Of a DNA stretch of 64,000 nt, positions 1 through 64,000 are shown piece by piece (position 1 is the first letter of the stretch; the number at the start of each line of letters is the position of its first letter). Below the pieces are notes generated by a model, which saw nothing but the letters and a program-made list of their open reading frames with translations, made no database searches and had not been told where the DNA came from. Both the position numbers and the translations under genes were made by a program. The DNA comes from Mobula birostris (Eukaryota): NCBI RefSeq assembly GCF_030028105.1, contig NC_092383.1, positions 86,137,921 through 86,201,920 on the forward strand. The letters run 5' to 3'.

Positions 1-1883
1 GGAACCGTTGGCAATCATGATTAGAGCAGATCCAAATATTAGAGGGGTGAAGGGAGGTGGAAAGGAACTTAAGCTGATGTTATATGCTGACGATATTTTA
101 TTACTGATTAGTGACCCTCCTAATTCCTTACCCCCACTAATGAAAACATTTCAATTCAATTCTGAGGTATCTGGTTATAAAATCAACTGCAATAAATCGG
201 AGGCTATGCCAAAAGTCAAAATTGTGTTATTCAAGTTCAGTATCTCAGTTTAATTTCAGATGGGTGCCAGTTGGAATGAAGTATCTAGGGGTCAAACTCA
301 GTCAGAATTTGGATGAAATAATTACTTTAAATTATGATTCATTATTGAGTAGGATCAGAAGTAATCTGGATAAGTGGGGGGGCACTGAGACTGTCACTCT
401 GGAGTAAAGTCAATGTAGTTAAAATGGTCATAGCGCCTCAGTTTAACTATCTTTCTATGATGCTTCCTTTACATATATCAGATTTGATCTACAAGCAATA
501 CAACAAAATTATCAGTGATTTTCTATGTGATAAGAAGAAGCCCAGAATTAAAATGAGTAAGATGTGTCTGTCCAGGGACATGGGTGGGCTCAGTCTACCA
601 GATGTCAGGGCATATAAATTATCCTTTGAAGTGACCAAATTAGCTAAACATTGGGACAGGGCTGATGTTGATTTAGATTGGGTGATTATAGAACAGAGCC
701 TGGCTGCACCACATTCTCTCCTTAACATCCTCTCACAACATGTGGAAAACAAGACTAATCTAAATCCTATACTATTTCACTCAAGGAGTGTGTGGAGTAC
801 AATTCATAAAGCTTGTAGAATGTCACACTTAAACCAGTTATACTCCTCGCTCTGGAATATCCCTGAGATATGCATTGGGAAGAGAATGGTGTACTGGAAA
901 GAATGGAAGATTAAAGGTGTAAATACAGTAGGTGATCTCTGAAAATGGGATTTTTATGTCATATGTGGATTTGCAGAGGAAATATAACTTAGTAGATAAA
1001 GGGTATTTTTGGAAGTATTTACAAATAAGACATTGCATTAGTAGCATATTTAAGAATGGTGACTCCCAAAGTAACTCTTTAACTGAATACTTCACATTAT
1101 CACAGGGAGTTCATAAAGCAACAGTGTTTTATAAAATGTTCAAGCACTCTGTGGGTGAATCGTGTAACAATCTCAAAGCAGCATGGCAGAAGGATCTTGG
1201 AAACGATATTGAAGATAATGAGTGGTCAAATATTTTATCAAATGTGGGTAGACATATTAGGGAAGCGAGAGGGTAATTTATTCAGTATAAGATAGTACAC
1301 AGATATTATTGGACACCAACTAGACTCTAGAAAATGGGGATTGTTGAAAATAATTTATGGTGGAAATGTAAAAATGGGGTGGGCACATATTTTCACATGA
1401 TTTGGGACTGTTAATTGGTTGGTCCATTTTGGTGTAAAGTTCTGGATTTGTTGGGGAATTGGTCGGGTTCCACACTGCCCTTGTGCCTACGGCTTTGTCT
1501 CTTGGGTGATAGGACAATGATACCTAATGTTAACAATGACAAATTTACTATTTTAAAGGTGGGTCTCATCACAGTTGCAAGAATTATATTGCAAAACTGG
1601 AAGAAACCCAGATGTCCTACTGTGAAGGAATGGACTGAGGAAATGATTAAGATTTCATTATATGAACACATGTTGGGAAGAATTAACAGTGAGGGAAAAG
1701 AGCAAGATGCGTGGGATCAATTTTGGTTGTATGTTAATTTAAACTCAAATTAGAACTTCTTTCTGTTTCTAAGTTTTATTTGTTTTCCTGTCATGGGATG
1801 GCTGTGTAAATATGTGTAAATTTTATTCTGCTTTGTAAAACAAGAATAGATAATCATAAAAATTTGAATTATATATAAAAAAA
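1..1883 (+). mobile_element. L1/Tx1-like LINE, 3' part of ORF2 (frameshifted) ending in A-rich tail
   Basis: RT motif LYADDILL at start; broken ORFs continue through APQFNYL..KKPRI, W..DLG, CWKC..GT.FHM.WDC and a C-terminal W..FW motif; ends TATATAAAAAAA at ~1872-1883. Confidence 0.9.
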
Positions 1884-2727
1884 GAAAGAGACCCCTCATG
1901 ATGTCTGAAACTGTGCCCTTTCGATCTGAAGCAACTCATACTCATCAGGTCTGGCAGTATCTATGGAAATAAATAAATAGTTGACATTTCTGAAGGGGTC
2001 TCAGCCTGAAACATCAGCTGTTGATTTCATTCATAGATGTAGCCTGACCTGCTGATTTCCTCCACAATTTTGTATATGTTGCTCTTCTTGTCCAGCATCT
2101 GCAGAATCTCTTCTGTTCCTGTTCTAATATTGGTCAGACAAATGTCATTGGACATCAGAGAGTTATACAGTATGGGATCAGGCCCTCCAGCTCAACTCAT
2201 TCACACTGACCAGCCTGAGCTAGGTCCACCTGTTGGATTAGTTCCATTTCCCTTTTCTATATATGTGCTGGTATAGAAATCTTCTATTCATTTTTACTGT
2301 ACCCATGGCTACCACTTCCTCTAGCAGCTCACTCCATATACCCACTGCCCTCTGTGTGAAAAACATGCCCCTAAGCTCTTGTTACATCCTTCCCCTCTCT
2401 TCCTTTACCTTTAAACCAAATCACTATAAAAATAATACTATGAGCATTCACATTATCAATTACTCTCGTGAATTTCTATACCTCAAGAAGCTCACCCCTC
2501 AGCATCTCACCCTCCACGGAAAAAAAATTTCAGCCTATCCAATCTCTCCTACTAACTCAACACTTCCAGTCCTGGCAACACCTTTTTGTAATCTTTCCAG
2601 TTCAAGGACATCCTTCCTACAGCTTGGAGATCAGATCTGCACACAATACTCCAATTGTAGCCCCACCAATGACCTGTAGAGCTGTAATGTGATGTCCTAA
2701 CTATCTTTCTCTATTCTCTAAACAATT

Positions 2728-4010
2728 AAGGCAAGTGTGTCTTAGTTATCTGGATAGACAGGGTCTGATTAGGAACAGTCAACATGGATTTGTGCATGGA
2801 AGGTCATGTTTGACAAACCTTATTGAATTTTTTGAAGAGGTTACTAGGAAAGTTGACAAGGGTAAAGCAGTGGATGTTGTCGATATGGACTTCAGTAAGG
2901 CCTTTGACAAGGTTCCACACGGAAGGTTAGTTAGGAAGGTTCAATCATTAGGTATTAAGATCAAAGTCGTAAAATGGATTCAGCAGTGGCTGGGTGGGAG
3001 ATGCCGGTGACTAGTGATGAGCCTCAGGGATCTGTACTGGGTCCAATGTTGTTTGTCATATACATTAATGATCTGGATGATTGTAGATTGGATTAGTAAG
3101 TATGCAGATGATACTATGATAGGTGGAGTTGTGGATAATGAGGTAGGTTTTCAAAGCTTGCAGAGAGATTTAGGCCAGTTAGAAGAGTGGGCTGAAAGAT
3201 GGCAGATGGAGTTTAATGCTGATAAATGTGAGGTGCTACACTTTGGTAGGACTAATCAAAATAGGACATTCATGGTAAATGGTAGGGCAGTGAAGAACAC
3301 TGGAGAACAGAGGGATCTAGGAATAATGGTGCATAGTTCCCTGAAGGTGGAATCTCATGTGGATAGGGTGGTGAAGAAAGCTTTTGGTATGCTGGCCTTT
3401 ATAAATCAGACATTCAGTATAGGAGTTGGGATGTAATGTTGAAATTGTACAAGGCATTGGTAAGGACAAATTTGGAGTATTGTGTGCAGTTCTGGTCACC
3501 AAATTATAGGAAAGATGTCAAAAAAATAGAGTACAGACTAGATTTACTAGAATGTTACCTGGGTTTCATCACCTAAGTTACAGAGAAAGGTTGAAGAACT
3601 TGGGTTTTTATTCTTTGGAGCGTAGAAGGTTGAGGGGGGACTTGATAGAGGTATTTAATATTATGAGGGAGATAGAGAGAGTTGACGTGGATAGGCTTTT
3701 TCCATTGAGAGTGGGGGAGATTCAAACAAGAGTACATGAGTTGAGAGTTAAAGGGTAAACGTTTAGGGGTAACATAAGGGTGAACTACTTTACTCAGAGA
3801 GTGGTAGCTGTGTGGAACGAGCTTCCAGCAGAAGTAGTTGAGGTAGGTTCGATGTTGTCATTTTGAAGTTAAATTAGATAGCTATATGGACAGGAAAGGA
3901 ATGGAGGGTTATGGGCTGAGTGCAGTGGGTGGAACTAGGTAAGAGTAAGCGTTCGGCACGGACTAGAAGGGCCGAGATGGCCTGTTTCCATGCTGTAATT
4001 GTTGTATGGT
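2728..4010 (+). mobile_element. CR1 LINE, 5'-truncated, degenerate RT and 3' UTR
   Basis: SQHGFVHGRSCLTNLIEFFEEV..VDVVDMDFSKAFDKVPH, KYADDT, LERRRLRGDLIEV. Confidence 0.93.
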
Positions 4011-5049
4011 TATATGGTGTCAAATGGCTTTTTCACCACCATGTTTAACTCTGTTAGCACTTTTGAAGAGATTTGTACTTTTGACACTTTGGTCTGAGTA
4101 GTCCCTGCTGTTTACTGTGTAACCCTGCCCTAGCTTACCTTCTGAAAAGTAATGCTTCACTATTGTCCAGTTTAAATTCTCCATCCATTTCCTAGCCTAC
4201 TTTTCCTGTTGAAAAATGCTGTTGTATTATTAGATAAGTTTCTTCATAATTTTCGTTTCACCTACTAATTACTAACCTGCCTGTTACCTTCTTATACAAA
4301 TTGTTAATATAGATAACAAGCAACAGTGGCCCCAGCAGTAATCACGACAGCACACCACTGCTCACAGCCCTCCAGTATGAAAAGCAACCCTCCAGCACGA
4401 CTTTCTGATTCCTACCACTAATCCAATTTTGCATGTGAGTGACTAGTTCCTCTGTGAAAATTTTGTACCACACAGGATCTAGTATTACAAATGCATAATT
4501 CCCTGAAAGTGAAGACACAGAGACTGAGTGGTGAAGAAGATGTTCGGTTTGCTTATGGTCATTCATCAAGGCAATGACTTCAGGAGTTATGATGTCATTT
4601 TACAGCTTACAAGAGCCTGGTGTGACAGCACTTGGAATAATGTGTGTAGTTCTGGGACCTGGTGTGCATTTGATGTATTCTTGGCAAAATGCTGGAGTCT
4701 GTAATAAAGGAGTTAATATTTAGTCATTTAGAGCAGCTTAATCTAATCAAATGAAGTCAAAATGGTTTCTTTGAGGCATTTATTAGCCTTCATGGTATTT
4801 GGAGAGGTGTGTTAGCGTGGATTAAAAGCCAACTATTGAATCAATATAAGGAGAGTCAAAATAAATGGATCTTATTCATGCCCAGAGGATGCATATCATG
4901 GACTGCTTGAAGGATCCACATTTGAAAGTTTCCTACTTGGTCCTCAAGACTTACATAAATAACTTGAAGAGAAAACAGATTGTCTGATGTCCAAATTTGA
5001 CTGTAGGAAATATGAATTCATTTTCTGTATGACGCTATTGTATTTTGTG

Positions 5050-5745
5050 TGTGCAGCCCCCCTGGCCACCCTCAGAGTCGCTCGGCTCGCTGTCGTCTAG
5101 GGAAACAGCCTCGGCCCCGCCAAACTGGGTAATTCGTTTGTGTGGATGCTGTGTGAGGTACCCCACCCCGCCCAAATAACAGACAATACACCAGATACGA
5201 TTAAATGATTTACAGTTTATAGATATTACTGGAACTATATAATTAAAAGAGAATAAAATATAAAAGGAAAATAAAAGGCGCCACACTTATCAAAGTTCAA
5301 TCTCTTCGTGCACAAAACCGTTGGAGCTCAAGGACCTTCTTCTTCACCCTGTGACCCCTTGGACCACCTCGACCGGCCGCCTGGGACCAACAACGGTGGT
5401 CGACCAGACGCTCCACACGAGTCCGTCTCCGTCTCCTCGCCGAACGTCCCGCTCGGGGTCCGACCCCGTTAGCGGACTCACAGCACCTGGTCCATCCTCT
5501 GTCTCGCTCTCCCGCCTTCTGCCCCAAAAACCCCGCGCATACAGTATCTTCAAATACACCAAAACCATAACAACTATCCCAATTGGTTAATAGCACTCTC
5601 TTATCACACACTAAACCACAATAAGCTGCTAGCGCAAACTTTCTCAGCGTTAAAGCACAACAAAGCCGCATTCCCCAGATTAACATAACAAAAACGCCAT
5701 TTTAATTAGCCTCCGCAGTAACATAAAAATCGAAACCCCCTTACA
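5050..5745 (-). mobile_element. Solo LTR (Gypsy/ERV-like) with 4-bp TSD
   Basis: TG...CA ends (TGTAAGGGG on minus; TGTGCAGCC on plus); TGTG at 5046-5049 and 5746-5749; GC-rich island in AT-rich flanks. Confidence 0.65.
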
Positions 5746-6509
5746 TGTGGTTATTATGTATTCTGGTAATATATCTCAAGGTTTGTGGTGTGGTAGAGAC
5801 AAATTGGTACTCAGGCTTTGACCTAGTTAGTTAGTTTAGTTTAGTTGAGGGGGAGTGAACCGGTGATAATATATGTTTTTGTTGACCATTAATTCATATT
5901 TTCCCTGATTCGGTTATGCTAATTTTGAATATCACTGTACAAGATAATTTGTTTTACTGTTTTCATAATAAAGGATCAAAGTACTTTCTTCGACTTGGGA
6001 CACAGTTATTTGGAAATGCATCATACAGCGTTGAGTCCCTCACTCTCTGAGTTTTTGGTTTGTTTTCAAGTAACCATTACAATGCCAATGACATAAAAAT
6101 GTCTGGGTTGATGATGATATCAGAGCTCCCCAACTGTATATGGATAGATGAATGTGGAGCCAAGACATGGTCAATGGGACAGTCTGAGGTTACGAACCTC
6201 AATATAAGGAACCTAAAAACAGATTGTTATCTACAGTACATTAAAAAAAACTGCAAATGAGAGGCATCCAGGTGTATTGCAAACAAATGGAAAAAAAGTT
6301 TTTGCATGACAGTTTGTAAGAAAAGCAAATGATACACAGTCTTTTATTGCAAGAGGTTTGGAGATCCGATGGAATGAATTCTTGTTGTTGTGACCATGCC
6401 TGGAGCACACTGTGTAATTTTATTCATCCAGTTTAAGGATGGATATATGATTGGAAAAAGTTTGGAACAGATATATTGGGATGACTCCTGACTATAGGAC
6501 CCACAGCTC

Positions 6510-7290
6510 CAACCTGCTAACTAAATTTGCTGACAACATTAAATTGATTGGCCTTATCTCAAATAATAACAAGGCAGCCTTCTGAGAAGAAGTCATCACC
6601 CTGACACAGTGGTGTCAAAAAAACCAACCTGCCCATTCAATATCGCAAAAACAAAGAAGCTGGTTGTGGACTACAGAAGAAACGGAGACAGGTTCACCCC
6701 GATTGACATCAATGGATCAGGGGCTGAGAGGGTAAACAGCTTTAAGTTCCTCAGTATACACATCACCGAAGACCAGCTGCATGGTGAAAAGTGCACAACA
6801 GGACCTCTTTCAAATCGGACGGTTGAAGAAGTTTGGCATGAGTCCCCAGATCCTAACAACTTTCTACAGGGGCACAACTGAGAGCATCCTGACTGGCTGC
6901 ATCACTGCTATGGATGCAAACTGTACTTCACTCAACCGCAGAGTTTGGTGCGGACAGACCAGCGCATCAGTAGATGTGAACTCCCCACTAATCAGGACAT
7001 TTACAGCGACAGGTGTGGACCCAAAGGATCCATGGGGACCCAAGTCAACCCAATTACAAACTGTTCCACCTGCTACCATCCGAGAAACGGTACCACTGCA
7101 TTAAAACCAGGACCAACAGTCTCTGGGACAGCTTCTTCCACCAGGCCATTAGACTGATGAATTCACACTGATAAAATTGTATTTCTATGCTATATTGACT
7201 GTTCTGTTGCACATACTATTTGCAACAAATTATAATGAATTGCACATTGCAGATTCAGACAGAGACAGAACATAAAGGTTTTTACTCCTC
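6510..7290 (+). mobile_element. L2/Rex-Babar-type LINE 3' fragment
   Basis: KFAD..LIGLIS, KTKKLVVDYRR, FKFL.IHITED, LKKFGMSPQILTTFYRGT.ESILTGCIT; related pieces at ~9780-10180, 20505-21245, 30050-30870, 55740-56200, 60470-60880. Confidence 0.8.
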
Positions 7291-7467
7291 GTGTGTGTGA
7301 AGGATAAGGAACAGAGTCAATTCAATTCAATTCAATTGATGTTGGAGACTAAAGCTGACAAGGCATTTTGTAGCTTCATAAAACTTTGGGTAGGTCATAT
7401 TGAAAACAATAATATGTAGTTCTGTTTGCAACCCTGTGGAAAGGATGTGGATGGTTAGGAGAGGGTA

Positions 7468-7810
7468 CTACTACTACTGCTACGTTGTCTCAGGCCTAGG
7501 GAGCCGGCGTCGGGCACGATGACGGACTCTCCACTTCTCCCTCTCCCTCATCAGTGTGTTCAGTTCATCTACATTAGCCACGCCGCTGACTTCTAGGAGC
7601 GTGTTGACCATAGTATTGGGAGGGTGCCCAGGGTTCATCCTCCCGTGCTTGGGCGCCCATATGATGACTAGGCTGGCAGGTAGCTTGGGGTGGCGTAGAC
7701 AGTGCCCCGCTAGTTGCAGTCTTCTCGCCTCGATTTTAGTGGAGAGAATTGGTAAGTTGTTATAGAGCTCGACGTTCATTATGTGCTGTTGCCAGCACAA
7801 GGAGAGGGTA
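7468..7810 (-). mobile_element. RTE-clade LINE 3' end with (TAG)n tail
   Basis: LYNNLP.LSTKIEARRLQLAGHCLRH...W.PKHG...GHP...ERE.WR; CTACTACTACT tail at ~7468-7480. Confidence 0.8.
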
Positions 7811-8523
7811 AATGCCCTGCTAAAAGTCTGCATAAACAACATCCACTGCCTTGCCTTTATCCACTTTCCTGGTAAGCTCCTTAATAAAATCTATAAGTTT
7901 GATTAGACACGCACTACCACACACGAAGCCAAGCTGAATATGCTTAATCAGCTCATGTCTATCCAAATATGATATATCTATCCAGTCACCTCGAATACAT
8001 TCCAATAACTTGCCTGCAACTGATGTGAGATTCACTGCCCTACAATTTCCTAATTTATGCTTAGAGCTTTTTTAAACAGCAGAACAGCATTGGCTACTCT
8101 CCGATCCTCTGGTACCTCTCCTGTTGCTAAGAATAGTTTAAATATGTTTGTCAGGACCCATGTATTTTCTGCACATATCTCCCGTGAGGTCTGAGGGAAC
8201 ACCTAGCAGGCCTTGGGGATATATCCACAGTAATATGCCTCAAAAAAAAAAACACCTCCTCCTCTGCCAGGGTGACATTTCATGGAGTTCGAAGGCAGGA
8301 AAATGTGCTGAGCTTTCCACTGGAAATTGGTGTCCCATCAGTGGGTCAGACCCTGCACTGGGTGACAGCAACATGAGCGGGGTTTTTTAACTCTTGTCTA
8401 CTCCCTGCAGGACTCTGCACTGCTGTGGAACCTCCGAATATTCCTGCTGCCCTGACCCTTCCTAGAGAAAATATGAATCAGACATTTCAATGGAGACATA
8501 ATGTTAATCAATGAAAAACCTAC

Positions 8524-8838
8524 CGTCAAATACTTGCAGATGCACATCAAACACTGGATGATTGCCAGATGTTGTAATTCCACATCTGTAATGTCCTGTA
8601 TCATTAGAGACAAGATTCTCCATAGTAACAGTAAATATTCCCAGGGATGTGTTATCTCTGATTGTCATTCTTCCATACTGCTCATTTGTCCCATTTGTAT
8701 TCACTAACAATGTGCATTGGCAATCCCACATGCGGCACAAATACTTTGTGTGTGATCGGTACACTGGTGAATAGTGACAGTCGATTGTGATCGCACTTTG
8801 CGCAAGTCCTCTTACTTTATCTTCTGCCCATAAAGCAC
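8524..8838 (-). CDS. Gene B exon: second V-type Ig domain (CD300/pIgR/MDIR-like)
   Basis: 315-nt open exon, acceptor TTTCAG|GT, donor G|GTAGGT, phase 1/1; ALWAEDKVRG..ITIDCHY..KYLC..C..LV.TNG..GRMTIRDN..FTVTMENL..DTGHYRCG. Confidence 0.9.
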
Positions 8839-11105
8839 CTGAAACTGAAGGAGAAGTTTCTCAGAAAATGCACAGGTAAAATCAAATTAACACAGGGAGA
8901 TTCAAGTTTCTAGATAGTTTCATGTCATTTCCTGTACAAAGGTGTTAAGCAGAACAGAATCATTATCACACTTGATCTGAAACTAAAGATAAGAAATGCA
9001 ATTATAATAATAAAAAATAAAGTTATTTTATTTAAAGCTGTAGCTGTGTTCTAAGGAATCTGCCACACTGTCAAATGGTGTAACTGAATTCCACATTGAC
9101 TGAGAAGATAACAGCATCATCCCTCATCTCGTGCTCCCTGCTCTTCACAAGTAATGATTTTTATTTGATTAGAGTCATCATTGTCACTACCCACTAATGT
9201 CTCAGTGTGTTTCCACATTTCTGAGTCAATAGATTACAGATCCAGTCCCTTTTCAGGCAGGTGAGCACAAGATCAGTGGTGGGTAACTTACTGGAAGTGA
9301 TTGTGTGAGACAGGATCTACCTGTATTTGCCAAGGCAAGATCTGATTTTGGATAGTGAAGATGATTTTATGCATGGGAAATCCTCTCTCAAAAATATTTG
9401 ACTGAGTTTTCTTTGAGAGGTGATCAAAGGAACTGTTGAGGACAGGACTTTAGAATTTAGCAGGCTGATGACCAAACCTTGCAAGGTAGACTGATCTGCA
9501 ATGTGAGATCTCATGGTAGGCTAGTAAGATGGATATTGAATAGGCTTGGTGGAAGGATACAGACTGTGATAGTGGAGTGTTGGTTTTCTGATAACTTCAG
9601 ACTTTATCACCAGTGGTGTGCCATCAGGATCGGTGCTGTTATTTGTTAACCACTCTTATTTGTCATCAATATTAATAATTTGGAATAAAAATGCAGATGG
9701 CATGAAGTCTACATTATGGATGACATTGTTGTGCAGTGGACAGTGGAATGGGTTGTCTTAATTTACAAGAGGATCTTGAAAATGAGCCGGTGTTCAGCCC
9801 CATTACTCTGTGCCAGCAAGCTCCCCCCCAACCTGAGCCTGTATTGTCTGCTTGCATTTGACCTATCTCCCTCTCTTCTCGGTACTACCATCAGGTGGAA
9901 GGTGCAGGAGTCTTGGGCCCCACACCACAGGGTTCGTCAATAGTTGTTGTCCTGCAGCTATCAGGCTCCTGGATTGGTTTCACTTGCCTCAGCACTGAAC
10001 TGACTCCGCAGCTGTGGACTCACTTTCAGAGACTCTGCCTCTCATGTTCTATGTATTATTTGTTTACATATTTTTATTATTTGCACAATTCATCATCTTT
10101 TGCACATTGGTTTTTTATCAGTCTTTGTTGTGTGTGGTTTGATATGGATTCTGTTGTGTTACTTTGTTTTGTATGGTGCATAATCACTGTCTTTATCCCA
10201 GGGTGGGGGAGGTGAAAAGTAGAGACCCTCAGCTTAAGGACTGAAGGGAAATTCTTAAAGAGCCTGGAGCAGCAGTGTTTTCCACACAGAGCAGTGTGTG
10301 CGTGGAAAAGGCTGCCAGAGGAAGTGCTAGAGATTGGTACAAGTACACTGTTTAAAATACATTTGGACAAGTTCCTGTACTGGGAAGTTTTAGAAGGATA
10401 TAGGCTAATTGCAGTGAAATGCACGAAGCTCAGGAAGACACTGTGGTCAGCATGGACGATGTGAGGTGAAGCTGCTGTTTCCATAACCTATGACTCTCTG
10501 ACTCTGCAGCATCCCTCTAAAGTGGAACACGCTTTTAAAAGGTTAAATTCAGAATTCTATTTCATTGCATAGACGCGACAGCTGATGGAATCACAGCCAA
10601 TCAGATTGCACTTCAATCTCAACAATCAAAGTTCAAAGTACATTTATTATCAAAGAAACTATACCGTATACAACCTTGAGATTCACCTCCTTCCAGGCAA
10701 CCATTAAAAAAAAACAGAACCCATTAAAAAAAGACTGTCAAACACCCAATAAACAGAAAAAAAAGAACAAATCAAATTAAGCAAATAACATTCGGAGCTA
10801 AAATTCACAAAACTGAGGCCACAGCCAAGAAGCCAGTCATCACTGTAGCCAATTCAGGAGCCCGTTAATTGCCAACCATGGCCTCAGTTCAGTGTAAGCA
10901 GAAAGCTGAACATCAGCCCATCCCTTGCCTTGGACTGACATTCCTTTAGTGATTAAAAGGGATTTGAAGGTTTATTATACTTTTTGTAATCATGAAATGC
11001 AGCAACCTTGTTCATAGAAGGAATGAATTCCCTTCTCATGTCTGAAAGTGAGTGAGGTTTATTATTCAACAACCAGAAACTCTGTTTCAGCGGTTAGTAA
11101 TTTAC

Positions 11106-11129
11106 CTGGGCTGCTCAGATATTCATCAG
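11106..11129 (-). CDS. Gene B 24-nt micro-exon linking C2 to V (A-DEYLSSP-G)
   Basis: Acceptor CATCTCTAG|CT, donor CAG|GTAAAT, phase 1/1, open; conserved in paralog at 61807-61830. Confidence 0.65.
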
Positions 11130-11670
11130 CTAGAGATGACCAAAGACAATGAGACCATAAGACAAATGAGGAGAATTAGGCCATTTGGCCCATACAGTCT
11201 GCTCCACTATTCCATCAAGGCTGATTTATTATCCCACTCAATTCCATTCTCCCTGTAATCTTTGATGCCTTTCCTAAACAAGAAGCTATTCTTTCTTTTC
11301 TTTATTAAACTTTTTATTGAATTAAAAGGAGCATGTATACAAACAAGTGGAGAATTATCTCAAATATATATAGAAATAACAATGCAAACAGAAAGTGAAA
11401 TAGACATTATCAAAATCATACATAGTATTAAGCTAATATGTAGTATATAATAAAAAAAGAAGACAGCTGATTCTCATCTTATCAATTCATGGAGAGAATA
11501 AAAAACCTTAAATTTTTAAACGATGAAAAAATACTCACTGCTCTATACGAGAAAAGGTTAAAAAAAAAGGGGGTCTGGGCAGTCCATCCTGAGGATACGA
11601 TCAAAAAAAAAGAAAGACTTTCTAATCAAATCTAAAACTTCGAAAAAAAGATTGGAAGAGACATAGTATG

Positions 11671-12300
11671 AATAGACATACCAGAATGGGAATGGGAACC
11701 GTCCGCCAGAGATAGCAGGATTTCCCAGTGGCCATACATTTTAATTCCACGTCCCATTCCCATTCTGATATGTCTATCCACAGCCTCCTCTACTGTCATG
11801 ATGAAGCCACACTCAGGTTGGAGGAATAACACCTTATATTCCATCTGGGTAGCCTCCAACCTGATGGCATGAACATTGACTTCTCAAATTTCCGCTAATG
11901 CCCACCGACCACTCGTACCCCGTCCGTTATTTATTTATTTATGGACACACATTCTTTTTCTCTCTCTCCTTTTTCTCCGTCTGTCCCTCTCACTATATCC
12001 CTTGCCCATCCTCTGGGCTTCCCCCCCCCCTTTTCTTCTTTTCTCCCTATGCCTCCTGTCCCATGATCCTCTCATATCCCTTTTGCCAATCACCTGTCCA
12101 GCTCTTGGCTCCATCCCTCCCCCTCCTGTCTTCTCCTATCATTTTGGATCTCCCCCTCCCCCTCCCACTTTCAAATCTCTTACTAGCTCTTCTTTCAGTT
12201 AGTCCTGACGAAGGGCCTTAGCCCGAAACATTGACTGTACCTCTTCCTAGAGATGCTGCCTGGCCTGCTGCATTCACCAGCAACTTTGATGTGTGTTACT
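11671..12300 (+). mobile_element. Penelope-like element 3' fragment with short 5' inversion
   Basis: GIY-YIG C-terminus (DFPVAIHFNS.SHSHSDMS..RLEE.HLIF.LGSLQPDGMNIDFS) then pyrimidine-rich 3' region; 11671-11698 is an inverted copy of ~11753-11779. Confidence 0.8.
12200..12237 (+). ncRNA. Minimal type I hammerhead ribozyme motif (stem III variant)
   Basis: TAGTC-CTGACGA-A-GGGC-CTTA-GCCC-GAAAC-ATT-GACTG; core intact but the ACGT palindrome is changed to ACAT. Confidence 0.55.
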
Positions 12301-12462
12301 GGAAGCAACACATTCAGATTCTTTGAATGGAGAGGAGTGAATAATGTTTAATAATCTTTGAAAGTTAAAATGTGAATACCTATTTTTAATAAATCCATTT
12401 TGATCATGGGAAATAATACTAGGTAAAATACTCTCAAGTCTATTAGCCAAGATCTTAGAAAG

Positions 12463-13764
12463 TTTAATGGTCCGGATCGGGGTCTCATTAAAGTTACTTT
12501 GTTTATGTTATGATCTGGACCGTTGACTCCCTGTTTCCCTTTGGTTCCCTGTTTTCCCATGTCCCTCGGCCTTGGTGATTAGAGGCAATTTACTCTCGGC
12601 TGAACCTGTAGTTTATAATCTCCGGCTTTCAGCTGTTTGGCGCGAGAGGGTCTGCAAAGTCATTAAAGGTATGGCGTGCCAATGTCATCTGGCCAGAGCA
12701 AGCCTAGTCTCTGCCGAAGCGAGTGCTGGTAATTCGCCTTTCCTCACCAGAGCACTCCTGTCAAGTTACCTCACCAAAGCGAGCCTGCAAAGTTTCCTCA
12801 CCGAGGTGGGTCCACCAGTTAACCCGAGTCGAGAGCTCACCACTACCCAGAGGCTCCAGGGGCATTCAAGTACCAAGTCAAATCCTGGTCTTGGCGGCAT
12901 CCAAGTACCGAATCAAGTCACGACCCTAGCGGCACCCAAGTTTCGAGTCAAGTCCTGTCCTGGCGGCATCCAAGTTCCGAGTCAAGTCCTGGCCCTGGCG
13001 TCATCCAAGTACCAAGTCAAGTCCTGGCCCTGGCGGTCTGTGATTTCTGTCCTACCCCCCTGGCTGAATCCCTTCACTGCCCCTCTCACCTCTAGCCCTC
13101 GTCTACAGCCCTCGCCTGCACTTCGGTCTAGTTCTATCGTCAGAGCTAGATAGGTACTGTCTGATGTTCTTTTGTGTTGGTCTTGTCTTGTCCTCACCTC
13201 CGTGGGATAAGTCAGGCTGTCTTGCAGTTGCCCCCAGGGAGTCAGGTCTTGTCTTGTCTTGTCCTCGCCTCTGTGGGGTAGGTCAGGCCGTCTTGCTGTT
13301 TCCCCGCGGGGGGAGTCATGAGTCCCGGCCCTATGTCCTGTACCCAAGGAGGGGTCCCGACTCTGTGTTCTGTGTATGTGTCCATGGTTCCATGTACCTG
13401 CTCTCCCGAGACCGAGGCTCTGTTTTTCCATGTTCCTCCTCTTCCTAGCCCATGTCATGTCCACGCCTTGTTCTGGGGTCCGAGCCCGAGGCAAGACCCA
13501 GGTACTGGGTCCTTGCCAGGTCCCTGGCTCGGAGTCCATACCCTAGCCACTTCACGTCTCCCCTAGTTCTGGGATCCGATTCTGAGTCCAAACCCAGACA
13601 CTCGGTCCCAGCCTAGTCGTAGTCCTGAGTCCTTGTCCAGTTTGCTATTCCTGCTCCTGCCTTGCTCTCCTGGTATCGAACAATAAACTAAATTTAATTA
13701 ACCTCACAGGATGTGTCTTGCAATTGGGTCCACCCTTGCTCCCTATGCCCCCCCCATTGTGACA
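12463..13764 (+). mobile_element. Solo-LTR-like element with internal minisatellites, inserted in L1
   Basis: 5-bp TSD GAAAG (12458-12462, 13765-13769); ends TGTGACA; AATAAA near 13682; removing it rejoins L1 ORF2. Confidence 0.8.
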
Positions 13765-14568
13765 GAAAGAATTTTAAGATCCACGTTCAGTAGAGACATT
13801 GGTCTATAGGAAGCGCATTCAGGTAAATCATTTTCTTTTTTAGGAATTAATGAGATTGATGCTTCATAATAAGTTTTCGGGAGATTCCAAGAGGATGTAA
13901 AATCAATGAAAATTTGATATAAATAAGATATAAGTATTCCACTGTATATCCATCCGGTCTCAGAGCCTTACCTGGTTGGAAAGAGGATATAGCCCTTGCC
14001 ATTTCCTCTTGCTTAATAGGTGCATCTAATATATTCGTATCTTGGATAGAAATTTTAGGTATATTCAATTTTTGCAAAAATCTATTCATAGTAGTAATAT
14101 TGTCTGAAAATTCAGATTTATAGAGGTCAGAGTAGAAATTCATAAATACTTTATTAATTTCATAAGGATCTACCGTTTCGGTTCTATCAGGTCTTCATAG
14201 TCTCAGGATCTGTCTTCTAGCCATAGTTGCTTTTAATTGACCAGCCTGACCTGTCCTCATGTATATAAAATTGACTTTTAGATTTAAGAAGTTGCTGCTC
14301 AATGGGAAAAGTCAAAAGCAAGTCATGCTGTGTTTGGAGTTCCATCCTTTCCTAATAGAAATTTTCGCTAGGCATTACTGAATAAACTTTATCTATTTCT
14401 TTACTCCTATTAGTAATCACTAAAAATTCCACTTTAGTCTTCCTTCTTAAACCTACTGAGTATAAAATTATCTGTCCCCTAAGAAAAGATTTCATTGTAT
14501 CCCAAATAACCAAATTTGACATTCCCTCAGTTGTATTTAATTCAAAAAATAGAGAAATTAGAACATAC

Positions 14569-14889
14569 CATTGCCATTGATTTCTGTCACGTAACTGCAG
14601 ATCTCTCTGTTGTTGAAGACTGTCACATTAACCATTGCACTGGATCTTGCTCCAAGCCGATTTGAGGCACTGCAGTAATATTGCTGGTGTGTGTGCTTGA
14701 AGGATTGACAATGTAGAGTCAGTTCATTGGTATCTGAGATCTTCGGATACCCAGATGAGGTTTGTTCATACCATCTGTACTGAATGGGAAGGGATCCCTG
14801 GAAGGACTCACAGGAAAGTGACACAGAGCCCCCGAGGCATGAGACATTTGCTGGTGACGGATATTGAAGCACAGGAGCAGACACAAGTA
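14569..14889 (-). CDS. Gene B exon: C2/I-type Ig domain
   Basis: 321-nt open exon, CCCACAG|TA acceptor, G|GTATGT donor, phase 1/1; SVSLSCES.QGSLPIQYRWY...YYCSASNRLG. Confidence 0.9.
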
Positions 14890-14989
14890 CTGTGGGAAAG
14901 AATTAAACATTCGGACACTGAATGAACATCTGAAAATCATACACTCTTCTGCCACTTTATTTGGTACAAATATTATCCTATCATTAATG

Positions 14990-15490
14990 CAAATATATAA
15001 TTAGTCAGTCGGACCATCAGCAACTCAGTCCATCAAAGCATGCAGAAATATTCAAGAATTTCAGTCAATGTTTAGGCCAAAATCAGAATGCAGAAGTAGT
15101 GTGATCCAAGTGGCTTTGACCATGGAATTATTGTTGGTGCCAGACGGGGTAGTAAATATCTAAGACACCATTAACCTCCTGAGATTTTCACACACAACTG
15201 TCTGTAGAGTTTACTGAGAATGGTACAAACAACATGAAAAAACATCCAGAGAGCAGCAACTCTGTGAACAAAAGTGCCTTGTTAATGAGAGAGATCAGAG
15301 GAGAATGGCCAGACTGGTTTATGCTGACAGAAGGTTGACAGGAATTCAAATAACCGTGGGTTATGACAGCGGTGTGCTGAAGAGCATCTGAAAGTACAAC
15401 ACGTCAAAGTTCGAAGTGGATGAGCCACAGAAGCAAGAGACCATGAACATACACTCAGTGGCCACTCTGTTATGACAGGAGGTTTAAAGG
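14990..15490. mobile_element. Tc1-like non-autonomous DNA transposon remnant (paralog ~63530-64000; related ~22770-23160)
   Basis: CACTCAGTGGCCACT terminal-type motif and sequence shared with 41284-42190. Confidence 0.6.
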
Positions 15491-15693
15491 CAGCAACTTG
15501 TGAGATATCTGTCACATGTTTGGAGACTTTCAGGAGAGAATGAAATTGAAACTGGGTTCAGTGACCTGCCGTATAGAGGGAAACATTTGGCACTGATATT
15601 AATGCAGAGATAGTGAGGGATGGACAGGGGCTGTACAAAGATCATGAGACATTTATTTTATGGAAGGCACAAATCAATCAATGAGAAACCTAC

Positions 15694-16008
15694 CATCATT
15701 TACTTCTAGTACTAAATTAAATCTCGCATCGAAACCTGTTGTTTCAATTCCACAGCTGTACCATCCTCTATCTCCAGACCGAAGATCCTCAATAGTAACA
15801 GTAACTATTCTCTCTTCCGGGTTATCTGAGATTGACACTCGTCCACTGCGTCCGTGTTGCCCATTTGTTTTCACTAAAACTGAACATAGTGGAGTCCATC
15901 CATAGCACCAATACTTTGTGTCTGTGCGGTACTTTGCCTCATAGCAACAATCGATTGTGATCGTTCTTCCCACATCTCCTCTGACATATTTCTTTGCCCA
16001 CAAAGCAC
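15694..16008 (-). CDS. Gene B exon: first V-type Ig domain (CD300/pIgR/MDIR-like)
   Basis: 315-nt open exon, TTTCAG|GT acceptor, G|GTAGGT donor; ALWAKKYVRGDVGRTITIDC..KYWC..C..GRVSISDN..TVTIEDLRSGDRGWYSCG. Confidence 0.92.
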
Positions 16009-17611
16009 CTGAAACTGAGGGAGGCATTTTCAGATTTGAGGGGAAAGGAACAACTTAATGCAACAAATATTTTTGAATATGATGTTGAAAACAGGTGTAG
16101 GTCACGTACAGCATGTGGACCATGACACCACAACCAATTATTTTGGCCTGAAGTGCAGTCAGTGCTGTTACTGTGTCAGCTGTGTCAGTGCTCTCTCCCC
16201 TGTGTCAGTACATTGTGGGTTCACTTCCCACTCCAGAGCCCTGAGCAGAAACCCAGGGCTGACCTTCCAGTGCCGTACTGAGGGAGAGCGGCAGTATTGA
16301 ACTTTCAATTACATCAGATTATGTCGGCCTTTGAAATGTCCACAAAGATCCCAGCTGTTTCAACTGAGATGCTCCCAATTTTTTTTTTGTGTGTGTGTGT
16401 CTGTGTGCTCAGACAAGTTTATAAACTGCAGAAAGAGACCCCTCATAATGTCTGAAACTGTGCCCTCTGGTTCTGAAGCAAATTATGAATATTGTACCTA
16501 TCAAGTATTTCTATGTGCAGTTAGAAGGTGGTGGTGTAACGGTGACCATTAGTACTTTAGTGTCTAGAAATCCAGGTGTGATTTCAATAACAGTTAGGAT
16601 ACTTTGAATGCTAAAATCTAATTTATTATTTGTGAAATTTAAAAAACACGTATCAGTAATAATAATGATGAACTGCCAGATTGTCAAAATCCCATCTGGA
16701 TTGGAAAGGCTTTTAGGGAGAGAAATCTCTCATCCCTACCACTCTGGTTTACCTTTGAATCCAGATCTAGTAATGTTCTCTGCTAACTGCACCACTGAAG
16801 TGGCCCAGGAAGAACTCTGATTTCAAGACAATAATGTCGAATGTCATAGTGATCCCTGCAGAGTGAGATCAGATTCCAGCAATGGGAGACCTGATGTTTT
16901 CGCTTAACAGGTTCCAGTAGGTTTCTCCAACTGGACATATTCTCCCCACACCTGACTCTACATAAGTTTGTTTCTTTTCTGAGAATGATACAATAATTTA
17001 ATCAACATAAAATAAAAATTCATTGAAATTTACTATATTTAATATCAATATTCAAAGGCCTTAAAGACAAATGAACAATGGAATCAAAAGTTGGACATTG
17101 AACAAAATGAGTGGTTACAGCTTGTTGCAGCTTGCAATGGTCAGCGGGGTGTGAATCTGCAAATAGAAGTTGCTACTTTTCTCAGAATTGACATGAAACT
17201 GTAACCCGTCGATGTACAATTAGCCTCAGAGCTGCTATATGAAGGGATCTGTTTGCAAATGTGAGAATCAACACTACATGATAACAAAGTGTGAAATATT
17301 AGAAGATTCTTTGTAACCAGATAACAATATGGAAGAGCATAAATTTCTTCACACAGTGAATGAGGGAGAAAGAAATAAGACCAAAGGCTACATTGACATG
17401 GAAAACTGTAACAGGTCACTATTATGCAGTAAGTTTCAACATTGAATAAAACTGCTACCTACACACCAGTTTTAAGCTTATTATAGGTGTATATCTTTCA
17501 CCATTGATCAAGAGGATGTCATTTTCTTTGATCAATATGACAACAGAGGATTCAATTTTAATGCATCACGTTTAAGTAACAGACAGATTGTAGTTTCAAG
17601 ATCAGGCTCCT

Positions 17612-18799
17612 TGTCACAAGGTGGTGGCTGGGAACAGACCCAAATGCAAGACACAGACACTGAAGTACAAGGAACAGGACTTGACCAGAGTAGGGACATG
17701 ACAGGATTCAGGCAAGGAGCAGGGACAAGAACGCAGAGTTGGGCTAAGGAAAGCGGGACCAGGTCTAGGAACCATGGACTAGGAGACAAGGCTTGGATTC
17801 TGAGCCCGAGACTGGATAAGGACGTGACCTGGCTGCCGGCTTGGGTCTTGGGTCTTGAGCCTTGAGCTTGGCTGCCAGCTGGGGTCTTCGGTCTTGGGAC
17901 TTGAGCTTGGCTGCGGGATCCTCGAGGCTTGGGTTCTTGGAGCTTGGCTGCGGGATCCTCGAGGCTTGGGTTCTTGGAGCTTGGCTGCGGGATCCTCGAG
18001 GCTGGGGTTCTTCGTCTTGAAATGCGGAGGCTGATAACTCGGAGGCTGGAGCTGAGAGATAGACTGGGAACTGAACATCAACATAGAGCCGGGAATTATC
18101 CTTTGACAAGCCAGGACTCATCTTTAACACAACTCTAACATGAGACAGGACAGAACATAGACATAGAGCCAGGACTTTTCCTACAACAAGCCAGGACTCA
18201 ACTTCATCTCCACACCAAGGTGGGACAGGTCCACCTGTTGGGTAACAGCACGATGGCCAGACTTACCCAACAGAGGCAAAGACAAGACATGTTCCCCCCG
18301 TAGGGCAATGGCAAGACAGCCTCACTTACCCTACAGAGGCAAGGACAAGAAAAGACAAACACCAAAGAACAGACAGTTCTATCTCTACTCCGGGGTAGCT
18401 CCAAGTCTCAGTTCAGCCAGCAACCTCAGCTGGCTACAGAAACAGCCAGATCCCTATCTAGCTCGGAGTGGCTGGCAGCCACTCAGCTGACCTGGGAAAC
18501 AGCCAAATCCATACCACAAAGACTACTCCTACAAGTGGCAGCAAGGCTCCATGAAACAGTGGTCCTCCAACCAGGCCTAGAGATCACAAATAGTTTCATC
18601 AGCAGGTTGCTCCAAGGGGGATTGACAAGACAGACCAACAGCCCACACTCAATCCCAAGGCTACTTATATTGAAGCCCAAAGATGGGAATCAGGTGCCAA
18701 TGATTAACTCAAACAAGGGACAGCTGGAAGACTCGGTGTCATGAGTCCATGGACCAGACCGTGAACCAGAATGCGGACTTCATGGACTGGACCATGACA
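17612..18799 (-). mobile_element. Solo-LTR-like element with internal tandem repeats
   Basis: TGTCAC...CATGACA termini; 5-bp TSD CTCCT (17607-17611, 18800-18804); empty site at ~31515. Confidence 0.85.
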
Positions 18800-18922
18800 C
18801 TCCTGAACCGGCGTGGAAAGCTTCACTCATTCAACACTGAACTGATCACTGCACACAACCTATGGGCTCACTTTCAAAGACGCCACAACTCATGTTCTCA
18901 GTGTTTACTTAGTTGGAGATAC

Positions 18923-20467
18923 TTTCATGGTCCAGTCCATGAAATCCACCTTCCGGTTCACGGTCTGGTCCATCAAACCGTATTCCAGTTTTCCCTCGTC
19001 CTGTTGTGTGCCTTAATTGAGGCACACAATTCTGATTTTGGGCTGGCTACATAAATAGCTCCTGGGTTCAGCTTTATTTGCTGAACTGTTCCCTTCCCTT
19101 CACCTTCCTCCTGAAGCCTTGGCCTGAAGACTTGCCTGCAACCTCGCCTGCATCCTTGCTTGTATCGCTGTCAGGTTCTACTGCCGGACCAAGACCGGAG
19201 CCTTGCTGTGTCAAGATAAGGAACTGTCTATTGTTGTTTTGAACTGTCTCTGTGTCCAAGACCCATATTCCCGTACACAAACCAAGGCTCTCTGTTCTGC
19301 GTTCCTGTCTCCCAAGACCAAGGCTCTGTGTTCTGCGTTCCTGTCTCCCAAGACCAAGGCTCTGTGTTCTGTGTTCCTGTCTCCCGAGATCAAGGCTCTG
19401 TGTTCTGCGTTCCTGTCTCCCAAGACCAAGGCTCTGTGTTCTGCGTTCCTGTCTCCCAAGACCAAGGCTCTGTGTTCTGCGTTCCTGTCTCCCAAGACCA
19501 AGGCTCTGTGTTCTGTGTTCCTGTCTCCCAAGACCAAGGCTCTGTGTTCTGCGTTCCTGTCTCCCAAGACCAAGGCTCTGTGTTCTGCGTTCCTGTCTCC
19601 CAAGACCAAGGCTCTGTGTTCTGCGTTCCTGTCTCCCAAGACCAAGGCTCTGTGTTCTGCATTCCTGTCTCCCAAGACCAAGGCTCTGTGTTCTGCATTC
19701 CTGTCTCCCAAGACCAAGGCTCTGTGTTCTGCGTTCCTGTCTCCCAAGACCAAGGCTCTGTGTTCTGCATTCCTGTCTCCCAAGACCAAGTCAAGGATTC
19801 GGGGTCTCATCCTGTCTTTGTGCCTCGCCCAGCCCAGGAGTACCTCATCCTGTCCAAGCCACGTCCAGGAGCCTCGTCCTGTCCAAGCCACGTCCAGGAG
19901 CCTCGTCCTGTCCAAGCCACGTCCAGGAGCCTCGTCCTGTCCAAGCCACGTCCAGGAGCCTCGTCCTGTCCAAGCCACGTCCAGGAGCCTCGTCCTGTCC
20001 AAGCCACGTCCAGGAACCTCATCCTGTCCAAACCACATCCAAGAACCTTGTCCTGTCCAAGTCAAGGATTTTTGTTCTCATCCTGTCCATGTGCCTCATC
20101 CTGTGCAGGAGTTCCACGTCCTGTTCTGTAGCCACGTTCTGTCCTTGCCAACATCCTAGTCCCGAGCCCCAGCCTAGACCCGGGTTCCAGTTCCAAGTCA
20201 AGACCCAGGTTTTGGGTCCTTGTTCAGGCTCTGGTTCTGGAGTTCCGTGTCACTAGTGCCGGCTCCTTGTTCCTAGTTACTTGTCCGGGTTGTCCATGTT
20301 CTAGCCCAGGCCCTGCATCCTAGTCTCGTCCAGGGCCTGTGTCAATGTCCAGAATCCTTTCTTCCCCACTTCCCTTGCTTGCTTAACTCTGGTTCCTCGT
20401 CCTGTTCCTTGTACTTCAGTGTCTGTGTCTTGCATTTGGGTCCGCTCCCAGCGCCACCCTTATGACA
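18923..20467 (+). mobile_element. Solo-LTR-like element, same family, opposite orientation
   Basis: 5-bp TSD GATAC (18918-18922, 20468-20472); ends TTATGACA; ends are reverse complements of those of 17612-18799; empty site at ~31637. Confidence 0.85.
19281..20060 (+). repeat. Minisatellites inside LTR: ~14 x 36-bp unit then ~6 x 29-bp unit
   Basis: Units ACCAAGGCTCTGTGTTCTGCGTTCCTGTCTCCCAAG and CCTCGTCCTGTCCAAGCCACGTCCAGGAG. Confidence 0.95.
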
Positions 20468-20689
20468 GATACAGCACAGAACAGGCACTTTAGGCCCTTT
20501 AGTCTCTCCCTCTCCCAGTGCCCTCCTGCTTCAAGACATCCACCATTGCTCCTGTAGCTAAAAAGACCAAGGTATCATGTCTGAACGACTGGCATCCTGT
20601 GGCACTCACCTCAATAATAAGCAAATGCTTTGAGAGGCTGGTCAAGGACGACATCTGCAGCTCGTCTTTTTAATCAGACTGAATATACA

Positions 20690-20847
20690 TGCAATATTTC
20701 CTTCCCATCCATGTAGCCTATTTGTTTCTACTAAAACTGAATATTGGTGACCAATATTTCATAGCACCAATACATTGCGTGTGACAGATTTACTGTTGCA
20801 TAGGTGCAATCGATTTTGATCACCTTTCCTACAACTCCTCTTACCCC
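20690..20847 (-). pseudogene. Degenerate truncated V-domain exon within gene B intron 1
   Basis: GVRGVVGKVIKIDC.Y..SHAMYWCY then 2-nt frameshift then SVLVETNRLHG; no acceptor; homology stops near strand D. Confidence 0.8.
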
Positions 20848-21922
20848 ATAGAACATAGAACATCGGGTAGGAGGTGTAGTCGCCTTAGGTCCCACTCACC
20901 CAGGTTCAGGAATAGTAATTACCTTTCAACCATCGGACTCTTGAACTGATGTAGGTAACTTCACTCACTTCAACTCTGAACTGATTCCACAACCCATGGA
21001 CTCAGACTGACTTTCAAGGATTCTACAACTCATACTCTCTGTATAAAAATAATGTATCAAATATGTAATTTTCTATTTGCAAGATTTGTCTTCTTTTGCA
21101 CATTGGTTGTTTGTCAGTATCATTCCTTCAGGTTTTCACAAATTCTATCACATTGCTTTATTTTTCTCTAAATGCCTGAAAGAAAATGAATCTCATGGTA
21201 GTAAATGGTGACAATAGACATACTTTGATGATAAATTTACTTTGACTTTGCCTAGTGCAGCACTTTGTCAAAGACCTTCTGAAAATCCTGGTCGACAACA
21301 TCCAGTGACAGGCAAAGTCTCCTTTCTCCATCCAGCTTGTTAATTCCTTAAAGAATTCCAATAGATTTCGTCAGGTAGATTTCTCCTCAAGGAAATCATG
21401 CTGACTTAAGCCTATTTTACCATATGCCTGCAAGTATTCTGAAACCTCATCCTTAATAATAGATTCTAACATCTTACCAACCACTACAATAAGGCTAATT
21501 GGCCTGTAATTTCCTGACTTTTGTCTCTCTCCCTCCTTAAAGAGAAGACTGTAATTGTCCAGACCTCTGGAACCATACTTGAAAGAACATTACTCATGCC
21601 TCCACAATCTCTTCAGTTGCTACAATTTGAACCCTGGGGTGCAGTCCAGGTAACTGATCCTGTTTCACAATGTCCTCTCTCCTATTTACACCATCTTCCC
21701 TCTCTACTCAGATCCAATGCAGGGTTTTGACCCAAACCATCAACAATTCTTTTCTCTTTGACAGATGCTGCTTGGCCTGCTGAGTTCCACCATGGTTTTT
21801 CTCTGAAATCCAGATTCTGGAATCTTTAGTGTCTGCACGTATTCAAGTACTGTTCTGGAAATGATGTAAGACCCGCAAACATATACTGATTGTAAAAATG
21901 TCCCATGCTGGTTGTCACTCAC

Positions 21923-21959
21923 CGGGTAGGAAACTAATCAGAAGAATCGAAATCCACAT
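21923..21959 (-). CDS. Gene B leader (signal peptide) exon MWISILLISFLP-G
   Basis: ATG at 21959, 37 nt, donor G|GTGAGT, phase 1 joins V exon to give ..FLPGALWA. Confidence 0.88.
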
Positions 21960-22041
21960 TGTTTTATTCACTGAGACCCTGTCAGCACCTGTCTGGTCAC
22001 AGTTTGTAATTACTGTTGAATAAAAATAAGTAAGTCGAGGG

Positions 22042-22066
22042 CAGGAAGTCCGATCGTGAAACCACA
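22042..22066. promoter_or_regulatory. Candidate proximal promoter: ETS and RUNX motifs
   Basis: CAGGAAGT (22042-22049) and AACCACA (22060-22066), ~85-105 bp upstream of the leader ATG; ETS motif kept in paralog at 34044-34051. Confidence 0.45.
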
Positions 22067-25000
22067 GCGAACTAACTAAAGCTTGATGTGTGATCATGTG
22101 AAAAGCAACACACACAAAATTCTGTAGGATCTCAGCAGGTCAGGCAGCATCTATGGAAATGAACACACGGTCGATGTTTCAGACCGAGATCCTTTATCAG
22201 GTCTGAAAAGGAAAGGGGAGGACACCAGAACGAAATAGAGGGGTGAGGGGATGCAGGCTAGCTGGAAGGTGATCGGTGAAGCCAAGTGGGTGGGTAAGGT
22301 AAAGGGCTGAAGAGGAAGAAATCTTGTAGGAGAGGACAGTGGAACATAGAAGAAAGGGTAGGAGGGTACCCAGGGGGTAGTGAAAGGAAGGTGGTTTGAC
22401 ATAAATGGCCAGGATATCAAAAGCTCTGAATTAAAATTAAACAAAATAAAACACAATTCCCAATGACTGATAGAAATGATGAGAATTATTAGACACCAGC
22501 AACAGGAGACGTTATAATCTGGAGAAAAATAATAAACTGCTGGAGGTGTCAGGAAGCAGGGTTTTAAACTGAAGTGTTGACCATTCTGCATCTGCAGATG
22601 CTGTCTGACTCCCTAAGTTCCTCCAGAAGTGTGTTTTCTTGCTTGAGTTAGAATGTCAGCCGTGATGAGTCACCGAGTAAAAGGTTCATGGTGAAAAATT
22701 GTCTGAGGAAGAAAAATAAATGAGAGGAACAGAAAAGTTATGGTCGAGAGGTTCAGTTGTTCTTCAGAACAAACATCAGACTGGGTAGAAATGTGATCCA
22801 CTTTGGAATGATTGTAGGTGCCAGAAGGGGTAGTGTGAGTATCTCAGTAACTGCTGATCTCCTGGGTTTTGCACACACTACAGTCTCTAAGGTTTACAGA
22901 GAATAGTGCAAAAACTGAAAAAAATTAAATCTTGCGAGTTGCGGCTCTGTTGGTGAAAATGCCCTGTTAATGCGAAGGCCAGAGGAGAATGGTCAGACTG
23001 GTTCATATTGACAGGAAGGTAACTCAAAAAAACATGCATTTACCACAGTGGTGTGCAGAAGGGCATCTCTGAACACATAATACATTGAACCTTGAAGTGG
23101 ATGGGCTACTGTAACTGAAGACCACAGACATACTCCCAGTGGCACTTTATTAAGTACCTCCTGTTGAGTGTATGTCATGTGTTATTTTGTGTGTGAGTGG
23201 AATAGTCCCCACCACTCCCCCCACTTCCATTTCAATAGCACCCGGGATTTAAAATAAACCCACAGCTGTAGCAGTTGATGCAGAGTTTGTTCACAGAGGC
23301 AGAGGGAAATGTCTGAGGGTCTCTGAGCCTGTGACATTGAACAATCACGTTAGCAATGATAAATTAGTTCAATGTTTAAATTTAGAAGAATAAGAGCAGA
23401 TGCACATTTAATGCAAGTTAAGCTTTTTTGCAAATATATCTATGTCAAATAAATAGCTCCAGTTACCCCCCCCCCCCCATGCAGTTCGTTTCTCCTGTGG
23501 ACCCCTCTATCGTTGTACTGGTAATGGATTCCCATCAAAAAAGGCAATTGATCATTGGGAATCCGCAAAAGTAATCACATGGTAAACAACAATTCTGCTT
23601 CGCCACGGTGACCTAAAACTTGAATATTGAATGTCAGTAACGTTCTCCATTTCCTGCTAATCAACACTCATGACATAACCGTTGCCTGAAGATGTTTAGA
23701 ACTTAAAACAGACTCTGGTCATATTGCATCACTTTCTCACATGTCAGATGAAGGATGTTATGTTACCTGATCGGTAATCTATGTTTTCTAGTTTAATGAT
23801 TACAACAACGGAGTTACCCTTCTGTCATTTTCAAAGAAGATAATTTATTGTATAATCATGGGTTAGAGTCACATATCGGCTTTGAGATACATAACATCTC
23901 CTTTTTGGAATTTCATACTGTGTTGACCATTACAAGCTGCAACACATGTGCGTCACTCACTTTATTCAGCTCAATGATTTACTTTCTACAGCTCTTTGTC
24001 CTTTAACACCCTTGTACAGTGACATCAATTGTACCCGTATTGAATAATTCATCACAGCAATCATTGTGTAGCAGTATTTCTGAACACGCAAGCAAAATAA
24101 GATGGTGGGATGTTCGATTGTAGCAGCTTCTATAACCTCAACCAAATGTGGTATTGTCCTTTTTAAATGTATTTTTCGCAATCATGTGACCCTGCAGGAC
24201 ATTAGCAACTTAAGGTACTGCAGATCTACCCCATCAGTGAGTTGCTCGTCTGTGGAGAAAGAGAAGGAGCTGAACTTGGCGCTGACTGTGATGTTGCGTG
24301 GGTTAGAGAGGCTTTGGTGCACAAAGATACCGTGCAATCTACTAGCAAGTGATCGCCTTAGTCGATTTCCTTGCAATCACATGAACTTGTGGGCATTGTT
24401 AATTTGGAATTCTGCAAGTCTGATTCGCTGATTTATTGGCGGGTGGCAGGGGAGCTGCTTGGCCTCAGTCGCAGGGAGGACTGTGCCTCAAGCCACAGCG
24501 TTACCTGTTTACAGCCCCCCAGAGTCACTGCACGCCCCCGGAGGCGGTGTGGTGTGTGTCCAAGCTGGAATCAGTGCTGCCCCCCAGTGCTCACTTGGCA
24601 GAAGACAAGCCATATTGTATTAAATTGCAGATTGCTGCAGCATTCATAGACTCATGATCTTGGGCTATATTTTTCTTGTGTGACTGTATTTTTCTGATAT
24701 CTCATAAATGTTTGCTGTCTTATTTGTATTATATGTGCTTTGAGCTGTGTGTGACTGTTGGTACTGTGTTTTGCAGCTTGATCTTAGAGTAATACCGTTT
24801 TGTTTGTCTGTATAAATGAAAGGCCGAATGACATTTAAACTTGAACTATGAACTATAAGTACATGCCTGTCTGAAATGAAATCAGCGAGTAATAGATATA
24901 CCCAGAAGGTCAGACAGCTTCTGAGGGGATCAAAGTCAAGCTAATACCTCATAAATTTGTTCTGATGGAATGTCAAAATGAGTGATTAACCGTTTCCCTT

Positions 25001-25530
25001 TCCTGAAGATTCACAACTGTTGATAACAAAGGTAAGTCCAGGAGCCTGAATGTGATCTATTTCCCATGAATGCATTTCAGTTCGAAACAAAACCACTTAT
25101 TGATAACATCAGTTTATGAAGATGCATCTAAATTGATTATCATTCATTGGTTATTAGAACAAACAACATCTGCAGGCATTTGAATCCATAGAACGAAGTT
25201 TAGCAGTGTAAAAGGATATTAATCAGCTCACAAGTATGTGAGGGTTAAATCTTTTTGCTGGGGTGATGAAGGAAACATTGGGAAAACTGTTGTTATATTG
25301 ATATCAATGAGGATAACATGTTGGAGAAGGAATTCAAAAATCAAGTCACTGCCTTGAAGGATGACAACATTATCTTGTTTTTTTTCTGGTGACAAAATCA
25401 GGTTTAATGTCACCATCACACTGTATGCCATGAAATTAGCTATAGCAGTCATAATCAGGAAAATTCGATGATTACCATTGGAGCTGTATGCGGAGCTAGG
25501 TGGGTCAGAAGAGTTAAAAGAAAGCACTTG

Positions 25531-26070
25531 GCCCAAAGACCTGTGCGGTTTCAGGGTCCTTTAAAAGAATAGAACCGCTGTACCCTGCCAAGCATGTCGT
25601 AAAAGGCGACTAAAGAGGGTTGGGCAGAGGGTTATCAGCCCAATCCTGTAAAAATAATTATTGCTACAGAAACATCAGCAGCATCAAAACCAAGCCAGCC
25701 AGTCTTGGGAGAGGTAGGGCCTCTTTTGGAGAGCCGTATGACGTGGAGAAGTGAAAGCCAAAAGGAAGCTCCTTCACCGAAAAACCTACTTTCAACCAAG
25801 ATGACCTCCACAATTGGCATCTGGAATGTGAGGACCTTGTATGAAGCTGGGAAAACCCTGCAAGTGGAATCCTCAGGGCAAGTGTAATCGAGGTAGGCCC
25901 AAGTCCAAATGGCGGAGGGAAGTGTTAACCGATTCCAGGAGAGTGGAAATGACATGGTCACAGCTGGAGAGATATGCACAAGACAGGTTGATCTGGAAAG
26001 AGGTTGTTGATGGCCTATGCTCACTAGTGAGTTGAAAGGCAGAAGAAGAAGAAGAAGAAGAAGAAGAAGA
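25531..26070 (+). mobile_element. Internally deleted RTE element (5' UTR + endonuclease start fused to C-terminus + (GAA)n tail)
   Basis: IGIWNVRTLYEAGKT joined to WNPQGK.NRGRP..W...AQDR..W..VVDGLC; (GAA)n at ~26041-26070. Confidence 0.8.
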
Positions 26071-28254
26071 ACAAATGGCCCAAAACTTTGACTCTCTATT
26101 CATTTCCATAGATTCTGCCTGACCTACTGAGTTCCTCCAGTGGTCTGTGTGTGCTGCTTTTCACTTCATTGTAGCGCGAGGGTTGAGGTGATCCAAGAAT
26201 GTGGCTAATTTTTGTTTCTGACTTTGCAATTGTTTATAAACATGTAATTTCACATTGTATAGAAATAGATAAATGATAAAATAATTCAGGATACACAGAC
26301 AGCTTTTGTTACTTTGGGTTTGTTACATTTGTTTTAGGGGAAAACAGTGCAGTATGTTAGCTATGAATTTATATCTGCTTAAATTCTGTACATTGTGTAG
26401 TATGAGTGCTGACTCTATTGCATCAGTCACTGCTGTTCATTCTCAATGAAAGATGTGGTTAGAACTTCTCTTTTCTTTACTTGTCTTACCAAACAGAATT
26501 TAGAGAAATGTCAATGTTTTGCTAAATTTTGACAGATAGTTCTGGTCTCTTCCTGAATAGCCCCATCACTTCTTGGAAAACATCTCAACAGCCGTGGGTC
26601 AATATGCTGATGAGAGCGAGTGCAGAGATACAAAACATCTTCAGCAAAGCATTTTTGTTTCAGCCACTAGATCACTGAACAACAATAAAAACTTTGTGAA
26701 GAAAAGTGAAAAGGCCTATTGTGTTTGAACCTAATCCCAGACGTGCACACGTGTAAATAGAACGGTGGGATTCTAAAACGTTTTCCATTCTGTTGTTGAG
26801 ATGACATACAAAAACAGCAGCTTTGTAAGGTATTGGTCAGACTGCAGGTGGAAATTGTTGAACAGCTTTAGGCAGCTTATCTTCAAGAAGATATGCTGTA
26901 ATTGGAGGGGGTCCGAGGAGGGGTACGAGAATGATCCCAGGAATGAAAGTGTTAATGTGTGAGGAGTGTTTAATGGCACTGGGTCTGTACTCACTGGAGT
27001 TTAGAAGAATGAGGGGTAGGTATTCTCTTTGAAACCTCTTGAATAGTGAAGGTCCTAGAAACTGGATGGAGTGTACGTGGAGAGGCTGTTTCCTCTGGTG
27101 GGAGAGTCCCTGACCAGAGAGCAATGATTCTATGGAATTAATAGTCACCGATGGTGGTGGAGGCCATTGAGTATATTTAAAGCAGAGGTTGATAGGTTTT
27201 TGCTTAGTAAGGGTGTCAAAAGTTATGGAGAGAATGTTGTTGACGGGGATGATAAATGAGCCATTATGGAATGGTGCAACAGACTCAATAGGCTGAATGG
27301 CCTTCTTATGCCCCGATGGCTCATTGTCTTATGGTCTGAAGTACAGGCAATGCAGGAGATGATGGAACAGTCTATTTACATGAGGCATCCATTGGCACTT
27401 CCCTGAATCCTGTTTTGAACGACAAGTAAAGAGCACAGAAGTTCTACCATATCCTTTGAGAATGGCTTTGGGATATCCTGGGACAAGTAAAGTTCTCTTT
27501 CAGAACCAGAATCAGTCTTATTTTCACTGTAATCTGATGTGAAATATTTTGTTTTGCAGCAGAGAAAAAACACAAAGCAAGTTCTTTCCCTCAGACCATT
27601 AATGAGCTCAGATTTAACAGGTCCAGGTTCAGAAGAGGGACACTGCATCTGAAATTATCTGCAGCTAATCAACACTCATCAGATAACTCTGAGCTGAAGA
27701 GATCAAGGGCTCCAAACAGACTCTGGTGTTACTGCTTCACATCCTCACAGAGCAGGTGAAGTTTATTATGTGATATTCCATATTGTCAGTGGGGCATTTC
27801 AAGGTTCAAAATTCAAATTAAATTTCTTATCAAAGTACATATATGTCACTCTCTACTACTCTGATTATAACTGCAAAAATACTTTACCTTCTCTCCTTTT
27901 CAAGACCCTTTATTGTACATTCACGTGTTAGTCACAGATCGGCATTGAGAGAAGTTATACCTTCTGTTTGAAGATTCACACCCTGATGACCAATGCAAGC
28001 TGCTATAATTTGCAGCTCTCTCATTTTATTCAGCACCCAACTTTTATTTCCATTGCTTGTTCTCCTTGAAGACCTTTGTACATTGACTGGAAATGTTCAT
28101 GCTGTGGCTCTTTCTCACTCCATTTCGACAAAATGTGCTTTGAGAGGTCAGGAATCATTCAGCTTATCACAGTTGAGAAACTTCACGGTAAATTTATTCT
28201 CAAAGTATGTATATGTCTCTCTCCCTTGAGATTCATTTTCTTCCAGACATTTAC

Positions 28255-28575
28255 AGTCTGTCTGTCAAGGTACCATATCCGATGTGGACATTGGTGACCA
28301 CGGTTTTCCATATAGATCTATCCTTCGTTCTTTGGATAACTTCTATTTCCTCGATGTGTAACCACCTGGCTAGGCTTTTGATGTACATAAGCCGAGATCT
28401 TCCTCTAGGTTTGCTCCCCTCGATCTTAACAGAGAGCATGAGTTTTTCTAGCTCATCTTTCCGCATGATGTGTCCTAGGAATCTGAGTTGTTTTCCTCTT
28501 ATTGTTGTTACGAGTGATGGAACTGCTTGGGCTCTTCTGAGAACTTCTTCATTTGATGTGTGTGTGGTCCATGAT
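28255..28575 (-). mobile_element. RTE-clade LINE 3' end
   Basis: SWT..TSNEEVLRRA...QLRFLGHIMRK.ELEKL.L..KIEGSKPRGR..DRSIWK..V.N; GACA-type tail. Confidence 0.8.
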
Positions 28576-31500
28576 TTACAGTAGATCACAGAAATACAAC
28601 AGAATCAAAAAAAACTACACAAGGACTGACAAACTGCCAATCTGCATAGGAAGGCAAATGGTGCAAATTCAAAAAAAAATTAAAGATGTAAATAAATAAG
28701 TAAGACTGAGACATGAGTTGTGGAGACCTTGAAAAAAAGTTCATAGGCTGTGTTCGGTGAGCAGCTCAGTGTTAAGGTGAGTGAAGTTATCCACGCTGGT
28801 TCAGGAGCCTGGTGGCTGAACTGTTCCTGAACCTGGTGGTTTGGGACCGAAGGCTTCTGTTCCTCCTTCCTGATGGCAGCAGCTGGAAGAGAGCATGTGT
28901 GGATGATCAGGGTCCTTGATGATGGATCCTGCTTTCTTGTGGCAACACTCCTTTGCAGATGTGCTCATTGGAGGGGAGGGTTTTACCTATCACTGATCAG
29001 TCTTAACCAATCTCCATACAAACTGCCTCTGAGTAATGAATGGGTCTGTTTTTACAGTTGGCTACAAGTCAATATTGCTGATAAATCAGTAAACACAGAA
29101 ATGTCACTCAAGATGTTATCATACCTTCAAGGCATTGCAATGAAAGGATCAATCTATATACTACTAAAGCTCTCATGCTCTGTCTGTCTGTTTGTCTGTT
29201 TGTGACCTCCAATTAGCGCAAACAGTGCATTACAGCAGCACTTTTTTTCTTCAGTTTGCATAAATATTCATTTCCTTTAATATGACGCACAAAGTCATTA
29301 ATTGTGCACCCAATTGGCTTTAGAGGTCACATAATTAGTTAAATAGAGATCTGTTTTTGGAGACCTGTGTGCAGTCAAGGTGTTTCAATTGAATGTATTA
29401 AAAAAAACGGTATCTGGAAGGTCCAACACCACAATCGGTGTTGTTTCCATCGGTTTTAAGCAGCGATAGTTAGTTTAAACACATAAAGACATCTTTGTTG
29501 ACTGTCCTGACTTTGGAAGCAGTTGTACTTTTTAGCTGTATCAGGCTGAAATAGGAATATTTAATCAGATCCATTGAGAGTACTGCTGCTACTCGAGTGG
29601 CGTCTAGGCACCCCGGCAGAAGAATTTTCAGTGTTAAATTCCATCTACCACTTCTCCACCCAGCACTGCATCCTGTCGATATCCTCTTGTAAATTACAAC
29701 TTTCTGTATGATCCAAAACACCCGACTCTCTTTGTGTCATGTGTAAACATTGGTACATACATCAGACTTTGGAATTAGGTAACATTACAGAGGCGTATTC
29801 ATATACACGGGTGTCCATAGATCAGTAGGTCATAACCTGGGACTGAACTGTATCATCTTTTATCTTACACGTTATTCCTCTGACCAGATCAATCTGCTAC
29901 ATTAACAGTTTTCCACTTTTAATCCAGATCTGAGGAGGGGTCCCTGACCTGAAACTGGCTTCAATGAAGGGTCTCACCCGAAACATCAACTGCTTATTCC
30001 CTTCTGTTGATGCTACCTGATCTGCTGAGTTCCTTCAGCACTCATGTGTGTTCAATCAGCATATAGCAGTGAGATTGAAAATCTGGCTGAATGGTGTCAC
30101 AACAACTATCTCTCACTCAATTTCAGCAAAACCAAAGAGCTGATTATTGTCTACAGGAGGAGGTATCCAGAGTTCCATGAGTCAGTCCTCATCAGGGGAT
30201 CAGAGGTGGAGAGAGTCAGTATCTTTAAATTCCTTGTCGTTATCATTTTAGAAGACATATCCTGAGTCCAGTACATATCTGCCATTACAAAGAAAGCATG
30301 GCAGCACATTGTTGACTTAGAAATTTGCGAGGATCAAGATATCATCTCCGACTGATTGAAACACCAATGTCCTTGAATGGAAAAAAATGGGAAAAGGTAG
30401 TGGATACAGCTCAGTCCATCACGGATAAACTTCTCCTCACTGTGGAGCACATTGTCAGACTAAAAACAGCATCCGTCATCAATTAGACTATGCTCTCTTT
30501 TTCCTGTTGCTGTCTGGAATCAGGTACAGGAACCTCAATTCCCACATCATCAAGTTCAGGAACAGATATTACCCCTTAACCATCAGGCTCCTGAACCAGA
30601 GTGGATAATTTCCCCTATCACTGAACTGATTCCACAACTTATGGACTCACTTTCAAGGACTCTACAACTCATGTTCTCAAATATTATTTAGTACTATTAT
30701 TATCATTTAGTTTACTTTTGGTATTTCACATTTTTTGTCTTTTACACATTGATTGTTTGTCTGTCTTTGTTCATGGGTAGTTTTTCATTGATTCTGTTGT
30801 GTTTTTTTGTATTTACACTGACTGCCTGAAAGTAAATGAATGGGATAGTATATGGTAACAAATGCAGTATGTACTTTAATAATACATTTAAGTTTCTTTT
30901 CTGAGAATGATACAACAATTTGATCATTATAACATTAAAAATGATTGAAATTGGGTATATTTCCAGTCAATATTCAAAGATCTTGAAGATGAATGAACAA
31001 TGGAATTGAAAGTTGAGCATTGAACAAAATGAGTGGTTACAGTTTAATGCAGCTTACAATGGCCAATGGGGTGTGAATCTGCAAATGGAAGGTGCTACTT
31101 TTCTCAGAGTTGACATGTATCTGTAAACCGTCGATGTTAAATTAGCCTCAGAGCTGCTACATGAAGGGAGCTGTTTGCAAATGTGAGAATCAACACTGCA
31201 TGATAACAAAGTGCAAAATTTTAGAAGATTCTTTGTAATCAGATAATGATGTTGTATAGCATAAATGTATTCACACCATGGATGAGGGAGAGAAGAAATA
31301 TGACCAAAGGCCACATTGACATGGAAAATTGTGACAGGTCACTCTTGAAACTCTTGACAACATGAAATAAAAATAACACCAATTTTCAGCTTATTTGAGT
31401 TGTATATCTTTCACCATTGATCAAGTTAATGTCATTTTTTTGATAAATATGACTTAGAGGATTCACATTTTAATGTGTCAAGTTTCAGTAACTAACCAAC

Positions 31501-31732
31501 TGTAGTTTCAAGATCAGGCACCTGAATCAGCATGGATAACTTCCCTCACTCAACACTGAACTGATCACTACACACAACCTAAGGGTTCACTTTCGAGGAC
31601 TCCACAACTGATGTTCTCAGTATTTACTTATTTGGAGATACAGCACAGAACAGGCCCTTTAGGCCCAATGAGCCACACTGCCCAGTAACCCACCGATTTA
31701 ACCCAGTCTAATCCCAGCACAGTCTTCACTAT

Positions 31733-31930
31733 CATTTTGTATCTCCCCCTCCCCCTCCCACTTTCAAATCTCTTACTCACTCTTCCTTCAGTTAGTCCTG
31801 ACGAAGGGTCTCGGCCTGAAACGTCGACTGTACCTCTTCCTAGAGGTGCTGCCTGGCCTGCTGCGTTCACCAGCAACTTTGATGTGTGTTGCTTGAATTT
31901 CCAGCATCTGCAGAATTCCTGTTGTTTACA
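31733..31930 (+). mobile_element. Penelope-like 3' terminal fragment
   Basis: Near-identical to the 3' end of the 52548-53552 arms. Confidence 0.8.
31793..31830 (+). ncRNA. Minimal type I hammerhead ribozyme motif, intact
   Basis: TAGTC-CTGACGA-AGG-GTCTCGG-CCT-GAAAC-GTC-GACTG: stem I UAGUC/GACUG, core CUGANGA and GAAA, palindromic ACGU stem III, GUC cleavage triplet. Confidence 0.7.
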
Positions 31931-32044
31931 GTCTTCACTAACTTCATTTGACACCAGAAGATACACTTCGCTGTATGTTTCGATGTTTTCATGGACATGT
32001 GACAAATAAAAAGCCAATCTTTTTAATAAAACTGAATATACATG

Positions 32045-32200
32045 CAATATCTCCTTCTTGTCTATGTAGCCGATTTGTTTCCACTAAAAATGAATATTGA
32101 CGACCAATATTCCACAGCAGCAATACGTTGTGTGTGACTGATTTACTGTTGCAGAGGGGCAATCGATTGTGATCACTTTTCCAACAACTCCTCTTACCCC
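32045..32200 (-). pseudogene. Degenerate truncated V-domain exon (paralog of 20690-20847)
   Basis: GVRGVVGKVITIDC..SHTTYCC, same 2-nt frameshift, then SFLVETNRLH. Confidence 0.8.
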
Positions 32201-33924
32201 CTCTCTCCATCTACACAACTCCATCTCCCTCTAAGCAAAAGGAAGCTGAAAGTAAAAGCGTCATTCTCGAGGATATGAAGACAATTCAAAAAATGGAGCA
32301 AATGAGGGTGAGAGACAACATGATAGACACTTACAAGATGATCAGAGGCACATATCGAGCAGATATCCAGAGACTTTCCCAGGGAAGAAATGCCTACTAT
32401 GTGGGTGAATAATTTCAAGGTTATTGGAGGAAAGTATTGAGGGGGTTTCAGAGGTATATTCTTAACACAGAGTGGTAGGTCCATGAAAGGCCTTGCCAGG
32501 AGTGATTGCAGAGGCAGATACATTTAAAAAAACTCTTAGATTGGTAAATGGATAATAGGAAAGTTACAGAAGGGAAGGATGAGACTGATCTTAGAGGAGA
32601 GTAAAAGACCCTGTACTCTGGTGTAATGTTCTATCTTCTATATTCCATGAATAGTGGAATCAATCCAGTCCATGACAGGCAAAGGCCACCCCACCAGTCT
32701 TTTGCTTGTGTGTAATCTTTGCATTGATTCTGTTATATTTCTTTGTTCTGCTGTGAATACCCACGTGAAAATGAAACTTAAGGCAGTATATGATGATAAA
32801 CGTACTTTGATAATAAATTTACTTTGAACTTTGAAGTACAGCAGTAATAGAGATGTTGCTTTCAAATCAGATGCCTTCCAACTACTCAAATGCACACAAA
32901 GATCACTCAGTGACGTTTCATTAAGGGAACTCCCAGCTGTAATGGCTACATTCATCCTTGAAGCAACACCAGCCTTCATTTTTTCAGATGACATTTGGGT
33001 GTAAGGATCAGTGGAATCCCTGACTCTGACAGTACAGTCAACCATCCATCTGACAACTCACCAGTGAAGTTGATGTCTGATGGTACCTCACGAGTGAAGA
33101 CAGTCCTTTGCAGGTTTCCCTCCAATCTACAATCGCCTGAAACATCAAGCTCAAATCTCATTGGACAGCCTTCTCTTACAGTATTTCCCGCAGCCCTGAG
33201 AGTTTTTAGTCAAGTTAGGCTCTGAATGATGAGAGTTTGAAAACGGAGAGAAACTCTAATATAGCATGAAGTATGTTGACCATTTTGGCATTTGGCAGAG
33301 CAAACCAAATGCACTGATCAACAAAGTCTCCTTTGTCTGTCCTGCCTGTTATTTGCTCAAATAATTTCAATAGACTTGGGAGGGTAGATTTCTCCTGAAG
33401 GAAACCATGTTGACTTAGGCCTATTTTATCATGTGCCCCCAAGTTTTCCGAAATCCCATCCTTAATAACAGATTCTAAAAACGTACCAACCACTGAAATT
33501 AGACTGATTGATCTATAATTTCCTGATTTTGTCTCCCTCCCCCTATAAAGAGATAAATGACATTTGTAATTTTCCAGTCATCTGGAACCATATTTGAAAA
33601 ATCACTTCTAATGCTTCCACAGTCTCTCCAGCTACTTCGTTCAGAACCTTGGGATGCAGTCCAGATAACTGATCCTATTTCACAATGCTCTCTCAACTAT
33701 TCTGCTCCACTCAGGTTCAATGCAGGGTCTTGACCCAAACCATCAACAGTTCCCTTCCCCCTACAGCTGCTGCTAGTTCTGCTGAGTTCCTCCAGAAATT
33801 TTCTCTTATCTCCAGATTCTGGCATCTTTAGTGTCTACATATATTTATGCACTGTTCCGGGAATGATCAATGACCCCCTAATCAAAGCAGATTATGAAAA
33901 TATCCCACTCTGGTTGTCACCCAC

Positions 33925-33961
33925 CCTGTAGGACACCAATTAGAAGAATCGAACTCCACAT
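33925..33961 (-). CDS. Orphan leader exon MWSSILLIGVLQ-G
   Basis: ATG at 33961, 37 nt open, donor G|GTGGGT, phase 1; paralog of 21923-21959. Confidence 0.7.
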
Positions 33962-34139
33962 CATTTGATTCATGGCGAACCGATCAGCACTTGTCTGGTC
34001 ACAGAGTGAAATAACTGTCAAAGAAAAGTAAGGAGGAAGCAGCCAGGAAGTCCAGTCATGTAAACACAGCAAGTCAATTGATGTGTGATATGTGATCATA
34101 TTTCAAGTTCAACTTGAAATTTGATGGGGAGAAAATTAA

Positions 34140-36470
34140 GTCTAACATAGCATTATTTCAGTGGAGTAAAGAAAATTACAGTGGTATGGGAGAGGAGTTG
34201 GCCAAAGTAAATTGGATGTAGCTGCTGGCAGGGATGACAGCAGAGCAGCAATGTTGTGAGCTTCTAGGAAAAATGAAGAAGGTGCAGGACAGATTAATTC
34301 CAAAAATGAAGAAATACTCAAATGGCAAAATAATACAACCATGGCTTACAAGGGAAGTCAAAGCTAATGTAAGAGCAAAAGAGAGGGCATACAACAAAAC
34401 AAAAATTAGCAGGAAAATAGAACATTGGGAAGCTTTTAGAAACCTACAGGAAGCAACTAAAAGAATCATTGGGAAGGAAGAGACAAAATATGAAAGCAAG
34501 CTACCAAACAATATCAAGGTGGATAGTAAAAAGCTTTTTCAAGTATTTATAAAAATAAAAGAGGGATAAGAGTGGATATTGGACTACTAGAAAATGAGGC
34601 AGGAGAAATCATATTGGGAGTCAAGAATATGGCAGATGAACTAAATGAGTATTTTGCTTCAGTCTTCACCATGGAAGGCACTAGCAATGTGCCAGGTATA
34701 GAAGGGTGTGAGGGGAGAGCAGTGAGTACAATTATTATTACAAGGGATGAGGTGCTCAAAAAGTTGAAAAACCTAAGGGTGCACAAGCCACCCAGACCAG
34801 ATGAACTGCACCCGAGGATTCTGAAAGTTGTAGCGGTAGAGATTGTGGAGGCCTTAGTAATGATCATTCAAGAATCATTGGACTCTGGCATAGTGCCAGA
34901 GAACTAGAAAAATTGAAAATGTCATTCCACTCTCTAAGAAAGGAGGGAGGCAGCAGAAAGGAAATAATTGACTATTTAGCCTGACCTCAGTGGTTGGGAA
35001 GATGTTGGAGTCAATTGTTAAGGATGAGGTTATGGAGAACTTGGTAACACGGAACAAGATAGGACAAAGTCAGCATGGTTTCCTGAAGTGAAAATCTTGC
35101 CTGGTGAATCTGTTGGAATTCTTTGAGAAGATTTCAGTAGGATAGTTAAAGGGGATGCAGTGGATGTTGTATATTTGGATTTTCAGAAGGCCTTTGTCAA
35201 GGTGCCACATATGAGTCTGCTTACCAAGTTAAGAGCCCATGGTACTACAGCATGGTTAGAGCATTGGCAGATTGGTTGGAGACACCTGGTGCGAATAAAA
35301 GGGTCCTTTACTTGTTGGCTGCCAGTGACTAATGGTGTTCTGCAGGGGTCGGTATTAGGACCGCTTCTTTTTATGCTGTATATCAATGAATTAGATGATG
35401 GAATAGATGGCTTTGTTGCCAATTTTGCAGCTGATGTGAAAATTGGTGGAGGGGCAGATAATGTTGAGGACACAGATAGGCTGCAGAAGGAATTACAAAC
35501 ATTGTCGATAGGTTGGGAGAATGGGCAAGAAAGTGGCAAATGAAATACAACATTGGAAGATGCATGATAATGCAACTTAGCAGTAAAAATAAATGTAAAG
35601 TCTGTTTTCTAAAAGTGGAGAAAATCCAAAACTCAGATGCAAAGGGACTTGGGAGTCCTTGTGCAGAACACCCTAAAGGGTAACTTACAGACCATAAGAC
35701 CATAAGATATAGGAGCCCATCAAGTCTGCTCCACCATTTAATCACTGGCTGACCCAATTCTTCCAGTCATCCCCACTCCCCTGCTTTCACCCCGTACCCT
35801 TTGATACCCTGGCAGTGATGAGGAAGGCAAATGCAATGCTAACATTCGTTTCAAGTGGTCTAAATATAAGAACAAAGATGTGATGCTAAGGCTTTATAAG
35901 GCACTGGTGAGGCCTCACTTTGACTATTGTGAAGAGTTGTGGGCTCCTTATCTGAGAAAAGGTGTTCTGGCATTGTAGTGGGTTCAGAGGTGGTTCATAA
36001 CAATGATTCTAGGAATGAAATCATTATATGAGGAACATTTGATAGCTCTGGGCTTCTACTCACAGGAATTTCAAAGGATGGGGGGAATCTCATTGAAACC
36101 TTTTGAACATTGTAAGGCCAGGACAGAGTAAATGTAGAAAGGATGTTTCCCATGGTGGGGGAGTCTAGGACATGAAGGCACAACCTCAGGATTCAGAGGC
36201 GTCCATTTAAAACAGAGATGCTGAGAAATTTCCTTGGCCAGGGGGTGGCAAATTTGTGGAATTTGTTACTACAGGCAGCTATAGAGACCAGGCCATTGGA
36301 TGTATTTAAGGTGGAGATTGAAAGATTCTCCATTGGCCATGGTATCAAAAGTTATGGGGGAAGGCTGGGGAGTGGGGCTGAGGAGGGCAAAATAAAGGAT
36401 CAGCCATGATTGAATGGTGGAACAGGCCTGGTGGGTCAAATAGCCTAATTCTGCTCCTACATCCTACGGT
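34140..36470 (+). mobile_element. Degenerate CR1 LINE (ORF2 linker, RT, 3' UTR)
   Basis: MADELNEYFASVFT, PDELHPRILK, VDVVYLDFQKAF.KVPH, QGSVLGPLLF..YINELD, FA.DVKIGG; other CR1 pieces at ~2140-2700, 7820-8400, 9190-9780, 26830-27340, 38700-40380, 58060-59080, 59870-60460, 62330-62870. Confidence 0.9.
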
Positions 36471-36709
36471 CTTATGAAAAGCAAGACACATAATAACAAA
36501 AATCTGACATGATTGAATATGCTCAAAAAGGAGCGGAGTTCATAGATATTCTTTGTTGCTGGGGCTTTAAGAATGGGGCGAAGGTTTTCTTTAATAGGAT
36601 GTATATCGTTGGAAGCCAAGTGGAATTCCACATGTTCTGCCAGCATGGTACGTTTCTTGCGCTCACTCTGGGAGGCTGATGTTAATATTAGATAACATTA
36701 TTGCTAATG

Positions 36710-37395
36710 CTGGGAGACCGTTTCGCTGAACACTTATGCTCAGTTCGCCAGAGAAAGCAAGATCTCCCAGTGGCCACACATTTTAATTCCACGTCCCATT
36801 CCCATTTTGATATGTCTATCTATGGCCTCCTCTACTGTCAAGATGAAGCCACATTCAGGTTGGAGGAATAACACCTTATATTCCGTCTGGGTAGCCTCCA
36901 ACCTGATGGCATGAACATTGACTTCTCTAACTTCCATTAATGCCCCTCCTCTCCTTCACACCCAATCTCCTTATTTATTTAATATATATATACATATATT
37001 TTCTCTCTCTCTTTTTTCTCCCTCTGTCCCTCTCACTGTAGCTCCCTGCCTGCTCTCCACCCTCCAGGCTCCCCTCCCCCCTTCTCTCTCTCCCCAGGCT
37101 TCCCGTCCCATGATCCTCTCTCTTCTCCAGTCTGGTATCCCTTTTGATAATCAACTTTCCAGCTCTTAGATCCACCCCTCCCCTCCCGTCTTCTATCATT
37201 TCGGATCTCCCCCTTCCCCTCCTACTTTCAAATCTCTTACTATCTCTTCTTTCAGTTAGTCCTGACGAAGGGTCCCAGCCTGAAACGTTGACTGTACATC
37301 TTCCTATAGATGCTGCCTGGTCTGCTGTGTTCCACCAGCATTTTTTTTTGTGTGTGTTGCTTGAATTTCCAGCATCTGCAGATTTCCTCATTTCT
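36710..37395 (+). mobile_element. Penelope-like element 3' fragment (GIY-YIG C-terminus + 3' region)
   Basis: LGDRFAEHLCSVRQRKQDLPVATHFNSTSHSHFDMSIYGLLYCQDEATFRLEE*HLIFRLGSLQPDGMNIDFSNFH*. Confidence 0.85.
37257..37294 (+). ncRNA. Minimal type I hammerhead ribozyme motif (GUU triplet)
   Basis: TAGTC-CTGACGA-AGG-GTCCCAG-CCT-GAAAC-GTT-GACTG. Confidence 0.65.
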
Positions 37396-39088
37396 GAGGA
37401 AAAATAGAGAGATGATATTCATGGGTTCACTGTCCATTCATAGGTCTGCTGGTGGAGGGGCTGAAGCTATTTCAGAAATGTTGGCACTGAGGAACTTGAA
37501 ACTGCTCACCCTTTCCACTGCTGATCACTCGCTGTGTGAGTTCACTAGAATTCCCCTTCCTGAATTGGGCACTTGTCAGCATGGAGAGACTGGGCCGAAA
37601 GACCTTCATCCATGCTGTATTGCTCTGTAACTCTACGAGATGTTTGTGAGTGCTGAACTGAGCCACATGGAAACCGAACATGTGAGATACAGAAGAACTT
37701 TATTCAACACAGCAGATCTAGAGAGTCTATTTCTGCTCACTCCACACAAAACAATACAGTGATGTTTTATACTTTGTAAACAAAAAGAAAACAATCAGTG
37801 ATTAAATGCATTTTAATAGTTATTGTTACTTAACCTTTAACTTTAATTGCTGAAAATAGACAGGTAACTTTTGCAGAATTGCATATTTACATGGGAGAAC
37901 ATCCCAAATGAACAGCACATCTAAAATTTAATAGACTAGCAGCTGGTCTAAGAGCTTCTGAGCATAAACACTAGACACCCAGAATATATATCTTTTATTA
38001 CAGATTTGAGCGATGACCCCCTGACTATACAAAGGTTGGTATATGCCTTCAACACTGTGTTAATACAGGATATGGCCACTTAATGGTTCCTTTGATTTTA
38101 TCCTGAAGACTTCATTCAGTACAATTTAACACCTCGATTTTTCAGTTGTCTCAATCTGAAGTGTTATAGATGCAGATTGGGCCATCCTCACGGTGGAGGG
38201 GCGACAGCTTGTTTTACATCTGGTTAACCTCCAACCTGATGGCATGAATATTGGTTTCTTCTTCCAGTTAAAAAAACACACCCCCTCACCTTTTCTGTAT
38301 TCCTCACTCTGGCCTCTAACCTCTTCTCACCTGGGTACCCTCCCCCTTCCCTTTTTCTTATGTTCCACTCTCCTCTCTTATAAGATTCCTTCTTCTCCAG
38401 CCCTTTATCTTTCCAACCCATCTGCTTCTGTCTATCACTTTCTAACTATCCACTCCCTCTCCCCTTTTTATTCTAGCATTTTCCCCCTTTCTTTCCTGTC
38501 CTGTCTCAGATCCAAACATCATTTCCATGGCTGCTGCTTGACCTGCTGAGTCCCTCCAGCATTTTGTGTGTGTTGCTTTAGAAATAGAATATCCCACCCT
38601 CAATGATTGGTTTCAAAACCCTTAGAATATTAGTGGATTACATTTTATTTCAGGAAGCTTTGTTCCCATTTTCAATTCATACCAATTATTCATATAATTT
38701 CATAACTCCTGGATAATACAGGGCAGTGAAGAAAATGATTGATGAGGGGAATGCTATGGATGTTTTATACATGGTCTCTAGAAACCATTTGACATGGTCC
38801 CTCATATTACGTTGGTCCAGAAAATTAAGTAACACAGGATCCATAGTGAGTCTGTAAGTTAGAAACAAAGTTGGCATGTTGATAGACAAGTGAGCCAGTG
38901 GTAGAGGGGTGATGATGTGACTCGAGGCTCATGACCAGTGGAGCTCTGCAAGGTTCAGTGCCTGGACCTCTGTTGCTTGCAATAGGTATAAATGATTTGC
39001 ATGAAGACATAGGTACTTTTGTAGAAAAAACAAAAATTTCAGAGCTGGGGATAGTCAGGAATGTGGTCAAAGGATACAGAAGGATATA

Positions 39089-39654
39089 ATAATCCTGGAG
39101 GAAAACCTAATGCAGTCTGCAAGAGAACTGAGACTTGGGAGAAGATTTGCTTTCCAGCAAGACAATGACCCCAAGCATAAAGCCAGATCAACACAGGAAT
39201 GACTTAAAAACAACAGAGTTAATGTCCTGGAGTGGCCAAGTCAGAGTCCAGACCTCATCCAATTGAGAATTTGTGGCTGAACTTGAAAAGGGCTGTTCAA
39301 GCAAGATCACTATGCAATCTGTCAGAGCTTGAGCAATTTTGTAAAGAAGAATGGGGAAAAATGCCCAGATGTGCAAAGCTGATAGAGACCTATCCACACA
39401 GACTCAAGGCTGTAATTGCTGCCAAAAGTGCATCTACTAAATATTGACTTGAAGGGGGTGATTATTGTGTTATATATTTGTAATTAATTTAGATCACTTT
39501 GTAGAGGTCTGTTTTCACTTTTACACGGAAGAGTCTTTTTCTGTTGGTCAGCAGCAAAAAAGCCAAATTAAATCCACTGTGATTCAATGTTGTAAAATAA
39601 TAAAAAATTTAAACATCCAAGGTGGGTGGGGGTGAATACTTTTTATGACCTCTG
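39089..39654 (+). mobile_element. Tc1/mariner transposase C-terminal remnant inserted in a CR1 copy
   Basis: FQQDNDPKH...LEWPSQSPDL..IENLW..LKR; TA at 39087-39088 and 39655-39656; CR1 reading ..QKDI|DQL.. rejoins across it. Confidence 0.85.
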
Positions 39655-40714
39655 TAGATCAGCTGGGAGTTTGGGCAGAGAAAAGACAGATAGTCTTCAA
39701 ATCACACAAGCATGAAATGTTGCATTTTGGGAGGTGAAATGCAAGACAAGATTATGAAGGAACTGGCAGGTCCCTTTGGAGCACTGATCGACAATGGGAT
39801 CGTGACATGCAAGTCCACAGCTCCCAAAAGAAACAATGCAAGTGAACAGGGCTGTGCTTGCTAACATTGAGTATGAACGTTGGGAAGTCAAGTTGCAACT
39901 GTATAAAACTTTGGCAACATTTGGAGCAATCATGTGTAGTTTTGGTCTCCACACTATAGAAAGAACGTAGAGGCTTCGGAGATGGTGCAGTAGAGGTTAA
40001 CCATGGTTTAGCCTGGATTAGAGTGTAACAGCTATATGGAGAGCGTGGACAAAGTTGAAGTGTCAGAGCCTGAGGGGGAGATGTATTGGAAGAGTTTAAA
40101 ATTATGAAAGGCACAGACAGTGGAGATAGTCATAATTCCCTGGGTAAATGTATAAAATACCAAAAGACTTACATTTAAAGCGAATAGGGGAAAACATTGA
40201 AGGAGATGTGAGAGGCATTTTTTCTTTACACAGTAAGTATAAATGGTGCCTGGAATAATTTGCCAGATAGAATAGCAACATTGAAAAGGTATTTAAACAG
40301 ACACATGGACAGGTTAAGAACATGTGCAGGCAGATGGGATTAGTTAGATTGGAATAATGGTCAGCACAGGCAGGGTGAGTCCCTGTGTTATACCCTGATA
40401 TAATATATATTCTACTTTCCATATTCCTTGTTTCACAGAATTCATACACCAATCCAACAAACACAAAATCCCAAGAATCTTTCTGGGAAAACTTTGCTGT
40501 ACTCAGTCCATTGTATCCTTCCTTAGGTGGGAAGAACCAGACTTGTACAAAATGGTCTATATGCAGTCTACCAAAGCTCTATATAATTAAAACACGATAA
40601 TCACTCTATTAATGTTTAAATACCTGAAAGAAATTATGATGGAGGAGGGGGTATCAGGGTGGATATTGTAGAACTCAAAATGAGAGGCAGTAGCATTTTG
40701 ACATTTGTAGAGAT

Positions 40715-41140
40715 GATCGAGCTTCCAAGAGGATCACAACTTTGTCATGTTTTGGAGGCTTTTGTACCTCAATGACCTGGTGAGCTACATCGACTGGAGT
40801 TAAGGCATTATGCTTTGGCCCTTGGCAGGGTTACCCTTGCCAAGCAGGTCAAAGGGTCCAGGCCAGATGAAGAGTATTGCACTGGTCCTCTAAGTTCAGT
40901 GGTTCAGCTCAGGGCTAACAACTCTGACAGCTAAAACAAAACTGTTGTGGAAACAGCAATGAAGAATCCTACGTCTGAGTGTGATTCTATAACTGAGTCT
41001 CAAATCGGGACTTGCATGACTAACAATAGCGAAAACTGAGAGGAAGCTACTGACACGATGAAGGAAGCACTGAACACCACCAGAGATGGAGGACCTCCAT
41101 TGCTGCTCCAAAAGCCAGCGACATAATGGTCAGTAACTCA
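40715..41140 (+). mobile_element. Short non-autonomous RTE-derived element (structured 5' part + RTE-like 3' end)
   Basis: Nested hairpins at 40773-40851; 3' CAGAGATGGAGGACCTCCATTGCTGC resembles the RTE C-terminal R.RWR..IAAL coding region. Confidence 0.5.
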
Positions 41141-41283
41141 GAGACGATATAGACTCAGATGCTCAATGCCAGTTGGTTATACTTGCCAATGAAGCTGAAC
41201 TGGACAAGAGGGATCTGTGGAAGAATCAGCTCAAGATAAGCTCAACAAAGTAATTAAGTGGATAGATTCAGGCAAACGAGTTA

Positions 41284-42190
41284 CACTCAGTGGCCACTCT
41301 ATTGGATACACCCATACACCTGCTCGTTAATGTGAATACCTAATCAGCCAATCATGTGGCAGCCACGCGATGCATAAAAACATGCAGATATGATCAAGGG
41401 GTTCAGTTGTTGTTCAGATCAAACATTGGAATGGAGAAGAAATATGACATAAGCGATAAACAAAAAAAGCATCCAATGAGTGGCAGTTCTGTGCGTGCAA
41501 ATACCTTGTTACTGAGAGACGTCAGAGGTGTTGTAAACTACTGCTTTTTTAAACAATACTTCTTCTAACATTTGTACTTTTTTAACATACTCATATATTT
41601 TTGACAGTATGTGGTGGTTTATACCCATTCACTGGTGAAGAATTATCACATTATCCACATGAGATAATTGTTTTAATTATATGGCCTAGTTTAATAACTA
41701 GTTTATTTCTATCGAAGGAATTTTCCTTATCTTGCCTATAAAAGTCATGGATTTTTCAGAGGTGCCATCATTTTGACTTCACATTTTATGCCGTTCATTT
41801 ACCTCTCAGTGTAATTTCTCTGCACCTTATTTAGTTTGTTTACTCTGCTGAGTTCCTCCAGCATTTTATGTGTGTTGCTTAGTACTTGTGTGTTTTTTTT
41901 ATACTTTAAAATAAATGATCATTAGAATTAAGACTGTTCATCATTCCTGATTCCTGGAAAAACCCGAAGGAACAGTCAATAAACACAGGTTCAATAGAGG
42001 ACAATGGCCAGACTGGTTCAAGGTGACAGTTAGTCAAATAAACATACGTTGCAACAGTGGTGTGCAGAACTACACCTTTCAATGCATGACATGTCAACAT
42101 GCATCAAGTTGCTGCCATGTGATTGGCAGATTAGATATTTGCACTAACAAACAGGTGTCCAAGTGTACTTAATAAAGTGGCCTCTGAGTG
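41284..42190. mobile_element. Tc1-like non-autonomous element with TIRs and TA TSD
   Basis: TA|CACTCAGTGGCCACTCTATT ... AATAAAGTGGCCTCTGAGTG|TA. Confidence 0.8.
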
Positions 42191-42274
42191 TAACTTTTCT
42201 GCCTTAAATTAATCCACATAATGACTTTTTCAAGCTTATTCTGAGTCCTGTGGAGTACCAGGAGAGAAAGCTTT

Positions 42275-42478
42275 CTATTTGGGCCTTGCGGGTTGGCTTT
42301 GAAATTTGATATCTGCATAGGTGTTGTCCTCATCCATAACAGCTCTTGGCTTCCTTTTAAATTTCATGTTTGCATACACAACTCCATTTTCATTGTTAGC
42401 CGACTGGGCAGCTGCCTCATTGTTTTGAACACGGTGTAGATCTGCATAAACAATGTTTTCTTCCAACCTGGCCATTTC
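42275..42478 (-). CDS. Gene A terminal cytoplasmic exon with ITIM motifs
   Basis: Acceptor CATTTCAG|GAA phase 0; EMARLEENIVYADL...VVYANM...NTYADIKFQSQPARPK*. Confidence 0.92.
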   Translation of the reverse strand, partial: EMARLEENIVYADLHRVQNNEAAAQSANNENGVVYANMKFKRKPRAVMDEDNTYADIKFQSQPARPK

Positions 42479-43189
42479 CTGAAATGATAAATAAATTCCA
42501 AGATCTATATTATGTCTGATGAATGTGGAAGGTGAGGGTGTGAAAGGCTACTAGGAGAAGGCAGGATAATAGGGTGAGAAAGAAAATAAATTAGTCATGA
42601 TTTGATGTGCAGAGCAGTCTTGAGGGGCCAAATGGCCTAATTCTGCTCCTATACCTTATGGTCCATGGTTTTGTCCATGGATTTTTAAATTATTTATCTT
42701 ATGTTTATAGCTTCACTTCTGCTCTCATCTGTAAGTAGAAACATGTTCACTACTCTATAAAACAATTGGATACTGTTGCAGACATCTACCAGATCACCTT
42801 CAGTTTTCTGCTTTTAAGTTCATCCCAATCTTTTCAATCAGCTTGTAGAATATAATTTTTCAGAATGTTTGATAACAGTTTATGACTGAGTGGCAGTGAT
42901 CCCTAGTGAGGACCCGCTACTAAATGTACAACATCGGCATGTTGCTTTACAACACCAACACACTAAACTGGTCCAAGGTGTTTCACAGGGATTCAGCAAG
43001 AGAAGAGGTTGAGAATGAAGTTGGGAATTATTTGGGCAAATTACAATACTTTTATGGTTTACAGTCTAAACGGGTTGTCAAAGCAGGTAAATTGATTAGA
43101 TGGGTGTAATTAGGTGGCTCGTGAGCCAGAAGGACCGGCTACTCTGCTGTATCTCTGACGAACAAAAGTTAAGAGGACAGAATTGCAGG

Positions 43190-43315
43190 AATCTCTTACT
43201 AACTCTTCCTTCAGTCAGTCCTGACAAAGGGTCTCGGCCTGAAACGTCGACTGTACCTCTTCCTAGAGATGCTGCCTGGCCTGCTGCGTTCACTAGCAAC
43301 TTTGATTTGTGTTGC
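43190..43315 (+). mobile_element. Penelope-like 3' tip with core-mutated hammerhead (CTGACAA)
   Basis: CAGTC-CTGACAA-AGGGTCTCGGCCT-GAAACGTC-GACTG at 43216-43253. Confidence 0.7.
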
Positions 43316-43825
43316 TAGAATTGCAGGACTTCATGGATTTGTGGGATTTGTCTAGTGTGTGGGATTTGGGCAGCTAAAGCTACTGACATTGGTGGTGGGA
43401 TTCCGAGACTGGAGGATGCACAAGAGGAACACACAGTCCTCTGAGGGTACAGCTCTGAGAGGGAAAGTGATGCAAACAAGGGAAAATGTACGGCAGAGCA
43501 GAATCCTCCAACAATCTCCACCCTGCAGTTACCTTTGGGAATAAGAAAGGCAAATGATAAAATTGAGAAATCAATTGAAACTCTTTGATAATATTGAACC
43601 CAATCATTCAATAAGGAAAAAAAGTTAAATTAATTGGGACATTAGTTAAGGTAATAATACACAAGAAGCATGTTAAAAACTGTGGAAAATATCACAAACA
43701 AAGATTGTTGATAACAGACCTAGGAGACAATAGACTATTCATTCTGGTGCCAGGATTGAGGGGTAGAGTGAGAAAGTGGGGGGGAGGGCCGGGGGTGAGG
43801 TCATCACAGAACTGATATTTACTTA

Positions 43826-44070
43826 TTTAGAGATACAGCATGGAAACAGGCCATTCTGGCCCAACAAGCCTATACTATCCAATTAAACCCATGTGACCAA
43901 ATTAACATACTAACATCTTTAGAATCTGGGATGAAATGGAAATACCCAGAGGAGATCCACACAGTCATAGGGAGAGCATACAAACTCCTTCCAAACAGGA
44001 GCAGAACTGAACCCAAGTCACTGGCGCTGTAATAGCGTTACGCTAACCGCTACCGTACTGTGTCACCCCC
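43826..44070 (-). mobile_element. tRNA-derived V-SINE/HE1-like SINE (also ~44650-44935, 46630-46915, 48560-48700 on minus; 49110-49345, 62125-62330 on plus)
   Basis: Minus-strand tRNA-like head (GGTAGCGGTTAGCGTAACGCTATTACAGCGCCAG..GGGTTCAG), central V-SINE-like region and CR1-like 3' tail. Confidence 0.75.
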
Positions 44071-44512
44071 AATTTATTATTCTGAATAGACCTGCCCTAT
44101 TTTTCTGATTTCACATCAGAGTTTGAGACTTAGAGGGAATATACAAAATGTAAACAGAAAAGTTATTCAACCCAAAGGCAGATTTACACAATTAGGTGTT
44201 CCATCTCCAATTGTAGAGAAAGGACCAGTCTCACTTTTCACCTTTCAGTAACGTAATAAAGACTGAAGCACTTTGAAGGTAAGTCACATAAAATATTATG
44301 GATAGACTGAAGGAAAACTGGATGAGCATGAGAGCAAGGGACAAATAACTGGAAGGATATACTGATGGGATTCAATGAGGGAGTGTTCAGAGGTTTGTGT
44401 AAAATATTAATACTGGACTGGACTAGTGGAGATGAATGATCTGTAAACTCCCATGAAATCCAAATTTTAAATATTCTGAAACATTCAGACAATTTATACT
44501 TCTTGTCCATAC

Positions 44513-44559
44513 CTGGGTATCATCGTTGCCTTCTCTGTGAGTTACGTTGTGCTTGGATT
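44513..44559 (-). CDS. Gene A cytoplasmic exon 1 (E-SKHNVTHREGNDDTQ)
   Basis: 47 nt, TTTTCCAG|AA acceptor, CAG|GTATGG donor, phase 1 in and 0 out, bridging TM exon and ITIM exon. Confidence 0.8.
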
Positions 44560-47436
44560 CTGGAAAATATACCATTATTGCTAAAAATTGCATTGTTGTT
44601 ACAGACATAAACATTTATTTATTCATTTATTGATTGATTGATTGATTGATAGATACAGCACAGAGTTGGCCCTTGCAGCCTTTGAGCTTCGCCACCCCAA
44701 CAACCCCCGACAATCCAGATTAACCCTAACCTAATCTCGGGACAATTTCCATTGACCAATTCACCTACCTGGTACGTCTTTGGACTGTGGGAGGACACTG
44801 GAGGACCCGGAGTGTATCCATGCATCCCACAGGGAGGACATACAGAGACTCCTTTCAGAACGGCACTGGAATTGAACTGCCCCAAGCTGTAATAGCTTCG
44901 CCCAAACTGTTACGTTACCATGACCCCCATACTGAATCTCAGAACCACGGGAACCCAGGCTGCAACACAATAATGATTCTCCACAAAGAGCAAACCTCTG
45001 CTCTGGTTACTGCACAATATTCAGAAAGGATCATGTTGTTTTATACCTCACCTTCTCTGCTACTGCAAACTGACATTTTTTTTTATCTTTGAACATTGTA
45101 ATGAAGAATTCAGATTTGAAATTTCATTTTTCTTTTTATTGCTTCAAATTCTGTCTGATCTACCTACATTTTCTACATTGTCTGTGCATGTTTTTAGATA
45201 ATATTTCTCCTTCACAATATGATGGAACAGGTTACCTGACAATATTCACACTGTCGCATGAACATTTCACTGATCTCCCCAGGACTCTGTGGCAGATTGC
45301 CCCTCGGGAAGAAGGAATAAACTGCCCAAAATAAAAATTACCTCGCTTTCCTACTGGCCACAAAACCTCCTTTCAAATTCAACACTGAGATCAACAATTT
45401 CATATGGAAACCGAATGCCCTATCTTCAATGAATGTTATGTTCGCCTTGATTTGGTTTGCCATTTTATTTCTAGTCACTAGAAATCACTGCTTACTTGTA
45501 AGTTTACAGCAGTTGTTCATTTCTTACTACTGTGTTTCTAAGCAAATGACCTACGACACCGGGTCAGCCATTTTATAATTGCTTGCATATTTACTCATTC
45601 ATTTGTCCAAAAAACTTTGTGACGAGTCAAAGGAATTTTAATCAATAATTGAATCTATCTCTTGTGAAAACATCTAGAAACACTTTTTTTCTCAGCTCTT
45701 GGCTTACTGTAATGTGTTGCTGAATAACAGAATTGCATTCAAACTACAACTACACCTAGACTGGAGTTTACCTATCTGCCTACCTTAAGAAAACGGGGAA
45801 AACTCTTGAGTGAGGGCAGAATAGTGGAAGTGGAATTGTGAACAGATTTTACTTCCCAAATCCTGCTTCCCATTTTTTAATTAATAGTTAACAATAGAAA
45901 GAGAAATGCCAAAGGAAATCAAGAGCAGTACACTCTGTTACTGATGAGGATTATGTCACCAATGAAGATATCAAATTTCAAAGCCTGCCCATCTTTAAGT
46001 CTTCATTTATCCTATTACCACCCACCTTTTGCCTCACACATCATCTTTCCTGACGTATTTTTTCTGTCTTGTACTCCCTCAGAGACCCTCTCTTTTATGC
46101 TTCCTTCCGTACTTCCTCTGCACCTCAGGACTTGCTATCGCTCATATCTTCCTGTTTTGATGTAGGTCATTGCCTTGAAGGATCAGCTGTTCCTCTCTCC
46201 ACAGCTGCTATCTGACATGCTGAGCATTCCTAGCACTTTCCTGCCTATACCTCAGGTATTGATCATTTAGGGAATTTCTCTTTGGAAAAGAATGCATTCC
46301 TTTTGTTCAGATCGTTGCAATAAACAGTGACTTGTGGACAATACTACGCTGAAAGTAACTGTCTGGTTTGTTGGGGGGAGAGAGAGAGAGAGGCCAGGAA
46401 CTAAATCATGGGGAGCAGTTGAATTATTAGTTGTCTTCATTTTCATCCAGTGAGTTATATTCCATCAGCCAGTGAGTTGGAGGCTCTAGGGGCTTTATTT
46501 TCCAGTGATCAACTCCATTTCCCCATCTGATAATAACACTGAGATAGATGATCACTGTACTCACAGTTCTCTTCAATGGTTTACAAAGTCTACTTAAGGG
46601 ATACAAGATTATTTATTTATTTATTTATTATTTATTTATATTTCGCAGAGTAAGCCCATCTGGCCCTTTGTGCCTCGCTGACCCAGTGACCCCGACAAGC
46701 CTGATTAAACTTAATCCAATCATGGAACAATTTACAATGACCAAATAACTCTCTTTGGAGAGTGGGAGGAAACTGGAGGACCCAGGGACACATTCAATGG
46801 GCTGGACACAGAGACTCTGTACAGAACAACATCGGAATTGAACTCCGATCTCCAAAAAGCCCCAAGGAGTAACAGTGTGGCGCTAACCTCTACGCTACCA
46901 TGGTGCCCATCTCAGGATCATCTCAGCAAAGCAGACCCGTGATTTAATCTACAGCAACCAATGAGAGCAGGGTACTTTGTCCAGTGATATATGGTGAACG
47001 GTAGATAGGTGAAAGATACACCTGATTTTTTTTTGAGAATGACATGAGAGAATGATTTTACACATACATTGTCCAAATGATTGCTTTTAATTTGGAAGTT
47101 GTACTGAGGAACAGGTTATTGAATACACTTTCAAATACAACAGCTAATTCCCCAAAACTGAGTACAACAGTGAGACCACCTAAATCTTTCTTCAACCCAG
47201 CCTCTTGGTTCTCTGCCATTCCACACCTGAGGTGAGATTCCATCACCTGATGTTTCAGGAATAATGGAGTCACCAGGTTACAGTGGAAGCAACACGATTT
47301 TATCATGTGTTGTAAACCAACAAATTGGCACTCTAATCCTGGCTTTTTGTTGACTGCAACGAAATCAAGTTCTTTAAAGTTCAGCTGCTAGTTATCATAT
47401 TCATCATGAAATAATTAAAGGAAAAAAGAAACCTAC

Positions 47437-47519
47437 CCCTCCTTTTTCTCTTCAGGTAGTAAAGTACACAAACGACAAGTAGTATGAGAAGAATTCCAAC
47501 AACACTTATGTAAGTGGGC
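47437..47519 (-). CDS. Gene A transmembrane exon (M-PTYISVVGILLILLVVCVLYYLKRKRR)
   Basis: 83 nt, TACCACAG|G acceptor, G|GTAGGT donor, phase 2 in and 1 out; hydrophobic stretch with basic stop-transfer KRKRR. Confidence 0.9.
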
Positions 47520-48205
47520 CTGTGGTAAAGAATAAGAAAGTGTCAGTCCTGGTTTCAAACTTATTCTTGGCCATTTGTAAGGTCTGACATTTACACAGCA
47601 TTTTTCATGAGTTCAGGTTGTCTACAGATCAGAAATGATTGTTAGACACTGTTGACAGTGTGGGAAATTGCAATAGCAAATCTGCTCACAGCAAGGTCTC
47701 ACAAGTAGAAATGTGACCATGACCAATGATAGTGATGTTGGTTAAAGAGTAACTATTGTCCAGGCCATTTGGGATCCCTCACATGTTCTTTTACAAACAT
47801 TTCATTGGAACTGTTACATTAAAAGGATTGATTGGTGGTTTCTTCTCTGACAGACAGCGTTGCTGACCATGTAGCTGAACCTCTTCTTTGAACAGTTTCC
47901 ATGGTTTTCTTTGTTTCGTGGCTGTCTGGACTCTTGTTTGGCTGGGACGAGTCAGGCTGAAGGGCCTGTTGTTCTAATATACAACAATGACTTTAGTACT
48001 CAGAATATTTCGAGTAAGAAAATTATCTTTGATCTCAGGCTTGACACCTGTACAACAAAATTAGTTTCCAACACGTCATTTCATTGAAGTTAATCATGTC
48101 AAATGTTTCTAATACCAGTTAAAGAGAGACAAATTTCTCTCCCAACTGGCTCTATTTGGAAGGAGTAGCAGTGAAACCAGCCGTAGAGGGAAATTTATAC
48201 TTTAC

Positions 48206-48284
48206 ATTTTATGTGACGTAGGTTCTCCCCCTTGTGCACTTGTTGTAGATTCTGTCACAGTATTTTCACAGAAATGGATTGGCC
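48206..48284 (-). CDS. Gene A stalk exon (G-PIHFCENTVTESTTSAQGGEPTSHK)
   Basis: 79 nt, TTTTAACAG|GG acceptor, AT|GTAAAG donor, phase 1 in and 2 out matching neighbours; Thr/Ser-rich. Confidence 0.8.
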
Positions 48285-49784
48285 CTGTTAAAAGAAAATC
48301 AAATGACATTTTATCTGCTTTGTACTTGCAAAAACAAGACAGCACAATTGTTGGACCAATGGGTACTTGAGCATGGTGGACCAAAGTTGATCTGTTATCC
48401 AATACACATTTAAAGATTAAAGATGAGATTTATTTGTCACATGTTCATCAGATCACACAGTGAAGTGCATCGTTAGCAATGACAACCAATATAGAATATT
48501 TTCTGGGGGAAGCCTGCAAGTGTCCCATGCTTCCAGCACCAAAATGGCTTGCCTATGAATTACTAATACTTGCCCGTGTGCCTTTGGAATGTGAGAGGAA
48601 ATCAGAGCACGCAGAGGAAACCCACACAGTCACTGGGAGAGTGCACAAACAACTTGCAACAGTGGTGGGAATTGGGCCCCGGTCACTGATCGCTGGTGTT
48701 GTAATGGTGTTATGCTTATTGCTGTTCTCCTGAGCAACCAGTTGCATTCACTGACAATTTGGATTCTTTCCCGTATTTAGGCACTGGTGGTGTGGAGATG
48801 CTGCTGGGGACTTGGACTGAGGGAACTGTAATCCCAATCATAAGGGAAATTTCCAGCCAGGGAGCTGGCCTCTGCCAGCCATGGGGAGACCTCTTTCTGG
48901 GGCCCCATCACCCTCTGCAGGGGCGTGGTCATAACTGCTTGAGTATTCAGGCAGATAATGGTTCAAGTACACTTTTTATCCAACAGGATAATGCAGGATG
49001 TTTTCTCAATGAAAAGGCCATATACAGAAAATCAATGTACCCTGGTTGCCATGGTACCGAAGCAGCTAGAGTAATGCAATTACAGTTCCGGGCATTCCGA
49101 AGTTTGGAGCTCAATTCTGACGCTGCTCTATAAGGAGCCTCTGTATGTCCTCCCTGTGGAATGTGTGAGTTTTCTCAGGGTCCTCCGGTTTCTTTCCAGA
49201 ATCCAAAGACGACCGAGTAAAGTAATTGGACAGTGTAAATTGTCCCATGATTAGGTTAGGGTTAATTGGGTTTGGTAGGGGTTGCTGGGGCAGCATGACT
49301 CAAAGAGCTGGAAGGGCCTACACCATGCTCTATTGCTAAATAAATGAAATGATGGAACCTCACTTCAGGTGTAGAGTGGCAGAAAACTAAGAGGATGGGT
49401 AGAAGAAAGATTGAGATGGTCTCACCTGTTGTACTCATTTCGGGGCAATGAGCTTTTGAATTTGAAAGTATATTCAATAAGCTGTTCCTCAGTACAAACT
49501 CCAATTAAATGCAATCATTTGTACAATGTGTGTGTAAAATATATGTCTGGCTTTCTGTGTTTGCCCTAGTGACAGAAACCTCGACCATTCTGAGAAGTTG
49601 TCATAAAATCCTGGCAACAATTTTCTCTACATATAATTTTGCTGATTCTCTTGCTGGTGAGAGAGTTTCCACCCCTCCAGTGAACACTCAGAGATTTGAA
49701 TAAAGCTTTTCATTTTTGAAACATTTGTTCAAACTGCACAGAGTTACAGACTTAAGTACAATAACAAAATGATTATCAATATTC

Positions 49785-52330
49785 TGTCATAAGGAGGTGG
49801 CTGGGAATGGACCCAAGTGCAAGACACAGACACTGAAGTACTAGGGACAGGACTAGGATAAGAGAGCTAGGATCCCGGTCTTGGACTCCGAGCCAGAGAC
49901 TGGACAAGGACCCAGTACCTGGGTCTTGCCTCTGGTTCGGACCCCAGGACTAGGCAAGGACGAGGCTTGGCAGGCAGGACGAGGCTGGAAACTTCAGGCG
50001 AGAGGCGAGAGGCGAGAGACTTGGCTTGGCAAGAGGCTAGAGACTTGGCTTGGTAGGAGGCTAGAGGCTAGAGGCTAGAGACTTGGCTTGGCAAGAGGCT
50101 AGAGGCTTGCGACTTGGCTTGGCTAGAGGCTAGAAGCTAGAGACTCAGCTTGGCTTGGCTAGAGGCTAGAGACTCGGCTTGGCTAGAGGCTAGAGGCTAG
50201 AGACTTGGCTTGATTAGAGGCTAGAGGCTAGAGACTTGGCTTGGCTAGAGGCTAGAGACTTGGCTTGGCCAGAGACTAGAGACTTGGCTTGACTCGAGAC
50301 TCGCGACTAGAGACTAGAGACTAGAGACCAGAGGCTTGGCTTGGCTTGGCAAGGGGTTAGGCAGGAGGCTGGAGTCTTCAGGCTTGAGCTAGAGGCTAGA
50401 GGCTAGAGACTTGGCTTGGCAAGAGGCTAGAGGCTAGAGGCTAGGCTTGGCAAGAGGCTAGAGGCTAGAGACGGCTTGGCTAGAGGCTAGAGACTTGGCT
50501 TGGCTAGAGGTTAGAGGCTAGAGGCTAGGCTTGGCTAGAGGCTAGAGGATTGGCAAGAGGCTAGAGGCTAGAGACTTGGCTTGGCTTGGGAAGAGGCTAG
50601 AGGCTAGAGACGTGGCTTCGCTAGGGGCTAGAGGCTTGGCTTGGCAAGGGGCTAGACACTTGGCTTGGCAAGAGGCTAGAGGCTAGAGGCTTGGCTTGGC
50701 AAGGGGCTAGGCAGGAGGCTGGAGTCTTCAGGCTAGCGGCTGGGCAGGAGGCTGGAGTCTTCAGGCTAGCGGCTGGGCAGGAGGCTGGAGTCTTCAGGCT
50801 AGCGGCTGGGCAGGAGGCTGGAGTCTTCAGGCTAGCGGCTGGGCAGGAGGCTGGAGTCTTCAGGCTAGCGGCTGGGCAGGAGGCTGGAGTCTTCAGGCTA
50901 GCGGCTGGGCAGGAGGCTGGAGTCTTCAGGCTAGCGGCTGGGCAGGAGGCTGGAGTCTTCAGGCTAGCGGCTGGGCAGGAGGCTGGAGTCTTCAGGCGAG
51001 GCGAGGCCGGAGGCTGGAGTCTTCAGGCTAGCGGCTGGGCAGGAGGCTGGAGTCTTCAGGCGAGGCGAGGCCGGAGGCAGGAGACTTGAGGTAAGGCTGG
51101 AGGCTGGAGGCAGGAGATTTGAGGTGAGGCGAGGCAGGAGGCAGGAGACTTGAGAGGAGAGGCCGGAGGCAGGAGAATTGAGGCAAGGTGAGGCTGGAGG
51201 CAGGATGCAGGAGACTTGAGGCGAGGCGAGGCTGGAGGCTGGAGGCAGGAGGCAGGAGACTTGAGGTGAGGCTGGAGGCTGGAGGCAGGAGACTTGAGGC
51301 GAGGCGAGGCTGGAGGCAGGAGATTTGAGGATAGGTGAGGATGGAGGCAGGAGACTTGAGGTGAGGTGAGGCTGGAGGCAGGAGACGAGGAGAGGCGAGG
51401 CCGGAGGCAAGAGGCAGGAAACTTGAGGTGAATCGAGGCTGGAGGCAATAGACGAGGAGAGGCGAGGCTGGAGGCAGGAGACTTGAGGAGAGGCGAGATT
51501 GGAGGCAGGAGACTTGAGGAGAGGCGAGGCGAGGCTGGAGGCTGGAGGCAGGAGACTTGAGGCGAGGCTGGAGGCTGGAGGCAGGAGACTTCAAGAGAGG
51601 TGAGGCTGGAGGTAGGAGACTTGAGGTGAGGTGAGGCGAGGCTGGAGGCAGGAGACTTGAGGAGAGGCGAGGCGAAGCCGGAGGCTGGAGGCAGGAGACT
51701 TGAGGCGAGGCTGGAGGCTGGAGGCAGGAGACTTGAGGTGAGGCGAGGCTGGAGGCAGGAGACTTGTGAGGAGGCGAGGTTTGGCAGGGCGCGGTACTCC
51801 TGGGCAGGGTGCGGATAACCACCCGACAGAGGTAAGGGACAGGAAGGGATATAACCAACCCCAGGTAACAGCAAGACAGCCCGGTTTACCTGGGCGGAGG
51901 CAAGGGAAAGGAAGGGACGGAACCAACTCCAGGTAACGGCAAGACAGCCTGGTTTACCTGGGTGGAGGCAAGGGACAGGAAGGGAGCGAGGTCCAGGGTG
52001 GCTCTAGGACAAGACTACCGGCAAGACAAGGCAAGGCTTCTGGCAAACCAAGACGAGACAAGAACTTCAGGCGGGACGAGAGTTACCGGTAAGAAAAGGC
52101 AAGGCTTCAGGCAAGGAAACAGAAGGCAGAGAAAGGGATACAAGGAGTAAGGACAAGAACAATCCAGCAGCCACGCCTGGGTCTCTGAAGGTATTTATGC
52201 AGCCAGCCCCAATGAGCATCAGCTGCCTCAATTAGCTCAACAGGAACAGAAACAGGGTAGATAGGAAAATCTGGAGCAAGGGTCGATGAACTGGACCGTG
52301 AAACGGAATACGGACTTCACAAACATGACA
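49785..52330 (-). mobile_element. Solo-LTR-like element expanded by minisatellites
   Basis: TGTCAT...CATGACA termini; 5-bp TSD TATTC (49780-49784, 52331-52335); same family ends as 17612-18799. Confidence 0.88.
49990..51775 (+). repeat. Three consecutive G-rich tandem arrays inside LTR
   Basis: AGAGGCT/GACTTGGCTTGG mosaic (~49990-50700); 33-bp GGCTGGAGTCTTCAGGCTAGCGGCTGGGCAGGA array (~50715-51060); GAGGCAGGAGACTTGAGG-based array (~51070-51775). Confidence 0.93.
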
Positions 52331-52645
52331 TATTCTCCTGGAATTGTCCCCATTCTGGACCCTGCAGCCTGTGAAACATCCTTTTCAACATGAACTCCAT
52401 CCATCCCTCAGGGAATATTTCATGCATTAAAGAGATCCCCTTCGAGCTTTTAAGACCATCAAGCAGGACTTTCAAAAGAAGTTTGTGAATCTATTAGATC
52501 CAAGGAAATGTATCATGTTCAGCAAAAGCTGCAAAGCTGAATATTAGTAAACAACAGGAATTCTGCAGATGCTGGAAATTCAAGCAACACACATCAAAGT
52601 TGCTGGTGAACGCAACAGGACAGGCAGCATCTGTAGGAAGAGGTG

Positions 52646-52683
52646 CAGTCGACGTTTCAGGCCGAGACCCTTCGTCAGGACTA
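52646..52683 (-). ncRNA. Minimal type I hammerhead ribozyme motif, intact (left arm)
   Basis: Minus strand TAGTC-CTGACGA-AGGGTCTCGGCCT-GAAAC-GTC-GACTG. Confidence 0.7.
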
Positions 52684-53464
52684 ACTGAAGGAAGAGTGAG
52701 TAAGGGATTTGAAAGTTGGAGGGGGAGGGGGAGATCCAAAATGATAGGAGAAGACAGGAGGGGGAGGGATGGAGCCAAGAGCTGGACAGGTGATAGGCAA
52801 AAGGGGATACGAGAGGATCATGGGACAGGAGGTCCGGGAAGAAAGACAGGGGGGGGGGCCCAGAGGATGGGCAAGAGCTATATTCAGAGGGACAGAGGGA
52901 GAAAAAGGAGAGTGAGAGAAAGAATGTGTGCATAAAAATAAGTAACAGATGGGGTACGAGGGGGAGGTGGGGCCTTAGCGGAAGTTAGAGAAGTCGATGT
53001 TCATGCCATCAGGTTGGAGGCTACCCAGACGGAATATAAGGTGTTGTTCCTCCAACCTGAGTGTGGCTTCATCTTTACAGTAGGGGAGGTTGGAGGAACA
53101 ACACCTTATATTCCGTCTGGGTAGCCTCCAACCTGATGGCATGAACATCGACTTCTCTAACTTCCGCTAAGGCCCCACCTCCCCCTCGTACCTCATCTGT
53201 TACTTATTTTTATGCACACATTCTTTCTCTCACTCTCCTTTTTCTCCCTCTGTCCCTCTGAATATACCTCTTGCCCATCCTCTGGGTCCCCTTCCCCCTT
53301 GTCTTTCTTCCCGGACCTCCTGTCCCATGATCCTCTCGTATCCCCTTTTGCCTATCACCTGTCCAGCTCTTGGCTCCATCCCTCCCCCTCCTGTCTTCTC
53401 CTATCATTTTGGATCTCCCCCTCCCCCTCCAACTTTCAAATCCCTTACTCACTCTTCCTTCAGT

Positions 53465-53502
53465 TAGTCCTGACGAAGGGTCTCGGCCTGAAACGTCGAC
53501 TG
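53465..53502 (+). ncRNA. Minimal type I hammerhead ribozyme motif, intact (right arm)
   Basis: TAGTC-CTGACGA-AGGGTCTCGGCCT-GAAAC-GTC-GACTG. Confidence 0.7.
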
Positions 53503-56487
53503 CACCTCTTCCTAGAGATGCTGCCTGGCCTGCTGCGTTCACCAGCAATTTTAAGCTGAATATTAGAAATAGTTTAGAATTCAAAACAAAACAAAGAAAT
53601 TGATTAAATCATTGAAAATTCAGAACGTGAGCAGGTTTGTAGGGAACATATATACTTATGTGAAACCTTCAATAGGTACATGGAGAGATGAGGAATTAAA
53701 ACAAATATATATAGGATAGCTAACAGACAGAAATGGGGGAATTTATAGTGGGCACAAAGAAATCCAAGACCAATTCAATACATTGGTTTTGCCATTTGTC
53801 CTTCCTCATCACGTTTCTTAATACCAGTGTCAGGCTAATTGCTCAATCATTTCCTCTTTTCTCTCTATCTCCTTTTTTAAAATAGAGTGGTTAGCTTCCC
53901 CCCAGTCCATTGAAATTAGAAATGGCCAGTAATTTTTTTCTTGTCCCAACTTTCTAAGTTCTCCTGGACGTAGAATATTAGAACCTGGAGATTTCTGGGA
54001 GAGTAACTGTTTCCCATATCTTTTGATCTCTCTACCTCTGAGAAAAATAACTCAATCTTTCTTAAATACAGATTCACCACTTTCTGGGAGAATAGACCTT
54101 TCCTAATCTCAGTCTTAAATGACTCACCCATTGTATTATTCTCAGAGTCCGGAAACTGTCCTGTATTCCCTGACATTGGAAGCATCCAACCTGAATCTGC
54201 ATCTAAAATATTGCAGATTTTTATGCGATCACCTCTCAGCCTTCTAAACTGCAGCAAATGAAAACCTCTTCAACTAAATCTCTGATCTTTTGTCACTTGT
54301 GACATTCCAGAAATCAGTCTGCTGGTCCTTTGCTCACCTCCGTCCAAAACAAGAACATCTTTCATTGGACCAAAATTGCACAGAATACTGGTGGCCTGAT
54401 ACCAATTTTAGTGCTGGGCCAGATTGGAAATATCTGGTACGGACCTAATTGAGGCATTAGGTCCTGGGCATGAGAGCATATCGAAGCATCAGGGCCACGT
54501 GTCAGAGAGCAAGGAACGATCGGCTCACCTATAACAGGAACATATTTCATTGGACCAAATCTGCACACAATTCTAGTAGCCGAGAGGGAGGAACAAGTTG
54601 GTGTCTCACTGATTTAACCTTTGGGCCAGGTCGAATCGAGTCAGCAGGTTCCGAGCACATAAGCGCATCGAATGGCAGGGCCTGAGTGTGAGTGAGAGGA
54701 ACGACGCTCTGGTTGGCCGACTTAAGCACAGGGCCAGATTTAAAAGTTCAGGCTGTCAGGGCTGGACAAGAGGGACGGGCTGATGTGAGGCTAACTACTC
54801 CGCAAAGTTTACTCATCCCTGCGCTGAGCTGAAGCTGTGGCCTGCAACAGACAGGCTCCGAGATTGCCAGTGAATGGCTTCATAGCTGGGGACTCACTTG
54901 TATGAACTTCAGTTCTGAATGTTATTTGCTTACAATTATTGTTTGATTGATTTGTTTATTTTTGGCACATTGGGTGTTTGATGGTCTTTTTTTGATAGGT
55001 TCTATTGGGTTTCTTTGTGTTTGGCTGCCAGTAAAGAGACAAGTTTCAAGGTTGTGTATGGTATACATACTTCGATAAAAAATGTTACTTGGAACTTTGT
55101 TCCCAACTGATAAAGGCCTTGTTTCATTGTAGTGTTTCATGCTTTTTCCTTTACTTGAATCTTCTCTCTGAAAGTCCAAATATAATTTGCATTCTTTATG
55201 CCCTGCTGCATCTGCATGTTTACCTTCAGTGAAAGATGTACAAGGACATCCAAAACTCATTACATTTCTCGCTTTTCTATTTTATTGCCATCCAGGTAAT
55301 TATCTACATTCCTGTTATTGCCACAGTCTAAGCAATACTAATTTTTTTGTCCATGTATTTTCAATTCGCTGAACAGGGGAAATAAGACAATCCAAGCCCC
55401 AGTGGTTGAGTGGTTGAGTTGTTCCAGTATAACCCTACCCTCTTCAATAATGTTTTTATCCTTGAAACTGCTCAGCATAGAATTCACTTGAGCTCCATCT
55501 TTCTACACTTTTGCTTGGAGACTCAATGAACTAGGATGCATAGTTTTTTGAGGTCATATCTCACAATTCCACCTGCGGGGAAAAGGTATGTTGGCTTTCA
55601 GGACACAGACATTCACAATCCATGTGATTTCTGTACTTTTCATCAAGATACAACTGCTTTGATTTGATGACTCAGCCCATTTGCTATAAAATGCAGCACA
55701 GATAATTGTATATAAATTCAGGCAGAACAAATATGGATAAAAGTCCACATGGAACGCTGCCACGAGAAATCAGCATCCATCATCATGGACTGCTACCATC
55801 CAGGCCATGCTTTCTTCACGCTGCTGTCATTGGGAAGGAGGTGTCACAGCACCAGGGTCAGAAACAGTTATTACCCTTCAACCATCAGGATACTGAACCA
55901 ACATGGATAACTTCATTCATTTCAACACTGAACTGGTTCTGCAACCAATGGACTCACTTTCAAGGACTCTACAACTTACATTTTCAGTATTTTTTATTAA
56001 TTTACTTATTGATAATTTGTTTCTTTTATATTTGCACAGGTTGTCTTCTTTTGGTTGTTTGTCCATCTTTGATTATGTGTAATTTTTCATTGATTCTATT
56101 GTATTTATTTGTATCTACTGTGAATGCCTGCGAGAAAATGGATCTCAGGGTAGAATATGAAGACATATATGTACATTGATGATAAATTTACTTTGAACAT
56201 TGAAGTGGTTTATCTTAGAAGGATTATGTTAATTAATGGCTAGAAATATTACCAGATGAGACACATTCACACCCAGCCAGTGACAGCAGATCATAGGCAG
56301 GAGACAGTGTGGTGAGCGACTCACGTTTAAACTGCTGTGCTGAAAGGTTTTTCATTCTCTGAAAGGTGGTGACAACATACACTCCATGATCCTGAGTGAA
56401 GTTCCAACAACACAATATCCAGCACACATCAGTCATTCAGTTGTACTCCATCAACCATCACAAAGAATCAAACCCTGCACCACTTAC

Positions 56488-56808
56488 CCGTGCTGTTGAC
56501 TTCAATCACATTTCTGCAGGTGCTGACACTGTTGGAGATGGACACATTGACCATTTCACTGGACTTTGTTCCATTAACATTTGAGGCTTTGCAATAATAG
56601 AGATCTTTTTTGTATTTTAATGGTTGGCAATGTAGATCCAGTGTATTGTTATCGGAGATCTTTGAATCCGCAGATGGGGTCCTTTCGTACCATGAGTACT
56701 GAATGGGAAGGGATCCATGGACAGACTCACAGGACACTGACACGGAGTTCCCACAACTTGAGCCACTTGTTGGTGGAGAAAATTGAAGCAAAGGAACAGA
56801 CACAGGTT
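56488..56808 (-). CDS. Gene A exon: membrane-proximal C2/I-type Ig domain
   Basis: 321 nt open, TTCCACAG|AA acceptor, G|GTAAGT donor, phase 1/1; SVSVSCESVHGSLPIQYSWY...LYYCKASNVNG. Confidence 0.9.
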
Positions 56809-59219
56809 CTGTGGAAAACAATCAGTAAACATCTGAAAATCAAACACAGTAAAGATTTCAGCAGTTCTGTATCTCAACCAGAACCCACAAGTTTGGAATC
56901 TCAGCAGCTCATCTGCTCCATTGTGTCTCTGCATCTTCCCATCTGTCTGAACTTCCATGTCTGTCAGTATCGCCGGAGACAGAAGGATTCCTGATCAGAA
57001 CAACAGTGGTGACACTGAGAATGTGTCAGTGTGATAATCTGGGATTCAGTCTCTCTCAGCCCCAAGGAGACAGTCGTAAGTGAGAGCAAACATTGTGACT
57101 TTGCAATGGCAATACTTGTGTGTGTCCTAGAAAACTCACCATAATTTGAAAGCAGGAAATTGTCAGATACGTACAAGATGAATGGTGACTTTAAGGAGAA
57201 AGTATAATTGTGATTTGATTTCAGTGACCTACAGCAGCAAGGGAACCCATTAGTAATGATAGCTGTATGAAGACAACAAGGAATGATGTGAGATCATAGA
57301 CCATAATACCATGAAACATAGGAGCAGAATTAGGCCATTCTGTCCATTGACTCTGCTCCACGATTCCATCATGGCGGATTTATTATCGTTCTAAATCTAT
57401 TCTCCGGCCTTCTTCCTGTATCCTTTGATGCTCTTACTAATCAAGAGCCTATGAAATTCCATTTTAAATATACCCAATGACTTAACCTCCACAGCTGCCT
57501 GTCACAATGAATTCCACAGATTTTTTTTTAGATTATGCGAACACTCTGTCCTCCTTTATTGTCATTTAGAAATGCATACATGCATTAAGAAATGACACAA
57601 TGTTTCTCCGGAGTGATATCACAGAAAACAGGACAAACCAAAGACTAACACTGACAGAACCACATAATTATAACATATAGTTACAGCAGTGCAAAGCAAT
57701 ACCATAATTTGATGAAGAACAAACCATGGGCACGGTAAATAAAATCTCAAAAGTCCCCGAGTCAATTGACTCCCGGGTCCCCAATAGCAGACGGCAAAAG
57801 AGAGAAACTCCCTGCCATAAACCTCCAGGCACCGTCAACTTGCCGATGCCTTGGAAGCAGCCGACACTGAGTCCATCCATCCAAAAACTTCGAGCTTCCG
57901 ACCAGCCTCGGGCCTTCTGCTCCAGAGATTCTGGTTACCATACAGTAACAGCGGCAGCGAAGCGGGCAATTCAGAAGTTTTCCAGATGTTCCTCTGTACT
58001 CTCATGTCCGTCTCAATCAAATCAGAATTGTGCACGGTCCCCTACTTAACAGATAACAGACATCACCATCGAAGTGGTTGCGCGTGCTGCTGTCGCGCCG
58101 CCATCTTATCCTTCTCATTAGTAAAGGCTTCATCTCCCTCTGGCTGAAGAAGTTCCTCCTCATGTCTCTTTTAAAGGGACATCCTTCCATTCTGAGTCTG
58201 TGCTTTCTGGTCCTAGATGCCCACACTGTAGGGAACCTCTCTTCACATCCACTGGGGTTTGCAATGCTCGATAGCTTTCAATAAAATCCACCCTCATTCT
58301 TCTAAACTCCAGCACGCACAGGCCCAAAGCCTTCAAATGATGCTCATACATTCAGGGAGTTTAACATCACCTGGAATTTAACAGATGGATCCCTTTAGAA
58401 TTGATATACGGAGAGTTCTTGGGAAACAAGTCCATTGCTCCCTGAAAGTGGCAACACAAGTGGACATAATGGTAATGAAAGCATTCAGCACCTTTGCCTT
58501 CTTTACTCTACATGTTGGAGGGTGAAGCTGACTGGGCATCTTGTAGCTTCATAAAACACTGATTAGGTTACATTAGGAACATAATATGTTTTTCTGGTTG
58601 CAACACTATAGGAAGGATGTTGTCATTTTTCAGCCTATTTTTCAATCTATTGTAGATCTCTCTGCAAGCCATGATTGCCCCCCTGACTGTGCAATACACA
58701 CACAATCTTGGTGTCATCTGCAAATTTGCTGATTCATTTTACCACATTATCATCCGGATCACTGATACAGATGCAAACAACAACAGACCCAGCACCAATC
58801 CCTGCGCTAAGCATCATTGTTGCTAAATATATTTTAATTATGTTTGCCAGCGCCCCAGTAATTTCTGTACTTACCTCCCGTGAGGTCCGAGATAACACGT
58901 TAGCAGGCCTTGGGGATATATTCACACTGACTTGCCTCAGGAAAGCAAACACCTCCTCCTTTAACAGGGTGACGTCTCATGGAGTTCAGAAGCAGGAAAA
59001 TATACTGAGCCTTCCATTGGAAACCAGTATCCCAACAGTGGATCAGAACTCACAGTGGATGAGAGTATTATGAGCGAGGTCTCCCCATCTTTGCACACTC
59101 GCCACAGGGTTCTGCATGCTGTGGAGCCTCCGGATATTCCTGCTGTCCTGACTCTTCCCAGAGAAAACCTGAATCAGACATTTCGGTGGAGACAACAAAT
59201 CAATCAATGAGAAACCTAC

Positions 59220-59534
59220 CATCAGATACTTGGAGATGCACATCAAACACTGGATCATTGCCAGAGGTTGTAATTCCACATCTGTAAGGTCCTGTATCAT
59301 TAGAGACAAGATTCTCCATAGTAACAGTAAATATTCCCTGGGATGTGTTATCTCTGATTGTCATTCTTCCATACTGCTCACTTGTCCCATTTGTATTCAC
59401 TAACGATGTGCATTGGTGATCCCACATGCGGCACAAATACTTTGTGTGTGAACGGTACTTTGGTGCATAGTGACAATCGATTGTGACCGCTCTTCCCACA
59501 ACTCCTCTTACTTCATCTTCTGCCCATAAAGCAC
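59220..59534 (-). CDS. Gene A exon: V-type Ig domain (paralog of 8524-8838)
   Basis: 315 nt open, TTTCAG|GT acceptor, G|GTAGGT donor; ALWAEDEVRGVVGRAVTIDCHY..KYLCRMWDHQC..DTGPYRCG. Confidence 0.92.
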
Positions 59535-61806
59535 CTGAAACTGAGGGAGAAAATCTTCAGAAAATGGACAGGTAAAATCAAATTTACACAAGCAGGCTCA
59601 AGTTTCAAGATTATTTAATGTTATTTCCTGTACGAACGTGTAAACTGGAATTAAATCGTTGTTATGCTGGATCTAAATGCAGCAGAAAAAAACACAAAAG
59701 ATAATGAATACAATTAAAATAGCTAAAGATGTTTTATTTACAACTGACACTGTGTTACAAGGAATCTGCCACAGTGTCAATTGATATAAATAAATTCCTC
59801 ACAGACAGAGAAGACAATAACATCGTCCCTCCTCACGTGCTCCCAGCTCTTCACAAGTAGCAATTTTTATTTGATTGGAGTCATCATTGTCACTGCCCAC
59901 TAATGTCTCAGTGTGTTTCCATATTTCTGAGTCAATAGATTACTGATCCAGTCCCACTCCTGGCAGGTGAGCCCAAGATCAGTGGGGGGTAACTTACTGG
60001 AGGCAGGATCGACCTGAATTTGCAAAGGCAAGATCTGATTTGGGATAGTCAACATGATCTTGTGCATTGGAAATCCTCCCCCAAAACTATTTGACTGAGT
60101 TTTTTTTGAGAGACGATGAAAGGACAGGACCTTAGAGATTAGCAATTTTTGTTTAGCAAGGTTTATGACCATACCTTGCATAGCAGACTGATCTGTAATG
60201 TGAGATCACATGGTAAGCTACCTGGATGGATATTGAATAGGCTTGGTGGAAGGATACAGACTGTGGTAGTGGAGTGTTGGTTTTCTGACAACATCAGACT
60301 TTATCACCAGCAATGTGCCATCAGGATCGTTGCTGTTATTTGTTAACCACTCTTATTGTCATCAATATTAATAATCTGGAATGAAACTGTAGGTGGCATG
60401 ATTAATAAGTTATGGGTGAGACAGCAGTGTGGTGGACAGTGGCAAGAGTTGTGTAAGTTTACACGAGGATCTTGAAAATGAGCCGGTGTTCAGCCCCATT
60501 ATTCTGTGCCAGCAAGCTGCCCCCTCCCCACCTGAGCCTGTATTGTCTGTTTGCATTTGACCTGTCTCCCTCTCTTCTTGGTCCAACTATCAGGTGGAAG
60601 GTGCAGGAGCCTTGGAGCCCACACCACAGGGTTCGTCAACAGTTGTTGTCCTGCAGCTATCAGGCTCCTGGATTGGTTTCACTCGCCTCAGCACTGAACT
60701 GACTCCGCAGCTGTGGACTCACTTTCAGAGACTCTGCCTCTCATGTTCTATGTATTATTTGTTTACATAGTTTTATTATTTGCACGATTCATCATCGCTT
60801 GCACATTGGTTTTTTGTCAGTCTTTGTTGTGTGTGGTTTTACATGGATTCTATTGTGTTACTTTGTTTTGTGGGCAAAGGTATGGTGGATAATCACAGTC
60901 TTTATCCCAGGGTGGGGGAGTTGAAAACTAGAGACCCTCGGCTTAAGGAGTGAGGGAAAATTCTTAGAGAGCCCGGAGCAGCCGTGTTTTACACACACAG
61001 CCGTGTGTGCATGGAAAAGGCTGTCAGAGGAAGTACTAGAGATGGTTACAAATACACTATTTAAAATACATTTGGACAAGTTCATATATAGGCAAGTTTT
61101 AGAAGGATACGAGACAAATGCAGTGAAATGGGAGAAGCTCAGGAAGACACTGTGGTCAGCACGGATGATTTGGGGTGAAACTCCTGCGTCCATAACCTAT
61201 AACTCCCTGACTCTGCAGCATCCTCTCTAAACTGGAACATGCTTTTAAAAGGATAAATTCAGAATTCTATTTCATTGCATAGATGTGACAGCTCATGGGA
61301 TCACAGCCTATCAGATTGCACTTCAATCTCAACAATCAAAGTTCAAAGTATACTTATTATCAAAGAATCTATACTATATACAACCTTGAGATTCACCTCC
61401 TTCCAGGCAATCACAAAAAAATAGAACATCCCAATATACAGAAAAAAGAGCAAATCAAAGTAAGCAAATAACATTTGGAACTGAAATTCACAAAACTGAG
61501 GCCACAGCCAAGAAGCCAGTCATCACTGTAGTCAATTCATGAGGCCATTAATTGCCAACCACAGCCTCAGTTCAGCGTAAAGACACGTAAACCTTCTGTG
61601 CAGCAAGCTGAACACCAGCCATCCCTCACCTTGGACTGACATTCCTTTAGTGATTAAAAGGGAATTGAAGGTTTATTATCCTTGTTGTAATCATGAAATG
61701 CAGCAGCCTTGTTCATAGAAGGAATGGATTTCCTTCTCATGTCTCAAAGCGAGTGAGGTTTTTTATTTAACAAACAAAAACCCAATTTCAGCGGTTAGTA
61801 ATTTAC

Positions 61807-61830
61807 CTGGGATGCTCAGATATTCAAAAG
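61807..61830 (-). CDS. Gene A 24-nt micro-exon (A-FEYLSIP-G)
   Basis: GTCTCTAG|CT acceptor, CAG|GTAAAT donor, phase 1/1; conserved with 11106-11129. Confidence 0.65.
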
Positions 61831-63109
61831 CTAGAGACAACCAAAGACAATGAGACCATTAGACATAGGAGGAGAATTAGGCCATTTGGCCTATACAGTC
61901 TGCTCCACTATTCCATCAAGGCTGACTTATTATCCCACTCAATTCCATCCTTGGCATTTCTCCCCATAATCTTTTGATGCCTTTCCTAAACAAGAAACTA
62001 TTAAGTACGCTTTAAATATACTCAAATGTCTTGGCCTCAAAAGCCATGTATGGTATTGAATTCCACAGATTCAACACCCTCTGGCTACAGAAATTCCTCC
62101 TCATCTCTGTTCTAATGTACGGAGTCTGCACATCCTCCATGTGGAATGTATGGGGTCTCCCCGAGTGGTCCTGTTTCCTCCCACAGTCCAAAGACATACT
62201 CATTAGGATAACTGCTCTTTGCAGATTGCCCTGTGATTATGTTACAGTTAATTGGGTTTGTCGAGAGTTCGATCGGTGTTGTGACCCAAAGGGCTGGAAG
62301 GGCCTATTCTGTACTCTATCGGTAAATAAATAAAATAAAGGGATGCCCTTGCATTCTGAGGCTGATTTTTCAGGATGATTTCCCCATAAGGAAACCACTT
62401 TTGATCATATACCTCCAAATACCCCAAAATCCTGTTCTTAATAATAGACTCCCACATCTTCACAACCACTAAAGTCAGGCTAACTGGTTGACAATTTCCT
62501 TCCTTTCGCCTCCCTCCTTTCTTAAAGAGTGTGGTGATACTTCCAATTTTCCAATCCTTTGAACATTTCAGTCTAATTATTCTTGAAAGATCACCACTAA
62601 TGCCTTCATGATTTCTTTAAATAACTCTTTCAGAAACTTGGGATGTAGTACATCTGGTCCAAATGACTCATCTACTTTCAGATCCCTCAGCTTCTCAAGC
62701 ACGTTTTGCTTAGTAATAGCAACAACACTCATCTCTGCCCCTGCCATTGCCAAATTTCTGTCATTCCCACTAATATTTGCAATATTATAAGTCCTTCCTT
62801 TTGCTTTTATGAGAATCAGAAGTCGATACCAGTCTGGACTTTTCAATGTGAAGCCAGAAGTATTAATGGAATGCTCTCAATTTGTCGAGATGCGCAAGTC
62901 CAACTATGTTTGAGATGCTCCATATCTTCCAGGAGCAAGTGACAGACTTAACTGTTCACTGCACTTTAGTTCTACCCCATGGATGCTGCAATGTGCAGCT
63001 TCTACAAATGCAAAGAAATTCCTTACCCTCACTAGAGGTATAAGAGCAGCAGTAACAGAGTAACAAAAAGAAATATTTAAATGTATCCTCCCTTGAAATT
63101 AGAACTTAC

Positions 63110-63430
63110 CGCTGCCATTGATTTCTGTCACGTAACTGCAGATATCTCCGTTGTTGAAGACTGTCGCATTAACCATTGCACTGGATCTCGCTCCAAGCCG
63201 ATTTGAGGCACTGCAGTAATATTGCTGGTGTGTGTGCTTGAAGGATTGACAATGCAGAGTCAGCTCATTGGTATCTGAGATCTTCGGATACCCAGATGAG
63301 GTTTGTTCATACCATCTGTATTGAATGGGAAGGGATCCCTGGAAGGACTCACAGGAAAGTGACACTGAGCCCCCGAGACATGAGACATTTGCTGGTGACA
63401 GATATCGAATCACAGGAACAGACACGAGTT
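63110..63430 (-). CDS. Gene A exon: C2/I-type Ig domain (paralog of 14569-14889)
   Basis: 321 nt open, CCCACAG|AA acceptor, G|GTAAGT donor, phase 1/1. Confidence 0.92.
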
Positions 63431-64000
63431 CTGTGGGAAAGAATTAAACATTCAGACACTGAATGAACATCTGAAAATCAGACACTCTTCTGTCACTTTA
63501 TTACGTACAAATATTAACCTGATCATTAATACAAATATCTAATCAGTCAATCAGACGATCAGCAACTCAACTCATCAAAGCATGCAGAAATATTCAAGAG
63601 TTTCAGTCAATGTTAGGCCAAAGTCAGAATGCGGAAGTATTGTGATCTAAGTACCTTTGAGCATGCAATTATTGCTGGTGCCAGACGGGGTAGTAAATAT
63701 CTAAGGCACTACTATCCTCCTGGGATTTTCACACACAACTGTTTCTAGAGTTCAGTGAGAATGGTACGAACAACATGAAAAAACATCCAGAGAGCAGCAA
63801 TTCTGTGAACAAAAGTGCTTTATTAATGAAAGAGGTCAGAGGAGAATGGCCAGACATGTTCATGCTGACAGAAAGGTGACGGGAATTCAAATAACCGTGG
63901 GTTATGACAGCGGTGTGCTGAAGAGCATCTGAAGGTACAACACGTCAAAGCTCGAAGTGGATGAGCCACAGAAGCAAGAGACCATGAACATCCACTCAGT

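Follow-up and report, generated by a model that had tools for sequence, protein, structure and literature searches.

Which kind of receptor do the immunoglobulin-domain exons on this stretch of the manta ray genome encode, and do they belong to a single gene? Within the 64,000 nucleotides analysed here (hereafter the window), the initial annotation had spliced eight minus-strand exons into an inhibitory receptor, gene A, and had taken a neighbouring gene, gene B, to show its absent 5' part, giving the order leader-V-C2-V-C2-transmembrane segment (TM)-ITIM. Our analysis indicates that gene A is very probably an ITIM receptor of the MDIR family, with a V-C2-V-C2 ectodomain, an uncharged TM and an ITIM-bearing tail, and that it probably forms the inhibitory half of a paired system. 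This reading builds on what the analysis demonstrates, namely the exon structure, the domain types, the family membership, the homology of the tail across chondrichthyans and the presence of activating-type paralogues with near-identical outer domains.

Gene model of gene A

The minus strand holds all eight proposed stretches; each has a GT donor and, on its other side, a pyrimidine tract leading to an AG acceptor, and the intron phases run 1,1,1,1,2,1,0. Spliced together without a 24-nt micro-exon, seven of them encode, at 100% identity, residues 121-578 of XP_072134916.1, the 578-aa Mobula birostris RefSeq protein "polymeric immunoglobulin receptor-like" X1; the gene is predicted in RefSeq under this accession and XP_072134917.1. 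Seven exons of the original splice proposal were therefore right in coordinates and phases, and its 24-nt linker was left unsupported. Positions 42275-63430 hold the last seven coding exons. From the 23,673-bp span of the coding sequence, the ATG falls some 1.9 kb past the end of the window, with the leader and the first V about 2 kb outside it; both had been predicted to lie past position 64000. Gene A is a real manta-ray immune receptor gene, its exon use being predicted from the computed RefSeq model and from homology.

The distal C2 exon (C2a, 63110..63430, 321 nt, phase 1 in/1 out; Pfam Ig_3, E 5.5e-8) encodes residues 121-227 with 100% identity. It is followed, likewise on the minus strand, by the proximal V exon (V2, 59220..59540, 321 nt; Pfam V-set, E 1.3e-11), where an alternative acceptor 6 nt downstream, at 59534, yields isoform X2, differing from X1 by two residues at this junction. 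The membrane-proximal C2 exon (C2b, 56488..56808, 321 nt) matched Ig_3 and Ig_C17orf99, both under the curated cut-off. Next come the stalk exon (48206..48284, 79 nt, phase 1 in/2 out; GPIHFCENTVTESTTSAQGGEPTSHK), 100% identical to residues 441-468, and the TM exon (47437..47519, 83 nt, phase 2 in/1 out). The latter encodes the segment PTYISVVGILLILLVVCVLYYL and then KRKRR; sequence and hydropathy scan agree with the initial annotation that this TM holds no charged residue, and the AlphaFold2 (AF2) model places its helix at residues 471-498. The first cytoplasmic exon (44513..44559, 47 nt, phase 1 in/0 out; ESKHNVTHREGNDDTQ) has a product colinear with the stingray protein P0008, and the last coding exon (42275..42478) carries three tyrosine motifs and the stop codon. 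A pattern search placed the first AATAAA 3' of the stop at 41702..41707 (minus strand), a candidate poly(A) signal implying a putative 3'UTR of about 570 nt. The encoded protein has the layout of a type I membrane receptor, leader-V-C2-V-C2-stalk-uncharged TM-tail, with a 26-residue stalk and an 88-residue tail. The architecture first proposed from gene B thus agrees with XP_072134916.1 and also with the layout of the stingray protein XP_072886821.1.

V and C2 domain types

Pfam assigned the V exons of gene A to V-set and the C2 exons to Ig_3. Among PDB sequences, the V2 exon matched pIgR and CD300f. Its predicted fold, compared with Foldseek, superposed on mouse CD300lf (1zox) with a TM-score of 0.91, an rmsd of 1.8 A and 38% identity, CD300lf being the best single-domain fold match of a gene A V domain, while pIgR ranked first for the V domains when sequence or fold matches were summed. 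C2b matched FcRL5 in the PDB sequences (E 3e-35 over 6 stretches). The full-length AF2 model was good for both V domains only, with a C2 pLDDT of about 30; a separate model of C2 plus stalk, built from 141 sequences, reached a pLDDT of 75. Foldseek searches with the latter returned generic Ig/FnIII beta-sandwich matches, including CD22 and JAM, at E ~1e-3. We class the V domains as CD300/pIgR-type and the C2 domains as FcRL5-type, the C2 label being given by sequence alone because the C2 model gave only such weak, generic fold matches. Domain-wise trees, as suggested with the initial annotation, separated distal and proximal subtypes of V and of C2, and these position-specific subtypes are common to the manta proteins and the skate MDIRs.

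Gene B and activating-type paralogues

Gene B lies on the same strand. Its leader exon (21923..21959) encodes MWISILLISFLP, ends in phase 1 with a GT donor and is 100% identical to residues 1-12 of XP_072134915.1. The V1 exon (15694..16014; Pfam V-set) and the C2 exon (14569..14889) correspond to residues 13-119 and 120-226, both at 100%, and the C2 exon shares 95% nucleotide identity with C2a of gene A. A V2 exon follows at 8524..8844; the rest (C2-V-C2-V-TM with Arg) lies outside the window start. XP_072134915.1 has seven Ig domains, an Arg-containing TM and a short tail, and gene B therefore looks like an activating-type receptor, as judged from its TM Arg. Its own seven-domain RefSeq model with an Arg TM rules out that it merely mirrors the 5' half of gene A; it is a separate gene, although the architecture deduced from it for gene A was right. 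Between genes A and B, exons are 93-95% identical and introns 84%.

A second paralogue, XP_072134926.1, is 98% identical to gene A over leader and V1, 97% over C2a, 92% over V2 and 79% over C2b; its TM, which contains Arg, and its tail are unrelated to those of gene A (13%). The two form a clear inhibitory/activating pair, with identity falling steadily from 98% in V1 to 13% in TM and tail.

Membership in the MDIR family

MDIRs are the modular domain immune-type receptors of cartilaginous fishes. Reportedly, as described by Cannon et al. in 2006, skate MDIRs have modular ectodomains built from a few Ig-domain subfamilies, with one to six domains, and their multigene family is said to hold both members with an ITIM tail and members whose TM contains a positively charged residue. 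They are characterized as multigenic activating/inhibitory receptors in a passage of a paper on carp SITRs (PMC3031540).

The search with P0008, the stingray proxy, recovered MDIR3 (E 1.4e-234, 98% coverage), MDIR5 (E 8.2e-173) and MDIR2 (E 1.9e-106), along with many paralogues per species, and MDIR3 (ABC86797.1) shares 52.6% identity with gene A over 454 aa. HMM parsing gave V-C2-V-C2 for gene A and MDIR5, V-V-C2-V-C2 for MDIR3, V-C2 for MDIR2 and seven domains for gene B: the ectodomains are modular and Ig-domain number differs among gene A, gene B and the skate MDIRs. ITIM-tailed and charged-TM forms also occur together, gene A having an ITIM, and gene B and XP_072134926.1 an Arg in the TM. 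On this sequence evidence, gene A is assigned to the MDIR family, known from the clearnose skate since 2006. The suspected link to skate MDIRs is thereby borne out, and the question whether such an architecture had been described finds its answer in MDIR5, for the V-C2-V-C2 ectodomain, and in MDIR3, with V-V-C2-V-C2-TM-ITIM.

In a set of 150 representative V-exon relatives, all proteins mixing V and C2 that were looked up by name came from elasmobranchs; these relatives and RefSeq both agree with the cartilaginous-fish origin first proposed. Orthologue-like proteins with the same domain order and tail as gene A are found in stingrays, sawfish, skates and sharks, and its relatives include ray, skate and shark RefSeq models labelled "pIgR-like" or "FcRL5-like".

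Cytoplasmic tail and proposed function

The tail carries IVYADL (42437-42454), VVYANM (42365-42382) and NTYADI (42308-42325), all on the minus strand. Measured against the ITIM consensus (S/I/V/L)xYxx(I/V/L), the three motifs of the initial annotation are all present and the first is canonical as claimed; VVYANM, with M at +3, and NTYADI, with N at -2, are non-canonical. The N at -2 and T at -1 rule out TYADI as an ITIM or ITSM. With at least one ITIM in the tail, IVYADL, and an uncharged TM, gene A has the features of the ITIM-receptor class. The Pfam family SIT (SHP2-interacting adaptor) matched the TM and first motif at 33.2 bits, against a cut-off of 27.6. Homologous tails, with the three Tyr positions conserved, occur in 63 chondrichthyan proteins, MDIR2 and MDIR3 among them.

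We propose that the ectodomain would bind a ligand, probably via the distal V. On clustering beside an activating receptor, Src-family kinases would phosphorylate IVYADL, which may then recruit SHP-1, SHP-2 or SHIP and damp the signal. Gene A would be the inhibitory member of a paired system, with activating partners that bear a TM Arg for an adaptor. By analogy with CD300f, the conserved YANM and NTYADI may add Grb2/PI3K-type or further phosphatase docking.

The second motif raises the question of whether inhibition is the whole output. CD300f combines ITIMs with YxxM and YxN sites, and VVYANM fits both the pYxN and the pYxxM consensus. As IVYADL is the only motif of gene A fitting the ITIM consensus, a single ITIM might be balanced by a YxNM site recruiting Grb2 or PI3K p85, with a context-dependent result. 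Paralogues of Mobula, Hypanus and Hemitrygon, three myliobatiform genera, retain the M at +3, which is no one-off decay; against this, V or L occupies this position in skates, sharks and other ray paralogues, making the motif a canonical ITIM. We regard such a dual function as doubtful though worth keeping in view, and favour the inhibitory MDIR reading.

Relation to polymeric-Ig and Fc receptors

The domain types suggest another role. Since the pIgR/CD300-type V and FcRL-type C2 domains both stem from Ig-binding receptor families, MDIRs could be the long-sought Fc/polymeric-Ig receptors of cartilaginous fishes, with gene A inhibitory for ray IgM/IgW and the Arg-TM paralogue with 98% V1 identity activating; this is a long shot, and if true would mean that paired Fc-receptor signalling arose at the base of the jawed vertebrates. 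For gene A itself, a role as counterpart of pIgR, Fc alpha/mu R or FcRL in binding ray IgM accords with V domains closest to pIgR and CD300 and C2 domains closest to FcRL5, an Ig-binding receptor. We consider it improbable: pIgR ectodomains consist of 2 to 5 tandem V-like domains only, and the bony-fish pIgR-like matches are likewise all-V, whereas C2 alternates with V in gene A; the best single-domain fold match is CD300lf; gene A shares its ITIM-type tail with MDIR2 and MDIR3; and gene A is part of a large, paired multigene family that includes Arg-TM partners, as CD300/KIR-like innate receptors typically are.

The 24-nt micro-exon

The candidate linker micro-exon (61807..61830, minus strand, 24 nt, phase 1 in/1 out) has canonical AG/GT sites. 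It was found in neither RefSeq isoform of gene A (X1, X2) nor in the gene B model, where C2 joins V directly, and none of the eight C2-to-V junctions caught by pattern search among the 150 representative relatives carried an insert. These observations rule it out as a constitutive exon. Of its 24 nt, 3 differ between the copies in genes A and B, which is roughly the divergence of the 84%-identical block around it. That the locus makes no single membrane receptor, being silent or decaying, or yielding chiefly a short secreted V-C2 form by read-through, which after the micro-exon, with its good splice sites, soon meets a stop and AATAAA, is barely credible given seven open exons with canonical sites and an exact RefSeq match, domain order and tail kept from stingrays to sharks, stronger exon than intron conservation between the two genes, and the micro-exon's absence from the eight C2-to-V junctions found in related proteins.

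Comparison with known receptor systems

The gene model (RefSeq) and the modular V/C2 design of MDIRs (2006) are already known, and in this respect our analysis adds little. Modestly useful are the link it makes between the manta RefSeq models and the name MDIR, the RefSeq name "pIgR-like" being misleading, the clear inhibitory/activating pair, and the conservation of the YANM variant in three myliobatiform genera.

FcRL receptors such as FcRL5 resemble gene A in C2 sequence and in their ITIM-type tails, but they lack a CD300-type V, and the ectodomain of gene A is not C2-only, V domains being interleaved. In addition to its all-V-like ectodomain, pIgR, a transcytosed receptor for polymeric Ig and J chain, differs in its transcytosis tail without ITIM and in belonging to no paired multigene family. 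As for CD300, the V domains of gene A show the extra C-C' disulfide pattern of the CD300 type (KY[WL]C...C), with two disulfides, and in each of the two families ITIM-bearing inhibitory members are paired with members that have a charged TM. However, CD300 has a single V and no C2, while gene A has four Ig domains, two of them C2.

The closest counterparts are MDIRs. MDIR2 (ABC86796.1) has a tail homologous to the ITIM-type tail of gene A but two Ig domains only. MDIR5 (ABC86800.1) has the same ectodomain order, but its TM contains Arg and its tail is short, as in gene B and XP_072134926.1. MDIR3 shares the C-terminal V-C2-V-C2-stalk-uncharged TM and, in a homologous tail, the three Tyr motifs, and differs by an additional N-terminal V; of its motifs the second and third are canonical ITIMs, the first being degenerate, whereas in gene A only the first is canonical. 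XP_072886821.1 of Hemitrygon akajei, whose C-terminus is longer and whose three ITIMs are all canonical, is orthologue-like, being colinear with gene A at 78% identity and having the same nine-part architecture.

Gene A corresponds to an annotated V-C2-V-C2 receptor

The V exon of gene A, the minus-strand inhibitory-type receptor gene at 42275-63430, had 2669 relatives in a full HMMER scan, the closest being multi-domain proteins from rays, skates and sharks. When the best stingray protein then served as the query, gene A's own protein was recovered. When seven exons are spliced without the 24-nt micro-exon of the initial annotation, the product matches residues 121-578 of Mobula birostris XP_072134916.1 ("polymeric immunoglobulin receptor-like isoform X1", 578 aa) at 100% identity. 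Gene A is therefore already annotated in RefSeq and is not new as a gene model. Its CDS spans 23,673 bp in GCA_030028105.1, which places the start codon about 1.9 kb past the window end, in line with the expected position of the leader and first V domain. The order proposed for the complete receptor, leader-V-C2-V-C2-TM-ITIM, agrees with the full RefSeq protein (leader-V-C2-V-C2-stalk-TM-tail). The Hemitrygon akajei protein XP_072886821.1 (597 aa), used as a stingray proxy, is colinear with gene A at 78% identity, with all exon junctions in place. Except for the unsupported micro-exon, the observation holds, and its initial interpretation is correct.

The 64-kb window contains 0 N runs and holds three V-type and three C2-type Ig exons, all on the minus strand, which Pfam assigned to V-set (V exons, E 1e-11 to 4e-9) and Ig_3 (C2 exons). 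On this strand, gene A comprises the distal C2 exon (C2a, 63430-63110, 321 nt), the putative micro-exon (61830-61807, 24 nt), the V exon (59540-59220, 321 nt), the membrane-proximal C2 exon (C2b, 56808-56488, 321 nt), and the stalk (48284-48206, 79 nt), TM (47519-47437, 83 nt) and cyt1 (44559-44513, 47 nt) exons, each with an AG acceptor and a GT donor, followed by the tail exon (42478-42275, 204 nt), which ends in TAG. A pyrimidine tract precedes the AG acceptor in these stretches. The minus-strand reading reproduced exactly the intron phases 1,1,1,1,2,1,0; the TM is uncharged, as had been described, and the tail motifs IVYADL, VVYANM and NTYADI lie where they had been placed or could be derived to lie. 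The claim of eight exons stands for the seven that match the RefSeq protein at 100%, but not for the micro-exon, found in neither RefSeq isoform (X1, X2). Isoform X2 (XP_072134917.1, 576 aa) differs solely in the acceptor AG of the V exon, which lies six bases downstream. A tandem acceptor at this exon (cag/TTTCAG/GT, 59534-59540, minus strand) accounts for the difference between X1 (EINGSVSGALW) and X2 (EINGSGALW).

The 24-nt micro-exon is not supported

Although the micro-exon preserves the reading frame, we treated it as unsupported because it is absent from the RefSeq models and from related junctions, and because its divergence is close to that of its surroundings. A pattern search among 150 representative relatives found an insert at 0/8 C2-to-V junctions, and C2 is joined directly to V in the RefSeq model of gene B, the neighbouring minus-strand gene toward the window start. 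Genes A and B share 84% identity over the 3.2-kb block around the micro-exon, and the micro-exon itself carries 3 mismatches in 24 nt, about the level of this block. The micro-exon was rejected as a constitutive exon of gene A.

A dispersed repeat containing ...GGCCAAATGGCCTAATTCTCCTC... occurs at 11138-11289, 57292-57452, 42582-42672 and 36250-36459. In genes A and B alike, only a few bases separate the end of this repeat from the micro-exon acceptor downstream of it, so the pyrimidine tract of this acceptor may derive from a repeat end.

Gene B and a manta paralogue resemble activating partners

Gene B corresponds to XP_072134915.1 (820 aa), with its leader at 21959-21923, V1 at 16014-15694, C2 at 14889-14569 and V2 at 8844-8524 (all minus strand); past the window start it continues with C2-V-C2-V, an Arg-containing TM and a short tail. 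The initial annotation had taken gene B as a guide to the 5' part of gene A. The leader-V-C2-V arrangement is indeed present, but gene B is more than a template: it is a separate gene of predicted activating type. Between the V2 exons of genes A and B, dN/dS is about 1.0 (18 non-synonymous vs 5 synonymous; small counts), and between the C2a exons it is 0.29 (again small counts).

A further Arg-TM protein of the manta is the 505-aa paralogue XP_072134926.1. Region by region, it is 98% identical to gene A in leader and V1, 97% in C2a, 92% in V2, 79% in C2b, 50% in the stalk and 13% in TM and tail. Gradients of this kind usually mark paired inhibitory/activating receptors, and the fall from 98% to 13% suggests such a relationship at the sequence level.

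Exon relics and repeats at the locus

An inverted tail-exon relic lies at 45904-45984 (plus strand), within the TM-to-cyt1 intron of gene A. Its translation, KCQRKSRAVHSVTDEDYVTNEDIKFQS, shares 74% identity with the stingray tail, and the tyrosine of the third motif is replaced (YVTNEDI). Two decayed V-exon relics (VRGVVGKVI.IDC..., minus strand), one at 20690-20844 within the leader-to-V1 intron of gene B and one at 32043-32251 between genes, have the same frameshift and stops; apparently a single dead exon was copied along with a segmental duplication of about 11.4 kb. The 8.2-kb C2b-to-stalk intron contains about 1.8 kb of G-rich minisatellite (49996-51780; units of 31-66 nt), which gives rise to long spurious ORFs on both strands; the 50001-52000 bin has a GC content of 61% and a GC skew of 0.45. 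An inverted-repeat element at 52534-53566 has copies at 11781-12304, 31722-31929 and 36826-37388; several copies in the window are 80-95% identical, and one lies in the C2-to-V2 intron of gene B.

V domains match pIgR and CD300, and C2 domains appear FcRL-like

Compared with solved structures, the V exon matched pIgR (summed E down to 3.6e-50) and the single-domain CD300f/CLM-1 and CD300a (E 1e-17 to 1e-15). Both V domains were modelled confidently by AF2 (pLDDT 75-90). Foldseek ranked pIgR first, and the best single-domain match was mouse CD300lf (TM 0.91, rmsd 1.8 A, 38% identity). The C2 exon matched FcRL5 (E 3e-35 over six stretches) and, weakly, FcRL4. A separate model of C2 and stalk (pLDDT 75) gave weak generic beta-sandwich matches only, and the putative FcRL-like label is therefore based on sequence.

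A C-x14-C arrangement spans the C2b/stalk junction, comprising the last C2b Cys and a stalk Cys (CRNVIEVNSTGPIHFC; 56488-56500 and 48260-48284, minus strand). Across 141 C2 domains, conservation of the first Cys is 90% or more, but C2a carries the equivalent Cys without a stalk partner; the C2b-stalk pairing is a candidate only.

Three tyrosine motifs recur in the tail

Homologous TM and tail sequences occur in 63 proteins of sharks, skates and rays, with three recurrent tyrosine positions (Y1 to Y3). Y1, the canonical ITIM IVYADL in gene A, persists in rays and sharks but is degenerate in skates. At Y2, YA hardly varies; most of the set has V or L at +3, but a group of Mobula, Hypanus and Hemitrygon paralogues has M there (YANM or YVNM), apparently as a conserved variant and not through decay. 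The pYxN and pYxxM motifs are the Grb2 and p85 consensus, respectively, and this form of Y2 fits both. Rays conserve Y3 as NTYADI, with N at position -2, a motif that fits neither the canonical ITIM nor the ITSM. The Pfam SIT family (SHP2-interacting adaptor) matches the TM and Y1 region at 33.2 bits (cut-off 27.6). Judging from the motif class, gene A would act as an inhibitory receptor: a Src-kinase would phosphorylate its tail, SHP or SHIP would be recruited to the phosphorylated tail, and the ITAM signal of a neighbouring receptor would be damped.

Gene A belongs to the MDIR family

The modular domain immune-type receptor (MDIR) family has been known since 2006, and the abstract of the study of that year reportedly describes four ectodomain subfamilies. 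In our batoid domain trees, distal V, distal C2, proximal V and proximal C2 form four separate subtypes, common to skate MDIRs. The V domains of chondrichthyans cluster together in the trees, away from those of bony-fish pIgR-like and CLM proteins (SH-aLRT 89). V and C2 are mixed in 23 of the 150 representative relatives, and the 20 whose names were checked are elasmobranch (20/20); the one all-V protein with a checked name is a bichir pIgR-like protein. The wider search also contained a chimaera protein that mixes V and C2 in this way (Callorhinchus milii, V-C2-TM-V-C2-TM).

The search with the stingray proxy retrieved three published proteins of the clearnose skate, MDIR3 (ABC86797.1; E 1.4e-234, 98% coverage), MDIR5 (ABC86800.1) and MDIR2 (ABC86796.1). 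Gene A shares 52.6% identity with MDIR3 over 454 aa. MDIRs have been described as multigenic activating/inhibitory receptors that resemble CD300, TREM, FCAR and pIgR (carp SITR paper, PMC3031540). Gene A is a member of this already known family. HMMs based on the V and C2 exons in this window parsed MDIR3 as V-V-C2-V-C2-TM with three ITIMs, MDIR5 as V-C2-V-C2-TM with an Arg within the TM and a short tail, and MDIR2 as V-C2-TM-ITIM. The ectodomain order of gene A is that of MDIR5 and its TM/tail module that of MDIR2 and MDIR3, which answers whether its architecture had been described: gene A adds a further combination of modules that were already known.
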